From positions 124,001-188,000 of IMG/VR virus record IMGVR_UViG_3300031963_000006: 64,000 nt of DNA. The stretch is one strand, 5' to 3'. Both the position numbers and the translations under genes were made by a program. Below the pieces are notes generated by a model that worked only from the letters and a program-made list of their open reading frames with translations, was not told where the DNA came from and searched no databases. This document shows positions 1 through 64,000 of this stretch, one piece after another; position 1 is the stretch's first letter, and every line of letters begins with the position of its first letter.

Positions 1-13
1 TGTTGATAGTACC

Positions 14-2236
14 ATGTACCAACAATATACCACTACGGCAACTTCTTATTACATTCGTGGAGATATTGGAGATACCACTGGAATTGGTACAGTTGCGGCA
101 GGTGCGTTTATAAGTGGGTTAAGAGTGAGTGATAATAACTGGTTTACAAGACAATTTTGGGAAAGATGGACAGGAGGATATTTCTACAACCCTGAAGTTG
201 AAGGTTCTTTTTTACTTGGATGTAAGTCAGCATATCCCGACGGTGATAATGACCCAAATGATTTTGATAGTTTTAATCAACCTACTAATACTAGAAACAG
301 AGGTTATTTTAAAGATGAAGTTGTTGAAGGTGCGGGGGTTATGTATTTAGATGCTAGTGAATATCAACCTGCGCATGTTGGAAATAATACCATATGTCTG
401 GCCGGAAATGTTACGTCAGGGTATCTTTCTTATTCTTATCGTTCATACAATTCATCAGTTCCTACGTATTCAATTAACATAAACATGAACAATTCACAAA
501 GAATTGTCATGAGGAGTGATAGGTTACCAACAAGCAGTTCTGAACAAATAAATGGTAGTTTTTCTTACGCATTACACGCCAATCAAAATTTCACATTATT
601 TGAAGTTAATGATGATGGATATGTGCAGTCTTCAGGTATTGGAAGTGGAGAAGGGGGTCCAAGTGAAGTGGATGTTAGTGGTAATCCTACTTTATCAGGT
701 GCTGGAGATACTTTTAGCTGTGATGGTATAATACCATTAGAATGTTATCAGTATGATGAAAATACTGGTATGGTAACAGTCGCTCCGGCTGGAGACGATT
801 GTTATTATAATAATGACCAACCCGGAAAACAAAAAATTGTAGTAAATGGATGTTACGTGTTGGTTACAACACCAATGTTAAGTATTCCATTGGATTCAAA
901 ATTAATTTTTGAATGGGCGGCTAGAGTTAGACTAGGATTTGCCGCTTGTAGAAATATTTTTGGTCTTATTTTTACTAATTATTGGGTTAATGGTACTTTA
1001 TTTATGTTCCCTTTCGGTAATAGAATACAATATACATCACCGCCTTCTAATTCACCATATCCTTGTATTTGTCCTGATGTTGCATTTGTAGACCATATAA
1101 CCAACAATGTTTATTATAGGTCGGCTCCGTATAGGTACAATGTACCACCACTTAGTACCGGGTTTATAGGTAAAGATAGTCCTATTAATAATGGCGAAGG
1201 TGGTCCCGGAAGTGGTACATTTAAAAACAAACCTAATTATAAGAATTTATTATTTCCGACGACAGTAATGGATTTAGGACCAAGAACATTATATACTACA
1301 GAATTAGTTTTAGACGACAGTTATTTAGGATATGTCATGGATAGATTATCAACAACCTCTTACCAAGACACCTCTGACCTTTTGAATCAATTTATAATGT
1401 CTCGATTATTATCGCAGTCTTTGATTGGTGAAATTATATCTTCTTTAGGTGGGCCAGCGACCGATATTGTGAGAAGACTGTTCTCAAGAGGTTATAATAA
1501 GGTAGACGGAGACTACGCTCAAATGGTCGCAATAAATTCACAAATAGGTGTTTTTCCATACGATACTGATGAATATTTAACACCTGAACCTACAGAGGTA
1601 CCAGCGGCACCACAAGGATATGTTTATACAAATCCAAGTAGTTCTAAGTATAATGTTTTTGGAGTTTTTTATAAACAGAATTTTGAACTAAGAGATTGGT
1701 TGTCACCACACAGACTCTTGACAACCCCTGATGGATTAACGGCCAATCCATGTGTTTTTGAGGATTACCCAATTTTTACACAAACAGTACCTTTTTATCA
1801 GTGGTATACTATAGAAAATAGAGGTAGAGACGAAACTCCTAACCCTGACAGTATTTTTGGTGACCAAAGGAATGATTGGTGGACCCCCCAAATTATTGAC
1901 GGTCCCGATACTTTTTTCACATCATATTATCAAGGGATGGATAGATTAAATTCAGGTTTCATGCAACCCGCGGACGGCTCAATTTATTCATTCCACGGAG
2001 GGTTTTTATATAATGTAACTGCGGGACAAATTGACGCAAACCCACCAACGGGGGCGGGACTACCAATTTACCAAGTTGAATTTAAAGTTGATTTTAAACC
2101 AACTAATGAGGTATATACTGGTAGAATTATGACACCATCTGGACCTTATTATTTTTATTTTGGATTAAATAGAGGTAAAAGTGCTTTTGATAGGTTTTTA
2201 ACTAAATGGATAAGAAGTGATGTATTTGAAATTTAA
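14..2236 (+). CDS. Large virion structural protein, C-terminal part (ORF is open to the window edge, so probably 5'-truncated)
   Basis: Frame open from position 2; Cys/Gly/Tyr-rich; ends PYYFYFGLNRGKSAFDRF; first of a translationally coupled (TAATG) structural run. Confidence 0.55.
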   Translation: MYQQYTTTATSYYIRGDIGDTTGIGTVAAGAFISGLRVSDNNWFTRQFWERWTGGYFYNPEVEGSFLLGCKSAYPDGDNDPNDFDSFNQPTNTRNRGYFKDEVVEGAGVMYLDASEYQPAHVGNNTICLAGNVTSGYLSYSYRSYNSSVPTYSININMNNSQRIVMRSDRLPTSSSEQINGSFSYALHANQNFTLFEVNDDGYVQSSGIGSGEGGPSEVDVSGNPTLSGAGDTFSCDGIIPLECYQYDENTGMVTVAPAGDDCYYNNDQPGKQKIVVNGCYVLVTTPMLSIPLDSKLIFEWAARVRLGFAACRNIFGLIFTNYWVNGTLFMFPFGNRIQYTSPPSNSPYPCICPDVAFVDHITNNVYYRSAPYRYNVPPLSTGFIGKDSPINNGEGGPGSGTFKNKPNYKNLLFPTTVMDLGPRTLYTTELVLDDSYLGYVMDRLSTTSYQDTSDLLNQFIMSRLLSQSLIGEIISSLGGPATDIVRRLFSRGYNKVDGDYAQMVAINSQIGVFPYDTDEYLTPEPTEVPAAPQGYVYTNPSSSKYNVFGVFYKQNFELRDWLSPHRLLTTPDGLTANPCVFEDYPIFTQTVPFYQWYTIENRGRDETPNPDSIFGDQRNDWWTPQIIDGPDTFFTSYYQGMDRLNSGFMQPADGSIYSFHGGFLYNVTAGQIDANPPTGAGLPIYQVEFKVDFKPTNEVYTGRIMTPSGPYYFYFGLNRGKSAFDRFLTKWIRSDVFEI

Positions 2237-4029
2237 TGGGAAATAATAACGAAATAAGAATAATTTTAGGTTCACTAAGATACAAATCAGCGTCTAATGT
2301 TGATATGGCAATTAAAGTGCCATTTATTCAGACATCAAAATTAATTACGGAATACGATAAAAATATTGATTTAGATTTACAACAATTATTTGATGACGAA
2401 AGACAGAAATCTACAAAATTTAGACCGAGCTCAAAATTTTTATTTGTTTTCAAAAACTCATATACTGGTACTTCAACATATGAACCATTTAGAAATAACT
2501 TATATTATGTAAATGCCGAAAATGACGCAGCAATAGAGTGTACTATTGGTAACGCGGAATGGGCGGGATTTCCGCAGTACACTGAATTTGATTTCATAAG
2601 GACAGATTACGGAGCAACAGGATATACTCAACCAGACTCATCAAGTCCCCCAAATTACCACTTAAAATTTGAACCTCAAAGTGCTAGTTCTTACAATTGG
2701 AGTTTTTATATGAGTTATGCATTTGAGAATGATTATAATAAACCTTTAAGTGCGGTTTTATTAGATAGAGGAATAAAATACACTTTAAATTGGACCGCTC
2801 AAGATGGGATACCTTTTGTTGTTAGACTTTCAGATGATGGAGGTAAAGATATTGTATCTTTTGTTTCTCCTTTAAAACATGGTATTAGGGTCGGAGAGTT
2901 TGTAAAATTAGATTTTAGTTATGGAACTAGTACTGGACCCACCGATACGTTCCAAGTTTATTCTTTAGGTGACGGAACATTCGAAAGTGATTTATATATT
3001 TTTAATCTTTTGAATCCTGGTTTTTTAGGAACTACTTTTATTGATGGTACTATCGGGACGGCAAAAAGAGTTGTTATCGATACAAATTTAACTGAAACAA
3101 CCTCTAAATATTATGTGAGAAGAAACAAAATTTTGACTAACCCCCAAAATGCTATTATGTCTAAAGCGGCCTTCGAACAAAACATATTTAAGGATAATAG
3201 AAAATTAGAAAGGTCGTCCCTTACTCCAAATGCTATACGAAGGTTTTCAATAAAAGAAGGTTCTCAATCATACACACTTAGTTTTAATGAGGATTTGGAT
3301 TTATTGAATTTAATAGACAATCAAAAAAGACCCGTTACCGAATTATTTTACACAGTTATTTGGAGAGGTTATTTTGGATGGATGAATGATTTGAAACTAG
3401 GTTATGAGTTTAATCTACCCTTAGACCCTATTACAAAATTACCAACAAGTTGGTGGTCCTCACCAAATTCTGACTCAAATTTGAGTAGTAGTCAATATTT
3501 TAATTTGGCGCCATATGGAACAAATCCAGTCGGTATACCCTATCAATTTTTTTATGTAAATGTATTACAATCTGGAGATACTATTGACGGAGATTTATGT
3601 GAATGGAATGACTACGAACAAAGTGAAAGAGTTATCTCTGACATATATCATAAATTAACATTTAATCAAAATAATTTTTCAGTTTCAGTTTTTGTTGACG
3701 ACGAAAATTATTATTACCCTGGGTATTATTATAGACCACTTCATCCAATCACAATACGAGCTTTTTCAGACTATATTGAAGAAAGTGAGTCAACTAATGT
3801 GGAGGGAATTCCTAACTGGGCATATTTTTCCGAAAATAGAAATTTATTCATTTGGAGAGACATATATACATATGGTTATATAGATTCAGATGGAATTGGA
3901 GTAGACCAACCATTTTTAAATGGAAAACACCACCCATTTAAAAATATAATTTTTAGATTGATACCTGAAGGTACTAACTATTTACTATTAAATAACGTAG
4001 CTGACCCAATAACTGACCCCTGTGAATAA
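2236..4029 (+). CDS. Putative tail/baseplate structural protein
   Basis: 597 aa, coupled to neighbours, aromatic/beta-rich composition; function from context only. Confidence 0.5.
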   Translation: MGNNNEIRIILGSLRYKSASNVDMAIKVPFIQTSKLITEYDKNIDLDLQQLFDDERQKSTKFRPSSKFLFVFKNSYTGTSTYEPFRNNLYYVNAENDAAIECTIGNAEWAGFPQYTEFDFIRTDYGATGYTQPDSSSPPNYHLKFEPQSASSYNWSFYMSYAFENDYNKPLSAVLLDRGIKYTLNWTAQDGIPFVVRLSDDGGKDIVSFVSPLKHGIRVGEFVKLDFSYGTSTGPTDTFQVYSLGDGTFESDLYIFNLLNPGFLGTTFIDGTIGTAKRVVIDTNLTETTSKYYVRRNKILTNPQNAIMSKAAFEQNIFKDNRKLERSSLTPNAIRRFSIKEGSQSYTLSFNEDLDLLNLIDNQKRPVTELFYTVIWRGYFGWMNDLKLGYEFNLPLDPITKLPTSWWSSPNSDSNLSSSQYFNLAPYGTNPVGIPYQFFYVNVLQSGDTIDGDLCEWNDYEQSERVISDIYHKLTFNQNNFSVSVFVDDENYYYPGYYYRPLHPITIRAFSDYIEESESTNVEGIPNWAYFSENRNLFIWRDIYTYGYIDSDGIGVDQPFLNGKHHPFKNIIFRLIPEGTNYLLLNNVADPITDPCE

Positions 4030-4837
4030 TAGTTATAGATTCATATTATCCGATAATAACCAATCAATTGATATACCAATTGAAATTAAATGGGATTTTA
4101 ATGGTCATACCGATAGTATTGAAATTTACGAAGATGAGGTTATTGAAGAAATCATCGGACTACCTAAAGATTATGAAATATCAAGATTTGCTCACGATTA
4201 TTATGGTACTGAGAATCAAAGCTCAATAGAGTATCAATTCTATTTTTTTAATGGAACTTCGGTTGACATACCAACCTCGGTGGACACCGATTGGGTAATG
4301 AGTTATCAACAGGCAGGATTCTCAATCGAAGAATTATATTATCAAACTAGACCTGTGGTAAAATCATTTTTTAAGGTTGATTTTTATGACAGTACGGATA
4401 ACTTAACACAAAAAAATTATTTTACTATCATTTTACCTACAAATTCTGTAAAAAGGGAAACAGTTATTTTAAATTCTATTTTAGGAACAACCGCTGACGT
4501 AATCACTCCAAATTTTGTGTTAGATTATGTTTTCGATAAGGAAGGATTTTTTATCTATTGGTTAAGAGATAAAAATATTCTAAACTTGACTGAGTTTTAT
4601 ATGAGTATAAAATTTTTTGATGCTAAAAATGGAGTATTTGTCAGAATGATGACAATACCTCAATCTCAATTAACAGGAATGAAGTTTTTGTTTGACCAAG
4701 AGTTGTATTTTTATAGAAAGGTTGTATTAGATTATACAAATTTTACTTATAAACTTTACGATTTAATAAGTAATTCCAGAATTGCTAATGGAACTCCATT
4801 CATGTGGTATGAATATGTAAATCCCCCAAAAGTATAA
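4022..4837 (+). CDS. Putative structural protein
   Basis: 271 aa in coupled operon; start may be the ATG-less GTG at 4022. Confidence 0.45.
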   Translation: MNNSYRFILSDNNQSIDIPIEIKWDFNGHTDSIEIYEDEVIEEIIGLPKDYEISRFAHDYYGTENQSSIEYQFYFFNGTSVDIPTSVDTDWVMSYQQAGFSIEELYYQTRPVVKSFFKVDFYDSTDNLTQKNYFTIILPTNSVKRETVILNSILGTTADVITPNFVLDYVFDKEGFFIYWLRDKNILNLTEFYMSIKFFDAKNGVFVRMMTIPQSQLTGMKFLFDQELYFYRKVVLDYTNFTYKLYDLISNSRIANGTPFMWYEYVNPPKV

Positions 4838-6012
4838 TGCAAGATAGAACTTATTACATAAGAATTTCTCCTGAAGTTATTACTAATGATATTTTTGGGA
4901 TACCATATGTTGAGGATGGATATTCTAATATTATACCATTTGACCCTTGTTGTAATATAAATATTGAAACTACCGGTGTCACTACTGGAACTGCATTTGT
5001 TTATTCATCTATGACCGAAATTTTGTCAGGAGGGACAAACGGAGATTCATTATTGACTGATTTAACTATACCTATTTTTTTAAGTGAAAATACCGTTGAT
5101 GTCGGATACTATTCTGTTTTTGATGGTGCTATAACTCAAAAAGATACAATGTTAAATTTTTTATTTACAGGTGATACATCTACCCCTAACACTGTATATT
5201 TTTTTAATACTTCAGATAAAGAATTTAAAAAATACTTAGAATTTTCTAATTATTATGTTGATTGGGGTGACGGAAGTTCTATACTGACTGTGACAACGGT
5301 ATCACCCAATTATTATACGCATAATTACTCTTCAAATGGTACTTACACAATATCTATGTCAGGTTTGAGTCCATGGGGTTATAATGTTATAAAAAAAGAT
5401 ATTACAATACCTATTACTGATATTATTATTAGTGACCCATATGGTACCGCTTATTTTATTCCTGCAGCAGGTAGTTGGTCAGCGACACCAATTCAGTATA
5501 ATTATATTTTTTCAGGAGATGCGATTTGTGAAACAACTGTACCTTGTTGTGAGTTCACATCAATTCCTTTTGTTGTTACAGGATATACTCAATCAACTTT
5601 GAATGATTTAACACAATACGGACCAAAAGGTAACCCTAGTAGATTAGCGGGTAAGTTTAAACCAGATGTTTTTGTTACTGGTTCGTCAGGTGCTCAAGGG
5701 ATAGTTTATTCCCCAACTCCGAATTCATTATTTACGGCATATACGGTAAATGACATTGACTATTATGATTATGCTGACGGTACTACAATATTCGTAGTTC
5801 AATCATCAGGGTGTTCCGATTTGGTTTGTTCTGCCATAACTAAGAATGAAGTTTTATTAAATGTTGTATTTGAACCTGAGGTACAGAGTAACATTTTTAT
5901 TGAAAGAGGTAAAAATTCTGCATTAGAAAGAATCCAAAGATTGGGTGAGATTGACAATATGGGTGACTTAGTTAATTATGGGTATGGATTCTTTAATATC
6001 GTAGAAATATAA
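4837..6012 (+). CDS. Putative structural protein with PKD/Ig-like domain
   Basis: YVDWGDG...THNYSSNGTYTISM is a PKD-type motif. Confidence 0.55.
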   Translation: MQDRTYYIRISPEVITNDIFGIPYVEDGYSNIIPFDPCCNINIETTGVTTGTAFVYSSMTEILSGGTNGDSLLTDLTIPIFLSENTVDVGYYSVFDGAITQKDTMLNFLFTGDTSTPNTVYFFNTSDKEFKKYLEFSNYYVDWGDGSSILTVTTVSPNYYTHNYSSNGTYTISMSGLSPWGYNVIKKDITIPITDIIISDPYGTAYFIPAAGSWSATPIQYNYIFSGDAICETTVPCCEFTSIPFVVTGYTQSTLNDLTQYGPKGNPSRLAGKFKPDVFVTGSSGAQGIVYSPTPNSLFTAYTVNDIDYYDYADGTTIFVVQSSGCSDLVCSAITKNEVLLNVVFEPEVQSNIFIERGKNSALERIQRLGEIDNMGDLVNYGYGFFNIVEI

Positions 6013-6026
6013 AACACAAAAAAAGG

Positions 6027-6034
6027 TATTTATA
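6027..6034 (+). promoter_or_regulatory. Putative phage late promoter TATTTATA
   Basis: Intergenic TATTTATA 26 nt before ATG 6061; same motif recurs before many genes. Confidence 0.55.
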
Positions 6035-6060
6035 ATAAAGTTTAATAATTTTCTAATAAA

Positions 6061-6969
6061 ATGGCTACAGGTACTTATGGAACTATACGACCCGCGGATG
6101 TCTCACCAGAAGACGTTGAAATAATTTTGAATTATACACCGTCAAGAGATGAAACGAGTAACTTTCTTTTAACTAAATTAGATGCTCCGTCCATACTGAG
6201 ACCGTATTTTAATAATGCGAATACTGGTGGAAATCCTGATGTCGAAATTTTGGGTGGTTTATATAATTTAAAACTACCGGCAGATGTGTTTAATCGTATT
6301 GGGATTTATACTTTAATGGTTAGACCTGCTCAAATAAGAACAACAATTTTAGATTGCGGTGTGTTATCCGCTTTACCAAACGTAAGAGGACTTGTTATTG
6401 ATTTGAATTCGGTCCCATCACAATATAGGAACAAATTTATAAATCAGGGTCTTGTTGGATTTAGAGTTGAATATTTAAATTCAGATGGAACTAAAATACC
6501 TAATTTTTTTAGAATTATAACTTCTTCATTCTTTTGTGAACCAGTTGTTCAAAATCTAACTAATACATCGGCAAAGGCGATTAGATATCGATATACCGAT
6601 AATAACACAAATATAATTTTTTGTACATTATCACCTTCTTCATCACCATCTAACAAACCAAACGCGATACCTTACATAGGACAACCAAATCAAGATATAA
6701 TAATCACAAATACATTTTTTAACCCAATAACCCTTGATATTGAGATTGCCGAACATGATTTCTCAACTATAGCAATTGCACTATTTGGAAATCAAACCAA
6801 GTCAATTGATGACGGAATTTATACAATGTACGACACTCAAAATAACATTTACAGACAATATAATTTATACGAAGTTAGAGACCAATTTAATAATTTATTA
6901 TATGAAGTTAGACAAGATAGAGGTAACAATATCGACTTCAGTAAGAACTTTACAAATATAATTTCTTAA
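6061..6969 (+). CDS. Putative baseplate/structural protein
   Basis: 302 aa, follows late-type motif, coupled to the wedge-like gene. Confidence 0.5.
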   Translation: MATGTYGTIRPADVSPEDVEIILNYTPSRDETSNFLLTKLDAPSILRPYFNNANTGGNPDVEILGGLYNLKLPADVFNRIGIYTLMVRPAQIRTTILDCGVLSALPNVRGLVIDLNSVPSQYRNKFINQGLVGFRVEYLNSDGTKIPNFFRIITSSFFCEPVVQNLTNTSAKAIRYRYTDNNTNIIFCTLSPSSSPSNKPNAIPYIGQPNQDIIITNTFFNPITLDIEIAEHDFSTIAIALFGNQTKSIDDGIYTMYDTQNNIYRQYNLYEVRDQFNNLLYEVRQDRGNNIDFSKNFTNIIS

Positions 6970-9900
6970 TGGCGATAAAAAAATTTATCTGTCCGCCGAC
7001 ACCGGCATCGGGCAGTGGGACATTCTCAGATGATTTAGTTGGATTTCAATTAGTCCAAGGAGGAGGTCTTACGCAAGGTAACTTTCAATTTACAAATGCT
7101 GTTACAGAAAAAGTAGATAGAACATTTTACACAGGTGTTTTTTCAGACCCAATCAATTTAGAAAATTTGGGTATCGTAACCGTAGAACAGTCCAAATTAA
7201 TTTTTGAGAATAATTTTAAAGTATATCCAAATTTTGATTTAACTCAGATAAATAATTTTGTTCAATACGGGTCAATGTCGAAAAGAATTTCTACATCCGT
7301 TACAAAAATTATTAGTTATTTCCCTGCAGCAATTGAATCCCACAAAATGGGTTTAAATTATAAAACAGGGGCGACGGCTACAAATATTGTGTATGATATA
7401 GTTCAGGAAATAACAACATTTAATTTAGATATAGCAAGATTAAGAAATCCATTTGATGTTGATTTTACAGTAAATTCGACAAGAAACCTTTCACTCAAAG
7501 ATATTGAAGTTTCTAGTTTAAGAAATTTAACAGTGGAATTTTCCAAATTTTCATTATATTACGAAGGAGAAGGTTATGAACTATCAAGTATTGTACCTAC
7601 CAACTCTTTAACTAGCGGTATTTTAACTGTAACCGTTAAAGGAAATCCATTCTCAGGAGAAAGTGTTGTTTATAATACTTTGGTTATTAGACCAAATGAT
7701 TATGAAGTTAATAAAGTTTACAATGAGGATTTTGATGAGGTTGAGAATTTCTTATTAAATAGAAATCAAACTCCAAAATATACTTGTTCGTTTAGAAGTC
7801 CAAAAGAGGCGGATGACGGAACTTTCTTCATAACAAATGTAACTGCAACATGGCCCTCAAACGGAGTATGGAATTTAGATATCTATACTGCGAATTTTGA
7901 TAACTATTTGGTTCAATTAGATGAAATAAGTCAAAATTTTGACTCATTTAAATCAAACTTAATATCCCGTTTTTTAACCACAGGTGCCTTCAAAGACTTT
8001 GATACGATAGGTCAAAAAATGGAAAAGGTTTTACAAATTTATGGACGTAGTTTTGATGAAACAAATATGTTCATAAATGCGTTGGCCTTTATGAATTCTG
8101 TAAATTATACAGTTAAGAATGATATACCATCACAACTTTTAAAAAATTTAGCTCAAACTTTAGGTTGGGCAACGAATATATCTCCGATAACAAATGAGGA
8201 CTTTTTATCATCTGTTTTTGGACAAAAAAATAGTGGTCCGTCTGACTTCACGGGAGTTGCGGTAAAATCAACTCCAGATGAATTAAATTATCAATATTAT
8301 AGAAACTTAGTATTAAATTCTGCTTATTTATTTAAATCAAAAGGAACTAGAAAGTCAATTGAGAATTTATTAAGATTAATTGGGGCACCTGATGCTTTGG
8401 TTGAATTTAATGAATATGTGTATGTAGCGGACCAAAAAATAAATATGTCCCAATTTAACACACAATACCTACAAATATCAGGGGGGACATATATTAATGA
8501 AACTGCGGTTTTAGACCCAACAAATGTCTTTTCTATTTTTGGAACAACTTATACGGGTTACACAACATCATTAGTCATTAAGGATGTTAATGTGTTAAGA
8601 GAAGAGTATCCAATGGATGATGAAGGGTATCCAACAACTCCCGAGGACAATGAAAATTTCTATTTTCAAATAGGTTCGGGTTGGTTTGAATCAACACCAC
8701 AACATAGGTCACCTGAGCAAGTTGATTTAACAAATAGTGTTTTTACGGGACAGAATCCAAATTATCAAACATCATTAACTCCATTCACATATGGTCAAAT
8801 TTATTTGAATCGATTCAGAAATTTCCCATTTATGAACTTGGGGTACGAATTAACATCGATTGTTGATAATAATAAAAGTTGGACTAATGATGAAGTTGGA
8901 CAAAGAGTAAACATTGATGGGTCTTTTAACGCTCGATATGTTGTTGAGGATGACAGACTTGTTTTGAATGTGAAAAACATTGATGTATTTTTAAATCCAG
9001 GACAGGCCTTGTTATATGATGTTTGGTATATGTCAAGACAATACAATTATCCTATACCGAATCAAGGATTATTTTATCAAAGACCAACAAGGTGTAATCC
9101 AAATCCAAACATCGAATACCCATATAGAGGTGGAGTCGATTGGACAGAGATAAATCCTCAACCAAAAAGAAAATCGTTTTTTGAATTTGCTCAAACATTT
9201 TGGCACAACACTATAAATGTTAGAAATAGACAATTCCAAACCGACGGTAAAACTGGAGGTTATCCAACTTTACAGTCAATATTTTGGAAATATTTAAATT
9301 CAAATAAAACAACTGACACGTCTAGATATAACGGAGAACCATGTTCTCAAGTTTATTCTGATATTGACAATGGTATTGGGGTTACTAATAACAATTTCAA
9401 TTATCAAAACATGATTGAATATGTTAATGGTTTGGGTGACTATTGGATAAGACTAGTTGAACAAATGGTTCCCGCAACCACCATTTGGAATACTGGTGTT
9501 AAGTATGAAAATTCAATATTTCACAGACAAAAATTTGTTTGGAGAAGACAGGCGGGATGTAATTTGGTTCCTGCTAGATGTAACCCATGCTCAACAACTG
9601 CGTCAATATTTCCATACGATTGCGCTTCGTTTTCAACATCATGTCCAATTTATCCTTGGCAGGGTCAAATCCAAAATTTTAATGGTGTTTTAGGTAATGT
9701 TTTAACAAGTTATTTATCCTCTAATGGTTTGTTTTTAACTGATTGTCAACTTAACACTTTAATTACTACTTGGACAATTGAAATACTGATAGACAACCAA
9801 ATGCAATTTTATCAAGAATTTTTTACTGGTTATGGATATTCTTCTGTTGGTAGTACTCCTTCTGAGCAAGGATGGTTAAATATTTTAATAGATGGTTTAG

Positions 9901-10043
9901 ATAGTTTAGAAAATTTAGGATATAGTTATTATTTAACAAATAACGAGGAAGTGGTAGTATATAACTCTAATTGCTCGTTTAATGGACCTTTATCTAATAT
10001 AAAAATAAACGTTGGAATAAATTTTAATATAGTTTGTAGTTAA
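6969..10043 (+). CDS. Baseplate wedge-like protein
   Basis: LLKNLAQTLGW...AYLFKSKGTRKSIENLLRLIG resembles the KGT motif of P2 gpI / T4 gp7-type wedge proteins; C-terminal LVEQMVPATT. Confidence 0.6.
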   Translation: MAIKKFICPPTPASGSGTFSDDLVGFQLVQGGGLTQGNFQFTNAVTEKVDRTFYTGVFSDPINLENLGIVTVEQSKLIFENNFKVYPNFDLTQINNFVQYGSMSKRISTSVTKIISYFPAAIESHKMGLNYKTGATATNIVYDIVQEITTFNLDIARLRNPFDVDFTVNSTRNLSLKDIEVSSLRNLTVEFSKFSLYYEGEGYELSSIVPTNSLTSGILTVTVKGNPFSGESVVYNTLVIRPNDYEVNKVYNEDFDEVENFLLNRNQTPKYTCSFRSPKEADDGTFFITNVTATWPSNGVWNLDIYTANFDNYLVQLDEISQNFDSFKSNLISRFLTTGAFKDFDTIGQKMEKVLQIYGRSFDETNMFINALAFMNSVNYTVKNDIPSQLLKNLAQTLGWATNISPITNEDFLSSVFGQKNSGPSDFTGVAVKSTPDELNYQYYRNLVLNSAYLFKSKGTRKSIENLLRLIGAPDALVEFNEYVYVADQKINMSQFNTQYLQISGGTYINETAVLDPTNVFSIFGTTYTGYTTSLVIKDVNVLREEYPMDDEGYPTTPEDNENFYFQIGSGWFESTPQHRSPEQVDLTNSVFTGQNPNYQTSLTPFTYGQIYLNRFRNFPFMNLGYELTSIVDNNKSWTNDEVGQRVNIDGSFNARYVVEDDRLVLNVKNIDVFLNPGQALLYDVWYMSRQYNYPIPNQGLFYQRPTRCNPNPNIEYPYRGGVDWTEINPQPKRKSFFEFAQTFWHNTINVRNRQFQTDGKTGGYPTLQSIFWKYLNSNKTTDTSRYNGEPCSQVYSDIDNGIGVTNNNFNYQNMIEYVNGLGDYWIRLVEQMVPATTIWNTGVKYENSIFHRQKFVWRRQAGCNLVPARCNPCSTTASIFPYDCASFSTSCPIYPWQGQIQNFNGVLGNVLTSYLSSNGLFLTDCQLNTLITTWTIEILIDNQMQFYQEFFTGYGYSSVGSTPSEQGWLNILIDGLDSLENLGYSYYLTNNEEVVVYNSNCSFNGPLSNIKINVGINFNIVCS

Positions 10044-12904
10044 TGGCTTCATATTGTGGACTTTCATTTGAAATACAAGTTACTGGAGATTGTTCTAACA
10101 CAAGTTCGGGTTCTTTTAGCGTTGCAATAAACGGAAATGCTCCTGATTATACTATTCAGTTTATATCCCCGACCACTGATGTTTATTATTTAGGTAATAA
10201 TGTTACCGCAACAACCTTCACATCATTATCGGCGGGAACATATGTATTTGAGGTAATTGATTCTTGTTTGACCGCTGGAACTCCAAATATAGGGTCAGCC
10301 TACATTTCAAGCGGAACTACTGTTACCTGTATTGATATATCTAATACTTCATACGATACGAATAATGGCTCGATAACTGCCCAAACATCAAATTTCTATA
10401 ATGTTAGTAGTTTTTATTTATATGATTATTATAATGGATATATAACTTCAGGGAATTCATTTTTTGATTATTTTATATTTGATTCATTATCTGCGTCAAC
10501 ATATTACGTTATTGCTGACGACGGAGGAGGATGTACAGGTCAATCTGAAACTGTAATTATTAAAAGTTCAACTACATTTGATTACGGTTTTTATGTTATT
10601 AATGAATCAGGATGTAACATAAATAATGGTAAAATTTTTATAACAGGACTAACAGGCAACGGTCCATATACTTATCTATGGAATAATGGACAAACAACAT
10701 CATCAATTAGTGGGTTAAGTGCTGGTGGTTATACAGTTTCGGTTACCGATAAAGATTCAGTCGAATTAAAAAAAGGTACTACGGTAAACAAAGTGCCTAG
10801 GTTATCTTATGTTACTAATCTACAAACCGCGCCATCTTGCTATGGTAGTGACGGTCAACTTACATATATTATTAGTGGAGGAACTCCTCCATATAACTAC
10901 CAACTTTCTAATGGTATAACAAATGTAAGTTTTTTAACCAGTATAACAATACCTAATCTTTCCGCCGGAGATTATACTATGACGGTTACCGATGCTGGAA
11001 CATGCGTTGTGACGACTAATTTTTCACTTTTATCCCCTAAAGGGCTTAATGTTGTATCGGTAAACACCACAACCGCAACTTGTGATTTAAACAATGGAAC
11101 AGTTTCGATAAGATTAGTTGGTGGTTCACCACCTTATACGTATGTATTGACTAACCAAAATGGAAAAACTACAAACTACACTACTCAAAATCAATCACAA
11201 ATATTTTCTAATTTATATGAGGGTGAATATACTTTATCAATTAGTGACTTAGGCCCATGTACATTTGAAGAAACGGTTACAATTGGAAGTGTAAATAGTT
11301 TTCAAATTAATACTAATGTTTATGATATTACTTGTAGTAATGAATATGGTAGTGTTGGTATTGAAGTAGTTGGGGATGGTGTATCTCCGTATACTTATCA
11401 AATAACAGGAAAACCGTCAGTCACTAAAAATCAAAAAGAAATGGTTTTTGAGTATTTGGATGAGGGTTCCTATTTAGTACAAGTTATCGATTCATCAGGA
11501 TGTACACAAACTACTAATGTTTATGTCGGTAGCGGTAATAAAGTCAATTTTAATTATTTAACTAAAAAAACTAAAGATGGTGTTGACGGTAAAATTGATT
11601 TGTATATTACTCAAGGGACTCCTCCCTTTGAAATAGTTTGGAGTGATAATGTTGGAGGTCAAACCGGTAAAACTTTAACTAATTTGTCTGCAGGCACATA
11701 TGATGTCACGGTTACCGATGGTAATGGATGTGCCCAAACAAGAAGTCTTGATGTTGGAGGAACTAACTTAATTTCGTCATATCAAATTTACAATGTTTGT
11801 GACAGTGATTTATCCAATAGTGGTGAAGTTCTTAAGAAAGGACTCCAACAAATGTTATTAGAAGGTTTTTATGATTTAACATATGGTGATAATAATTGCG
11901 TACTTAATCAAGCTATTTTTACTGCCATAGTTAACTTAAGTGGGATAACATCAACCGCGCAATTCTATACTACTGAGTCATTAAATGATTTTCCATTTGA
12001 TAATGATTTTTATACAGTTGTCGAACAAATATTATTAACATATGATGGTATTGATAATGTTATTTTTAATTCTAATACAAATCAAGTAGTTATTAATACA
12101 GGATGTGGAGACCAAAATGTATCACTAATTGATTTTCCAATACAAGTTTCAGTACAGATAGATTATGATATAACGTGTGAAAGTTGTGATGGTGCTTCAG
12201 TATTACCATTCTTCCCATATGTTGTCATGGATTATGGAATCTATGGATTTGACCCTCAAAACAGAATTTTCTTAGAATTGCCCGAGAGCGATAAATATAC
12301 GTCTATTTTAGGTGCAACAAGAAGTCCTGATAATAGTAAATTATGGGTTTTAAATGACACTGGAAATAGTATTTTCGAATATGATGTAATATCCTTAATA
12401 CCTTATATAGTTACATTTAACAGAGAAATTAATTTAAGTTCAACAATTAGTCGAGCATTAACTTATGTGAATTCTACCACATTATATGGAGGTAATGATT
12501 CATCACAATACATCTCTTCAATTGACCTAATAAACGGAAATGTTGCCAATGGTATTTTCTTGAGTACGGTTCCATTTACGGTTGTTGATAATACTTTACT
12601 TATTAATTTATCAGGTAATACAATAGTATTGACACATGATATTGATGGATTCCAGTATATTAGACAGTATGATTCGGTAAGTAATCTTTTAGTTGAAATT
12701 AACCTTCCAGCAACTATAGGGTACACAATGTATGAATATGATTCGGTATTTTATTTAGTCGATTTGGGTAATTATCAAGTCTATTCTATTTTAACAACTT
12801 CACCATACACATTAACACCTGAATTTATAATAGAACCACCTGTAACTACTAACACATTTATCATGTCACAAATAAACACTTATGTAACAACTAATTTCAC
12901 ATAA
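10043..12904 (+). CDS. SprB-repeat adhesin-like virion protein with C-terminal propeller-like domain
   Basis: Tandem C..G....GG.PPY.Y...LSAG.Y.V.V.D..GC repeats (SprB-like); C-terminal ~230 aa resembles domains in the 18615 and 28498 ORFs. Confidence 0.7.
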   Translation: MASYCGLSFEIQVTGDCSNTSSGSFSVAINGNAPDYTIQFISPTTDVYYLGNNVTATTFTSLSAGTYVFEVIDSCLTAGTPNIGSAYISSGTTVTCIDISNTSYDTNNGSITAQTSNFYNVSSFYLYDYYNGYITSGNSFFDYFIFDSLSASTYYVIADDGGGCTGQSETVIIKSSTTFDYGFYVINESGCNINNGKIFITGLTGNGPYTYLWNNGQTTSSISGLSAGGYTVSVTDKDSVELKKGTTVNKVPRLSYVTNLQTAPSCYGSDGQLTYIISGGTPPYNYQLSNGITNVSFLTSITIPNLSAGDYTMTVTDAGTCVVTTNFSLLSPKGLNVVSVNTTTATCDLNNGTVSIRLVGGSPPYTYVLTNQNGKTTNYTTQNQSQIFSNLYEGEYTLSISDLGPCTFEETVTIGSVNSFQINTNVYDITCSNEYGSVGIEVVGDGVSPYTYQITGKPSVTKNQKEMVFEYLDEGSYLVQVIDSSGCTQTTNVYVGSGNKVNFNYLTKKTKDGVDGKIDLYITQGTPPFEIVWSDNVGGQTGKTLTNLSAGTYDVTVTDGNGCAQTRSLDVGGTNLISSYQIYNVCDSDLSNSGEVLKKGLQQMLLEGFYDLTYGDNNCVLNQAIFTAIVNLSGITSTAQFYTTESLNDFPFDNDFYTVVEQILLTYDGIDNVIFNSNTNQVVINTGCGDQNVSLIDFPIQVSVQIDYDITCESCDGASVLPFFPYVVMDYGIYGFDPQNRIFLELPESDKYTSILGATRSPDNSKLWVLNDTGNSIFEYDVISLIPYIVTFNREINLSSTISRALTYVNSTTLYGGNDSSQYISSIDLINGNVANGIFLSTVPFTVVDNTLLINLSGNTIVLTHDIDGFQYIRQYDSVSNLLVEINLPATIGYTMYEYDSVFYLVDLGNYQVYSILTTSPYTLTPEFIIEPPVTTNTFIMSQINTYVTTNFT

Positions 12905-12905
12905 A

Positions 12906-15527
12906 ATGACGGCTTTTTGTGGTCTATATATAACATCTGAATGTTTTGGTCAAATTCAAGCATCTCAAGACGGGATGTATAATGGTAGACCTCAGTATTT
13001 CTTTTCAATAACTTACAATGGTAATTTAATTAATGGTTGGATTTATTGGAGTCCTGATGATAATAGTTGGTTTGTCCAAGATTTATCTACCAATCAAAAT
13101 ATAAGTTATTTACCATTCGATAGGGTTCATCCAAACGGAACTTATTTGGAATGGGAAAATGTTTCACTATTAAGTTATGGTTGTTTAACTAATTCAACAT
13201 CATTTGAAACTGATTGGTTTTCAGAATGTCCACCAACTTATTTTGAATTTTGTTGCCCCAAAGAAAGTCAACCTGAAAATTTTATTGGATTACAAAGTTT
13301 TGAATACTATGGTTACATTGATAGTGTTTTTTATTTAGAATCACCACAATTTAGTGGATGTGCAACGGTAATTGAAGGGCCAATACCTAGTAGTTCAGTT
13401 ATTTATAACTCAGTTGATTTAACAACCCAATACGATAGATGTAATACTTGTACTGGAAGCACACAACCCTGTTATTCACAACCAATTTATACAACACCAA
13501 CACCGATAAGTCCATTAACCGCTGATACAGGATGTGGAGTTAATTATGTTTTAGTTAACGAATGTCAAGTTATAACTGTAAGTCCATTGTCGGTTTTATG
13601 TTCTGTAACTAATGTGTCAACATATGGTGGGAATGACGGTTCGATAGAATTATTAATAAGTGGAGGAACTCCTCCATATACGATAAGTTGGGATAACGGG
13701 TATTCAACTCCAATTATCAATAATTTAATCTCAGGTTCCTATAGATACACGGTTACAGATTATTATGGTGATTTTACTGTTTCAAATGCATGTTCAGTTG
13801 GACAATTACCAATGCCGACACCGGTCCCAAATCCATCTAATTTCTGTTTAACAGTTAATATTGATGGTCAGATATTTAAGATTCAATTTGAACCTTTTTT
13901 ACCATATACAGGTGGAATACCGGCTTACAAGGGATATGATGCAAATGGAGAATGGGTATATGATTTAGTTTTTTATACCGATTCTTTAAGATGGATGTTA
14001 GACGGTCCTATAACTGCCGGTGACTTAGTTAACTATGACCCTAGTTATCCACCATTAAATGGTTGGGAATGGTTAAATCCTGGTATCGGGATTGCAAATG
14101 GTGTTGTTGGAGATTGTCAAAACAACGGTAATTTTTGTATGACGATTAATGTAGATTCTTTCGCAACACAGCCATATAAAATTTATTTTAATGAATATGG
14201 GGAAGCAAATGGTAAACCAATGTGGATTGACAATTTAGACCAATACCAAATCTCATGGAGTGAGAACTCACAAAATTCATCTTGGATTTTACAGGGATTA
14301 CCTGAGTACGCAACATTTACTTTAATTAATTCTAACCCATCAATTCCCCCCACAAATCAGTGGTTTGTTAATGGTAAAAATGGAGAGGCGATAATTACAT
14401 ATGATAATTGTTTTAGTTCTACTATTTGTGCTACTATTTCTGATTTATGTGAAACTGAAAGTATTGAATTAGTGTCAGGTGAATTAATTAATGGACAACA
14501 AAGTTGGTCAGGACAATTACCTTGTGGTAATGTCGGAACATGGTCTATATATTATGATAATGTGAATAATCAATGGGTTACAGATGGGTTGGATTCAGTT
14601 GCAACTAATGACGCTATAAATTATAATAATGTTTATTTGGGACCATTTGGTTATTACAACACTAATGGATACTATAATCTTTTTGTTACCGATGGAAATT
14701 GTAATTCACAAGGTAATCTAAAAATGGTTGTTACATATAATGACCCAATTTCAGATAGTGACGGGGGTATAGTTTTAGAAGTCGAAGGAGGTAATCCCCC
14801 ATATCAATATTCCATAGATAACGGAACAACGTATCAAAATTTTCCAATTTTTTCAAATTTAAAATTTGGAACTTATGTCGTTACAGTTAAGGATGTTAAT
14901 GGTTTAATAATTAAACAAAGTATAATATTACAAAAACCACCACAGATAGTAACATATGAGGTTTCTTTGAACACTACATCTAGACGAACAGTAAATACCG
15001 TCACTACGACAACTGTGGAATATACAACAACATTAAAAGTCACACCGCCATTACCTAGCGGTGTTACAATAAACTTTAATCTAACTCACAATGATGTTTA
15101 TAAAGTATCTCCTTCAGAATCGGCGTCTTCGTTAACCCTCGGAACAATATTATTGAAAAATAATGAAGAAATTTCAATTGATGATACTATAACAGGTAAT
15201 TATACTTACTCTAACACACTTTTATCTTGTCAGTCAAATTTAGTTTATGTTACTGCAACAACTAATGATTGGTATAATTTATCAGTTACATATGGTGATA
15301 ATATTATTATAACCACAACGGTTACTAATGTTAAGAATGGTAAATACCCTTGTTATCTTGCCGAAAATAACGAATTATATTCTTTATCAAACTTAAGAAT
15401 TAATGGGTGTAGTAACTGTAAAACGTCAAATCAGGATTCTCCACCACCTATAAGTCAAACACCAACTAAAACCCCAACACCAACTCCTACACCATCTAAA
15501 CCAGCGACTACATCACCAGGTATATAA
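12906..15527 (+). CDS. Cys-rich modular virion/fibre protein with SprB-like repeats
   Basis: Four FC/IC...NG(R/K/Q)..(Y/W) Trp-rich modules, two GG.PPY SprB-like repeats, short PT linkers, PT-rich C-terminus. Confidence 0.6.
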   Translation: MTAFCGLYITSECFGQIQASQDGMYNGRPQYFFSITYNGNLINGWIYWSPDDNSWFVQDLSTNQNISYLPFDRVHPNGTYLEWENVSLLSYGCLTNSTSFETDWFSECPPTYFEFCCPKESQPENFIGLQSFEYYGYIDSVFYLESPQFSGCATVIEGPIPSSSVIYNSVDLTTQYDRCNTCTGSTQPCYSQPIYTTPTPISPLTADTGCGVNYVLVNECQVITVSPLSVLCSVTNVSTYGGNDGSIELLISGGTPPYTISWDNGYSTPIINNLISGSYRYTVTDYYGDFTVSNACSVGQLPMPTPVPNPSNFCLTVNIDGQIFKIQFEPFLPYTGGIPAYKGYDANGEWVYDLVFYTDSLRWMLDGPITAGDLVNYDPSYPPLNGWEWLNPGIGIANGVVGDCQNNGNFCMTINVDSFATQPYKIYFNEYGEANGKPMWIDNLDQYQISWSENSQNSSWILQGLPEYATFTLINSNPSIPPTNQWFVNGKNGEAIITYDNCFSSTICATISDLCETESIELVSGELINGQQSWSGQLPCGNVGTWSIYYDNVNNQWVTDGLDSVATNDAINYNNVYLGPFGYYNTNGYYNLFVTDGNCNSQGNLKMVVTYNDPISDSDGGIVLEVEGGNPPYQYSIDNGTTYQNFPIFSNLKFGTYVVTVKDVNGLIIKQSIILQKPPQIVTYEVSLNTTSRRTVNTVTTTTVEYTTTLKVTPPLPSGVTINFNLTHNDVYKVSPSESASSLTLGTILLKNNEEISIDDTITGNYTYSNTLLSCQSNLVYVTATTNDWYNLSVTYGDNIIITTTVTNVKNGKYPCYLAENNELYSLSNLRINGCSNCKTSNQDSPPPISQTPTKTPTPTPTPSKPATTSPGI

Positions 15528-15541
15528 AAAAACAAATGGTA

Positions 15542-15549
15542 TATTTATA
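15542..15549 (+). promoter_or_regulatory. Putative late promoter TATTTATA
   Basis: Intergenic, 4 nt before ATG 15554. Confidence 0.5.
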
Positions 15550-15553
15550 AGAA

Positions 15554-17959
15554 ATGGGATACATAATTAAAAATACTTCAGGTTTAATAAATTCAAGACT
15601 TACTGATACAGGTAGGAAAAAATTATCACAGGGTAATTTTAATATATCCTATTTCCAAATTGGTGATAGTGAGGTAACATATAATACCTTACCTGACACA
15701 TATAATCAATTCGATACAATGATTTTAGAACCCGGGTTCAATTCCCAAAATTCGGCTGGGGTTCCTGAATCTAATAAACAATATGTTAAATACCCTTACT
15801 ATGTTAGTGGTTCACAAGGGAATACATATGGAATTCCATTTATGGATTCTAAAATAAGTGATGTTTTTAATACCGCGGCTTTACGAGGATTTTTTTACGC
15901 CGATTTAACTCAAGACCCATTAGTTTGGAGCGCTTTAACTAGTTCTGATATATCTATTAATACAAATTACATTATCGATATGACCACTTTAACAGGTGGA
16001 ACAGGAACAACTTATGGAGTAATCTATGATTCATGTAATGAGAGTATTTGTAGATTACCACAAGCCGGTGATATTGTTACTATATATTTTAATGGAGTTG
16101 GTGAGGGAAATTGTAGTTGTGAAATAGTTCCTACACCAACACCAACACCATCGGCAACACCTGCCGCAGAACCTTGCTATACATGTGACCCATGTGAAAC
16201 CCCAAAACCAACACCCACACCATCGGGTACCCCGTGTTTACCAACACCACCTAGAGTAGTTTGTACTCCACCACAACCAACACAGTGTGTCATGTCTATG
16301 ACAAATTGTTATCCGATTTTAACTTATAGAATAATTTCTTTCTGTAATAACACTATAGAACTTGATAGACCTCTACCAAACTTTGATTACTTCCTAAATG
16401 GTTGTTATGGTAGAATCATGATTTACCCATCAGGTATGACTCAGTTGTATGATAGTACAACACCACGACCTCATTGGAATGACGATGTTATTAATTTTGA
16501 ATCGGTTTGTGATGTTGACCAAAAAGATGTAAGAATTTGGAATATGAATATTCCTTGGTCAGAAAATCCGGCTGGTTTAATCTCAAGTACATATGTTGAT
16601 TATACGGGGTTTGGTTCAAAACAGTACTTAGGGTCGAAAGAATATTATGGGTATGCTTCAGATTCGGGTCAGACAGATAGTAGTTATGTATTTTTCTATA
16701 ATTCATTTGATGAAAGACAAACTGTTTTACCAAAAGACCAAAAGGCAATTGCTATCATACATTATACTAACTATACAATTGATTTCTTCTATGGTGAAAA
16801 ATTTGCAATGAGACCTCATGATGACACTAATCCCGTAGATACAACTGGAGAGGCTCGAAATTTTAGATTACATATACCATGGTTAATGTGGCACAAATCC
16901 CCCGAATGTTGTAGTGGACAAACTTTTTGGGTTGACCCACCTAACTTCGATGGATTAGACCTTTTCCAAGTACAATATTTACAATCTACTAAAAATAGTG
17001 ATATGAACACACCTGGATTAAGATATTTCCATCTTTGGGATGAAAATCCTAATTCTGATGGTTATCCAAGTAGAATTGGTAAAGTGTTTCCTGATGACAA
17101 AATTATAATTATTGATGATGAAGAGATAATAGCTGCAATGTCATACAAATCTAATCGAAATTGGACATTACCGGCTCCTCGAGTAACACTGATAACACCA
17201 AATACTTGTAATACGGAAGGAGAATCAGATGTCGGATTGTTAAGTGCTAATACGGAATATGTTTATGTGACGTATCTATTAACTAATAGTAGTACGTTTA
17301 CTAACTTCCTACATTGTAATTACTATGTGAGAATACAAGGACCAAACTTAGATTGTTCAACTTCAGGTTCTCAGAACATAGCAATTAGATTTGGTAATGA
17401 ATTTAATTGTTTGAATACTCCTGAAGAAAGTCCTGCGGATGTTAATGGATTTATTGCCGACGGATTTTATGTTTTAGTTCAAAAAGTAACAGGAGATACT
17501 AGACCAAATTCATCCGAATGGAGAATTATTGATAAAACGTCCGATTTATCCTCTTATTTGGTAAATAATTATATAACATCAAATGGTATGTCAAGTGTAA
17601 CATTTACAATTACAAATGATGAATACAATGGGGCGGCTTATTACGATTTAAATGATTATATACCATTGGTACCAATTAATCCAACAGGGATTACTTTAAA
17701 TTTTGGAGATGAATATTATTTCTACGGTTCATTAGAAACAGATATACAAGCAACAATATATGAAATGAGATATAAGGTTAACTTGGGGTCTGCGGATTTC
17801 CAAAATACAAGTAACCCGACTTGGACACCAGGTACGTCTTCGTACATAACTGACATTGGCCTTTACGATTTAGATAAAAATCTTATGATTATATCAAAAA
17901 TGCAATCACCTGTTTTAAGAACAGGACTACAGCAGTTTTTGATAAAGTTCGATTTTTAA
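15554..17959 (+). CDS. Tail-collar/fibre attachment protein (DUF3751-like ends)
   Basis: N-terminal RLTDTGRKKLSQG..FQIGD and C-terminal YITDIGLYD...LMIISK resemble the two halves of the phage tail-collar fibre domain; internal Cys/PT insert. Confidence 0.55.
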   Translation: MGYIIKNTSGLINSRLTDTGRKKLSQGNFNISYFQIGDSEVTYNTLPDTYNQFDTMILEPGFNSQNSAGVPESNKQYVKYPYYVSGSQGNTYGIPFMDSKISDVFNTAALRGFFYADLTQDPLVWSALTSSDISINTNYIIDMTTLTGGTGTTYGVIYDSCNESICRLPQAGDIVTIYFNGVGEGNCSCEIVPTPTPTPSATPAAEPCYTCDPCETPKPTPTPSGTPCLPTPPRVVCTPPQPTQCVMSMTNCYPILTYRIISFCNNTIELDRPLPNFDYFLNGCYGRIMIYPSGMTQLYDSTTPRPHWNDDVINFESVCDVDQKDVRIWNMNIPWSENPAGLISSTYVDYTGFGSKQYLGSKEYYGYASDSGQTDSSYVFFYNSFDERQTVLPKDQKAIAIIHYTNYTIDFFYGEKFAMRPHDDTNPVDTTGEARNFRLHIPWLMWHKSPECCSGQTFWVDPPNFDGLDLFQVQYLQSTKNSDMNTPGLRYFHLWDENPNSDGYPSRIGKVFPDDKIIIIDDEEIIAAMSYKSNRNWTLPAPRVTLITPNTCNTEGESDVGLLSANTEYVYVTYLLTNSSTFTNFLHCNYYVRIQGPNLDCSTSGSQNIAIRFGNEFNCLNTPEESPADVNGFIADGFYVLVQKVTGDTRPNSSEWRIIDKTSDLSSYLVNNYITSNGMSSVTFTITNDEYNGAAYYDLNDYIPLVPINPTGITLNFGDEYYFYGSLETDIQATIYEMRYKVNLGSADFQNTSNPTWTPGTSSYITDIGLYDLDKNLMIISKMQSPVLRTGLQQFLIKFDF

Positions 17960-17962
17960 TTT

Positions 17963-18562
17963 ATGAAAAAATCTTTAAAGGAAAGTCCAAAAATTCTTGG
18001 ACTTGATGTATCTACGAGTACAATAGGATGGGCGTTATTTGATATTATGTCTAAAGAGTTATTAGAGTTAACTCATATATCCCCTAGACCAAAACCTAAA
18101 ACTGAGAATAAGATACATGAACTATTATCTAAGGCTGAAATATTCAGAACAAAGTTATTACAGTACAAAGATTTAGGTATTACTAATGTGGTAATCGAAG
18201 AGCCATTACTTAATTCGAATAATGTTTATACCATAGGTACATTATTGAGATTTAATACTCTGATTACTAAAGAAATATACGATGTTTTAGGAATAGTACC
18301 CGAATTTATTTCAACTTATAATTCAAGAAAAAATGCGTTTCCTGAGTTAGTTCAAAAAAACGACAAAGGTAAACATGTATTGTTTGGAGGATTACCTAAA
18401 GATATTGATAAAAAACAAATTATATGGGATTTGGTTGCTAAACGAGAACCTCAGATTCAATGGCAATATACTAAAAACAATACTCTTAAAAAAGAGAATT
18501 TTGACCAATCGGATGCTTATTGTTGTGTTCTTGGTTATATGAATCAAGAAAAAGTTTGGTAA
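17963..18562 (+). CDS. ruvC: RuvC-like Holliday junction resolvase
   Basis: ILGLDVSTSTIGW, VVIEEP and FDQSDAY give the RNase H-fold acidic tetrad. Confidence 0.75.
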   Translation: MKKSLKESPKILGLDVSTSTIGWALFDIMSKELLELTHISPRPKPKTENKIHELLSKAEIFRTKLLQYKDLGITNVVIEEPLLNSNNVYTIGTLLRFNTLITKEIYDVLGIVPEFISTYNSRKNAFPELVQKNDKGKHVLFGGLPKDIDKKQIIWDLVAKREPQIQWQYTKNNTLKKENFDQSDAYCCVLGYMNQEKVW

Positions 18563-18586
18563 TCAAAATAAAATATTAAATAATTT

Positions 18587-18616
18587 AACCACGTATTAAG
18601 TACGTGGTTTTTTTTT
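18587..18616 (+). terminator. Intrinsic terminator between convergent genes
   Basis: AACCACGTA-TTAAG-TACGTGGTT followed by a T run. Confidence 0.75.
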
Positions 18617-21600
18617 ATGGTGTTACGGACCAATTTCTACCGGCACTTGTTAAAGTTGTTTTACATGCTATTCCAGCGGGTGATGGACTTGAGTTTGGAT
18701 TAGCGGTACCAACAGCATTAGATAATGTTAATGTACCATTTGTTAAACTGGTGCTATTTGCCAAGTTACATAAAATAAAATCAACACTACTTTGATTCAA
18801 AGCGCAGTTTCCGGCAATAACTCTCTTTAAAGAAGTTGCACTTGCAAAAGAAATTGACCAATTTACAATAGGATTTATCGACATAGTTAATGCAGTTAAT
18901 GATGTTGGGAAAGTATTTCCTAATGGTAAAATGTTATATTGGTTATTTATTTGATTTGATGAAATATTTAAATCCGCAACTTGTATTGATGAACTAAAAT
19001 TAGTTATCGTTGTTATAAAATTATTACTTAAATTTAATGTGAAGTTAGATGCGGTGGACAAATAGCTCATATTAAACGTGGTTAAATTATTATTAGTTAA
19101 AGAAACTAATTTAACATTAGATGGAAAGTTTTGAGTCCACGATGATAAAGAAACACCGTTTAATAAAAATGTTTGTAGATTAGGGCTAGTCGTTAAAGTT
19201 TGAGTCCAAGTGGGGATAGTGTTTATGCCTCCTCCGACACTTCCAGTAACTGTGTTAGCGTTAAAATAAATTAAACTGGTTGGTAATGTCACAGGTAGAG
19301 AAGTTAAAGCGTTAGCTTCTAAATTTAAAGTTTGTATTGAATTCGGTAGAGGTGGTATAGTAGTTAATACGTTATAAGATAAATTTAAAGTTATTAATGA
19401 AGTACAAGATATTATTGTGTTAGTAAAAGTGTTTATTCTATTATTATTTAAATCAAGTGTTTGGAGTAAAGTATTTGAGGTTAAGTTTATTGTGAATGAT
19501 GATAAACCAAATAGTAATGGGTTACCTGTATCTCTATTTTGAACCATACTAATGGTCTTAACACTAGCGGGGAAGTTATAAGTCCATCCGGTTAATCTGT
19601 TTCTATCAAAATTCACATTCTCTAAGGTTGTACAACTTAATAAACCATTTGGAGCATCAAAAAACTTTAAATTATTTTGACCTGAAGAGTTATAAACCTG
19701 AAAATCTCTAAGACCTGGAGGAGGTATTAATGTGAAATTAACTAATTGAGTGTCCGCAAATAAAACGAAAAGTATATTAACACTAGTCCAAGATGATAAA
19801 TTATGACTAAAGTCTGTAAAATTACTATTCCAAATTTGGAAATTATTAATTCTAATTCTACTAGATAAATTAAATGAATTTAACTCTAAATTTGGATTGT
19901 TGTGGTTAAAAAATCCTATTCTTGTGAATACACTATTTACAACATCAATACCTGATAAATTAGAGAAAGTACAAAATTCAAATCTTAAATTAGATATTGA
20001 TGACCAACTATCAAATGTGCCTGGGTTATCTATTACTTTTGATATTCTTCTAAAAGTTATTGCACCAATTGTTCCTGATGTTTGAAAAATTCCGTTTAAT
20101 TGATAATCGGCAAATGTTGCGGTATATAACGCCGAATTATAAGTTTTACTTGTTGTGTGAGTGGTAGTATTTGGTAAATTAACACCAAAAGTTTGACCAT
20201 CACCCAAATCAACATAAAACTTTTTAGTTCCACTTCCAAAATCTTGTCTAACCTCCATTGGATTTGAACCGACCACATTTTGAACTTGCCAAAATGGGCT
20301 TGAACCTGTGAAACTTCTACCAATACATTGTGGTGATTGTGAGGCTCCTTTAACTCCGGTTACACCTATATTAAAAGTTGTTGTTGCTGTATATGGTGGG
20401 TCTGAATTTACATTGAAAACATCACCAGTACTTTGGTCGATAAAGTAAAATTCATTATTTATTTGATAAATAGCATTTGCGTCTGTAATATTTGGTGTTG
20501 GAGGGTTTGGGCAATTTGTGCATCCTATCTGTATCTCAGGGAAGTCTCTTAAATTAGTTATATAGTCATGTTGAGTAATATAGAAGAATGTAGGAGTACC
20601 TGGATTTGTTTGGGTAAATATAACTTTATTATTTGTGGTCAATAAAATATCACCAGTAACTGTATTTGGGGTGAGTAAACTTCCTGGTAAATTAAACATC
20701 GACACAAAACTTGAAGTATTATTAGGGAATGGGTTTAGAGTGATTTTAATAATTCTATTTGGATTAACCAAAGTTTCACTACCAATTAAAGTATTTGAAT
20801 TAACCGCAACTAAACCTTTGCCTAAGAATGAAATACCAGGAGGGAAACTTATATCCCTGAAAGAACCAACCGTAAATGGCGTTAATGAAGTTATTATCCA
20901 TTCTCTAATAAAAATATTACCAGAACCAGGGCCACCATATAGCCAAAGTTTACCTGTTTGAGAACCTGGGTCCCAGTAATGGGCAATATCCTCGGAATTG
21001 AAAAATCCTGGTATTATTATTTCAGATAGTGTATTACCAATTGGGTTAAAGTAATATATTTTTGTTGAGGTGTTGACCAAAATAAAACAATCATCTAAAA
21101 TAACTGGTGGTTGATATGGGTTAGTTGGAGTTGGGGTTGGAGTCGACGTATTTGTAGGGGTTTGAGTTTTAGTAGGGGTTTGACTTTGAGTTGGTGTTTG
21201 AGTTTGAGTTTTAGTAGGGGTTTGACTCTTAGTTGGAGTTGATGTTTGGGTCGGTGTTTGAGTTGATGTTTTTGTTGATGTTTGGGTTGATGTTTGGGTT
21301 TGGGTCGGTGTTTGTGTTGATGTATTTGTTGGAGTTTTAGTTTGCGTAGGGGTTTGAGTCTGTGTTGGAGTTGGGGTCGGAGTTGGAGTAGATACGGCAA
21401 AAACTTCAGTGACACAAGAATAAACACTTGCGGCGTCTGGTGGATTATACTGTAAAGGATTTGTGTAATATGTATTTACATCTCCTAAATAAGATATATT
21501 TAAAGGATTTGAAGCTTCAACTTGTACGATTCTACCTGTATAAGAAATTACATAATAAAATCCGTTCTCGTAGAATAAACCTTCGGCAGTTTCCATTATA

Positions 21601-23519
21601 GGATTAACACCCGATATTGGGAAAAAAGAAGTTATATCGACTAATGTTTCAATAACTCCTGTATAATAATCATACTGAACTAAAACTCTTTTTTGTTCCT
21701 CAATTGGTTCCATAGTACTGCAACCTAAAACGGCAATGAATTTTCTTGGAGTAGTGTCTGTTACTATAAAGTCATAAACAAAAATTCCTCTATTAGGGTT
21801 ACAAGGATTATCTGAAGTACCATATGGATTATTATTATTTCCAAAACCGGCGGTATAACTAAATCTTAATACCGCGGAAGAAGTGGCGTCCCCTAAATTA
21901 GGAATTGAACTTGGAGTTATCTCAAATACTTGATTTGGGAAAAACGCATTGTTGCCAACAAGAACTAACCTACTTAAACCTCCTTCATCAAAAGATGCGA
22001 ACCCTCTTTGGTGACCTATAGAACCATAATAAAATCTCTTACTAAATGTTGCAACAAATGGACAACGAGTATAATTAATTTCATTTATTATTATTCTAGC
22101 TGGTAAAACATCCAAAACTCTTTGTATTACCCATATTTTATTACTAGACATTGCAATATCAAATGCTGGGTAACCAAATTCATATGAGTTATCAGGTATT
22201 GGTAATTCTATTGTGGTTAACGAAGGTGCGTCAACGGCTATTATCCTAATAAAATAATTAGGGTCAGGTTGGAATGTTGAATTCCAAATACCTGTTCTAT
22301 AGATAGAAATACAATCACCAAGACAAAATGCCGTTGGAGTAGGTGTTTGAGTTTGTGTTGGAGTTTGAGTTCTAGTTTGTGTCCGTGTAGGAGTTTGGGT
22401 GTTAGTAGGGGTTTGACTCTTAGTTGGAGTTGATGTTTGGGTCGGTGTTTGAGTTGGTGTTTTAGTTTGAGTTGATGTTTGTGTTGGTGTTTGTGTTTGG
22501 GTAGGGGTTGGGGTAGGAGTTGGTGTTGAACATACAATAGAGTTACTCAACAGACAGGTAGGACAATCTGTTTGTAGAGTAATTGTATCGGTTATACCGT
22601 AATTATAATTGTTTAATGCTGTACTAATTGATGTTGTAAATGTTGCACAACCAGTATAACTTGAATTGGTTATGTAATAAACGTTGTTATTTACCAAACC
22701 TGTAAATATTATATTTGGTAAATTAAATATTTGAAAAGAATTATTTGGAGGGCAACAATCTAAGAAAAATGCGTTCTCAGGCGGATAACTAGTAGGTGTG
22801 GGTGTTGGTGTTTTAGTTTGAGTTGGTGTTTTAGTTTGAGTCGATGTTTGTGTAGGTGTTTGAGTTGATGTTTGAGTTGATGTTTGTGTAGGTGTTTGTG
22901 TAGGTGTTTGTGTTGATGTATTTGTGGGAGTATTAGTTTTAGTTGGTGTTGATGTTTGGGTTGATGTTTGGGTCGGTGTATTAGTTGGTGTACTGGTTTT
23001 AGTTGGAGTTTGAGTTTGAGTTGGAGTAGGTGAATTATTAGGAGTTGGGGTTGGAGTTGATGTTTGTGTTTGTGTTGGGGTTTTAGTTTGAGTATTAGTT
23101 GGAGTTGATGTTTGTGTTTGGGTTTTAGTTTGGGTGTTAGTAGGTGTCTGTGTTTGTGTTGGGGTTTTAGTTTGAGTTTGTGTTTGAGTATTGGTTGGAG
23201 TTTGTGTTTTAGTTTGAGTATTAGTAGGGGTCTGTGTTTGTGTTTGTGTTGATGTTTTTGTGGGTGTTTGTGTTTTTGTTGGAGTGGGTGTTTGTGTTTT
23301 TGTTGGAGTGGGAGTTGGAGTCGGGGGAAGTAGAGTAAAGTTACAACCTAAACCATAACCTTCAAAATAAACTTCATATGTACCATAGATATAATCCGCA
23401 GTATAGTAATACGGTATTAACTGAGGTCCAATATTTACAGTGCCACCTGTATAAGGATAAAATATAATATCACCTATTTGACCATTAAAATTATTGGAAC
23501 TTATTAAAACTGTTGGCAT
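18615..23519 (-). CDS. 1634-aa modular protein: Thr/Pro/Gln linkers, Cys module, two propeller-like domains, PKD-like segment, C-terminal leucine-rich repeats
   Basis: Three TPTQT linkers; LQTLDLNNNRI, LITLNLSYNVLTTIPPLPNSIQTLNLEANAL are LRRs; FYVDLGDG PKD-like. Confidence 0.75.
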   Translation of the reverse strand: MPTVLISSNNFNGQIGDIIFYPYTGGTVNIGPQLIPYYYTADYIYGTYEVYFEGYGLGCNFTLLPPTPTPTPTKTQTPTPTKTQTPTKTSTQTQTQTPTNTQTKTQTPTNTQTQTQTKTPTQTQTPTNTQTKTQTQTSTPTNTQTKTPTQTQTSTPTPTPNNSPTPTQTQTPTKTSTPTNTPTQTSTQTSTPTKTNTPTNTSTQTPTQTPTQTSTQTSTQTPTQTSTQTKTPTQTKTPTPTPTSYPPENAFFLDCCPPNNSFQIFNLPNIIFTGLVNNNVYYITNSSYTGCATFTTSISTALNNYNYGITDTITLQTDCPTCLLSNSIVCSTPTPTPTPTQTQTPTQTSTQTKTPTQTPTQTSTPTKSQTPTNTQTPTRTQTRTQTPTQTQTPTPTAFCLGDCISIYRTGIWNSTFQPDPNYFIRIIAVDAPSLTTIELPIPDNSYEFGYPAFDIAMSSNKIWVIQRVLDVLPARIIINEINYTRCPFVATFSKRFYYGSIGHQRGFASFDEGGLSRLVLVGNNAFFPNQVFEITPSSIPNLGDATSSAVLRFSYTAGFGNNNNPYGTSDNPCNPNRGIFVYDFIVTDTTPRKFIAVLGCSTMEPIEEQKRVLVQYDYYTGVIETLVDITSFFPISGVNPIMETAEGLFYENGFYYVISYTGRIVQVEASNPLNISYLGDVNTYYTNPLQYNPPDAASVYSCVTEVFAVSTPTPTPTPTQTQTPTQTKTPTNTSTQTPTQTQTSTQTSTKTSTQTPTQTSTPTKSQTPTKTQTQTPTQSQTPTKTQTPTNTSTPTPTPTNPYQPPVILDDCFILVNTSTKIYYFNPIGNTLSEIIIPGFFNSEDIAHYWDPGSQTGKLWLYGGPGSGNIFIREWIITSLTPFTVGSFRDISFPPGISFLGKGLVAVNSNTLIGSETLVNPNRIIKITLNPFPNNTSSFVSMFNLPGSLLTPNTVTGDILLTTNNKVIFTQTNPGTPTFFYITQHDYITNLRDFPEIQIGCTNCPNPPTPNITDANAIYQINNEFYFIDQSTGDVFNVNSDPPYTATTTFNIGVTGVKGASQSPQCIGRSFTGSSPFWQVQNVVGSNPMEVRQDFGSGTKKFYVDLGDGQTFGVNLPNTTTHTTSKTYNSALYTATFADYQLNGIFQTSGTIGAITFRRISKVIDNPGTFDSWSSISNLRFEFCTFSNLSGIDVVNSVFTRIGFFNHNNPNLELNSFNLSSRIRINNFQIWNSNFTDFSHNLSSWTSVNILFVLFADTQLVNFTLIPPPGLRDFQVYNSSGQNNLKFFDAPNGLLSCTTLENVNFDRNRLTGWTYNFPASVKTISMVQNRDTGNPLLFGLSSFTINLTSNTLLQTLDLNNNRINTFTNTIISCTSLITLNLSYNVLTTIPPLPNSIQTLNLEANALTSLPVTLPTSLIYFNANTVTGSVGGGINTIPTWTQTLTTSPNLQTFLLNGVSLSSWTQNFPSNVKLVSLTNNNLTTFNMSYLSTASNFTLNLSNNFITTITNFSSSIQVADLNISSNQINNQYNILPLGNTFPTSLTALTMSINPIVNWSISFASATSLKRVIAGNCALNQSSVDFILCNLANSTSLTNGTLTLSNAVGTANPNSSPSPAGIACKTTLTSAGRNWSVTP
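21211..21265. repeat. 55-bp exact direct repeat, copy 1
   Basis: ttagtaggggtttgactcttagttggagttgatgtttgggtcggtgtttgagttg, identical to 22402-22456. Confidence 0.9.
22402..22456. repeat. 55-bp exact direct repeat, copy 2
   Basis: Identical to 21211-21265; offset 1191 bp = 397 codons. Confidence 0.9.
22790..23330 (-). repeat. Low-complexity coding repeat ([12 protein letters not shown] linker)
   Basis: Degenerate 6-nt-period repeats encoding alternating Thr; boundaries approximate. Confidence 0.85.
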
Positions 23520-23534
23520 CTATACGTTTTGTAT

Positions 23535-23542
23535 TATAAATA
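23535..23542 (-). promoter_or_regulatory. Putative late promoter TATTTATA (minus strand)
   Basis: TATAAATA on + strand, 15 nt upstream of the minus-strand ATG at 23519. Confidence 0.55.
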
Positions 23543-23552
23543 CTTTATTTTT

Positions 23553-24821
23553 CTAATTACACTGATTTGATGTTATTGTAAGTCCCATTTGATAATAAGT
23601 TTGACCACTGCAATTCACCATATATGAATTAGTTGTACCTGTAACCGTTACAAATTGTATTGTTGTTGGGTCAACTAAATTTTTTAATGAACCGTCCCAA
23701 GCTTGAATACCTAATTCACTAGCCACATGGTCAATTCTACAGGCAAAACCAAAATTTCCTCCACCCGCAAAATTTAAACCAACAATTTTCCAAATTCCAC
23801 TAAAGTCGGCGATAAGAGCTGAACCTGAATCACCTCCAGCTATTGGGTTTAGACATAAAGATGATAAACTTGGGTCGTTTTCGGGTCTAACAAATGCTAT
23901 TAAATCTGAAAAATAAGCCGTGACAATATTACCTTGCATTTTATACCCACTAATTGGTTGAGTGGTGCCCAAAGAATAAACTCTTAAAGGACACGTTGGA
24001 GCTTGTTTTACGCCGGTTGTTCTTCCACTACTATATAGTATTGGATTTGTACTTAATAATAAATCAATTTCTGCGGTACTGGCAAATGGGATTGGAGTTG
24101 TGTTTCCTGTTAGTCCGTATTGTTTATAAGATTCGGTTAAACTTAAAATTGGAGTCCCACTTAATGATATTAGAGCACCATCTACTTTATTATTTGTTGT
24201 GAACCCCAAGTAAATTGGTACGTATCTTACTACTTGACCTATAATGTTTTGAGGAGGGCCCAAAGGACTTTCACCGGGTTGGTACGCTAAATCTACTTCT
24301 AATGAGCCGTTATCGTTTAAATTATATTCATTAAAAATAACTCCACCCAAATTTCTTTGTGTTGTGTAAAAAGCATCTTTTATTACCACATGATTATTTG
24401 TAACCCCCACTAAACTCTGTGTTGCAATATCTACGGCAACAAATCCCAAAGTACCAACAAACCCTAATTTACTTTTAGACGTTAAAGAAATGCCACCCTG
24501 AACTGGCCTGATATATAATCTATTAGGAGGAGGATTAGTTATCCAAAGATTACATTGAGGATTACAAGCTAATACCTCAATTTCACCAACTTCAACAACA
24601 TCCATAAAGTAAGTTTTATTATCGATAGTAATTGGTTCATTTGGTAAAATTTCCTCAGGAAATAAATTAGATAATTTTTTTTTCTCAGGTACAAAAAATA
24701 TTATGGATTCTTTTCTAGTATCAATACCATTTGATATTTTGAATCCATAACCAACACCTACATTATTTGGGGTTTTTAGGTTAAACTCCTCTATAATTTT
24801 TTTTAAATTTTCTGTTAACAT
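23553..24821 (-). CDS. Trypsin-like serine protease with Nal1-type N-terminal domain
   Basis: Intact triad TNNHV / VDGAL / GGDSGS; N-terminal VGVGYGFK...IIFFVPEKK...DVVEVG pattern as in Nal1-like proteases. Confidence 0.8.
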   Translation of the reverse strand: MLTENLKKIIEEFNLKTPNNVGVGYGFKISNGIDTRKESIIFFVPEKKKLSNLFPEEILPNEPITIDNKTYFMDVVEVGEIEVLACNPQCNLWITNPPPNRLYIRPVQGGISLTSKSKLGFVGTLGFVAVDIATQSLVGVTNNHVVIKDAFYTTQRNLGGVIFNEYNLNDNGSLEVDLAYQPGESPLGPPQNIIGQVVRYVPIYLGFTTNNKVDGALISLSGTPILSLTESYKQYGLTGNTTPIPFASTAEIDLLLSTNPILYSSGRTTGVKQAPTCPLRVYSLGTTQPISGYKMQGNIVTAYFSDLIAFVRPENDPSLSSLCLNPIAGGDSGSALIADFSGIWKIVGLNFAGGGNFGFACRIDHVASELGIQAWDGSLKNLVDPTTIQFVTVTGTTNSYMVNCSGQTYYQMGLTITSNQCN

Positions 24822-24826
24822 TTTTT

Positions 24827-27800
24827 CTAAAAAGGTTTTGAATTAAATTTAGTAAATATTGTGTTTATATTAGTTGGTATATTAGTAGGTGTTAAAGTTG
24901 GGGTAATTGTTGGAGTTGGTGAAGGAGGGTTTATGTTTACACAGTATAACCTAAAATTGTAATCTGCGGTTGATGTGTAACCGGACCCCAAAATTGTTGA
25001 TATTACTTTTACATATACTTCGGATGGGGAAGAAATGTTCTTCATAAAAGTTGAAAATCCTGTAGAACCTCCGGCAATTGGAGAACCATTTAAGTATTCT
25101 ACCCATGGACCATATAATAGAGCGTTATCAGACCTAAAACCAGTATCTATAACTATTTGGTTATTCCAATATACTATAAACCTATCAGGGTATGTATTAG
25201 CGCTAAATTCAAAGTAAACTTGACCTATTTGAGAGCCTAAATTGTATTTAAATAGGTTACTTCCCATGTTATTTGTAGGTGAAATTAGATTTCCGCAGTT
25301 AACCAAATAATCTTGATAACAATTTATTTTGGTCACGGCGTTTAACAATGGAACATTTACACCATTATTATAGTAGTATAAGTTTGACCACGAACTAATA
25401 GAAACCCCTATAGAATTCGGGGAGTTTGTATATGTTCCGGCCGATGAGAAGGCTGAAGTATATATATTACCATCACAACCTAAATATTGTAAATAAACCC
25501 TACCATTCCAAACAGGTACTGAATTTCCAACTGCATTGTCTAACATTTGTTGTGTTATGGTTACTTGCCAATTAAAACAACCATTATTACAATTATTTGG
25601 TGTTAAAGTTGGAGTTGGTGTAACAGGTATCGGGTTAAAACTAGAACAAACAATTTCCATCGTAGAACCCCCAAGAGGGCTACCGTCTGAATAATTAAAT
25701 GTTAAACTAGTATAAGGGTTTGGTGAGGAAATTTTATATTCACCACCACCAGTACCAGGTTCTGGTAATGTTGCAATAGTGTTACCTGAAATTTCTTGAT
25801 AACACCATGGACCAACTAAAGTTATTGTAACCGGACCTGAATCACTCGTCACTACAAAAGTTTCTCTACTTGACCAACCAATAAAGTCAGACATAGTTAT
25901 TCTGAAAACTAAATTATTCATTGGTTCACTAAAATTCAGTGTGTATAATGTTGGAGTACATTCAATTGGACCACCTGGAGGGTTCTCTCTACAACCTATC
26001 CATACAGTATCTGAGTTTTCGTATACACAACTAGTGTGAGTCCATAATTGTTCCGCATAACCACTACCAGTGGCTGTTATTAATATCCCGTAATAATTTA
26101 CATAACCACCAATAACAGGTAATTTACCTACACAACCAACTGGGGTTTGTGTTGGTGTTGGAGTTGGGGCGATATTATAACAATAGTTTTGACGTGTAAA
26201 GGCAGAATTTACATAAATTGTAAAATTATTTTGAGTATAATAAACTTGCGGAGTTCCACCTAAAGGGACACCTGATAAATTAGGATAATTATTATAAACT
26301 CCTGAACTAGTATAATTTTGAATTTTTTGTAATCCATCACATCCTACCCATCTTACATAAATAAGTCCATTAATAATTGGATTAGTATTACCAGATGCAC
26401 TTAAAATATATTCCTCTAATATATTTACCGTCCAAGCAAAACAATTTTGACAATTATCTCCATTAGTAGGCGTTATTGTTGGTGTTAATGTTGGTGTTGG
26501 TGTTAGAGTTGTATCTATAATCTCAACAACTAAAATATCACATTCAGGGTCCGGAGTCGGAGTCGGGGTTGGCGTAGGAGTTTCGGTTGGGGGAGGGCTC
26601 TTTTCTGGTGTTAATGAAGGTGTTTGTGTTTGTGTTGGTGTTTGTGTTTGTGTTGGTGTTTGGGTTGATGTAGGAGTTTGACTTTTTGTAGGAGTTTGAC
26701 TGTTTGTTGGAGTTTGAGTCTGGGTATTTGTAGGTGTGTTAGTTGATGTTTTTGTTGGTGTTTGTGTTTTAGTTTGAGTTGGAGTGTTGGTTGGAGTCTG
26801 ACTCTGAGTTGGGGTATTTGTCGGAGTTTGAGTTTGTGTGTTGGTTGGTGTCGGAGTTGGAGTTTCTGATACTTCAGGTGTTCGTGTAGGAGTTTTAGTT
26901 TGGGTTTGAGTTTGGGTTTGAGTTGGAGTATTGGTTGGTGTTTGTGTTGATGTTGGTGTTTGTGTTTGGGTATTAGTTGGTGTTTGAGTTGATGTTTTTG
27001 TTGGTGTCTTAGTTGGTGTTTGAGTCTTAGTTGGAGTTTGTGTTTGAGTAGATGTTTTTGTTTGAGTTGGGGTGGATGTTTTAGTCGGAGTATTACTCAG
27101 AGTTGGATTTGGAGTTGGTGTTTGCGTAGGTGTTTCAGTCGGTGTTTGAGTTGACGTAGGAGTTTGAGTTTTTGTTGGTGTAGGGGTTTTTGTTGATGTT
27201 TTTGTTGGGGTTGGAGTTGGTGTTTCTGTGGATGTATTAGTTGGCGTATTTGTTGGAGTTTTAGTTGATGTTCTTGTTGGTGTTGGGCTATCAGTTGGTT
27301 GTGGTGTTGGGGTTGGAGTACTTGTTGATGTTGGAGTTTCAGTTTTAGTTGGAGTTGGAGTTTTAGTATTAGTTGGAGTTTTTGTTGAAGTTTTTGTAGG
27401 GGTTACTGTTGGCGTCGAAGTTTTAGTTGGAGTTTTAGTTTGAGTTGGACTTATTGTGTTTGTTGGGGTATTAGTTTGAGTCGGAGTCTGAGTTTTAGTT
27501 GGAGTTTTAGTTTGAGTTCTGGTTTGAGTTTGTGTTTTAGTTTGTGTTGGGGTTTGAGTTACGTCAGGAGTCGGAGTTTGTGTTTGAGTCGATGTTTTAG
27601 TTGGAGTTTTGGTGGGTGTTTGTGTTCTAGTTTCAGTTCGTGTTTGTGTTTGTGTTATTGTATTTGTGGGAGTATTTGTTGGGGTTTGAGTTGTTGTTGG
27701 GGTTTGAGTATTAGTTCTTGTTGGAGTTCTTGTTGGAGTTTTTGTAACACAAAATGTTTGAGTTGGAGTTGGTGTTGGTAAATCGTTATTGGTAGGTGTT

Positions 27801-28498
27801 TGAGTTTTAGTTGTGGTAACAGTTGGAGTTACGGTATTTTGAGGAGTTTTTGTTTGAGTTCTAGTCTTTGTAGGTGTTTGAGTCCTTGTTGTTGTATTTG
27901 TAGGAGTTTTCGTTGGAGTTGGAGTTTTTGTAGGAGTTTTTGTTTGAGTCTGAGTTTTTGTTGGAGTTTTTGTTTGAGTTTGAGTTATGGTCGGAGTTTG
28001 TGTTACGGCTCCTGGAGCTCCTCCTGGACAACAATAAGATGTTGTTGAACATTCTGCATTAGGCAATAAAAATTCCGTAAAATTTGTAGGGTAATCCTCG
28101 GTACTAAAAGAAATATCCTGAACTAAACCACAAAAAGTGTATTCAACTAAATTAATAGGGTCCAAACAATTTGATAAACATATTGTAATACGCCATAAAT
28201 CAAAAGGTTGTGTGTTGGTACCTAAGGTGACATATCTATTAATACCAGCACAACAATCGTATACCTCGAAAACGTCTTGAGGGATAAATGATTTAAAATT
28301 TTGACAATCGGAAGCAACTAATTTTACCCCTACTTCAGGAGAATTTTCATAAGGGTAGGGTACTGTGATATCTATTGGTTTTGATGTGTAAGTAATAACT
28401 CTTGAAACAAATACACAATTTTCACCATTTGGTTCACAAACATAAATGTCATAAGGTGCCGTTAAACCTGATATGTCTGTTATTTTAACTGTTGCCAT
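24827..28498 (-). CDS. 1223-aa mucin-like modular protein (about 500-aa Thr/Pro/Gln stalk, duplicated Cys domain)
   Basis: N-terminal PYDIYVC module, long TPT stalk, two C..CF.W.V.I...NG..Y....GCDG repeats. Confidence 0.75.
26470..28010 (-). repeat. About 1.5-kb low-complexity coding repeat (Thr-X dipeptides)
   Basis: Extreme G+T skew on + strand; encodes ([10 protein letters not shown])n; boundaries approximate. Confidence 0.9.
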
Positions 28499-31047
28499 TA
28501 GTTACATAAAATTGTTGAATTACAAATATTATTTATAGTACCTTGACTGAATGATGACTGACAAGCCTCAATTACTACCGCACCTGTGACAGGGGTATTA
28601 GATTGTCGACAGAAGCAAGCGGCTCCAGCAATCCCTGCTCCACCTGGTACGGTAATTTGTGCGGGATTTCCATCACAATCAGTATAAAACGCAGTTCCTT
28701 GAAAACCTGATATAGTCCTAACTGCAGTACATTGACATGTTATGGATGATGGGTTTGGGCCTCCATCTGGAGTATTGCCATTATTACCACCTGACCCGCC
28801 AGAACCACCGGTTCCATTAGGGTTTGATGGTGAAGTACCATTTTCAGGATTACACGGCCAAAGATTGACAATGACACAATTTGAAAGCTCGACTATAGTG
28901 TATATATTAAGGATAAATGACCTAATATAATAAAAACCATCTCCATAACAATTACAATTTGCTTGGTTAAGATACGCGTAACTTCCGACCTCTAATGATT
29001 CTAAATAAATCGGTTGACTAGAAACACCCCAACTATCAATAACATTATTACTTAAATCCTCAACTAAAGAATATATAATATCACAAATTTCAGTTTCAGA
29101 TTGAGGCCAATTAATATTGGGTCCATTATTAAATTTATATGCGAATGAGAAAGGATAACTTGTTAAGTTTGATGGAGGGTTACATTCGGTTTCTGAAATA
29201 CATTGAGCACAATTTGTGTATATTGTTGAAGAAACTTCAGTAAAGTAATTTCCTTGGTAAACTATGATGTCGTCTGTAGTATTTTGTGGTATTGTTGTTG
29301 AAGAACCGTTGTATTGCCAACAAGTATTAGTAGTTAAGTTAAATATTGTTTGAGTACCTATAGTTGTTAACGAAGGTTCGGTTTGATAAACTATTGTTTG
29401 AGGTCCATTAGTATCATTACAAAGTCTGTATTTGTAATACGTTGTTGGGGTAAATTCAAATGATACGTTATTACAACTTATACTATTAGAAGCCCCGTAA
29501 ATATTAATACTTGGTGATGTAATTACCGTTACTGTATACGGAGGAGATGTTTCAATATTATAAACTATAGCGTTATTGTCTGTAACATATATTAAACCAT
29601 TTTCTACAAAAATAGAAGTTGGCGTTAATATTGTTGGAGATATTAAAATTTCAACCTCAGGGTCTCCATCTGGATAAGAATATTGTGATAAGTAAGTATT
29701 ATCACCTTCTCTTGAAAGTATTAAAATTTTGTTATTAGTGGTTGCCAATAAATCCCCCGCAAACAGCCTTCCTGGTGGTAAACTAAATAATTCATTATAA
29801 TTTAAATTACTTAATGAAGTTTGACCCGCTGAAGGTAAATATATTTCAAATACTGTTTGAGGTGATAAACCAACTTGAACATTACATGTTAACAACTTGT
29901 TATTATTAATTGCAAAAAGTCCGGCACCAAATGTAACGTTAGATTCTGTGTCATTTAACTCCCTAACAAATGTTGCAGAGAATGGGTTTAAAACAATATC
30001 CCATTCTTTAATTTTATCTGTTGTTGATATGAATAATTTTGTTTGAGTATTTCCAATATCATTCCAATTTGATAAATTTGGAATAGTTAGTGATGTTGTG
30101 GTATTAGTATCTACAACATATGTATACACCCCTCCTTCTCCGATTATAAATGTAGGACATAAATTCAATATTGACGGAGATGAAGGTGTCATTGTCATTG
30201 TAGGTGTTGGAGTTGGGGTAAGTTGAACTGCGCACAATGAACATTGACCTAAATTAGAATAACCAATTGGCCCACTCGATAATGTAATGTTATTAGTACC
30301 AATATAAGTTGAATTATTACCTATGTATGTTATACATCTTTCGTTCCCATCCACAACTCCTAAGAAAATCATAAATTGGGATAAATCACCACCTGAAGGG
30401 TTATTTACCACATTTGTGGTATAATACATAAATCCGTTATTACAATCTTGGAATTGTTTACTAACAGGACAATTTATAACAGAATCTATGGTGACAAAAG
30501 TAACGTCACCTGAAAAATTACACTGAATTTGATTACTCCTATTTCTATAAATCATTATTGTTGGAGTCATTGTTGGTGTCGGAGTCATAGTAGGGGTTAT
30601 TCCTGTTATATAAGCATCGACATAAATATTGGGACAGAAATTTGATGACGTAGGGGTGTTTGTCATTGTTGGAGTGTAAGAAGGGGTATAAGACGGTGTT
30701 GGAGTTGGTGGAATATCAATTAGTGTTGCCTCAAAATTGAAGACATCACAATTAACAGTTGGTGTAGGAGTAGGGGTCAAACAAACTGACGAGTTTACAT
30801 ACTCAAAAGTTAAATCAGGGCATACTCCGTTATATGGGTATTTTCCCTGTAAAAAACAAGGACTACCACCTAAAGTCGTTGCTAAACACCAAAAACCACC
30901 AGAGTCGTAAAATATATAATATCCGTTAGTTGAACCAACATAATAATCTCTTAAATTGTATACACCTGATTGGGTATATACATCATCATAGGCCGGAAAT
31001 CCAGTACCACTTACACAATAATCATCATTTGCACAATATACGGCCAT
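28498..31047 (-). CDS. 849-aa Cys-rich modular protein with PT linkers and propeller-like domain
   Basis: TPTPTMT linkers; [18 protein letters not shown]...[11 protein letters not shown]...PPYTV domain; Gly-rich C-terminal linker. Confidence 0.7.
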
Positions 31048-31048
31048 A

Positions 31049-31264
31049 TTATAACGTTAAATTTGTTGTAACTTCACAACCTATTGAGTCTACAATTTTT
31101 AGAGTAAATTCAGAAAAGTTTAACATTATTGTGGGAATCTCAAATGTATATGGTGCCGAGTCAGTTCTGTCTATATAAATGCATTGTGTTTGAGGGTTGT
31201 CACATATATAAATGTCATATGGTGTTGTTCCTGAAAGGTCGTTAATTGTAACTACAGTTGGCAT
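31049..31264 (-). CDS. 71-aa stand-alone module homologous to the N-terminus of the 24827-28498 ORF
   Basis: VTINDLSGTTPYDIYICD...CIYI...LKIVDSIGC vs [19 protein letters not shown]...CVFV...VKLVASDC. Confidence 0.75.
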   Translation of the reverse strand: MPTVVTINDLSGTTPYDIYICDNPQTQCIYIDRTDSAPYTFEIPTIMLNFSEFTLKIVDSIGCEVTTNLTL

Positions 31265-31281
31265 TAGTAAATTTTATTTCA

Positions 31282-31288
31282 ATAAATA
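31282..31288 (-). promoter_or_regulatory. Putative late promoter TATTTAT for the inverted island
   Basis: ATAAATA on + strand, 17 nt upstream of minus-strand ATG 31264. Confidence 0.5.
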
Positions 31289-31348
31289 TAATACTGACCC
31301 AAAACTTGTGAAGTTGACATGAACTAATTTGTACCTTATTTTTACCTG

Positions 31349-32251
31349 ATGTCCGATGAAAAAGAAATATTGGTTGAGTTACTACGTGAAATTCTTGGTG
31401 ATGAAAAGATGCACTACGAACACAGAGGACAAATCTCATTCAACTGTCCCCTCTGCGACGAGGACCGAAACAAGGGTAATTTAGAGGTCAACTACCTACA
31501 ACACGTATACAAATGTTGGAGTTGTTCGGAAACAAACGGTATGCACGGACCTCTTGGTAAACTAATTGATAACTACGGAAACAAAAAACATAAAAAGGTT
31601 TATAAACTTTTTCAACCTGAGGACATAAAACCAAAGGAAAAACCAAAACAAAAGTTAAGGCTACCTGAAAGTTTTGTTTTATTCAAAGATTCAAACCCAA
31701 TCTATCCGGTATATAAACAAGCATACAACTACCTGAAAAACAGAGGGATAACCGATGAGATTATCGAAAGGTATTCAATAGGATTTTGTGACAACGGAAG
31801 TCACGCTGGTAGAATTATTGTACCATCATATAATATTGAGGGGGAATTGAATTATTATATTGCAAGGAGTTGGGACCCCAAGTCACGAGCCAAATATAAA
31901 AACCCTCAAGCCGAAAAGGATAAGATAATCTTTAACCAACACTTAATTGACTGGAAAAAGGATGTGTATCTTGTTGAGGGGGTATTTGACGGATTCTTTT
32001 TATCAAATAGTATTCCGATGCTTGGTAAACATATGTCAGAGTTGTTGTTTAATACCCTATACGATAAGGTTAAAAAGAATATCATTATTGCCCTCGATGG
32101 TGATGCTTGGGACAACGCTGTTAAATTATATCGTGAGTTAAATGGGGGTAAATTATACGGAAAAATAAAAATTATTCATCTACCCAAAGATAAGGACGTA
32201 TGTGATTTGAGGGGTCAGATAGATGAATACTATGTACAAATAAAGGATTAA
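31349..32251 (+). CDS. dnaG: DnaG-type DNA primase
   Basis: Zn finger CPLC...CWSC; YLKNRG; GRIIVP; KYKN; TOPRIM VEGVFD and ALDGDA; KDVCD. Confidence 0.9.
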   Translation: MSDEKEILVELLREILGDEKMHYEHRGQISFNCPLCDEDRNKGNLEVNYLQHVYKCWSCSETNGMHGPLGKLIDNYGNKKHKKVYKLFQPEDIKPKEKPKQKLRLPESFVLFKDSNPIYPVYKQAYNYLKNRGITDEIIERYSIGFCDNGSHAGRIIVPSYNIEGELNYYIARSWDPKSRAKYKNPQAEKDKIIFNQHLIDWKKDVYLVEGVFDGFFLSNSIPMLGKHMSELLFNTLYDKVKKNIIIALDGDAWDNAVKLYRELNGGKLYGKIKIIHLPKDKDVCDLRGQIDEYYVQIKD

Positions 32252-32252
32252 T

Positions 32253-33107
32253 ATGGATTTAAACAAAATTAGAGACGAAATTAACGGTATAATAAAAAAA
32301 AGACAGGAAGAAATTCAATTAACATTTGAGGAGGAGACCCACACTTACACTATGATGAATAATCAAGGGGTTCTTGTATCGAATTGGATATCAGTAAGTA
32401 AAGTCCTGAAAAAATTTTATGAAGAATTTCCGGCTGAAGAAATATCATTAAAAAAAGCGAAAGGAGATGTTGTAGAACAACAAAGATTACTTGCGGAGTG
32501 GAAAGCCGCGGGTGATTACTCGACAAATATGGGAAGTAGGGTTCACTATTTTTTGGAAAAAAAATCGCATGAAATTTTTAACATTGTTAAGGAAGTGAGA
32601 AAACCTGAATTTGATTGTGACTTTACTCAAATTTTAAAGGGTGATAGTATGATAAACGCTGGAACAAACTTTCTTAAACTGATGAAAGATAGAGGGGCTA
32701 TTTTACTTGACACTGAAATTGTTTTAGGTGACCCTGATTTATCATATGTTGGCCAACCCGATAAAGTTTGGGTTATTGAGAGTAAAGACAAAAAAAGTGT
32801 TGGGTTAATAGTGACCGACTACAAAACCAATAAACCGAAGAACTTTGAGGAGAATCAATTTACTAAAAGAATGAAACCTCCATTTCAAAAACACCCTGAC
32901 AATGCGTTAGGTCACTACTTTTTACAACTACCATTTTATGGGAAATTACTTAAGGAAATGTTAAAAGGGTCAAAATATGAGGATATTAATTTTTTTGGTT
33001 GTATCATTGTGCTACTGAAAGAAAATTCCGATTTCGAGGAGTTTAGAGTACCAAAAGATGTTATTGATACGGTATTTTCTATGAATATGAAACAATATTT
33101 ATCTTAA
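32253..33107 (+). CDS. PD-(D/E)xK exonuclease (Cas4/RecB-like)
   Basis: GSRVH, TE, GQPDK, VTDYKT, LQLPFY motifs. Confidence 0.8.
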   Translation: MDLNKIRDEINGIIKKRQEEIQLTFEEETHTYTMMNNQGVLVSNWISVSKVLKKFYEEFPAEEISLKKAKGDVVEQQRLLAEWKAAGDYSTNMGSRVHYFLEKKSHEIFNIVKEVRKPEFDCDFTQILKGDSMINAGTNFLKLMKDRGAILLDTEIVLGDPDLSYVGQPDKVWVIESKDKKSVGLIVTDYKTNKPKNFEENQFTKRMKPPFQKHPDNALGHYFLQLPFYGKLLKEMLKGSKYEDINFFGCIIVLLKENSDFEEFRVPKDVIDTVFSMNMKQYLS

Positions 33108-33125
33108 CACTAAAAAATAAATGCT

Positions 33126-33662
33126 ATGAAAAACTTATTAATTTTATTTTCACTCATTACAACAATTTTTATTTATGCTCAAGTAACACATAAAAATCCT
33201 GATTGCCAACCTAAAACAAATGCGGAAAAAATGTATGAATCAATTTTAATTCATGCGGATTCGTTTAACATACCGCTTCATATTGCTTTTAATGTTGCCC
33301 GAATGGAAACAGGGTATTTAGGCCCAAACCATGAAAATTATAATCACAAACAAGTATCAAAAGCGGGTGCGGTTGGACCAATGCAAATTATGCCACAGTA
33401 CGCCTCATTTTTTGCGGGATTTCCCGTAAATAAAAAAGAGCTAAAAGAGAATATCGATTTAAATGTTTATATATCGATGAAATTGTTAGCCCAACATTTT
33501 AAAAAGTATGGTGATTGGAAAAAAGTATTAGGTGCTTATAACACAGGTAGACCAATTATTAATAAGTATGCTCAACAAGGTGTCAAAAAGGATTATTTGA
33601 AATATTGGATACCGAATCCTATTGAAAGAGATACCATTGAGTTTTTAACAATCAAAGGATAG
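33126..33662 (+). CDS. Lytic transglycosylase (SLT) with N-terminal signal/anchor
   Basis: ARMETG catalytic Glu; SKAGAVGPMQIMP; GAYNTG; hydrophobic N-terminus. Confidence 0.85.
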   Translation: MKNLLILFSLITTIFIYAQVTHKNPDCQPKTNAEKMYESILIHADSFNIPLHIAFNVARMETGYLGPNHENYNHKQVSKAGAVGPMQIMPQYASFFAGFPVNKKELKENIDLNVYISMKLLAQHFKKYGDWKKVLGAYNTGRPIINKYAQQGVKKDYLKYWIPNPIERDTIEFLTIKG

Positions 33663-33708
33663 GTACTTGATTGTTTGGTTTTTGTTTAGTATGTTTTCAT
33701 AAAAAAAT

Positions 33709-33933
33709 ATGGAAGACTTATTACCAAAAATTGATTTAAAAGAACAACCTAGTGAGGTTTGTGAAAGCTGTGGAAGTGAATATTTTAAGGAAGTCGTTTT
33801 AATTAAAAGGGTGTCTAAACTCTACACAGGTAGTTCTGAAGACACCCTTGTTCCTTTTCCTACATACATGTGTGAAAAGTGTGGACACGTTAACAAAGAT
33901 TTTGCTTTATTTGATAAAGGAACTCAACTATGA
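33709..33933 (+). CDS. Small zinc-ribbon protein
   Basis: CESC and CEKCGH pairs. Confidence 0.7.
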   Translation: MEDLLPKIDLKEQPSEVCESCGSEYFKEVVLIKRVSKLYTGSSEDTLVPFPTYMCEKCGHVNKDFALFDKGTQL

Positions 33934-34709
33934 TAAAAAAACTAGTACACTTTAGTGACCTACATGTTAGGTTGTTTAAGGACCATAACCTATACCGAAG
34001 TATATTGGAAGAAGCTTTTAGTCAATGGAGAAAAATTAATCCTGACCGAATAGTTTTTACAGGTGATTTAGTTCATAGTAAAAACCAAATGACTCCTGAA
34101 CTTGTTGAGTTCATAGCGTGGACATTAAACGAGTGTTCTAAAATTGCAAAGACTATTTTGATACCCGGAAACCACGACTTCTTGGAAAATAATATGGAAA
34201 GACTAGACGCTCTTACTCCTGTAGTAGACTCACTTCAAAATGAAATGGTGGTTTATTATAAAAACAGAGGAGTTTATCAAGATGCAAATATTGACTGGTG
34301 TGTTTATTCACTTATGGACCACAATATCCCACCCGATATTACAAAAAATAATAGAAAGAAAATCGGATTGTTTCATGGACCAGTTCAAGGGTTGACAACT
34401 GATGTTGGATACAAGTTTGATAGTGGATTTGAGTCAGATAAGTTTGATGGGTGTGACCTTGTTTTGTGTGGTGATATTCATAAAAGACAAGTTTTTAACA
34501 TACCTGGAGGCAAGAAGGCTTATATGATTGGCTCAACAATTCAACAAAACTTTGGTGAAACAATTGAAAAACATGGATATGGTATATATGATGTGGAAAA
34601 TGACAAATATGAGTTTGTTAATTTGGTAAACCCAAAACCTTTCCTATCATTCAAATTAAATTCTTATGACCAAATAATTGATGGAACAGAAAAACTCCTT
34701 AACTATTGA
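33930..34709 (+). CDS. sbcD: SbcD/Mre11-like (gp47-like) metallophosphoesterase nuclease
   Basis: SDLH, GDLVH, GNHD, FHG, GDIH and GS..Q..FGE motifs; upstream of SbcC. Confidence 0.85.
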   Translation: MIKKLVHFSDLHVRLFKDHNLYRSILEEAFSQWRKINPDRIVFTGDLVHSKNQMTPELVEFIAWTLNECSKIAKTILIPGNHDFLENNMERLDALTPVVDSLQNEMVVYYKNRGVYQDANIDWCVYSLMDHNIPPDITKNNRKKIGLFHGPVQGLTTDVGYKFDSGFESDKFDGCDLVLCGDIHKRQVFNIPGGKKAYMIGSTIQQNFGETIEKHGYGIYDVENDKYEFVNLVNPKPFLSFKLNSYDQIIDGTEKLLNY

Positions 34710-35175
34710 TTTAAGTATTCAAGACTATAAAGACTTAATGACTTTTTGTAACCTTAATGAAATTAAGTTAGTTGACGATTTTGTAAGACTTTGTTTTAGA
34801 AAAGGGTATTACATAGAGAAATATGGTTTATTAAACCAAGGTCAATTACCTGAAGTTATTGACCGTGAATTAGAGAAAGAAGTTATTAAAGAAGTTATAG
34901 TTGAGAAAGAAATTTTCATCGAAAAACCTGTAGTTGATAATACAAAGATTGAAGAGTTACAAAACGAGATTTATATTTTAAAAGGTAAACTTGAAAATCA
35001 AAAAGAAGTTGAATGTGGTAAATTACAGGAAACTCTGATGAACTTAAACAGACAACTAGGTGAAAAGAATGAGGTTATAAAAGAATTAAGAAATAAGGTT
35101 GATGACCTTGAAAATCTCACAAAAACTTCTTATGCTTTCTACATGAAAAGTTCAAATTTAAAAGATAGATTATAA
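34678..35175 (+). CDS. Hypothetical coiled-coil protein
   Basis: KEVIKEVIVEKE segment and heptad-rich C-terminus; likely start ATG 34681. Confidence 0.6.
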   Translation: MMEQKNSLTIDLSIQDYKDLMTFCNLNEIKLVDDFVRLCFRKGYYIEKYGLLNQGQLPEVIDRELEKEVIKEVIVEKEIFIEKPVVDNTKIEELQNEIYILKGKLENQKEVECGKLQETLMNLNRQLGEKNEVIKELRNKVDDLENLTKTSYAFYMKSSNLKDRL

Positions 35176-35185
35176 AACAAATAAA

Positions 35186-35530
35186 ATGATGACAACTTTA
35201 ATTGCGTGGTTCGTGTTGGCCTACGGGTTTTCCAACATTATGGTTTATGGTAGTATTTTCGAAGGATTTAGAAATACCATAAGTTTATTGGGAATTAGAT
35301 TCTCACTATTTAAATTCTTTTCTGACCTATTGTCATGTATGATGTGTACGTCTACATGGGTTGGATTTTTCTTGGGACTTGTCCTTATTTCCCCCTCTCA
35401 CCATCTTTTCCTAACACCAAAATGGATATCTTGGTTCTTTGATGGACTTATGGCTTCAGGAGCGGTATGGGCGATTAACTCCATCGTTGAATGGTTTGAA
35501 GAAAATAGACCAAAAACTAATCATTTATAA
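35186..35530 (+). CDS. Small membrane protein with CxxC (DUF1360-like)
   Basis: Hydrophobic helices, LLSCMMCTSTWVG. Confidence 0.6.
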   Translation: MMTTLIAWFVLAYGFSNIMVYGSIFEGFRNTISLLGIRFSLFKFFSDLLSCMMCTSTWVGFFLGLVLISPSHHLFLTPKWISWFFDGLMASGAVWAINSIVEWFEENRPKTNHL

Positions 35531-35540
35531 ATTTAATATT

Positions 35541-35735
35541 ATGCCAAAGTCAAGACAACGTAAAAATCACAAACAAAAGGTTGAAAATCGTAACAACCTA
35601 CTCAAGGGTGTTCGTCGTAAGATGGAAAAAGAATATACTGAAATGTTGGAAAAACAACTTCAGCAATATCAAGAACAAATGTCAGCCATGACAGAAGAGA
35701 ACAACTCAGAAGTAGTTGACGTTACCCCAATTTAA
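35541..35735 (+). CDS. Small basic-N-terminus hypothetical protein
   Basis: MPKSRQRKNHK...; ATG 35541 preferred over the track start 35439. Confidence 0.6.
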   Translation: MPKSRQRKNHKQKVENRNNLLKGVRRKMEKEYTEMLEKQLQQYQEQMSAMTEENNSEVVDVTPI

Positions 35736-35738
35736 TAT

Positions 35739-38111
35739 ATGGATTTGTTTAATCCACCGCCCAATTTTAATTATAAAAATATGACTCACGATTTAGAAGT
35801 AGAAAATTTAGAAAACCCTTATATACAAGTCGTTTGGGAGGATTATGCGGAGAACTTCACTCAGGAAAAGATTAAAAGTGTTAGACAGTATTTCCAAAAA
35901 AAATACTTCTCAACTAATGTGAATGTTATAACCAAAACAATCATAACTGAAGAGACGACACATACTGTTGACATATCTTTTAATATTCTTGATAAGAACT
36001 ATCAACATGAACTAATAAAGTCATATTTGAAATCCAAATCAAATGAGGAATTATTTGAAGAAGTTTATAAATTGGATTCAGTGGTGGATAACAAATTGGT
36101 GTTAGACCAGTCAGAAGCGTCCCCATTCAAAAGATGGTACATTAAAAACATTGAGTTCTCAAATTTTCTATCTTATGGTGAAAACCAAAAGTTGGATTTT
36201 GAAAAGTGTAATGGTATTAGTGTAGTTGAGTCTAATCCGCCAAATTTTGGTGGTAAGACGGTTCTGACGGTTGATTTACTTTTATTTCTTTTCTTTAATG
36301 AAACAACCAAAACAACAAAGGCTGAGGAAATCTTTAATAGATTTACCGATAAGAATAAAGTATCGGTTAAAGGTGAAATTGTTATTGATGGAGATGAATA
36401 CATTATTGTTCGTAACATTGAAAGAAAGAAAGCGAAATCGGGGGAATGGAATGTTAAGACTGAATTAGATTTTTTTAAAAAGTTATCCGATGGTAGTTTA
36501 CAGAACTTCACTGGTGAACAACGTAGAGAGACTGAGTCCTTTATCAAAACTTCTATAGGTTCTAAGGATGACTTTTTGATGACAATACTAACAACGGCAA
36601 CAAACCTTGAGGAATTGATTGACTCTAAACCAACAGCAAGGGGTCAAGTATTGTCTCGTTTTATGGGATTAGACTTTCTAAAGAGAAAGGAAGAAGCGGG
36701 TAAGGAGATTTATTCTGAGTTTTCTAAGTCAATGATATCAAATGTTTACAATAGTGAACAACTTAAGAATGACATCGAGACTTATGAGGAGACTATTAAA
36801 ACCAATGAGAAACTTATCACAACTGAACAAGGTAACTTGATTGATGTTCAAGGACGTATTATAAAAGGACAAGAGTATCGTGATGGATTGTTGAAGAACA
36901 AACACATGGATATTGATAAGGAGATTGGTTTATTACAACCTGATAAAGTTAAAGTTGAAATTTCAGGTTTTGAAACTCAAAAATCCCAAGTTGAGAAACA
37001 ATTATCCGAAGTTAAAGTTGTTGAACCTAGCGAATACTATCATGAAGACAAACATGATGAGGTCAAGGACGAATACAACACAGCGTTTAAGAAAAAGGTT
37101 GAAGTTGAAACCAATATTTCATCAATCGAAAAGTTAAAAAGTTCTGTTAGTGGTGGTATTAAATGTGAACACTGTGGTATTGAATTAATGAACGCGGCCA
37201 TAACACAGTCAAGAATCTCAGAACTTGACGGATATCTCACGAATAAAAAGGAAATTGAGGACTTAATGAATGATTTATCAAACAAAGAGAAGGGATTTGT
37301 TAACCTAAAGAAAGAGTTTGATGAGTATGAAAAAAATAAGTTAATCAAAGAGAAGTTGGAACTTAACATAGAAAGTTTCAATATGAAAATTGAAAAACTT
37401 AATGAAAAGCTTACAAAATACGAACAGGCTCAAGAAAAAATACAAGCAAACAATAAGATTGACGAATTGTTAATAAAGGCCGACATTAGACTTGGTGAGT
37501 TGGAGAGAGAAAAGGACGATATCAACAAAAAGATAACAGGTTATCAATTTGAAATTGACAGTCTTAATGAAAAAATTGACAAAAACAAAAAGTTAATTGA
37601 AAAAATTAAGGAAGAATCGTCAAAGGAACGGGTTTATAAGGTATATTTGGAAACATTTGGAAAAAATGGTATTTCCAAACTAATTATGAAAACAATGATG
37701 CCTTTAATTAATTCAGAATTACAAAGGTTGCTTGAAGATAGTTGTCATTTTAGATTGGAAATTAGAATCAATGACAAAAACGAGGTTGAGTTTTTGATGA
37801 TTGATAACAATACTCAAATTGAAAAGTTAATGTCATCGGGTTCGGGATATGAAAGAACTATCGCTTCCTTAGCTTTGAGAGCGGTATTGAGTAAAATATG
37901 TTCTTTACCAAAACCAAACATCATAGTTTTTGATGAAGTATTCGGAAAGATTTCAAATGAAAACTTAGATATGGTTTCAGAGTTCTTTAAGAAAATTAAA
38001 GAATATTTTGAAAAAATATTTGTAATAACACACAACCCTTTGGTTACAAATTGGTCAGATAATGTTGTTAGAATAGAAAAAGTTGATAACATTAGTTTTG
38101 TGAATCAATAA
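35739..38111 (+). CDS. sbcC: SbcC/Rad50-like (gp46-like) ABC ATPase with N-terminal extension
   Basis: IEFSNFLSYG, Walker A NFGGKT, zinc hook CEHC, signature SGSGYE, Walker B IIVFDE, ITH. Confidence 0.9.
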   Translation: MDLFNPPPNFNYKNMTHDLEVENLENPYIQVVWEDYAENFTQEKIKSVRQYFQKKYFSTNVNVITKTIITEETTHTVDISFNILDKNYQHELIKSYLKSKSNEELFEEVYKLDSVVDNKLVLDQSEASPFKRWYIKNIEFSNFLSYGENQKLDFEKCNGISVVESNPPNFGGKTVLTVDLLLFLFFNETTKTTKAEEIFNRFTDKNKVSVKGEIVIDGDEYIIVRNIERKKAKSGEWNVKTELDFFKKLSDGSLQNFTGEQRRETESFIKTSIGSKDDFLMTILTTATNLEELIDSKPTARGQVLSRFMGLDFLKRKEEAGKEIYSEFSKSMISNVYNSEQLKNDIETYEETIKTNEKLITTEQGNLIDVQGRIIKGQEYRDGLLKNKHMDIDKEIGLLQPDKVKVEISGFETQKSQVEKQLSEVKVVEPSEYYHEDKHDEVKDEYNTAFKKKVEVETNISSIEKLKSSVSGGIKCEHCGIELMNAAITQSRISELDGYLTNKKEIEDLMNDLSNKEKGFVNLKKEFDEYEKNKLIKEKLELNIESFNMKIEKLNEKLTKYEQAQEKIQANNKIDELLIKADIRLGELEREKDDINKKITGYQFEIDSLNEKIDKNKKLIEKIKEESSKERVYKVYLETFGKNGISKLIMKTMMPLINSELQRLLEDSCHFRLEIRINDKNEVEFLMIDNNTQIEKLMSSGSGYERTIASLALRAVLSKICSLPKPNIIVFDEVFGKISNENLDMVSEFFKKIKEYFEKIFVITHNPLVTNWSDNVVRIEKVDNISFVNQ

Positions 38112-38126
38112 TTTTGGTTATTTTTG
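38097..38126 (+). promoter_or_regulatory. Bacteroidota-type -33/-7 promoter
   Basis: TTTG (38097-38100), 18 nt, TATTTTTG (38119-38126), before ATG 38138. Confidence 0.45.
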
Positions 38127-38137
38127 TAAAAAATTAT

Positions 38138-38692
38138 ATGAAGTACATTATTTTTATATTCGGAGAGACAGATAATCAAGACAAATTTGTTAATTTGTTA
38201 TGTGACAATATTATTTTGAACATCAATGTTGATTATATAAAGTTTTTTTATGGAGATACCTCTTGTGTGTTTACATTTAAAAGTGAAACACAGTTCGAAG
38301 AGGTATCTAAAAAAGTTACTAAAATATTAGAAAAGATTGATATTTCTTATTTCTTGTTACCTTATAGTGATTTTGAAATTAACGCGAGAATTGATGATGC
38401 GACTCTTGAACATTTGTTTGGTAAAGAGTTAGACGAAGAAACACCCGATTCGGATGAGATGGATTTGGTTGAACCACAAACTTTTTTCTCAAGACTTGAT
38501 GAGGCACTGGCAAATATGAAAGATAATATAGAAGATTATGATGATGAGATTGATATTGACATATTACCAAGATTGAAGAAGAAGAAACCAATAAAAACTC
38601 TTGATGAAATTTTGGACCAGATTAACGAAAATGGATTAAATTCGCTCACAGAAGAAGACAAACAACTTTTAGAAAAATACTCAAACATATAA
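38138..38692 (+). CDS. Hypothetical protein with C-terminal LDEILD..G..SLT.E motif (DUF6576-like)
   Basis: TLDEILDQINENGLNSLTEEDKQLL; ATG 38138 preferred over track start 38114. Confidence 0.6.
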   Translation: MKYIIFIFGETDNQDKFVNLLCDNIILNINVDYIKFFYGDTSCVFTFKSETQFEEVSKKVTKILEKIDISYFLLPYSDFEINARIDDATLEHLFGKELDEETPDSDEMDLVEPQTFFSRLDEALANMKDNIEDYDDEIDIDILPRLKKKKPIKTLDEILDQINENGLNSLTEEDKQLLEKYSNI

Positions 38693-38693
38693 T

Positions 38694-39494
38694 ATGAAAG
38701 AAAAAAACACCGGTATTCCAATTAATCAAGAAGAAATTCAACATTACCTAAAAGATATTCGTAAAATTAAGGTTATGACCCCCGAGAGGGAACGTGAGTT
38801 GGCTAAGATGATTCAATCTGAAAATCTAACCAAACAACAACGAGATGAAATCAACCAAGAAATTTTGGAAGGTAATCTCAGGTTTGTTATCACGGTGGCA
38901 AAACAATATCAAAATCAAGGTTTGGATTTTCCTGACTTGATTGCCGAGGGTAACTTAGGACTATTGAAAGCCATTCAAAACTTTGATTGGAGTAAAAACT
39001 TGAGGTTTATATCATATGCGGTTTGGTGGGTTAAACAATCTATCTTACAGTCCCTCAACGACAACGCTCGTACTATTCGACTTCCAGTAAATGTGGTTCA
39101 GGACCTACAACGAGCAAAGAAAGAGGTGGAATCTAAGGGTGGTAAATTGGATGAGAGATTTGAAATGTTACCGTCTATTATTGATTTGGATATGAACATC
39201 AATGAAGAAGGTGATACTTTGGTTGATGTTATTAAGAACGAAGACGCGGATATGCCTGATGCGGTGTTTAATAACAAAGACGTTCTTAAGATGGAACTAG
39301 TTGGATTGTTAAACGTTTTGGATGAGAGAGAACGAATAATCATATTGGATTATTTCGGACTATCAGGTACACCAAGAACACTCGAAGACATAGGGTCTGA
39401 CTTTAATTTGACGAAAGAGAGAGTACGACAAATTAAAGAAAAGGCTCTAAGAAAACTGAGGAACGAAAGTTCGGTTTTGTTCGACTACATGTAA
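38694..39494 (+). CDS. RNA polymerase sigma-70 factor, Bacteroidota primary-sigma-like
   Basis: NLRFVITVAKQYQNQGL..DLIAEGNLGL, RFISYAVWWVKQSI, ARTIRLP, TLEDIG..FNLTKERVRQIKEKALRKLR; lacks region 1.1. Confidence 0.92.
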   Translation: MKEKNTGIPINQEEIQHYLKDIRKIKVMTPERERELAKMIQSENLTKQQRDEINQEILEGNLRFVITVAKQYQNQGLDFPDLIAEGNLGLLKAIQNFDWSKNLRFISYAVWWVKQSILQSLNDNARTIRLPVNVVQDLQRAKKEVESKGGKLDERFEMLPSIIDLDMNINEEGDTLVDVIKNEDADMPDAVFNNKDVLKMELVGLLNVLDERERIIILDYFGLSGTPRTLEDIGSDFNLTKERVRQIKEKALRKLRNESSVLFDYM

Positions 39495-39501
39495 AAAACA
39501 G

Positions 39502-39540
39502 AAAACCTTCTATTTATTATGATAGAAGGTTTTTTATTTT
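39502..39540 (+). terminator. Intrinsic terminator containing a TATTTAT late-promoter motif
   Basis: AAAACCTTCTAT-ttattatg-ATAGAAGGTTTT plus T run; TATTTAT at 39511-39517. Confidence 0.75.
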
Positions 39541-39559
39541 ATTTAAAAACTAATTTGAT

Positions 39560-39853
39560 ATGAAAAATTTTTTAAACATTTTGGATGTGTGGGGAGTTAG
39601 ATTAATGACCCTATTAATTCTTATTATTTTTATGAAAACTTGTTCTACAAACTCTCGAGTAGATAAGGTTAAAACACAAGTACAATTAAACAATGCAAAA
39701 ATAGATTCTTTGACCATTGAGTTGAGAAAAGAAATCAGAATCGAAGGTCTCGAAACTGAAAGAAGAATGATTCAATCAACTGACAGAGACATCATGGATG
39801 TAAATAGACAGGGTAAAATTGGAGAGATAATCGACAGTTTAAGAGCCCAATGA
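39560..39853 (+). CDS. Membrane-anchored, possibly lipoprotein, coiled-coil protein (lysis cassette)
   Basis: Hydrophobic stretch ending MKTC followed by a coiled coil. Confidence 0.5.
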   Translation: MKNFLNILDVWGVRLMTLLILIIFMKTCSTNSRVDKVKTQVQLNNAKIDSLTIELRKEIRIEGLETERRMIQSTDRDIMDVNRQGKIGEIIDSLRAQ

Positions 39854-40590
39854 TAAAGAAATCTTTACAGTGGATTAAGGATAATCCAAACAGAACAATG
39901 TTCTTGGTCCCAATTATATTGGTAGCCGGAATATCAATCTCTCACGTAGTTGCATGGTACGATATCGCCAATCCAATTAATTGGGCAATTTATCTTTCAA
40001 TCGCAATCGAGGTAGGTGCGATGACAGCTCTTGTTGCGGCAACAAATAAAATAAAGGGTGGAGTTTGGTTTATGTTTGGATTGGTCACCTTAATACAAAT
40101 GATAGGTAATATTTTTTATTCGTATAAAGAAATCGATGCTAATAGTGAATTGTTCAAAGCATGGGTGGAGTTAACCTCACCACTTTGGGAGGCTTTAGGG
40201 TCCGATACGAATGATGTTATCTCACTAAAAAGATGGTTGGCGTTTTTAGAAGGGGGGTTACTTCCGATAATTTCATTAACATCATTACACTTCTTTACAA
40301 AATATGATAGTGGTAAAAAGTCTGAAGTAGTTGTTGAAGAAAAGTTTGTTGAGATAGAAAAAATAGTTGAAGTCGAAAAGATTGTAGAAGTACCGGTTGA
40401 GGTAGAAAAAATTGTTGAAAAAGTAATTGAAGTACCGGTTGAGGTTGAGAAAATTGTAGAGGTTCCTGTCGAAGTTGAAAAAATAGTTGAAAGAATAGTG
40501 GAAGTTCCGGTTGAAAATAAGTTAGATGAAGTGATTGAAGAACCAACAGAAACTGATTCACAGGTAAAAAGACTAACCTACAGAAAATAA
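39850..40590 (+). CDS. Multi-pass membrane protein with VEVPVEVEKI repeats (holin-like candidate)
   Basis: About 4 TM helices; C-terminal tandem EKIVEVPVEV repeats; directly upstream of the amidase. Confidence 0.55.
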   Translation: MIKKSLQWIKDNPNRTMFLVPIILVAGISISHVVAWYDIANPINWAIYLSIAIEVGAMTALVAATNKIKGGVWFMFGLVTLIQMIGNIFYSYKEIDANSELFKAWVELTSPLWEALGSDTNDVISLKRWLAFLEGGLLPIISLTSLHFFTKYDSGKKSEVVVEEKFVEIEKIVEVEKIVEVPVEVEKIVEKVIEVPVEVEKIVEVPVEVEKIVERIVEVPVENKLDEVIEEPTETDSQVKRLTYRK

Positions 40591-40610
40591 ATCACAAATT
40601 GTGATATATT

Positions 40611-41216
40611 ATGATAGAAGTTATCAAATACGGTGATTTCAAGCCGACAGGTAAACAGAAGAAAAAACAACAAATTATATTACAACACACCTCAAGAAAT
40701 ATTGAGGAATATCTCCTTAGTTTGAAATATAGATTTAACGGTGGGTATAAAAAAATACCTAACTACGTTGTCAGTCGAGATGGAAAGATATTACAACTTT
40801 TAGAAAACGAATCTCACTCTAAAATATTTTCTGAAGAAAACATAAACAGAAATTCCATAATTATTTCATTGGAAAATTTGGGATGGTTAGAAAAAGAACC
40901 ATTAAATAATCAATATGTTAACTGGATTGGAGATATTTATAAGGGTGACGCTTATGAAAAAAAATGGAGAGACTATTTTTTTTGGCAACCTTATACCGAA
41001 ACTCAAATAGAATACACTGCTAAATTGTGTAGAAAAATTTTAGATGAGACAGGAATACCAAGAGAGGTTGTGGAACATAACACACGTATAAATGGAGTTG
41101 AGAAATTTAGAGGGGTAACCTCAAAAAGTAATTTCGATAGTGTTTTTACTGATTTGAGTCCGGCCTTTAATTTTGAAACATTTTTAAAATATTTGAATGA
41201 TGAACAATTCACATGA
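40611..41216 (+). CDS. N-acetylmuramoyl-L-alanine amidase-like (Amidase_2) endolysin
   Basis: ILQHTS, NYVVSRDGKILQL, NSIIISLEN, YTETQIE...L, VVEH, DLSPAF pattern; some catalytic positions diverged. Confidence 0.7.
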   Translation: MIEVIKYGDFKPTGKQKKKQQIILQHTSRNIEEYLLSLKYRFNGGYKKIPNYVVSRDGKILQLLENESHSKIFSEENINRNSIIISLENLGWLEKEPLNNQYVNWIGDIYKGDAYEKKWRDYFFWQPYTETQIEYTAKLCRKILDETGIPREVVEHNTRINGVEKFRGVTSKSNFDSVFTDLSPAFNFETFLKYLNDEQFT

Positions 41217-41805
41217 TGAAATTAAAAAATTATTAAAAGCTTCGAGGAGTATGCTCTCGAATAATACCATCAACGAACAGATAAGTGAGATTAAGAATAG
41301 ATATGGTATTATTACAGAACAGGGTTCGGACTTAGCGTCAGATAACATCACTAAAAAAATGAATATTGCTAAGTCTGTTGAGGATAAAATCGAAGACGAT
41401 ACTGAACCCGACAGAGATAAAAGTCAGGGTTATAGAATATCAGGGGGAATAATGGTTTTACACGGAAAAGATTCCTCAGATTTAGAATTGACAACCGACG
41501 ATAAAATCGCGTTCCAAGAAACAATGGATGAGTTTGTTAATGAGGTATCAGACTTGGTAGATTTTAATAAATTAAACGTATATCCAAACAATGTTGAATG
41601 GTCAGGAAAAATTATCGATTTTGATATTGAATTTTTCTTTTCAATAGGTGAAGACGGAGGAATGTACATTAATGGAGATATGATTAAGGCTGATGAAAAT
41701 TTTGTGGAGATGATTAATAAGTTAAAAACTTATTATGATAAGTTCAAGTCAAAATGGGCTAAAGTTTTGGCTTCACGTAAAAAAACAAATAAGGTAGAAA
41801 AATGA
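41197..41805 (+). CDS. Hypothetical protein, putative head-associated
   Basis: 202 aa; TINEQ and IITEQ motifs. Confidence 0.55.
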   Translation: MMNNSHDEIKKLLKASRSMLSNNTINEQISEIKNRYGIITEQGSDLASDNITKKMNIAKSVEDKIEDDTEPDRDKSQGYRISGGIMVLHGKDSSDLELTTDDKIAFQETMDEFVNEVSDLVDFNKLNVYPNNVEWSGKIIDFDIEFFFSIGEDGGMYINGDMIKADENFVEMINKLKTYYDKFKSKWAKVLASRKKTNKVEK

Positions 41806-42149
41806 ACGAAATTTTAAAAACAGTATTGTTATTTGTTATAGTAGCTTTGGTGGGATATTCAGTTTTCTTGACTAATGGTATAAAAACTGATGTTCAATCG
41901 CACTATGATAAGATTGATAGTTTACAAATATCTATAGATTCCGCAACGGCTGTAAACTCAATGATAGACGAAAAATTACTAAAATTAGATGCCGACATAA
42001 ACAATGTGACTAACGAAATTTTGGCGGTAGACCAAACAATAAACGATATTAAAATTCAAACAAATGGTAAGGTTATTAATGTTGATAAGTATACTCATAC
42101 TGAGCTTAAAAAGTTTTTCTCAAAAAGATACAACTCAGCTGGAAATTAG
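41802..42149 (+). CDS. N-anchored coiled-coil protein (i-spanin-like candidate)
   Basis: N-terminal TM then heptads; overlaps next ORF by 86 nt. Confidence 0.5.
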   Translation: MNEILKTVLLFVIVALVGYSVFLTNGIKTDVQSHYDKIDSLQISIDSATAVNSMIDEKLLKLDADINNVTNEILAVDQTINDIKIQTNGKVINVDKYTHTELKKFFSKRYNSAGN

Positions 42150-42468
42150 TACTCAGACTGCACGACTGATTATAAAAGATTTAATTAAGTATGATGGATG
42201 TAAAGACGAGTTGACTCAAGCTTATATAAAAATTGGAAAGCTTGAAGAAAGAGAATCTCTTAAAGACACCATGATAACTTATTTGGAAAAGAAAGATTCA
42301 ACATACCAATTTATTATTCAACAAAAAGATGGTCAAATAGTTGAGTACGGTAAAGTAAATACAAAACTCCAAAGTGAATTGGACTCTAAGAATAAACAAT
42401 TCAAATGGTATAAACGAGGTACTATCGCAGGAGGAGTATTTCTTATACTATTACTATTAGCAATTTAA
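42064..42468 (+). CDS. Signal peptide + coiled coil + C-terminal TM protein (spanin-partner candidate)
   Basis: MVRLLMLISILILSLKSFSQ signal; C-terminal GTIAGGVFLILLLLAI. Confidence 0.5.
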   Translation: MVRLLMLISILILSLKSFSQKDTTQLEISTQTARLIIKDLIKYDGCKDELTQAYIKIGKLEERESLKDTMITYLEKKDSTYQFIIQQKDGQIVEYGKVNTKLQSELDSKNKQFKWYKRGTIAGGVFLILLLLAI

Positions 42469-42470
42469 CT

Positions 42471-42716
42471 ATGGCACTTTCAGATTCAGATAAAAAACAA
42501 ATAGAAGTTATGATTCGAAAGGAAATTAAGGATTTCATCGGAAGTAACACTATGAGACAGTATGAGGATAAGATTTTAGAATTAGTGTCTAAAGAAATCC
42601 GTAGAGGTAAACTTGAAAGTGACACTAAAGAAATAGTAATAAAAGTCTTCAGAGAGTTCTACAATTTTATGTGGTCTCAACGAGGATATTGGGAACCAAG
42701 ATTAAAAAATGCGTAA
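42471..42716 (+). CDS. Hypothetical protein
   Basis: 81-aa helical ORF coupled to neighbours. Confidence 0.6.
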   Translation: MALSDSDKKQIEVMIRKEIKDFIGSNTMRQYEDKILELVSKEIRRGKLESDTKEIVIKVFREFYNFMWSQRGYWEPRLKNA

Positions 42717-43644
42717 AATTAAATTAACCGAGAATATTCTCAAGCAACTTTCTTCAAAAATTTCAGACAATATTTTGTCTAATTCTAATATTATGTCAAC
42801 AAATCCTATCGAAGGAATGAAAGACATTAATGTTTTACAAAAAAAGATAGAGAGTAATGAGGAAATTGAAGAAAAATGGTCTGAAAAATACAAAAAAAGT
42901 ATAGATTGTAACAATCCCAAAGGATTTAGCCAAAAAGCCCATTGCCAAGGAAGAAAAAAGAAAGTAAAGGAAGAGATTGAAGAATCTGAAGTTAAAGACA
43001 TAAAACTGTATGACTTGGCAAAACAACATTCTAAAAGTGATTCTACTGAAAAAATTTCCAAAATATATAATATTCTCAAGAGACAACTTAAAAAAGGGAT
43101 GAAAGTTGAAATGGAACATGAGATGGGTCTTAAAAAGGCTAAGAAAATTGCAATGGACCACCTTAAGGAAGACCCAAAATATTATGATAAACTAGAGAAG
43201 ATAGAGAATAAGGAAGCGACTGGTGCAGGGGTGGCCGGAGGTTTTGTTGGACCTGTAGGATTTAATCCTGATAGTGATTTTGTTAAGAAAAGCTTTAAAG
43301 AGACTCCTAAAAAAATTGAATCAAATGAAGCCACGGGCGCTTCCTCAGCTGGCGCATATGACGCTCCTGGATTTGAAGATGTTAATATGAAAGGTAATCA
43401 TGAACGTGGTTCAGGTAAGTCGTTCAAAAAAACACAGATACCCCAAGGAAAGTTCGTTCAAGTAAAAAAGAAATGTAAAAAGTTTCCTTATTGTAATCAA
43501 GGAGATATTAAAGCTTTAAACATATTTGAAAATAACACTCTCAACAAGGTTATTAAAGATGTTAGTAAAAAGTATAACATCAGTGAACAGGTCGTTAAAA
43601 ATATTATAGAGTACGAATATAATTTGATAAAAGATAAACTATAA
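42709..43644 (+). CDS. Lys/Glu-rich protein with DUF5661-like domain, putative head-internal protein
   Basis: GMKVEMEH...IAMDHLKEDPKYYDKL; KWSEKYKKSIDCNNPKGFSQKAHC; repeated (N/K)EATGA. Confidence 0.6.
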   Translation: MRKIKLTENILKQLSSKISDNILSNSNIMSTNPIEGMKDINVLQKKIESNEEIEEKWSEKYKKSIDCNNPKGFSQKAHCQGRKKKVKEEIEESEVKDIKLYDLAKQHSKSDSTEKISKIYNILKRQLKKGMKVEMEHEMGLKKAKKIAMDHLKEDPKYYDKLEKIENKEATGAGVAGGFVGPVGFNPDSDFVKKSFKETPKKIESNEATGASSAGAYDAPGFEDVNMKGNHERGSGKSFKKTQIPQGKFVQVKKKCKKFPYCNQGDIKALNIFENNTLNKVIKDVSKKYNISEQVVKNIIEYEYNLIKDKL

Positions 43645-43657
43645 CGTAAAAATTAGA

Positions 43658-43665
43658 TATTTATA
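43658..43665 (+). promoter_or_regulatory. Putative late promoter TATTTATA
   Basis: Intergenic, 14 nt before ATG 43680. Confidence 0.55.
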
Positions 43666-43679
43666 AATAAAAAAATCGC

Positions 43680-44897
43680 ATGAAAAAGTCTTTAAACAAC
43701 TATATTAATTCGTTAGTAAATAAAATTATTAACGAAACTATTGAAGAAAGAGCTGACGAATTAGTTACAAAATTAACCGAAGGTGATAAAATGGTTTGTG
43801 AACAATGTGGTGGAGAAACGAGAGAGGGAATTTGTGAACAGTGTTCATCTGGTTCTATGAATGAAACTGATAATTTTGACTATGTTGCTGAAGAAGAGGA
43901 ATTTGGTTCAGACCCGGCAGGTATGATTGATAAATTCTGTGATACAAGTAGTGATGAATATAATAAAGCTGCTTGTAAATATCATGAAGAAAGATTTATG
44001 GGTGGTGAAGTAAGTGAAAAATTACACGGTGGGCAGAAAAAAATTGATGTTGCAGAACCTAAAGGTAAAATTACAGGTGCTGACTTCAAAAAATTAAGAA
44101 GCATGAAAAAAGAAACTGATGAAGAAGTTGAAGAAGGTAATGCTTTTACAGGCGCTTTGGCTAATGCTAAAGAAGAAGGATATGAAACTTTTGAAGTTGA
44201 TGGTAAAAAGTATAATGTTAAAGAATCTATTAGAATGACAGAAAGTGAAATGATTGATTTCATTGAAAAAATTGTTTTGCAGGAGGAGGAAAAATTAAAG
44301 TCTATGGGTAAAACTAAAGGTCTTAATGTTTATCAAAAGGCCCACACCGCTTCAGGAAAGGAAAATAAAGAATACTTACAATCTGTCGTTAAAAAAATGA
44401 AGGATTATTTGAAAGATGGTTCTAAAGGAGAATATGATATGAATCCTGAAATATTTCCAAAGGGAAACGGAGAGTTAGCTAAGATGGATAAAAAGGCTTA
44501 CACACCTTCAGATGCGGTTAAAGATTATACAGATAATTTTATAGCTGCGGGATTAGAAAATCTTGATTATGATGAAATTCATCCTAATGAGGATTGGGTT
44601 GATGACAATGTTGAGGGTTCTTCAAGAACTGGAAACAATCCTGAATGGGTAAATACAGGTAAATCTGATGTTAACAAAAAAAGAAATAAAATTAGAAAAG
44701 ACAACATGTTAGCGAAGGTTAAAAGAAAAGCTTACAATAAGTCACCACAACCAGTCGTTCAAGACACTCAAGATGGAGAAAAGGCTAATAAGATTTTGAT
44801 GAAATTGGAGTCAGTTGATGAAAAAACCACAAAACAAATAAATGAAGAGTTTGAAAGAATGAAAAATTTAATTGGTTATAATCAAAAGACTCAATAA
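43680..44897 (+). CDS. Charged putative head-internal/scaffold-like protein
   Basis: KIINE, KLTE, RMTESE, QINEE motifs; two CEQC pairs; KKIDVAEPKGKITGADFKKLR. Confidence 0.55.
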   Translation: MKKSLNNYINSLVNKIINETIEERADELVTKLTEGDKMVCEQCGGETREGICEQCSSGSMNETDNFDYVAEEEEFGSDPAGMIDKFCDTSSDEYNKAACKYHEERFMGGEVSEKLHGGQKKIDVAEPKGKITGADFKKLRSMKKETDEEVEEGNAFTGALANAKEEGYETFEVDGKKYNVKESIRMTESEMIDFIEKIVLQEEEKLKSMGKTKGLNVYQKAHTASGKENKEYLQSVVKKMKDYLKDGSKGEYDMNPEIFPKGNGELAKMDKKAYTPSDAVKDYTDNFIAAGLENLDYDEIHPNEDWVDDNVEGSSRTGNNPEWVNTGKSDVNKKRNKIRKDNMLAKVKRKAYNKSPQPVVQDTQDGEKANKILMKLESVDEKTTKQINEEFERMKNLIGYNQKTQ

Positions 44898-44944
44898 TAT
44901 ACATTAAAAATATCTTAACTATATTTTATCCATAAGAGTTTCTT

Positions 44945-45412
44945 ATGGATAATTTTTTTAATTACGTTACAAAACAGGTTAGCCCTGAAGAAGTTGATTT
45001 ATGGTTCAAAAGTAACAACATAATTCCTGAAAAATTGGAATTGTTCTCTGATTTTTGTAGGTCATTAAATGAGTTAATAATCGAGACTTATTTAGGAGAA
45101 ACGGATTCACCGAATGAAACAAAAGTTAATATGTCTGAAGAGGATAAGATTAATCACTTTATTTGGTGCTGGAATAAAGTCATAGATAACTTTTTAAAAG
45201 AAAACATCAAGTTCAGCAAAAAAGGAGAACACTTCGATTACATGGTTTCATTTTTCGAAGAAATATTCTACAAACAAGAAAATAAAAAAGTAAGAGATTC
45301 AGTTACTGATTTTTTTGAAGACCTTTTTGATTTGAAAACACCGTTCACCAAATCTGATTTGGACATGATAAGTACTGTCTATAAAAGTCTCGATAAAAAT
45401 ATGAATAAATAA
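44945..45412 (+). CDS. Hypothetical protein
   Basis: 155-aa ORF. Confidence 0.6.
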   Translation: MDNFFNYVTKQVSPEEVDLWFKSNNIIPEKLELFSDFCRSLNELIIETYLGETDSPNETKVNMSEEDKINHFIWCWNKVIDNFLKENIKFSKKGEHFDYMVSFFEEIFYKQENKKVRDSVTDFFEDLFDLKTPFTKSDLDMISTVYKSLDKNMNK

Positions 45413-45490
45413 AAAAATTGTTTTTCTCTTTACTACTATCAAGGAAAAATTAATATTAATTATTATAATAAATTTGTAAAAATAATTACG

Positions 45491-45673
45491 ATGGAAACTT
45501 TAGAAAAAATCAAATCACTGACAGAAGAACTGTCAATGGATGCGACCAAATTCTTCAAAGGTAATAAAAGTGCTGGGACAAGAGCTAGAAAATCTGCTCA
45601 AGAACTTAAGGCTTTGTTACAAACCTTGAGAGGTGAAATTTTGGAAGAAAGAAAAAAAACTGATAATGCTTAA
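45491..45673 (+). CDS. Histone H1-like nucleoid protein (Hc1 family, Bacteroidota type)
   Basis: DATKFFKGNKSAGTRARKSAQELKALLQTLR matches the GNKxAGTRARK Hc1 motif. Confidence 0.8.
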   Translation: METLEKIKSLTEELSMDATKFFKGNKSAGTRARKSAQELKALLQTLRGEILEERKKTDNA

Positions 45674-45851
45674 TATAGATAATTTATTTTTTTTCATTTT
45701 CATTTTTTCAGTTTTAGTTGTTTTAAGAACAACAGTTAGGTTAATAGGCGCCCTGTCACAAAACTCTGAAACAAGAGTTATTAAAAGTGATAGGGAGCTT
45801 GTTATCCTCGGATTAACAATATCATACATCATAACTTACTTATTTCGATAA
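45666..45851 (+). CDS. Small two-TM membrane protein
   Basis: Two hydrophobic helices; ATG (MLNID) preferred over track start 45633. Confidence 0.55.
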   Translation: MLNIDNLFFFIFIFSVLVVLRTTVRLIGALSQNSETRVIKSDRELVILGLTISYIITYLFR

Positions 45852-45855
45852 TCAT

Positions 45856-46287
45856 ATGAGTCTATATAAAGAATTTTCAAGTTTATTTCCTTATTTACAA
45901 TCGGTTAGGAAGTTAAAAAACTATTTAAGTTTTGATGTAAGTTTTCCTGAATCATGGAAGTTACCCAAAAAGTATGTTGAAGAGGATAAAATCCTACAAC
46001 AAGAATCACAAACACCGGGTGAAAAACTATTCTCATTTGTTTCTGAGTTTAATGAAGAAGAAGTAGAGAGAGTATCCGGAAATGTTAAAAATATTATCAA
46101 TTATAATTTGGAAAGAGAAGAAAAAGAAAGATTATTCCAATCCAAAGTTGACGAGTTAAAAAATGTATTTGAAAAACAAAGTCTAACAAATTTAAAAAAT
46201 CTCAAATTTGATATTAAGTCAACACAAACTTTAGAATTAGAAGACAATGAAGACGAGCTCAAAACAACTGCAGTGGCTACAAAGTGA
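45856..46287 (+). CDS. Hypothetical protein
   Basis: 143-aa ORF in coupled run. Confidence 0.6.
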   Translation: MSLYKEFSSLFPYLQSVRKLKNYLSFDVSFPESWKLPKKYVEEDKILQQESQTPGEKLFSFVSEFNEEEVERVSGNVKNIINYNLEREEKERLFQSKVDELKNVFEKQSLTNLKNLKFDIKSTQTLELEDNEDELKTTAVATK

Positions 46288-46423
46288 AATTGAGAAGGAT
46301 AAACGAGACATTGAAAATGAAAAACTTAAGTTTATCCAACAAATTAAAAAAATAAAAAAAGAGGATGTAGTTCCTAAAAAACTGAGTCTATGGAAAAGAA
46401 TCCTGAGATTATTTATGGGATGA
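46247..46423 (+). CDS. 58-aa protein missed by the ORF track
   Basis: MKTSSKQLQWLQSEIEKDK...KKLSLWKRILRLFMG; fills the gap between two genes and overlaps both. Confidence 0.55.
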   Translation: MKTSSKQLQWLQSEIEKDKRDIENEKLKFIQQIKKIKKEDVVPKKLSLWKRILRLFMG

Positions 46424-46656
46424 TAGAAAGAATGGCGTTAATTTCTGACGCTATTGATAACTTATTTATTAACGGTAGAAAAGTTATTGTTATTGAGCTT
46501 AATAAGATTGATTTTGAGGAAACCAAAAAACAATTTAAGAATGTAAGTCCTGATTTAAACCAGTTCAAAATTGATATATCAGGAGTTGAATTTATCTTTA
46601 TTTTGGATGAGTTGTTGAATGTCTCTGAAGATAAGTCCGAGGAAACCCTTGGGTAA
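46390..46656 (+). CDS. Hypothetical protein
   Basis: 88-aa ORF. Confidence 0.55.
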   Translation: MEKNPEIIYGMIERMALISDAIDNLFINGRKVIVIELNKIDFEETKKQFKNVSPDLNQFKIDISGVEFIFILDELLNVSEDKSEETLG

Positions 46657-47239
46657 CCAAAATATCATATAAGTATTTCCTATGGATTGTTGAGTAATCT
46701 TTTACTAATATACAATCGTTTTTGTTTGTTTTTCTTAAGTATTGACCTAAATCGTCCAAAAACCTATCAGCATCTGAGTTATTCTTAAAAGTGAATAAAT
46801 TGTAACTCTCATCTATTTGAACCACAATCTTATTATTTAATTTAGATATCATCTTGATACCGACCACCGAAAGATATTTTCTAACAAAATCTTTAGAGTT
46901 TATTTTCTTTTTAGTTTGATAGTCTAAAAATTCTTCCTCAATTTCAAATGAAATTATTTTACTGATAGTAAATTCATCATCATCTAAATCAACTTTGATT
47001 TGCCTGCCGAGCTCATCTTTGATGAATATTTTATCATTCTTTGAACTTTTTCTTTCTAATATTGCAAGTTCATAAAATGAGGGATTACCGTTTTCATATT
47101 TAACTGGGAAAATAACATTATTAGATTCATCAATAAGACTTTTGAACTTAGTATTTGTTTTTTTATAAGTTTTAAACTTATTGATTATTTTCTTTTTTAC
47201 TTTATTTTTGAATAAAACAATTTGGAAATTATAGTCCAT
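46598..47239 (-). CDS. Hypothetical protein
   Basis: 213-aa Lys-rich ORF divergent from dnaJ. Confidence 0.6.
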   Translation of the reverse strand: MDYNFQIVLFKNKVKKKIINKFKTYKKTNTKFKSLIDESNNVIFPVKYENGNPSFYELAILERKSSKNDKIFIKDELGRQIKVDLDDDEFTISKIISFEIEEEFLDYQTKKKINSKDFVRKYLSVVGIKMISKLNNKIVVQIDESYNLFTFKNNSDADRFLDDLGQYLRKTNKNDCILVKDYSTIHRKYLYDILVTQGFPRTYLQRHSTTHPK

Positions 47240-47280
47240 ACTAAATAATAAGAATCATTAAATAATATTAAATATTGATT

Positions 47281-48207
47281 ATGAGTACTGAAAGTTATTA
47301 TGACATTTTAGGTGTTTCAGAAACCGCAACACAAGATGAAATTAAAAAGGCGTATAGAAAGAAGGCGGTAGAACATCACCCTGACAAAGGTGGGGATGAA
47401 CAAGTATTTAAAAAAATATCAGAGGCGTATGATACGGTAGGTGATGAGAATAAACGCAGACAGTATGACGCTCAGAAAAATAATCCGTTTGGAGGAGGGT
47501 TCAATCCTTTTGAAGACTTTTTCTCTCAATTTGGAGGAAGACAACAACGTCAACAAAGACCTCAAGTACCTGATAAGGTTGTAAATCTTGATGTTACGGT
47601 TATTGAATCTTATTTGGGTGTTGATAAAACTATTAATTATAGTCGTAAACACGCTTGTAATACTTGTAGCGGTAGTGGGGGTGATAGGAATACCTGTAGT
47701 AAATGTAATGGACAAGGTTTCGTTACAGTTAGAATGGGTAATGGAATGTTCATTCAAATGATGCAACAGATGTGTGATTTATGTGGAGGACAAGGTTCTG
47801 TATTGACAAGGAGATGCGGTACTTGTAACGGACAAGGTACAAGGTCTGAAATGGAAAGTGTGACATTCAAATTACCGCACGGCTCAGACAACGGTCAATT
47901 CTATAGAATGAATGACTTAGGTGATTATCACAATGGTTTTTACGGAAACTTAGTTATTAAAGTCAACTTGGTTAATTCCGATAACTTTGAAAAAATGGGT
48001 AATGATTTAATTTATAACTCTTACCTCAATTTAGATGATTTAAATAAAAATTCTGTTGGTGTTCCTCATCCTGACGGTGAAATGAGAGTTAACTTTCCTT
48101 TAGAGTTTGATACATCAAAACCCCTTAGAGTAAAATCTAAAGGGTTCAAAAATGGAGGTCAAGGAGACCTTTATGTAAAATTGTTCGTTAAGTTTAAAAG
48201 AGGTTGA
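47281..48207 (+). CDS. dnaJ: DnaJ (Hsp40) chaperone, class A
   Basis: J domain with HPD, short G/F region, four CxxCxGxG motifs, C-terminal GDLYV; ATG 47281. Confidence 0.95.
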   Translation: MSTESYYDILGVSETATQDEIKKAYRKKAVEHHPDKGGDEQVFKKISEAYDTVGDENKRRQYDAQKNNPFGGGFNPFEDFFSQFGGRQQRQQRPQVPDKVVNLDVTVIESYLGVDKTINYSRKHACNTCSGSGGDRNTCSKCNGQGFVTVRMGNGMFIQMMQQMCDLCGGQGSVLTRRCGTCNGQGTRSEMESVTFKLPHGSDNGQFYRMNDLGDYHNGFYGNLVIKVNLVNSDNFEKMGNDLIYNSYLNLDDLNKNSVGVPHPDGEMRVNFPLEFDTSKPLRVKSKGFKNGGQGDLYVKLFVKFKRG

Positions 48208-48367
48208 TTATATTCTCGATAATTTTAACGGTCCCATAAACTGCGGATATTAAAAAATAAACTGTAAAAACAATCAAAGAAGTTGGAAGAGTCTCCAACT
48301 TTTTTTGTGCGCTACACTTACTACATGATTTTTTTTCAGGGGTGACATCTATTATATTGTTTGACAT
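48194..48367 (-). CDS. 57-aa CxxC + TM protein missed by the ORF track
   Basis: MSNNIIDVTPEKKSCSKCSAQKK...LIVFTVYFLISAVYGTVKIIENIINLF; minus-strand TATTTATA at 48409-48416. Confidence 0.55.
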   Translation of the reverse strand: MSNNIIDVTPEKKSCSKCSAQKKLETLPTSLIVFTVYFLISAVYGTVKIIENIINLF

Positions 48368-48457
48368 ATTATTAATTTTAAATAAAATATAAGGGTTATT
48401 TTCAAATCTATAAATATTTTATTTGCCTTTTTAAAATTTATTGTTTATTATTAACTC

Positions 48458-49300
48458 ATGTTAAGCTATATAGGAGGAAAATCAAAAATAGGTAAGTGGA
48501 TAGTTCCATATTACCCAACTGACATGGAAACATACGTGGAAACATTCGGAGGAATGTTTTGGTGTTTCTTTAATATGGATTTGAAACAATATCCCAACCT
48601 AAAAAGGGTTGTTTATAATGACTTCAATCCGCTAAATTACAATCTGTTTATGTGTTTACAGAACCCAACAGTCTTGTTAAACGCAATAAATAATATACCT
48701 TGCCAACAACAAGGAGTTGAGGAGACACCGTCAATCTATCGAGAACAGTTTAACACATTCCAAAAAGAAATATTTGGAGATGGATTTACAATAAACTATC
48801 CAGATTATGATGTCGCCGCTAAGTATGCGTATGTTCTTACACAAGTGTTCAGTGGGTCAAAACCTGAAACAAGTTCGTTTATTGATTTGAAGGGTAAGTA
48901 TAAATCAAAGTATCTTACGTTCAGAGACAAGTTATCAAAGCCTGATTGGGTGGAACACTTTAACAGGATAAGTCATTTTAGATTGGGGGATTTTGAGAAT
49001 GTCATTAAGGAGTTCGATAGCCCAACAACTTATTTCTATTTGGACCCCCCGTATTGGAAGACCGAGAATTATTATTCAAATCACGACTTTGACCGTGACG
49101 ACCACGAGAGACTGGCAAATGTGTTGAAAACTATTGAAGGAAAGTTTTCGTTATCTTACTATGATTTCGTACTTTTGCACGAGTGGTTTCCTGAAGACCA
49201 ATATAGATGGGAAAAGAAAGAATTTGCTAAGGCCGCGGCCGCCAAAAAAGGACAGACCCAAAATATGGGAGAGGAACTACTTATTATGAATTATTTTTAA
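48458..49300 (+). CDS. Dam-like (D12 class) N6-adenine DNA methyltransferase
   Basis: YIGGKS, YVETFGG, YNDF, YLDPPY, ELLIMNY. Confidence 0.9.
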   Translation: MLSYIGGKSKIGKWIVPYYPTDMETYVETFGGMFWCFFNMDLKQYPNLKRVVYNDFNPLNYNLFMCLQNPTVLLNAINNIPCQQQGVEETPSIYREQFNTFQKEIFGDGFTINYPDYDVAAKYAYVLTQVFSGSKPETSSFIDLKGKYKSKYLTFRDKLSKPDWVEHFNRISHFRLGDFENVIKEFDSPTTYFYLDPPYWKTENYYSNHDFDRDDHERLANVLKTIEGKFSLSYYDFVLLHEWFPEDQYRWEKKEFAKAAAAKKGQTQNMGEELLIMNYF

Positions 49301-49309
49301 TTTATTTGA

Positions 49310-49316
49310 TATTTAT
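49310..49316 (+). promoter_or_regulatory. Putative late promoter TATTTAT
   Basis: Intergenic, 17 nt before ATG 49334. Confidence 0.5.
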
Positions 49317-49333
49317 TAAGTAAAAACATTCAA

Positions 49334-50725
49334 ATGAGATTTACACAACTTCTAACAAATTTGATTTTGGAACAATCACGTTTCCAAGTTCTGTATGACA
49401 AAATGGTTAAACCCGCAAAAGGTTCTGACGAGGAGGGTAAAAAGGCAAAAGGATTGATGCCCTTTGAAGTATTAAAACATATTATTTTTGCTGACCCAAC
49501 CACAGTAGGCCCAAGATTTACAGATAATGAAAGTCGCTTGGAGTTTATATTAACTGCCACAGAGGAAGAAATGGAGAAAGTTAAAGTTGGTAAGTATACT
49601 CAATGGTTGTTGAAGAATTTTGTGGCTCCTACGTTTGATGACATAGATGAGAGAGCTAATATAGAAAAAGGTACTACCGAGTATAAAAGAATGATGAAAG
49701 ATTATCAAAGTTTGTTCTTGGAAGACTTACACAAAATTACCGAAGACCTTAAAAAGTACGAGAGATTTAAGAATCAGTTACCTCAAGATAAAAGAGATAT
49801 CAATAAAATCTCCGCTAGTGAACTTTATGATTTGGTTAAAGATTTTAAATTAGAAAAGACCAAAGCATCCAAAGAGGAAAAAGAACAAGCTAAAACATCA
49901 TACCAATATCCTGGTAGTGAAATCATGTACAGAGGTTCTGATTGGACTTTGATTAAGATTGAAGATAAAGGTGAGATTGGAAAAAATGCCGCAATATTTT
50001 TCGGAGGTTACCAAGATGGAGATAATGGTGAATCAAGATGGTGTACATCCGCACCTGGATTAAGTTACTTTAATACATACATTAAAGATGGACCTTTGTA
50101 TGTTGTTTTACCAAACGATGATAAAGGACAAGTTGGTAAAAGAACAGGACTTCCAGTTGAAAGATATCAGTTTCACTTCCCATCTAATCAATTTATGGAT
50201 AGACACGATAGAACTGTAAGTTTAGTTGAATTGTTAAATGGAAAAATGTCTGAACTTAAAGAGTTCTTTAAACCTGAATTTGCAAAAGGTTTGGTAAGTA
50301 AAGGTGGAAATAAAGTTGAAGTTAATTATCCTGATAGTTCGGCGGGTAAGTTTATTGCTCTATACGGATTTGAAGAATTATTTGAAAGTTTACCTGATAC
50401 AATTGAACATCTTATTGTTACAAACAAATCAAAAGAAAATATTGCTTTGGATGTTCCAGAAAGTATCACAAGATTTAAGAACCTTGATGCGTTACTAATG
50501 TCAAATATTGTTAGAACATTACCTGAAAATTTGGGTGACCTGAAAAATTTGAAGTTTTTGAATTTGGCAAATAACAAAGATTTAGTATCTTTGCCAGAAT
50601 CAATCAAGGACATACCTAATTTGGCCCTACTCAACCTTAAAGGAGCAAATCCAAATGTTGAGATACCACCGGCACTTAAAGAGGTATTGTCTGACGAAGG
50701 AGAAGGATTTTACTATCTTACTTAA
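49334..50725 (+). CDS. Protein with WCT...YF..Y domain and C-terminal leucine-rich repeats
   Basis: SRWCTSA...YFNTY...GPLYV...YQFHF..QFMD; LPENLGDLKNLKFLNLANNKDLVSLPESI LRRs; N-terminal LILEQ. Confidence 0.7.
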   Translation: MRFTQLLTNLILEQSRFQVLYDKMVKPAKGSDEEGKKAKGLMPFEVLKHIIFADPTTVGPRFTDNESRLEFILTATEEEMEKVKVGKYTQWLLKNFVAPTFDDIDERANIEKGTTEYKRMMKDYQSLFLEDLHKITEDLKKYERFKNQLPQDKRDINKISASELYDLVKDFKLEKTKASKEEKEQAKTSYQYPGSEIMYRGSDWTLIKIEDKGEIGKNAAIFFGGYQDGDNGESRWCTSAPGLSYFNTYIKDGPLYVVLPNDDKGQVGKRTGLPVERYQFHFPSNQFMDRHDRTVSLVELLNGKMSELKEFFKPEFAKGLVSKGGNKVEVNYPDSSAGKFIALYGFEELFESLPDTIEHLIVTNKSKENIALDVPESITRFKNLDALLMSNIVRTLPENLGDLKNLKFLNLANNKDLVSLPESIKDIPNLALLNLKGANPNVEIPPALKEVLSDEGEGFYYLT

Positions 50726-50737
50726 AAAATATTTTGT

Positions 50738-51028
50738 ATGAAGAACATTGATGTTGAAATTTACCTAAACCAACTTATCTCATTTTTTGAGAAAAACCCA
50801 AACGATTTGACCGAACTTATTGGAACTTCAATGAAAGAGACCTTTTTTGATAAAGTAAGGGAAGCCTGTACTGAAAATGTTGAAAATGGAGACGAAGTAA
50901 CTCTAACAAATCAACAATTAATTAATATTGTATTGGATATCAAAGGTGTTAAAGGTACCAAAGAAGAATTGGAAGTTATTAACAAAATATTTGTTAAAAA
51001 CAAGTTCGGAACTTTTTGTTTAAATTAA
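50738..51028 (+). CDS. Hypothetical protein
   Basis: 96-aa ORF. Confidence 0.6.
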   Translation: MKNIDVEIYLNQLISFFEKNPNDLTELIGTSMKETFFDKVREACTENVENGDEVTLTNQQLINIVLDIKGVKGTKEELEVINKIFVKNKFGTFCLN

Positions 51029-51060
51029 TTTGGTGGGATAGAGTTTCCGCCATATATTTG
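51029..51060 (+). promoter_or_regulatory. Bacteroidota -33/-7 promoter (early)
   Basis: TTTG (51029-51032), 20 nt, TATATTTG (51053-51060). Confidence 0.75.
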
Positions 51061-51084
51061 TACCACAATTAAAAACAATAACCC

Positions 51085-51834
51085 ATGATGACAATCCAAG
51101 AACTTCAATCAGTAGCACCATCAGTATTCACCACAGAAAAATCCCCAAAACTATCTGACCGTTATATGATGGTCCCAACCATTGATGTCGTAAATAAATT
51201 TATTGACGCAGGTTGGGAAATATCAAAAGCTAATCAAGTAGGTTCGGGTCCGTTTGGACGACACTCAGTTCGTATGAGGAACTCAGTCCTACCAAAAGTC
51301 GGTGATTCTTTGGTTGAGGCTATTATTACCAACTCACACAATGGTACATCTAAACTCGAAATCGGAGCAGGACTATTCCGACTCGTATGTTCCAACGGGC
51401 TTGTTATTTCACAACAAGAATTGATTTCACTCAATCAACGTCACATGAAAATCTCAATGGACGAGGTTGAGATGATTACTGAGACATTCATCAAGTCAAC
51501 TCCTGTGATAGAACGTTCTGTTAACCGTATGACTGAGGTTAAGATGGATACAGACAAACAGGTTGACTTTGCAACCAAGGCGATGGGAATCCGATGGAAG
51601 AATACCGAGGATATCTCAACAATGACCATCGATAGTATTCTTAATCCAATCCGTCGTGATGACATGGACCCGACACTTTGGAACACATTCAATGTAGTTC
51701 AAGAGAAACTAATTCGTGGTGGTTTTGTTAAACAACAGAGTAACAAAACACGTCAGGTGAAACCAATCACATCCCTGACTATGGACACCATGATTAACCA
51801 AAAATTGTGGGAACTCGCTGAGTCCTACATCTAA
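51085..51834 (+). CDS. DUF932/DUF945-family protein
   Basis: APSVF...SDRY..VPT, NSHNGTS, GLFRLVCSNGL, LWNTFNVVQEKLIRGG, NQKLWELA. Confidence 0.85.
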   Translation: MMTIQELQSVAPSVFTTEKSPKLSDRYMMVPTIDVVNKFIDAGWEISKANQVGSGPFGRHSVRMRNSVLPKVGDSLVEAIITNSHNGTSKLEIGAGLFRLVCSNGLVISQQELISLNQRHMKISMDEVEMITETFIKSTPVIERSVNRMTEVKMDTDKQVDFATKAMGIRWKNTEDISTMTIDSILNPIRRDDMDPTLWNTFNVVQEKLIRGGFVKQQSNKTRQVKPITSLTMDTMINQKLWELAESYI

Positions 51835-51842
51835 TTAAACAT

Positions 51843-51866
51843 GGGGGAGGAAACTCCCCCACTTTT
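51843..51866 (+). terminator. Intrinsic terminator
   Basis: GGGGGAG-GAAA-CTCCCCC then ACTTTT. Confidence 0.75.
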
Positions 51867-51877
51867 AACTTTATTTT

Positions 51878-53602
51878 ATGGAAGAAGTATTTGGTAAAAA
51901 ATTTGAAACTCATAAGGTCATAGAATATTATGACTTCAATCCCCTTAAGGAACCAGTCCCTGAGGGAGAAATCGATGTTTTCGGTTTGTATCCTTTTCTT
52001 TATAACCCACCTGTAACGGTATGGAATGAAAAAAGGAGGTCTGAAAGTAATGAAGATTTTGAGGTAAATAAAACCAATACTTTATGTAGGTTGGAACACA
52101 AGAGACTTAGCGTGTTTGTGGTTAAAAATGAGAACAAAATCACCCTCAAATGGTTTTTGTATGCAAGAATAAAAGCAGTTGGTAAAAAGTATTACAAAAT
52201 TACAACTAATTGTTCTTATATTTCTTATAACATTAAAAAGAACTGTTTGTACGTAGGTTCAATTAATAACTTCCATAAGAAAAGAAAAACCTCAAAGTCA
52301 GTAAGGATTTTTACTTTCACAACTGACATAGTTAGAGATAAAATTAGTAGTATTAATTTACTGTTTAATCACATATTTGAGGACCATCCCGGTAAAAAAG
52401 TAAACGTAACAATTGGTCACGATGCATTCAGAGAGTTTTTATCCCACATACCAAAAATAAGATATGAGGAAAACAAAATCTCTACACAGACTTTGTATGG
52501 CACCATTCTAAATAACAAAGGTATAAAACTTTGTAACAATTGGGGAGTCTTTGGTAACATGTGGCCTCAACCAAAAACTATAGATTACAAAAAGAATGGA
52601 CCAAAGTATTTGGACTCTATTATGAAACTTAACGGTTTAAGTGGGGATAAAATTAAACGGGTACTACACAGAGTTAGACATTTTAATGCGGACTTTTTTA
52701 AAACCGCCGTAAATTTATTCGGGAATGATTTTATTTTGGGTCAAAGTGATGACGTGGTTCAAATTTTATTTGAATGTACAGTTAATTCTGAACCACGTAT
52801 GGATTTCTCAGTTATAACATCTAAAAAGGAACGTAATAATATTTTTGAGATATTCAAATTGGTTGCCAAAAATGAGGTGGACCTCCACACATTTTCCGAC
52901 CACATAACCTTCATTAAAAACATTCGACGATTTGAGGATGTTAGATGGAACTCAACAACTTATGATGAGTTTAGGGAAGAACATTTGAATTTAACTGAAC
53001 TTAATCAATATTATACCAAAGGAACCTTCCGTAGAATTTACGGAGATAGATTTGAGGATTATCTAACTCAACCGATTAAGGATGGGGATAACACATATTA
53101 CCCTGTAATACTTAAAACCTCCAAAGAGTATAACACAGAGTCCTTCATTCAATCTAATTGTGTGAAAGGTTATATTCAAAGAGCTGAGGCCTTAATTATT
53201 TCCTTCAGAAAGAATGACCCTGAATCAAAGGAAAGAGCCACGGTTGAATACAAAATCCTCAAAGAAAAAGAAATTGAAATCCAAAGGGTACAAACCAGAG
53301 GAAGGTTTAATAAAGATTTAGAGGAGAGTTGGGAAATACCACTTCAAATATTAGATAAGAGAATGTTTGAATCCACCGAATACAATTTATTTGAGTTACC
53401 TAAGATTGTTTGTAAAGTTGGAAACAAAGAATTTATTTCTGGCTCAATATTCGAAAAACCACAAAGTTATAGTGGTTTAAGATATCAAATGTATGTATTA
53501 AATGCGACTGACATCTTAGTTTGGGAGGATAAAAAGGTTTTAAATATTGATTATAGTGGTAATGATTTAGTTACTATTTTAGATGATGATTTAAATTTCT
53601 AA
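51878..53602 (+). CDS. PcfJ-like domain protein
   Basis: C-terminal LKTSKEYNTESFIQSNCVKGY...RATVEY...QTRGRFN. Confidence 0.7.
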   Translation: MEEVFGKKFETHKVIEYYDFNPLKEPVPEGEIDVFGLYPFLYNPPVTVWNEKRRSESNEDFEVNKTNTLCRLEHKRLSVFVVKNENKITLKWFLYARIKAVGKKYYKITTNCSYISYNIKKNCLYVGSINNFHKKRKTSKSVRIFTFTTDIVRDKISSINLLFNHIFEDHPGKKVNVTIGHDAFREFLSHIPKIRYEENKISTQTLYGTILNNKGIKLCNNWGVFGNMWPQPKTIDYKKNGPKYLDSIMKLNGLSGDKIKRVLHRVRHFNADFFKTAVNLFGNDFILGQSDDVVQILFECTVNSEPRMDFSVITSKKERNNIFEIFKLVAKNEVDLHTFSDHITFIKNIRRFEDVRWNSTTYDEFREEHLNLTELNQYYTKGTFRRIYGDRFEDYLTQPIKDGDNTYYPVILKTSKEYNTESFIQSNCVKGYIQRAEALIISFRKNDPESKERATVEYKILKEKEIEIQRVQTRGRFNKDLEESWEIPLQILDKRMFESTEYNLFELPKIVCKVGNKEFISGSIFEKPQSYSGLRYQMYVLNATDILVWEDKKVLNIDYSGNDLVTILDDDLNF

Positions 53603-53603
53603 T

Positions 53604-53921
53604 ATGATTGAAATACCTAAATTTTGTGTTGACAAATTTAAAACCACATTTGGTTATGAACCGTCATTTATTCAAATAAAGATGGATAACGATGAACGTA
53701 TTGAAAAACTAACTTCTAAATCAAGAACAATATGGTTTTCATCCGTTTTTAGATATAACGGTGTGTTTATAAAAGAGAAATTAGTTGAATATGATGCGAT
53801 GGGTATCTATATTTATATTTTAAGAGATGACGAATCTCCTATAACCGATGTGACATTCATGACCACTATTGATAGACAAAGTGTTTCAGAATTCACAATA
53901 CACAATCTAAATAAAAAATAA
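53604..53921 (+). CDS. Hypothetical protein
   Basis: 105-aa ORF. Confidence 0.6.
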   Translation: MIEIPKFCVDKFKTTFGYEPSFIQIKMDNDERIEKLTSKSRTIWFSSVFRYNGVFIKEKLVEYDAMGIYIYILRDDESPITDVTFMTTIDRQSVSEFTIHNLNKK

Positions 53922-53928
53922 AATTTAG

Positions 53929-53966
53929 GCACAATGGTGATATTTATACAAAAGACACCAATGAGC
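53929..53966 (+). promoter_or_regulatory. Late promoter TATTTATA inside a start-codon-occluding hairpin
   Basis: GCACAATGGTG (53929-53939) pairs imperfectly with CACCAATGAGC (53956-53966); TATTTATA at 53941-53948 lies in the loop. Confidence 0.55.
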
Positions 53967-54620
53967 ACAGAAAAAGGAAAAATATACAAAATAACAAACT
54001 TAGTTAATGGTTTGATTTATATTGGGTGTACTGTGAATCCAATCAAACACAGATTCGAAGAACATTTGTATAGATGTCTCAAAACTGATTATAAGTCAAA
54101 GTTATACAATTCAATAAAAAAATACGGTAAAGAAAATTTTACTATAGAATTGATTGAAGAATGTGACTTGAATATTATTTACGAAACCGAAAAAAAATAT
54201 ATTGAAAAATATGATACTTTTAAAAATGGTTTAAATTCAACATTAGGAGGAGAAGGTTGTTTAGGATATGTTCATTCTGATGATATAAGAAAAAAAATAT
54301 CGGAAAATACTAAAAAAGGAAATTCTCATAAAGGAAAGACTTATGAACAATTATATGGTGATAGAGCCGAAGAGGAAAAATTAAAAAGGAGAGAAAATTC
54401 GGAATGGAAAGAAATGACCGAAGAAGAAAGAAAAAAAAGAGTAGAAAATATTAAAATTGGAAATAGAAAAAAATCAAAGTACAGTTTTGAATTAGTAAAA
54501 GAAATTAAACAAAAAATAAATGAAGGGTTCAAAATAAAAGAACTTAAAAAATTATATCCCCAAGTCTACGAAAATTTTTTCTATGATTTGAAAAATAATA
54601 GAAGATGGTCGGATATATAA
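53961..54620 (+). mobile_element. Free-standing GIY-YIG homing endonuclease (Seg-like, NUMOD3-like DNA-binding motif)
   Basis: KIYKITNLVNGLIYIGCT, conserved R, E and N of GIY-YIG; HSDDIRKKIS; ATG 53961 preferred over 53934. Confidence 0.85.
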
Positions 54621-54633
54621 AAAAACAAAAAAT

Positions 54634-54957
54634 ATGGAAATAGGAACGCAAGAACTAAAGGAAAAAATTCAAAAAGGGGAAAAATTAATTGTCGACTTTT
54701 ATGGAAGTTGGTGTGGTCCCTGTAAAATCTTAAAACCAATTTATGAAAAAGTTGCTAAAGATTTGGAAAATCAAAAATCTGAAGTAAAACTTTACACTAT
54801 GGATGTCGATAAAAATAGAGAAATGGCGGCGTCATTAGGTATTAGAAGTGTGCCAACCGTAAAAAGTTTTGCGAATGGTAAAGAAATGAACACTAAAGTG
54901 GGATTGTTACAGGAAAATATGATATTAGATTTAGCAAAAAATTTATTAAATGGATAA
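54634..54957 (+). CDS. trxA: Thioredoxin
   Basis: VDFYGSWCGPCK, IRSVPT. Confidence 0.92.
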   Translation: MEIGTQELKEKIQKGEKLIVDFYGSWCGPCKILKPIYEKVAKDLENQKSEVKLYTMDVDKNREMAASLGIRSVPTVKSFANGKEMNTKVGLLQENMILDLAKNLLNG

Positions 54958-55231
54958 GATTGTAGTTGTGTTCACAATGAAAACATGTGGATTCTGTGAA
55001 CAATTTAAAACAAAATTGACTGAGAATAACATTGGGTTCGTAAATAGAGATATTAACGAAAACAAAGAGGAATATGACGCTTTCGTGAAAGCCACGGGAA
55101 ATGATTTTGTTCCTTCTTTTATGGTTATAGAATCTCCGAATGAAAATCCAAAGTCGTATTTGTACGCACCTGGAAAAGATTTCGAAGATTTGGACAAAGC
55201 TTTAGGTATTATCAAAGAACACTTAGGTTAG
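54950..55231 (+). CDS. Glutaredoxin/NrdH-like redoxin
   Basis: VFTMKTCGFC, RDI, FVP. Confidence 0.8.
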   Translation: MDKIVVVFTMKTCGFCEQFKTKLTENNIGFVNRDINENKEEYDAFVKATGNDFVPSFMVIESPNENPKSYLYAPGKDFEDLDKALGIIKEHLG

Positions 55232-55233
55232 TT

Positions 55234-55758
55234 ATGAACCTTTCTTTTAGAAAAAAAGGAGTATTACACGTACCTGTCAACTCATGGGAGTTGGATGATG
55301 GTAATACCGTTGTTATATATCAGGGTTCGCGTGGTGCGAATCCTGATTTAGATTTTATTGTCAAATATAAAGCTCCGAATAAAAGATTGAGAGCACCATC
55401 CCATACTCATTGGATTGTTGATTTAATTATCAAATCTAAGTTTGCTCCCGATGAACTATGTTTATTTGTAAATGAATGGATTGAACTCTATGATGTTATT
55501 GAACCGTTCAAAACGGTTGAAGAGAGGGGTAACTACCAATTGATATATAAAGACTACTTCAATGAAAAACATTTTACGTTAGATAATTTGGGAGAATTTT
55601 CACTCGAGTTTGTTTCTACACTTATTGAGTTATTTATACGTTGTGAAAAACAAACGCCAAACGCGTTCATGTTCAAAAATCTACTCCAACTCATGAGTGA
55701 TTATTGTCAAAATAAAAAAGATTTCTATCAAGTCGTATCTTACTCAAAAAGAGTTTAG
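55234..55758 (+). CDS. Hypothetical protein
   Basis: 174-aa ORF; RLRAPSHTHWIVDL and CEKQT look like conserved motifs of unknown family. Confidence 0.6.
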   Translation: MNLSFRKKGVLHVPVNSWELDDGNTVVIYQGSRGANPDLDFIVKYKAPNKRLRAPSHTHWIVDLIIKSKFAPDELCLFVNEWIELYDVIEPFKTVEERGNYQLIYKDYFNEKHFTLDNLGEFSLEFVSTLIELFIRCEKQTPNAFMFKNLLQLMSDYCQNKKDFYQVVSYSKRV

Positions 55759-56579
55759 ATAATATACAACTCTGAAATTCTATCTTTAATCAGCCAAGGT
55801 TTGGTTTCTAATTGACTATCAATTTCTTTGGACAAGTCGTACTTCTTAAGTGTTGTATTTCTGAATCTTTGTATATTGAAGTCAAATACATCTAAAACCA
55901 TTGAACGAACTTGTTCAGTTAAGTATGGAGATGAGGAGATAATCTGAATATCTAAATCACTGTTATCGTCTTTAATATCACTGATTTTAAATGTAATCTT
56001 ATCTGTCTTGATTGATGAGAATAATTGGTTACAAATATATTCAGAATAATACATATGGGCTCTCCCAGTATCTAAACCATAACCATATGGGAATTCTGAT
56101 GTAACACATATGAAATTTTCAGTGAAAAAAGAATTGGGTTCAGGTAAATCGTTGTATTCCAAATCAAACGTTAATTCTTTTTTAAAGTCTAAACTGTTGA
56201 AGGTTAATTCTTTGTGATTATATACATAATTCAGTACTCTATCATGAAACATCGGACGAGGAGTACTGTGAAATTCAAAATAGTATTCGTAAGTTTCTTT
56301 CCAATAACTCTCATCATATTTTATCAAATCAATGGTATTGAGTCTTTCATAATTTAAATCCACCATAGTTTGTTTATTCTCCTCGTAAAATCTTTCTTTG
56401 AGTTCAGTTAAATCGATTACGTTTTTTGATTCAGTTTTACCCGCAACAATCAAAAAATTTTTGAAATCAGAAACTTCAATTATCGTTTTATATTTTTTTT
56501 CTTTCTGAATCTCACAAAGAATAAAATCCGCAAACTTATTCACAATACCTCTTCTCGATTTTGGATTAATGTACCTCAT
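55755..56579 (-). CDS. Degenerate S-adenosylmethionine synthetase (MetK)-derived protein lacking catalytic motifs
   Basis: By-eye alignment to MetK N-terminal and C-terminal segments (see findings); GHPDK, GAGDQG and GGGAFSGKD absent. Confidence 0.65.
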   Translation of the reverse strand: [274 protein letters not shown]

Positions 56580-56636
56580 ATAAAATGTTTTTGAAATAGA
56601 TAAACAAAAAAATTCAAATCCTAAATACTTTAAATT

Positions 56637-56662
56637 AAAAAAGGGGTCAAAACCCCTTTTTT
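56637..56662. terminator. Bidirectional intrinsic terminator
   Basis: AAAAAAGGGGT-CAAA-ACCCCTTTTTT. Confidence 0.8.
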
Positions 56663-56676
56663 AATTTTTCGAAAAA

Positions 56677-56838
56677 TTACTTTTTGTAGTATTTCTCCAC
56701 TGTCTTCCTAATAGACTCCTGAATATTTTGATTGTTACTCGGTGGTGGAGCCTGTTGAGGTTGAGGTTGTGGAGGAACCTGTTGACCCAACGGTTGAGGT
56801 TGAGCCTGATTACCTTTGTTTTTACATCCGCATCCCAT
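56677..56838 (-). CDS. 53-aa MGCGCK / Pro-Gln-rich peptide missed by the ORF track
   Basis: MGCGCKNKGNQAQPQPLGQQVPPQPQPQQAPPPSNNQNIQESIRKTVEKYYKK; upstream minus-strand TATTTAT (56868-56874) and downstream terminator. Confidence 0.7.
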   Translation of the reverse strand: MGCGCKNKGNQAQPQPLGQQVPPQPQPQQAPPPSNNQNIQESIRKTVEKYYKK

Positions 56839-56924
56839 ATCTTTTTATTTTTAAACGTTTATATATCATAAATATCTAAATTTGGTATATATTGTAAATA
56901 TTTTATTTGAATTAACAAATATTT

Positions 56925-58325
56925 ATGATTATGACAAAAAGTCTTAGTTTTAAAAATACCGTAAAAAATATATTGATAGAACAGAATGAAGAAGAGTTCT
57001 ACAAAATTTCACCTGAAGAGTTTACAGAACTAATGAAGTTTGGAAGTTATAATGGTAAAGGTGTGAGTAAACTTAAAATGTTCGGAGGTAAACCAATATG
57101 GATTACTGGTAATTTAGATTTGTCAAATACACCAACAGACTCGTTGGGTAATGTTAAATATGTTGAGGGTAGATTAGATATCAGTAGAACAAATATTAGT
57201 GATTTGTCAGGTGTTAAGGTTAAAGGGTATATTTGGGATGGAGGTTCACCTATTGAAAAAAAGAGACTTGCGGCCATTTTAAAGGAAAAGATGAGAGAGG
57301 CCGATGAAAGAAGACAAAGAGATGAATGGAGTATAGATGGAGGAGACGAAATAGGTTTAAGAGCCCAAGCGTTATATAAAAATTTGATAAATGATGAAAA
57401 AATTTTCGCCCCAACAGGAGAATACGTAGGAGAAATAGAAGGTTTAAAGGCCGACTTGGAGGAATTAACTATTAGGTATAATGAAACTGAAGGGGAAGAC
57501 GATGAATTATATAATAAGATAAGTGATATAGAAGAGAGAATTAACGAACTCCAACAAGGAGTGGTGGATGTATATAACATAGTACCAATGAATTATAACT
57601 ATTATGGTTTACCTCAGTTTGAAGTTATTGGTGTTGATGATTTAGTAGGGGAAGAATATGCGGTTGGTGATGAAAGTGAAATGGATGCCGCGGCACTTCA
57701 ATACGCTAAAAATTATCTTGATGAAGCCGGTGTTGAAGGTTTAAGAGATTATTTTATTGAGGACAATTTAGATACCGATGCGATTGAACAATATTTCAGA
57801 GATTTTTATGATGATGATGTTAGGAATAATCTTGAGGTTTATTTTGACGAAAGTGAACTACCTAACACAGAAGAACAAGAAGAAAGGAAACAGGAATTAG
57901 AGGAATACATTGACAAAGCAGAAGGAGTAGTTAAAAAATTTGAACAAAAACAAGAAGACCTTAAAAATAAAATTGAAGACCCCGATGAATATACTAAACA
58001 GTATAACGAGATTCAATCAAAAATAGATATCATTCAAAATCATATTGATAACTCACAAGAGGAAATTGATAATATAGAATCCACAGGACAGATAACTGAG
58101 GAGATGATTGAAGAAAAGATTGAGGATATGGTATCAGATAAAATGAGTGACCCGAGGGGTTCTTTATCTGAATTTGGTATGGATATTAGTGAATATGTTG
58201 ATATGGATTCACTGGCTGAAGCGCTTGCTGAAAGTGATGGATATGAAGTATTAGCATCTTATGATGGAAGTTATGATGGTGAATACATTGACAACAAGTT
58301 TTACTACGTAATCAGAGTTAACTAA
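56925..58325 (+). CDS. Very acidic protein with short LRR-like repeats and coiled coils, putative head-internal protein
   Basis: NILIEQ leader; ITGNLDLSNT / VEGRLDISRT repeats; TATTTAT at 56920-56926 suggests start 56931. Confidence 0.6.
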   Translation: MIMTKSLSFKNTVKNILIEQNEEEFYKISPEEFTELMKFGSYNGKGVSKLKMFGGKPIWITGNLDLSNTPTDSLGNVKYVEGRLDISRTNISDLSGVKVKGYIWDGGSPIEKKRLAAILKEKMREADERRQRDEWSIDGGDEIGLRAQALYKNLINDEKIFAPTGEYVGEIEGLKADLEELTIRYNETEGEDDELYNKISDIEERINELQQGVVDVYNIVPMNYNYYGLPQFEVIGVDDLVGEEYAVGDESEMDAAALQYAKNYLDEAGVEGLRDYFIEDNLDTDAIEQYFRDFYDDDVRNNLEVYFDESELPNTEEQEERKQELEEYIDKAEGVVKKFEQKQEDLKNKIEDPDEYTKQYNEIQSKIDIIQNHIDNSQEEIDNIESTGQITEEMIEEKIEDMVSDKMSDPRGSLSEFGMDISEYVDMDSLAEALAESDGYEVLASYDGSYDGEYIDNKFYYVIRVN

Positions 58326-58351
58326 ATCTTTTTTTTATCACTAATATCAAC

Positions 58352-58359
58352 TATATTTG
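58352..58359 (+). promoter_or_regulatory. Bacteroidota -7 element TATATTTG
   Basis: 7 nt before ATG 58367; no exact -33 TTTG. Confidence 0.5.
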
Positions 58360-58366
58360 TGATAAC

Positions 58367-59158
58367 ATGTCTAAAAAAACCAAAAATAATAATTCGTTTG
58401 TAATGGATACCGATTGGCTCTTCAATGGGACAATCGACGCCGAACAAAAAGAATATGTACTTTTAGGTTATTTCCAAAAAATGAATAAAAATTTGGAGGA
58501 GATGAGAATTTACCCTATGTTTACCGAACTTTCAATACATTTGGGTAATATTCAAACATTGTTAACTCAAAACAAAATATTATATACTGACAAAAAGTTA
58601 ACTACAGATAATGATGAAATCTTCATTAAAGATTTGAAGGTTAAAGATATACCTGATTTAACTGATGAGGAATTTGCCGAGTATCAAAAAATAATCAAAG
58701 TAAGTCAACCAATGTTATTTGATTATTTTAATATTGCCAAATCATTGTGGTCTTTAGCTTATGACTCAGTAACTGTAAATGCTAAAAGAAATAAAAAGAA
58801 TTTAACAAGTAAGACAGGATTTTATTACACAATTTATAAAGATAATCTTTATGTTTGGAGATATACGATGAAAAAAATAAGGGGTTTTAACAACCAAATT
58901 AGAACCGATGCTAAGTTGATGTTTAGTGGAAGTCCTGATTCAACTGTTATTAAGATTATTTCACAAACATCACCAACATATCGAAAAAACAACGAAAGTA
59001 AGTTACCTGTGATGGAAGTTGTTTGTCATGAAATGTTTCCATTAAATGAAACATTGGTACCAATAATGAAAAGAAAAGTAGTATCTTTGATACACCAAAG
59101 TATGAAAGTTGAAAAGTTATTAGAAGAAAATAAAACTGTTGAAAATGGGGTTCAATAA
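58367..59158 (+). CDS. Hypothetical protein
   Basis: 263 aa; IDAEQKEYVLLGYFQ...YP.F.EL..H and PLNETLVP.MKRK look like conserved motifs. Confidence 0.65.
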   Translation: MSKKTKNNNSFVMDTDWLFNGTIDAEQKEYVLLGYFQKMNKNLEEMRIYPMFTELSIHLGNIQTLLTQNKILYTDKKLTTDNDEIFIKDLKVKDIPDLTDEEFAEYQKIIKVSQPMLFDYFNIAKSLWSLAYDSVTVNAKRNKKNLTSKTGFYYTIYKDNLYVWRYTMKKIRGFNNQIRTDAKLMFSGSPDSTVIKIISQTSPTYRKNNESKLPVMEVVCHEMFPLNETLVPIMKRKVVSLIHQSMKVEKLLEENKTVENGVQ

Positions 59159-59318
59159 AATAGTAGTCGGAAAAAATAAAATAAACGAAATTGAGTCGGA
59201 TTTAAATTTGATTGAAATTTATAAAAAGTACGACGCCATGATATTTGAATCTAATGAAATAAGAAATAAATTTAAATTTTTTGAAAATGAATACAATCAA
59301 AAAAAAGTTATTGGATAA
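59145..59318 (+). CDS. 57-aa protein missed by the ORF track
   Basis: MGFNKIVVGK...NQKKVIG; overlaps both neighbours. Confidence 0.5.
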   Translation: MGFNKIVVGKNKINEIESDLNLIEIYKKYDAMIFESNEIRNKFKFFENEYNQKKVIG

Positions 59319-59472
59319 GTTAAGAAGACCCGTCCACATTACGTTTATTTCTAAACACATTTTAAAACTTTCTATGGAAGAAACTGAAAAAGTTATAAAT
59401 GAAATGGTGGATGAAGGGTTGGTAGAAGAAAGTAAGTATGGTAAAGGTTATTATGTTGTAAAAAGTATATAA
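59287..59472 (+). CDS. Small winged-helix-like protein
   Basis: HITFISKHILKLSMEETEKVINEMVDEGLVEE..GKGYY helix-turn-helix/wing pattern; ATG 59287. Confidence 0.5.
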   Translation: MNTIKKKLLDKLRRPVHITFISKHILKLSMEETEKVINEMVDEGLVEESKYGKGYYVVKSI

Positions 59473-59476
59473 AATT

Positions 59477-59701
59477 ATGAAAGAAATGGTGAATCATCCT
59501 GACCATTACGGTGGTGAGGAAAACACATATGAAGTAGTAAAAGTATGTGAGGCTTGGGGACTTGACATGGATGCTTATCTATTCAATGTGGTTAAATACG
59601 TGGCAAGAGCGGGCAAGAAAGATTCAGATAAGGAACTCCAAGACCTAAAGAAGGCCCTTTGGTATTTAGATAGAAAAATTCAAAATCTTGAAAAAAAATG
59701 A
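59477..59701 (+). CDS. DUF3310 family protein (T7 gp1.7 nucleotide-kinase-like)
   Basis: VNHPDHY, NVVKYVARAGKK, QDLKKALWYL. Confidence 0.85.
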   Translation: MKEMVNHPDHYGGEENTYEVVKVCEAWGLDMDAYLFNVVKYVARAGKKDSDKELQDLKKALWYLDRKIQNLEKK

Positions 59702-59847
59702 ATTTGATTTGGTGGGTGTTTGTTTTTTCAATATTTTTTTATCCATTGTTTATATTTGTGGTAATTTATACTAACAAATATCCAAACAATAGATTTTCGA
59801 AGTGGTGGAAAAAACACATTATAGATAAAAATGAAAATTATGATTGA
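59698..59847 (+). CDS. 49-aa membrane peptide missed by the ORF track
   Basis: MNLIWWVFVFSIFFYPLFIFVVIY...FSKWWKKHII; ATGA-coupled to DUF3310. Confidence 0.5.
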   Translation: MNLIWWVFVFSIFFYPLFIFVVIYTNKYPNNRFSKWWKKHIIDKNENYD

Positions 59848-60697
59848 AAACTATATAAATAAAGTAATTAACGGAGATTGCATCAAAGTTATGGGTGAAA
59901 TGCCCGAAGGTTCTATTGACTTGATTGTTACTAGTCCACCCTATGGAGTGAACATTGCATATGACACCCATGATGATGATATGGAAATTAATGAGTATCT
60001 TGAGTTCAGTAAGAACTGGCTAACCGAGGCTTATAAAGTTTTGAAAGACGATGGAAGAATTGCCTTGAATATCCCCTACGAGATTAACCGTCAAGAAAAG
60101 GGTGGTCGTATATTTTTTGTATCCGAGGTTTATCAGATTATGAAACAAATTGGATTTAAATTCTTTGGAATTGTTGACCTTGAAGAGGATAGTCCCCACA
60201 GAAGTAAGACAACGGCTTGGGGTAGTTGGATGAGTCCGTCAAGTCCATATATCTATAACCCAAAAGAGTGTGTAATACTTGCATATAAGAAAAACCACAT
60301 TAAGAAAGTTAAGGGTCAACCACAATGGAAGGGCGAACCAATAACAACCGAGGAAGGTAAGACAAAGATGTTGTACACCGAACAGGACAAAAAGGAATTT
60401 ATGGAATTGGTGTTCGGGCAATGGAAGTATCTTAATGACTCAAGACCACTAACCAAGGCAACTTTCTCAATGGACATCCCAACCAAGGCAATTAAGATAT
60501 TGTCATATAAGAATGACATAATATTAGACCCCTTCAATGGTAGTGGAACAAGTTGTGTGGCTGCAGAAATTTTAGATAGAAGGTGGATTGGTATTGAACT
60601 TTCTGAAAATTATACTAAAATTGCTACAGAAAGGATACAATCTTTCGTTGACCAAAAAAGGCAACAAGTTTTAGAGTTTGAAAATGGGGGTGAATAA
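59831..60697 (+). CDS. Beta-class N4-cytosine/N6-adenine DNA methyltransferase
   Basis: DLIVTSPPY precedes ILDPFNGSGT and IGIEL. Confidence 0.9.
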   Translation: MKIMIENYINKVINGDCIKVMGEMPEGSIDLIVTSPPYGVNIAYDTHDDDMEINEYLEFSKNWLTEAYKVLKDDGRIALNIPYEINRQEKGGRIFFVSEVYQIMKQIGFKFFGIVDLEEDSPHRSKTTAWGSWMSPSSPYIYNPKECVILAYKKNHIKKVKGQPQWKGEPITTEEGKTKMLYTEQDKKEFMELVFGQWKYLNDSRPLTKATFSMDIPTKAIKILSYKNDIILDPFNGSGTSCVAAEILDRRWIGIELSENYTKIATERIQSFVDQKRQQVLEFENGGE

Positions 60698-60714
60698 CCT
60701 CCATTTTTGTTTTT
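60681..60714 (+). terminator. Intrinsic terminator overlapping the MTase stop
   Basis: AAAATGGGGGT-GAATA-ACCTCCATTTT then T-rich tail. Confidence 0.65.
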
Positions 60715-60719
60715 GTGAA

Positions 60720-60727
60720 TATTTATA
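60720..60727 (+). promoter_or_regulatory. Putative late promoter TATTTATA
   Basis: Right after terminator, 12 nt before ATG 60740. Confidence 0.55.
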
Positions 60728-60739
60728 TAAAAAAAATCT

Positions 60740-60925
60740 ATGAGAGGTAAAATTCTATCTGAAGAACAATTTAAAGATAAGTTAATCCAAATTTATAATG
60801 AGGAGAAACATTCTTTGGTCAAAGAAAAAATTCAAATGTATGTTGAAAAAAGAAAGTCTTCCGTTAACGAAGAGGTTCAAGATTCATTAATAACATTGAA
60901 GAATATTTTTGGAGGTAAAAAGTAA
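60740..60925 (+). CDS. 61-aa protein composed mostly of (I/L/V)xE motifs
   Basis: KILSEEQ, IYNEE, SVNEE; TAATG-coupled to the DHH gene. Confidence 0.55.
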   Translation: MRGKILSEEQFKDKLIQIYNEEKHSLVKEKIQMYVEKRKSSVNEEVQDSLITLKNIFGGKK

Positions 60926-62325
60926 TGAAAAAAATACTCTCAGAAAGTGGTATAAGAGATATCAAAGCTTTATCTCAAAGATATCCAAAGGCTGAAATAT
61001 ATTTTCACCAAGACCTTGATGGGGTCACTACGGCCATAGCCATGAAATCATATCTTGAACAACATGGTATTGAGGTAATTGACGCTCACGTAATTCAATA
61101 TGGTGACAAAGAGTTTTCAATAAAGAAAAACGACGCAACAGGTGATGTGATGCCGGTTCTTGTTGATTTTGCCCACGGTAAACCAATGTTCGTTATTCAT
61201 ACTGACCACCACGATAGACAAGCTGGCGCCGAAGATACCAAATCAACATCTTTCAGACAATCTCGTTCAAATGTAGAGACAATATCACAGATTGTTTCAC
61301 CTAAAGAAATATTTCCAGAAAAAGATATTTTATTAATTTCAACAGTTGATTCTGCCAACTTCGCAAAATATGATATTACTCCTGAACAAGTAATGAATTA
61401 TTTGTTTAAGTTTGATAAAGACTCGTCATTATTAAAGAATAAAATGGCGATGGGTATGGTTGCTAATAAATTATTATTGGCGTTTAAGAACAAACCTGGA
61501 TTCTTAGAAAGATTAGTTATGGAATCAACTCCATCTTTAACTAATATTCTTGTTAATATAAGACAAATTATGAAGGAAAAGGGATATGCTGATATTCCCG
61601 AACTTGAAAAACATAAGGAGGATTATGTTCAAAAAATGAAGAGTTATCCTGAAGTATCTAATAATATAATAGTTCAATACGGTGGTGGTAGTATGATGAA
61701 ACCAGGTTCATATGATAGATATACACCATTTAGAAATAACCCTGAGGCGGACTTTTTAGTTATTGCCTGGCCAATGGGACTGTTACAGGCTTCTTGTAAT
61801 CCATTTAAAAAAGATAGAGAATTGAAAGGTGTTAACTTAGGTGATATTGCCCAAGAGGTATTATCTAAATGGGAAGGACAATTAAAGGACAGACAAATAC
61901 CACTATCAACTATCAAATGGATATCTGAAGACGTTAAAGGTTTTGGACCTGAGTCAGTTGGATTTACCTTCAAAGATTTTGTGGCTTTATATGGTAAGAA
62001 CTATAAGTCAATGCAAAATGGAAAAGAAGAGTTGATTAACATAGGTAATTTGATGGAAAAACCATTTGAACAGTTGACCGATGAAGAGAGACAAATATTA
62101 GATGATGTTACGGTTAGTGCTTGGGATGTCATTCAATCCAATTCAGGGGGGCACAAATGTATTACAAACATTTCAGGTTTAATGTATATGGGAAGGTCCA
62201 ATAGACCACCACAAGGAAAATACAAGTATGACCCCGAGAGAGAGGATTCCCCATACGTTAAATTTCTTAAGATGTTACAAAGAGAATTTGTTAGAGTATT
62301 ACAGGAAAAGATTGGTCAGTCTTAA
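60925..62325 (+). CDS. DHH-family phosphoesterase
   Basis: YFHQDLDG, LVDFAH, HTDHHD, STVDSA, C-terminal SGGH. Confidence 0.75.
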   Translation: MKKILSESGIRDIKALSQRYPKAEIYFHQDLDGVTTAIAMKSYLEQHGIEVIDAHVIQYGDKEFSIKKNDATGDVMPVLVDFAHGKPMFVIHTDHHDRQAGAEDTKSTSFRQSRSNVETISQIVSPKEIFPEKDILLISTVDSANFAKYDITPEQVMNYLFKFDKDSSLLKNKMAMGMVANKLLLAFKNKPGFLERLVMESTPSLTNILVNIRQIMKEKGYADIPELEKHKEDYVQKMKSYPEVSNNIIVQYGGGSMMKPGSYDRYTPFRNNPEADFLVIAWPMGLLQASCNPFKKDRELKGVNLGDIAQEVLSKWEGQLKDRQIPLSTIKWISEDVKGFGPESVGFTFKDFVALYGKNYKSMQNGKEELINIGNLMEKPFEQLTDEERQILDDVTVSAWDVIQSNSGGHKCITNISGLMYMGRSNRPPQGKYKYDPEREDSPYVKFLKMLQREFVRVLQEKIGQS

Positions 62326-62663
62326 TAGACTAATTCATCACCCTCTAATATACCTTTTTGTTTACAGGTTCCACCCTTTACTTCTAAAACCATATCACCT
62401 TCACCACAATAATTCCTACATTCATCGTCTTTACATGGAAGACAATTGTGATGTATTTTTGTTATGATGTCATCTTTAATAAAAATGATATCCAAATTTA
62501 TAATACAGTTATTCATCCAAAAACAATGTTCATCACTACCCATCATGAATAACATACCGTTAAAGTCTTTGTCGAATTTTTTACCCATCATACCTTTTTG
62601 GGTTTCTTTTTCCGACACTAAAACTTTAACTTTGAATTTAGTGTTATTTATACTTAACATCAT
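62322..62663 (-). CDS. DUF192 family protein
   Basis: KGMM, GMLF, FWMNNC...LDIIFI, VLEVKGG; minus-strand TATTTAT at 62668-62674. Confidence 0.85.
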   Translation of the reverse strand: MMLSINNTKFKVKVLVSEKETQKGMMGKKFDKDFNGMLFMMGSDEHCFWMNNCIINLDIIFIKDDIITKIHHNCLPCKDDECRNYCGEGDMVLEVKGGTCKQKGILEGDELVY

Positions 62664-62764
62664 AATGATAAATACTTTATGATATGAAAATGATTTATTT
62701 TATAAAATAATTAAGTTTTTTTGTTTAAAATTTAACTTTTTAATAATTTATACATATTTATACG

Positions 62765-62852
62765 AAAAATAAGCCCAACACCCCTTTCTAAATAGTTGGT
62801 TAAAACTAAACCCTAAAATTCCCCCAAAGATTTTTAGGGTTTTTGTTTTTTT
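62765..62852 (+). ncRNA. Candidate small RNA (late promoter to terminator, two C-rich loops)
   Basis: TATTTATA at 62755-62762; CCAAC/GTTGG stem; AAACCCTAAAA/TTTTAGGGTTT stem with T tail; no ATG ORF. Confidence 0.4.
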
Positions 62853-62854
62853 CG

Positions 62855-62862
62855 TATATTTG
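62855..62862 (+). promoter_or_regulatory. Bacteroidota -7 element TATATTTG for smpB
   Basis: 8 nt before ATG 62871. Confidence 0.6.
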
Positions 62863-62870
62863 TACCCATT

Positions 62871-63302
62871 ATGAAAAATAAACTATCCATAGTTAATAAG
62901 AAAGCTCGTTATGAATATGAGTTTATTTCTACGTTCACTGCAGGTATCCAATTGATTGGAAGTGAGGTAAAGACAATAAAAAAGGGTAAACTTTCAATAA
63001 ATGACGCCTTCTGTATTTTTAAAGAAAATGAACTTTTTATTAAAAATATGGTTTTGACTGAGAAAGTTAATGAGTTTTCACCTGATGTTAAACGAGATAA
63101 AAAATTGTTGTTAAAAAAGTCCGAACTAAATGGATTGAAAAGAGATATGATTAAAGGACTAACAATAATTGTTAATAAAGTGTTTGAAAATGATAAAGGG
63201 TTGATAAAAGTTGAAATTTCTCTTGCAAAAGGTAAAAAACTGTACGATAAACGTAATACAATTAAGGAAAGAGAACTAAATAGGGACAAAAAATTTGTAT
63301 GA
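62871..63302 (+). CDS. smpB: SsrA (tmRNA)-binding protein SmpB
   Basis: NKKARYEY, AGIQLIGSEVK, R.KKLLL.K.E, GLTI, LAKGKKLYDKR..IKERE. Confidence 0.93.
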   Translation: MKNKLSIVNKKARYEYEFISTFTAGIQLIGSEVKTIKKGKLSINDAFCIFKENELFIKNMVLTEKVNEFSPDVKRDKKLLLKKSELNGLKRDMIKGLTIIVNKVFENDKGLIKVEISLAKGKKLYDKRNTIKERELNRDKKFV

Positions 63303-63324
63303 TTGTAAATTATTCGTATATTTG
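63294..63324 (+). promoter_or_regulatory. Bacteroidota -33/-7 promoter
   Basis: TTTG (63294-63297), 19 nt, TATATTTG (63317-63324). Confidence 0.7.
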
Positions 63325-63339
63325 TAAAAATTATAACTC

Positions 63340-63615
63340 ATGACCACAATTACCCACACAATCAAAATAGAAAACGAAAAGTTCGGAGTTATCCTTAATG
63401 AGACTTTTATTGACCCTATCCAGTTTAAGTTGTTTCTTAAAATGATACAAGCTTGTATTGAACTTAAGAATGACCTATCATTCTTCAACGGGGTTGAATT
63501 TTTAGTTCACGTACCGCATCGGTTCCTCTCTGATTCTATTATTACTACATCTCTTAGTTCAATCGAGATGTCAGAAATTGTAAAAAGTAAAATCGAAGCA
63601 CTAGTAACAAAATGA
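63340..63615 (+). CDS. Hypothetical protein
   Basis: 91-aa ORF after promoter. Confidence 0.6.
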   Translation: MTTITHTIKIENEKFGVILNETFIDPIQFKLFLKMIQACIELKNDLSFFNGVEFLVHVPHRFLSDSIITTSLSSIEMSEIVKSKIEALVTK

Positions 63616-63968
63616 TTATAGATTCAAATACATTCGGTTGGTTATTGTCAGCGGCTATTGCCGTGTTGATATTAGTAAAGTTTTGGAAACGAACCATCAA
63701 ATTTATTTTGATTGCGGTTGCTGCTTTATTTGTATTAATGGTTGTTCAAATTAAGTCATTTTACGATTCTGTCATTCTTCCCGATAAAGTAAATAAAACT
63801 GAAAAGGTTGATATTAAAATTGAGGATGACACCAAAGTTAAGATTCCAAAAAAAGATACTGTAAAAACAAAATCATCAGAAAAACAATCAAAGGTTATGG
63901 TTCATGCCAAGTATGATACCTTAACCAAAAAGATTGAAATTGAGGATATTGAGGTTCTGAATGAGTGA
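63612..63968 (+). CDS. Membrane protein with two N-terminal TM helices
   Basis: Two hydrophobic helices then Lys-rich tail. Confidence 0.6.
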   Translation: MIIDSNTFGWLLSAAIAVLILVKFWKRTIKFILIAVAALFVLMVVQIKSFYDSVILPDKVNKTEKVDIKIEDDTKVKIPKKDTVKTKSSEKQSKVMVHAKYDTLTKKIEIEDIEVLNE

Positions 63969-64000
63969 TTTTCTTGGTATATTAAAACCAAGTGGTGGAC

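Follow-up and report, generated by a model that had tools for sequence, protein, structure and literature searches.

The window, the whole 64,000-nucleotide stretch analyzed here (positions 124,001 to 188,000 of IMG/VR virus record IMGVR_UViG_3300031963_000006), carries on its minus strand, at 55755..56579, an uninterrupted open reading frame that begins with ATG and encodes 274 amino acids followed by a stop codon. A sequence-only reading had placed here an intact frame about 110 amino acids shorter than the S-adenosylmethionine (SAM) synthetase MetK, and translation bears out its position, length and integrity; the assignment as the coding sequence of a MetK-fold pseudoenzyme draws on the open reading frame list, an AF2 model, Foldseek, dN/dS and relatives in IMG/VR.

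The gene is preceded by a promoter-like leader (56580..56637, minus strand), recognized from the upstream sequences of 43 distinct loci, which contains the conserved boxes cTATTTA and cTAT(t/c)aATTT(c/g) and no Shine-Dalgarno sequence. Upstream of the leader is an intrinsic terminator hairpin, AAAAAAGGGGTTTTGACCCCTTTTTT (56638..56662, minus strand), and an equivalent GC hairpin with a T-run is found in the majority of those 43 sequences. With its leader placed after this terminator, the gene carries expression signals of its own. On the other side of the terminator is a conserved 53-amino-acid micro-ORF (56677..56838, minus strand) that is present in 76 of 80 loci and consists of MGCGCKNK, a Q/P-rich linker and IQESIRKTVEKYYKK; it is the upstream partner of the MetK-like gene in a small island whose direction of transcription opposes that of the flanking genes. 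A search of the rest of the window did not find the leader motif, and no regulon or timing class is assigned to it, while an Rfam search of the leader returned no riboswitch or other family and a sub-threshold sraA match that sits on the terminator hairpin. Among the RNA runs, the one clear metatranscriptome covers the glutaredoxin region only, and two others are probably DNA of relatives.

The surroundings contain replication and host-takeover genes and also nucleotide and redox genes, Trx and Grx among them. Two DNA methyltransferases noticed in the sequence-only reading are real, one of the D12 class (48458..49300) and one of the N6_N4 class (59831..60697); both depend on SAM, lie within about 6 kb of the MetK-like gene and are also present in relatives. 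A block of large open reading frames at 1-31 kb, outside of which the MetK-like gene sits, gave no named PHROG match. An optional gene of 338-347 amino acids and a convergent 174-amino-acid neighbor were considered as operon partners and rejected, as they have no family matches and are missing from part of the clade.

Homology of the protein to MetK

The 274-amino-acid protein is a true, very divergent homolog of MetK with the MetK fold. Its AF2 model (pLDDT 93.8, pTM 0.91) has the three intertwined beta-alpha-beta-beta-alpha-beta lobes of this fold, and the best 50 Foldseek matches in the PDB are all MetK or MAT proteins (E 3e-11 to 8e-10, probability 1.00), with a TMq of 0.6-0.66 and 8-12% identity. 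A short form of ~231 amino acids found among the relatives still presents the MetK fold in its own AF2 model (pLDDT 91.8), for which the best 50 PDB matches are again MetK/MAT (E 4e-9); TMq spans 0.55-0.68 for the two forms together.

Sequence homology was found by hhalign for both the N- and the C-terminal domains. Family positions 11-77 align with MetK 18-85 (E=7.1e-5, probability 63%) and positions 171-268 with MetK 271-374 (E=1.5e-3), the latter alignment taking in GR..YYSEYI.N of the family, LLVREFFDL of MetK, and the pairing of KPWL.KD with FPWEKTD. Both alignments are in the same register as the pairings made by eye beforehand, and the E. coli MetK strings used for that purpose agree with the MetK sequence of NC_000913. 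The MetK profile was built with phage MetKs, since a first set of homologs, all at least 87% identical except for one at 63%, had little depth. In a permutation control in which the family was aligned by hhalign to shuffled MetK profiles, the shuffles scored 9.9-15.2 (sd 2-2.8) vs real scores of 28.7 and 30.9, and the real score was attained by 0/310 shuffles for the N-terminal and 0/295 for the C-terminal alignment (0/605 overall).

SAM synthase was the sole match in a profile search of PDB sequences, and PF02773 was touched weakly by 12/56 relatives (best E 3e-4). The window protein alone has no Pfam match even at E<=10. Single-sequence searches of Pfam, PHROGs, PADLOC, PDB sequences and INPHARED (DNA and tblastn) returned nothing, and matches in the ESM Atlas, scoring around 0.5, were no more than noise.

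Lost catalysis and retention under selection

The N lobe (residues 1-95; 56295..56579, minus strand), homologous to the MetK N-terminal domain by hhalign, is conserved at M1, I4, S8, G11, N14, A17, D18, I20, F42, G47, T49, F64, N81, D84, I86 and Y88. It is followed by a reduced central lobe (residues 96-160; 56100..56294, minus strand), delimited from the alignment and the entropy table, which varies between deep lineages and is mostly deleted in the short forms, even though its omega is still 0.11 within sublineages. This lobe is dispensable, because short forms that lack most of it still model as a MetK fold. The C lobe (residues 161-274; 55758..56099, minus strand), homologous to the MetK C-terminal domain (PF02773) by hhalign and a PDB profile match, lacks the MetK hairpin and the GGGAFSGKD P-loop. 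It opens with the family signature SEFPYGY(S/G) (residues 161-168; 56076..56099, minus strand), defined from alignments, entropy and omega, which occupies the site of PTGRFVIGGP in MetK, with F163 equivalent to MetK F231 in a low-confidence part of the alignment. Residues 158-185, which hold this signature, are the most constrained stretch of the protein (omega 0.03), and SEFPYGYSL is the strongest family-specific motif, with no counterpart in MetK. Near-invariant residues are otherwise few and grouped in short blocks in the conservation table.

The loss of GHPDK, GAGDQG and GGGAFSGKD, previously read from one protein, extends to the family, as 0/201 members carry any of these motifs or GRKxxVDTYG. 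The description of the protein as internally deleted stands as regards the shortening, but several deletions are spread along the protein rather than one. Judged from a low-confidence part of the alignment, the lost pieces are the GAGDQG/gating-loop region, where the alignment has a gap, some of the central lobe, and a ~33-residue hairpin with the P-loop (MetK 237-269), which has no counterpart in the family. At the positions of MetK H15, D17, K18, E56, K270 and D272 the family has S, R/K, G, a variable residue (position 48), N/D/S and G, where the S8 and R10 equivalences are extrapolated in register from a confident alignment that begins at G11 = K18. In the catalytic numbering of the literature (His14/Asp16/Lys17, Asp118, Glu55/Gln98, D238, R244, K245, K269, D271), what would be expected of a functional SAM synthetase is absent: PF00438, PF02772 and PF02773 do not score above gathering, GHPDK aligns with S8, R/K10 and G11, the GAGDQG loop (Asp118) and Glu55/Gln98 are missing, and so is the triphosphate/metal site made of D238/R244/K245, GGGAFSGKD, K269 and D271. 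The family has thus lost all elements that bind ATP, methionine, Mg2+/K+ or triphosphate, and because of this loss the protein is unable to make SAM. What matches MetK-invariant positions is scaffold: N14, D18, G47, D56, R173, Y177, Y181, D230, D233 and P261-W262, including the family/MetK pairs N14/D21, D18/D25, R173/R273, Y177/Y277, Y181/Y281 and D230/E332. These kept residues hold the MetK lobes together.

Searches of IMG/VR identified 417 relatives, the most distant at about 25% identity; they form 194 clusters at 50% identity. The dN/dS comparison across related phages gave values of about 0.1 (omega 0.06-0.12 for close pairs), and 79/80 copies are intact, the remaining one having a 56-nt frameshifting deletion, which shows the gene to be functional. 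It is present in 66/68 loci reached via a neighboring gene and diverges at the pace of its neighbors; it is a vertically inherited, syntenic core gene of its clade. Of the two loci without it, L145 has a GIY-YIG insertion near the contig end and L163 has unrelated open reading frames in its place, and hidden divergent members at these loci were rejected on this basis. The clade consists of uncultured jumbo phages of 260-330 kb from fresh water, whose hosts are probably Bacteroidota; the family was not found in 185,579 cellular genomes, Pfam or PHROGs, and hence there is no prophage clue to the host.

As its catalytic motifs are lost and yet purifying selection is strong, the protein is a pseudoenzyme and not a decaying relic, and, being retained by selection without catalysis, it must do another job. 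Within the MetK superfamily it represents a new branch, one without catalysis; no account of a MetK-fold family that lacks catalysis turned up in a literature search.

Possible roles of the pseudoenzyme

The position of the family-specific invariants suggests where such a job may be done. By alignment to MetK and by strand alternation, S8, G11, G47, T49, N81, D84 and Y88, together with the SEFPYGYSL loop, would lie on strands and loops that match the active-site/dimer face of MetK. The invariant residues of this sheet face include no conserved Lys, Arg or His and no Gly-rich loop, but D84 and E162 are conserved, which points to a face rebuilt into a new, rather acidic and phosphate-poor binding site. 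The putative site would most probably lie between two subunits of a MetK-style homodimer, a state assumed from the universal behavior of the MetK fold. The candidate ligands would be small molecules of the SAM family that are positively charged or of the adenine-nucleoside type, with a partner protein as the alternative. The protein as a whole was also considered as a DNA mimic, which was rejected, as a median pI of 5.0 and a net charge of about -11 over 274 amino acids are unremarkable.

The explanation that we tentatively place first, as a possibility rather than a probability, is a working non-catalytic descendant of MetK that would act by binding and not by catalysis, with its former active-site face rebuilt, and whose most likely role would be to modulate SAM-linked host processes early or midway through infection. 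The observations counted for it are the folds of both forms, the permutation-tested homology, the lost catalysis, the kept scaffold, selection, core status, the gene's own signals and its neighborhood; counted against it is that stoichiometric sequestration of an abundant metabolite like SAM demands very high expression. Sequestering or sensing a ligand is considered more likely than co-assembly with host MetK.

Such co-assembly is the basis of the decoy or SAM-pool role proposed in the sequence-only reading, in which the protein would join newly made host MetK via the dimer face and so lower SAM and blunt type I/III restriction-modification (R-M) and BREX. The active sites of MetK draw residues from both subunits, so hetero-oligomers would be dead. 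Retention of the MetK fold in long and short forms, with the protein's own catalytic residues all gone, is consistent with this proposal. The sheet face of MetK makes the dimer interface, and its helices face outwards, away from it; however, the residues that the family shares with MetK, at a mere 8-12% identity, are mainly in helices, and those of the sheet face are family-specific, SEFPYGYSL foremost among them. In addition, deletion has removed parts that contribute to MetK interfaces, namely the hairpin with the P-loop and much of the dispensable central lobe; MetK dimers already formed would stay untouched; the phage's own two methyltransferases require SAM; and the gene belongs to the syntenic core of the clade rather than to a variable anti-defense island. 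Precedents exist in the T3 SAMase, a phage protein that directly inhibits MetK (bioRxiv 10.1101/2023.02.27.530186), and in dead paralogs that regulate active relatives by heteromerization (PMC5201418). Because the shared residues are mainly helical rather than on the dimer sheet face, and because the gene is core, the decoy role is somewhat weakened and appears rather unlikely, if still a contender.

An unlikely alternative is that the fold has been reused, with no link to SAM, as a rigid protein-protein module, a scaffold or adaptor in replication, host takeover or assembly, for example. The core, syntenic status of the gene, its rate of evolution, the lack of any kept ligand-binding motif and its constant pairing with the conserved micro-ORF would fit this role, but the gene lies outside the large-ORF block, and its few, clustered near-invariant residues look like a site and less like a broad interface. 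The same tight polar cluster could instead form a new active site (S8, T49, N81, D84, Y88, S161, E162, Y165) for another reaction whose substrate would resemble a nucleoside, an amino acid or a sugar, as the low omega around SEFPYG...YYSEY and the upkeep of this core gene next to Trx, Grx and other nucleotide and redox genes might suggest. This is doubtful, since no catalytic motif of any family was recognized in Pfam, PHROG, PADLOC and PDB sequence searches, there is no conserved His/Lys/Cys or metal-binding set, and binding is the usual fate of pseudoenzymes that have lost loops.

It is improbable that the protein is an activator which would bind host MetK off the active-site face and raise SAM for the phage DNA methyltransferases acting on a 320 kb genome. 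The two nearby methyltransferases, the genuine metK genes in 138 phage records, which indicate that boosting SAM is useful to phages, and the prozyme precedent (PMC5201418) speak for this idea; against it, the interaction is putative and the interface mimicry as weak as for the decoy. In addition, bacterial MetK is not known to require an activator.

Within the preferred binding role, a more specific proposal concerns SAM-AMP, which is made from SAM and ATP by CorA-linked type III CRISPR systems of Bacteroidota. The MetK shell might serve as a high-affinity sponge or sensor of a SAM-derived immune signal, with SAM-AMP as the candidate, or, as a close alternative, as a poison subunit that co-assembles with host MetK, although this is a long shot. 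If true, a SAM-AMP sponge would be the first case of an anti-CRISPR derived by gutting a biosynthetic enzyme, one that formerly bound both precursors, and either a sponge or a poison subunit would represent a new counter-defense principle in jumbo phages. A non-functional relic or chance reading frame, for which only the one frameshifted copy speaks, is refuted by the intact copies, the low omega, the 417 relatives and the confident fold.

Comparison with known systems

MetK is among the most conserved enzymes in biology, and phages are known to contend over SAM with R-M, BREX and type III CRISPR signaling. An abundant family that keeps the MetK fold while dropping its chemistry is a clean case of enzyme-to-binder evolution, and the pseudo-MetK provides a concrete handle on how large Bacteroidota phages deal with SAM-dependent processes.

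With bacterial MetK/MAT (EC 2.5.1.6; PF00438, PF02772, PF02773; PDB 1xra, 7r2w) the family shares the three-lobed fold and collinear N- and C-terminal homology, including E. coli MetK residues D25, G55, D64, R273, Y277, Y281, D335 and PW367-368. Unlike MetK, it is about 110 amino acids shorter, has a reduced or deleted central lobe and none of GHPDK, GAGDQG, GRKIIVDTYGG or GGGAFSGKD, and is found only in phages. Genuine MetKs of Streptococcus phages Javan320 and phi-SsuNJ2 and Staphylococcus phage UPMK_1 are likewise phage-borne members of the superfamily, but they share 45-65% identity with E. coli MetK across at least 95% of its length and keep the motifs, whereas the family is 8-12% identical by structural alignment and keeps none.

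Phage second-messenger sponges and SAM-AMP lyases counter type III CRISPR (PMC10600005, PMC12255297). They are related to the family neither in sequence nor in fold, and would offer a possible, purely hypothetical analogy to a protein that, in a Bacteroidota host, binds a signal derived from SAM or adenosine without catalysis. The functional precedent for a decoy is the T3 SAM lyase (gp0.3; PDB 8bb1), a phage protein directed against the SAM supply of the host that cleaves SAM and also binds and inhibits MetK (bioRxiv 10.1101/2023.02.27.530186). Its fold is unrelated to that of the family: the 274-amino-acid protein resembles SAM lyase neither in fold nor in sequence (PHROG, Pfam and PDB sequence searches gave no match), and the 8bb1 chain that its model matches in Foldseek is the MetK chain itself.

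The prozymes of trypanosomatid AdoMetDC and deoxyhypusine synthase are dead cellular paralogs that heterodimerize with, and activate, the enzyme (PMC5201418, PMC3663545). For the phage family, in contrast, a host enzyme would serve as the active counterpart in a putative interaction; like the prozymes, however, it is a homolog of a SAM-pathway enzyme that has lost its catalytic residues and is kept by purifying selection.

Relationship to SAM synthetase

The minus-strand gene at 55755..56579 in the window, whose ATG start and 274-aa product were confirmed by translation, encodes a protein that alone has no match in Pfam, PHROGs, PADLOC or the PDB sequence set and no relative among GenBank phages. 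Its family comprises 144 matches in a 5.8-billion-protein set and 417 loci in IMG/VR; in a 1.8-billion set, all 194 representatives at 50% identity are ≤281 aa and none is MetK-sized. An AlphaFold model built from a 56-sequence family alignment was very confident (pLDDT 93.8, pTM 0.91), and when it was compared with the PDB by Foldseek, the top 50 matches were all SAM synthetases (MetK or methionine adenosyltransferase, MAT; E 3e-11 to 8e-10, probability 1.00, TMq 0.57-0.66, identity 8-12%), as expected from the MetK relationship proposed in a sequence-only reading of this DNA. A MetK fold is the predicted property of the whole family, since a short-form member (232 aa, 35% identical) also gives a confident model (pLDDT 91.8) with structural matches likewise only to MetK/MAT.

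Remote homology was also detected between sequences. The family profile has a sole match among PDB sequences, a SAM synthase, within the region that had been aligned by eye, and weak matches to PF02773 come from 12 of 56 members. Profile-profile comparison (hhalign) with E. coli, Vibrio, other gammaproteobacterial and phage-borne MetKs paired family residues 171-268 (numbered as in the window protein) with MetK 271-374 (E 1.5e-3) and, when the N-terminal part was taken separately, residues 11-77 with MetK 18-85 (E 7e-5, probability 63%), in a register identical to that of the by-eye pairings. The low hhalign probabilities probably reflect the shallow MetK profile (10 sequences, Neff about 2.3). 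Real scores were 30.9 (C-terminal) and 28.7 (N-terminal) versus 13.3-15.2 and 9.9-13.0 (sd 2-2.8) for shuffled MetK profiles, and were reached by 0 of 295 and 0 of 310 shuffles, respectively. Predicted fold and remote homology place the family in the MetK superfamily.

The motifs GHPDK, GAGDQG, GRK..VDTYG and GGGAFSGKD are found in none of 201 full-length members and, fragmentary rows excepted, in the ten control MetKs, so the loss of catalytic motifs noticed earlier extends across the family. In the aligned register (MetK numbering includes Met1), H15, D17, K18, E56, K270 and D272 of MetK correspond to S8, R/K10, G11, variable position 48, N/D/S170 and G172; there is no counterpart of the GAGDQG loop or of MetK 237-269 (D239, R245, K246, P-loop), a low-confidence part of the alignment of which the motif counts are independent. 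Retained MetK-invariant, non-catalytic residues are D21 (family N14), D25 (D18), G55 (G47), D64 (D56), R273 (R173), Y277 (Y177), Y281 (Y181), E332 (D230), D335 (D233) and P367-W368 (P261-W262). Because these residues persist while the catalytic motifs and residues are replaced, the alignments indicate a family in which the scaffold is kept and the chemistry lost. The protein had been described as internally deleted; it is indeed shortened relative to MetK, but by several deletions dispersed over the protein rather than by one.

Conservation and genomic setting

Intact copies of 268-281 aa account for 79 of 80 in IMG/VR, and Nei-Gojobori dN/dS values fall at 0.06-0.12 in close pairs, the median over 176 pairs being 0.23, which extends the earlier observation of an intact frame. 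The sole broken copy (L020:4001-4766 of IMGVR_UViG_3300008267_000598) is otherwise 100% identical but has lost 56 nt at CDS position 234, which shifts the frame; natural loss or faulty assembly could each account for it. Pooled over 27 close, phylogenetically non-independent pairs, omega is 0.08, 0.11 and 0.10 for the N, central and C lobes and drops to 0.03 in the SEFPYG...YYSEY block (residues 158-185). Conservation across deep lineages is focused at residues 1-20, 42-49, 81-88, 161-184, 226-239 and 260-266; residues 89-160 are variable and mostly deleted in ~231-aa forms.

The gene lies within a short island oriented opposite to its surroundings. Upstream are a 53-aa micro-ORF (56677..56838, minus strand), a textbook intrinsic terminator (56638-56662, minus strand) and a leader of ~60 nt; the leaders of these genes lack an evident Shine-Dalgarno sequence. 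In 76 of 80 loci the micro-ORF, with an intrinsic terminator after it, directly precedes the MetK-like gene, a constant pairing that may be functional. The micro-ORF product (46-62 aa) matches no family and has a highly conserved consensus, M(G/S/A)CGCKNK, a Q/P-rich linker and IQESI(K/R)KVVEKYYKK. Some relatives carry an extra gene of 338-347 aa between the micro-ORF and this gene (L012:4587-5630, L013:4932-5948; mutual identity 31%), with no credible family (best a weak REase_II-like match, E=0.002). Downstream, a convergent 174-aa gene (55234-55758, plus strand), whose stop codon overlaps that of the MetK-like gene by 4 nt, is better conserved than any other neighbour (its copy in relative L011 is 66% identical), is missing from L012 and L013, and had no match in family searches; glutaredoxin and thioredoxin genes lie beyond it. 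The opposite flank holds a divergent gene for a 466-aa coiled-coil-like protein. A 177-aa ORF entirely within this plus-strand gene (57047-57580, minus strand), with similar ~195-aa ORFs in relatives, is most likely a shadow ORF rather than a gene.

The gene order is conserved even at 35% identity. The micro-ORF and terminator precede the MetK-like gene, with the ~340-aa gene interposed in some genomes, and Grx/Trx and the ~460- and ~260-aa proteins flank the set. Among 68 loci reached via the 466-aa gene with sufficient upstream sequence, 66 carry the MetK-like gene; of the others, L145 has a GIY-YIG insertion close to where the contig ends and L163 has unrelated ORFs. Since its divergence is also comparable to that of its neighbours (35-42% versus 30-66% identity), it belongs to the core genes of the clade rather than to its sporadic accessories. 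The GIY-YIG gene of L145 (1177-1968) adjoins the 466-aa homologue. Another homing-endonuclease-like GIY-YIG gene (53934-54620, plus strand), between a 105-aa gene and the thioredoxin gene, looks like a mobile insertion because it is missing at the equivalent position of L011.

In IMG/VR the window corresponds to a contig of 321 kb, relatives are on 260-330 kb contigs, and the sequence was present in sequencing runs from lakes, rivers and other aquatic sites; a search of 185,579 species-representative genomes of bacteria and archaea found no relative. A CHU_C/T9SS-type domain protein in one relative, a primase whose nearest cultured match is from a Flavobacterium phage (30% identity), and leaders without evident Shine-Dalgarno sequences are weak but consistent clues that suggest a Bacteroidota host. 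The 31-64 kb region holds replication and host-takeover genes, including primase, SbcC and SbcD, the phage's own sigma-70-type factor (38694-39494), a full DnaJ chaperone (47275-48207), and D12-class (D12/Dam; 48458..49300) and N6_N4-class (59831..60697) DNA methyltransferases; glutamine synthetase is also encoded by L011 and L013. Extreme strand composition at 22001-24000 (GC skew +0.36, AT skew -0.18) and 26001-28000 (+0.59, -0.41) falls within giant minus-strand ORFs of 1634 aa (18615..23519) and 1223 aa (24827..28498), which have PHROG 15511 in common and probably encode repetitive proteins.

Candidate functions

The helices of MetK and their caps face outward and tie the lobes together. 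Residues shared with MetK appear to lie mainly in these elements, and the family-specific invariants S8, G11, T49, N81, D84, Y88 and SEFPYGYSL in strands and loops matching the active-site/dimer face, a pattern that would be better explained by a rebuilt binding face than by mimicry of a MetK interface. The conserved set includes acids, hydroxyls and aromatics; the absence of a Lys/Arg/His cluster and Gly-rich loop argues against a phosphate-rich ligand, and the set would suit a protein partner or a ligand of cationic or nucleoside type. On these grounds we tentatively prefer a protein that binds without catalysing, probably as a MetK-style homodimer, and that would act on SAM-linked host processes.

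For the decoy or poison subunit of MetK proposed earlier there is a real precedent, T3 SAMase, a protein that both binds MetK and inhibits it (bioRxiv 10.1101/2023.02.27.530186), but the idea is rather unlikely, being weakened by the rebuilt-face pattern, a dispensable central lobe and the phage's own need for SAM. A scaffold unrelated to SAM is unlikely, and a neo-enzyme on the MetK scaffold a shade more so. A prozyme-like activator, despite precedent (PMC5201418), is improbable, as is, slightly more so, a sponge for SAM-AMP, used as second messenger by CorA-linked type III CRISPR systems and first found in Bacteroides fragilis (PMC10600005; PMC12255297). A non-functional relic is scarcely credible.

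Comparison with known systems

Full-text literature searches found no described MetK/MAT pseudoenzyme. The family shares fold and remote homology with SAM synthetase but fails all of its defining features (Pfam models, four motifs, length), is unrelated to SAM lyases, and differs sharply from the genuine phage-borne MetKs of 138 phage records, which typically share 45-65% identity with E. coli MetK. It is a phage-specific, shortened and, as judged from its residues, non-catalytic branch of the MetK superfamily.
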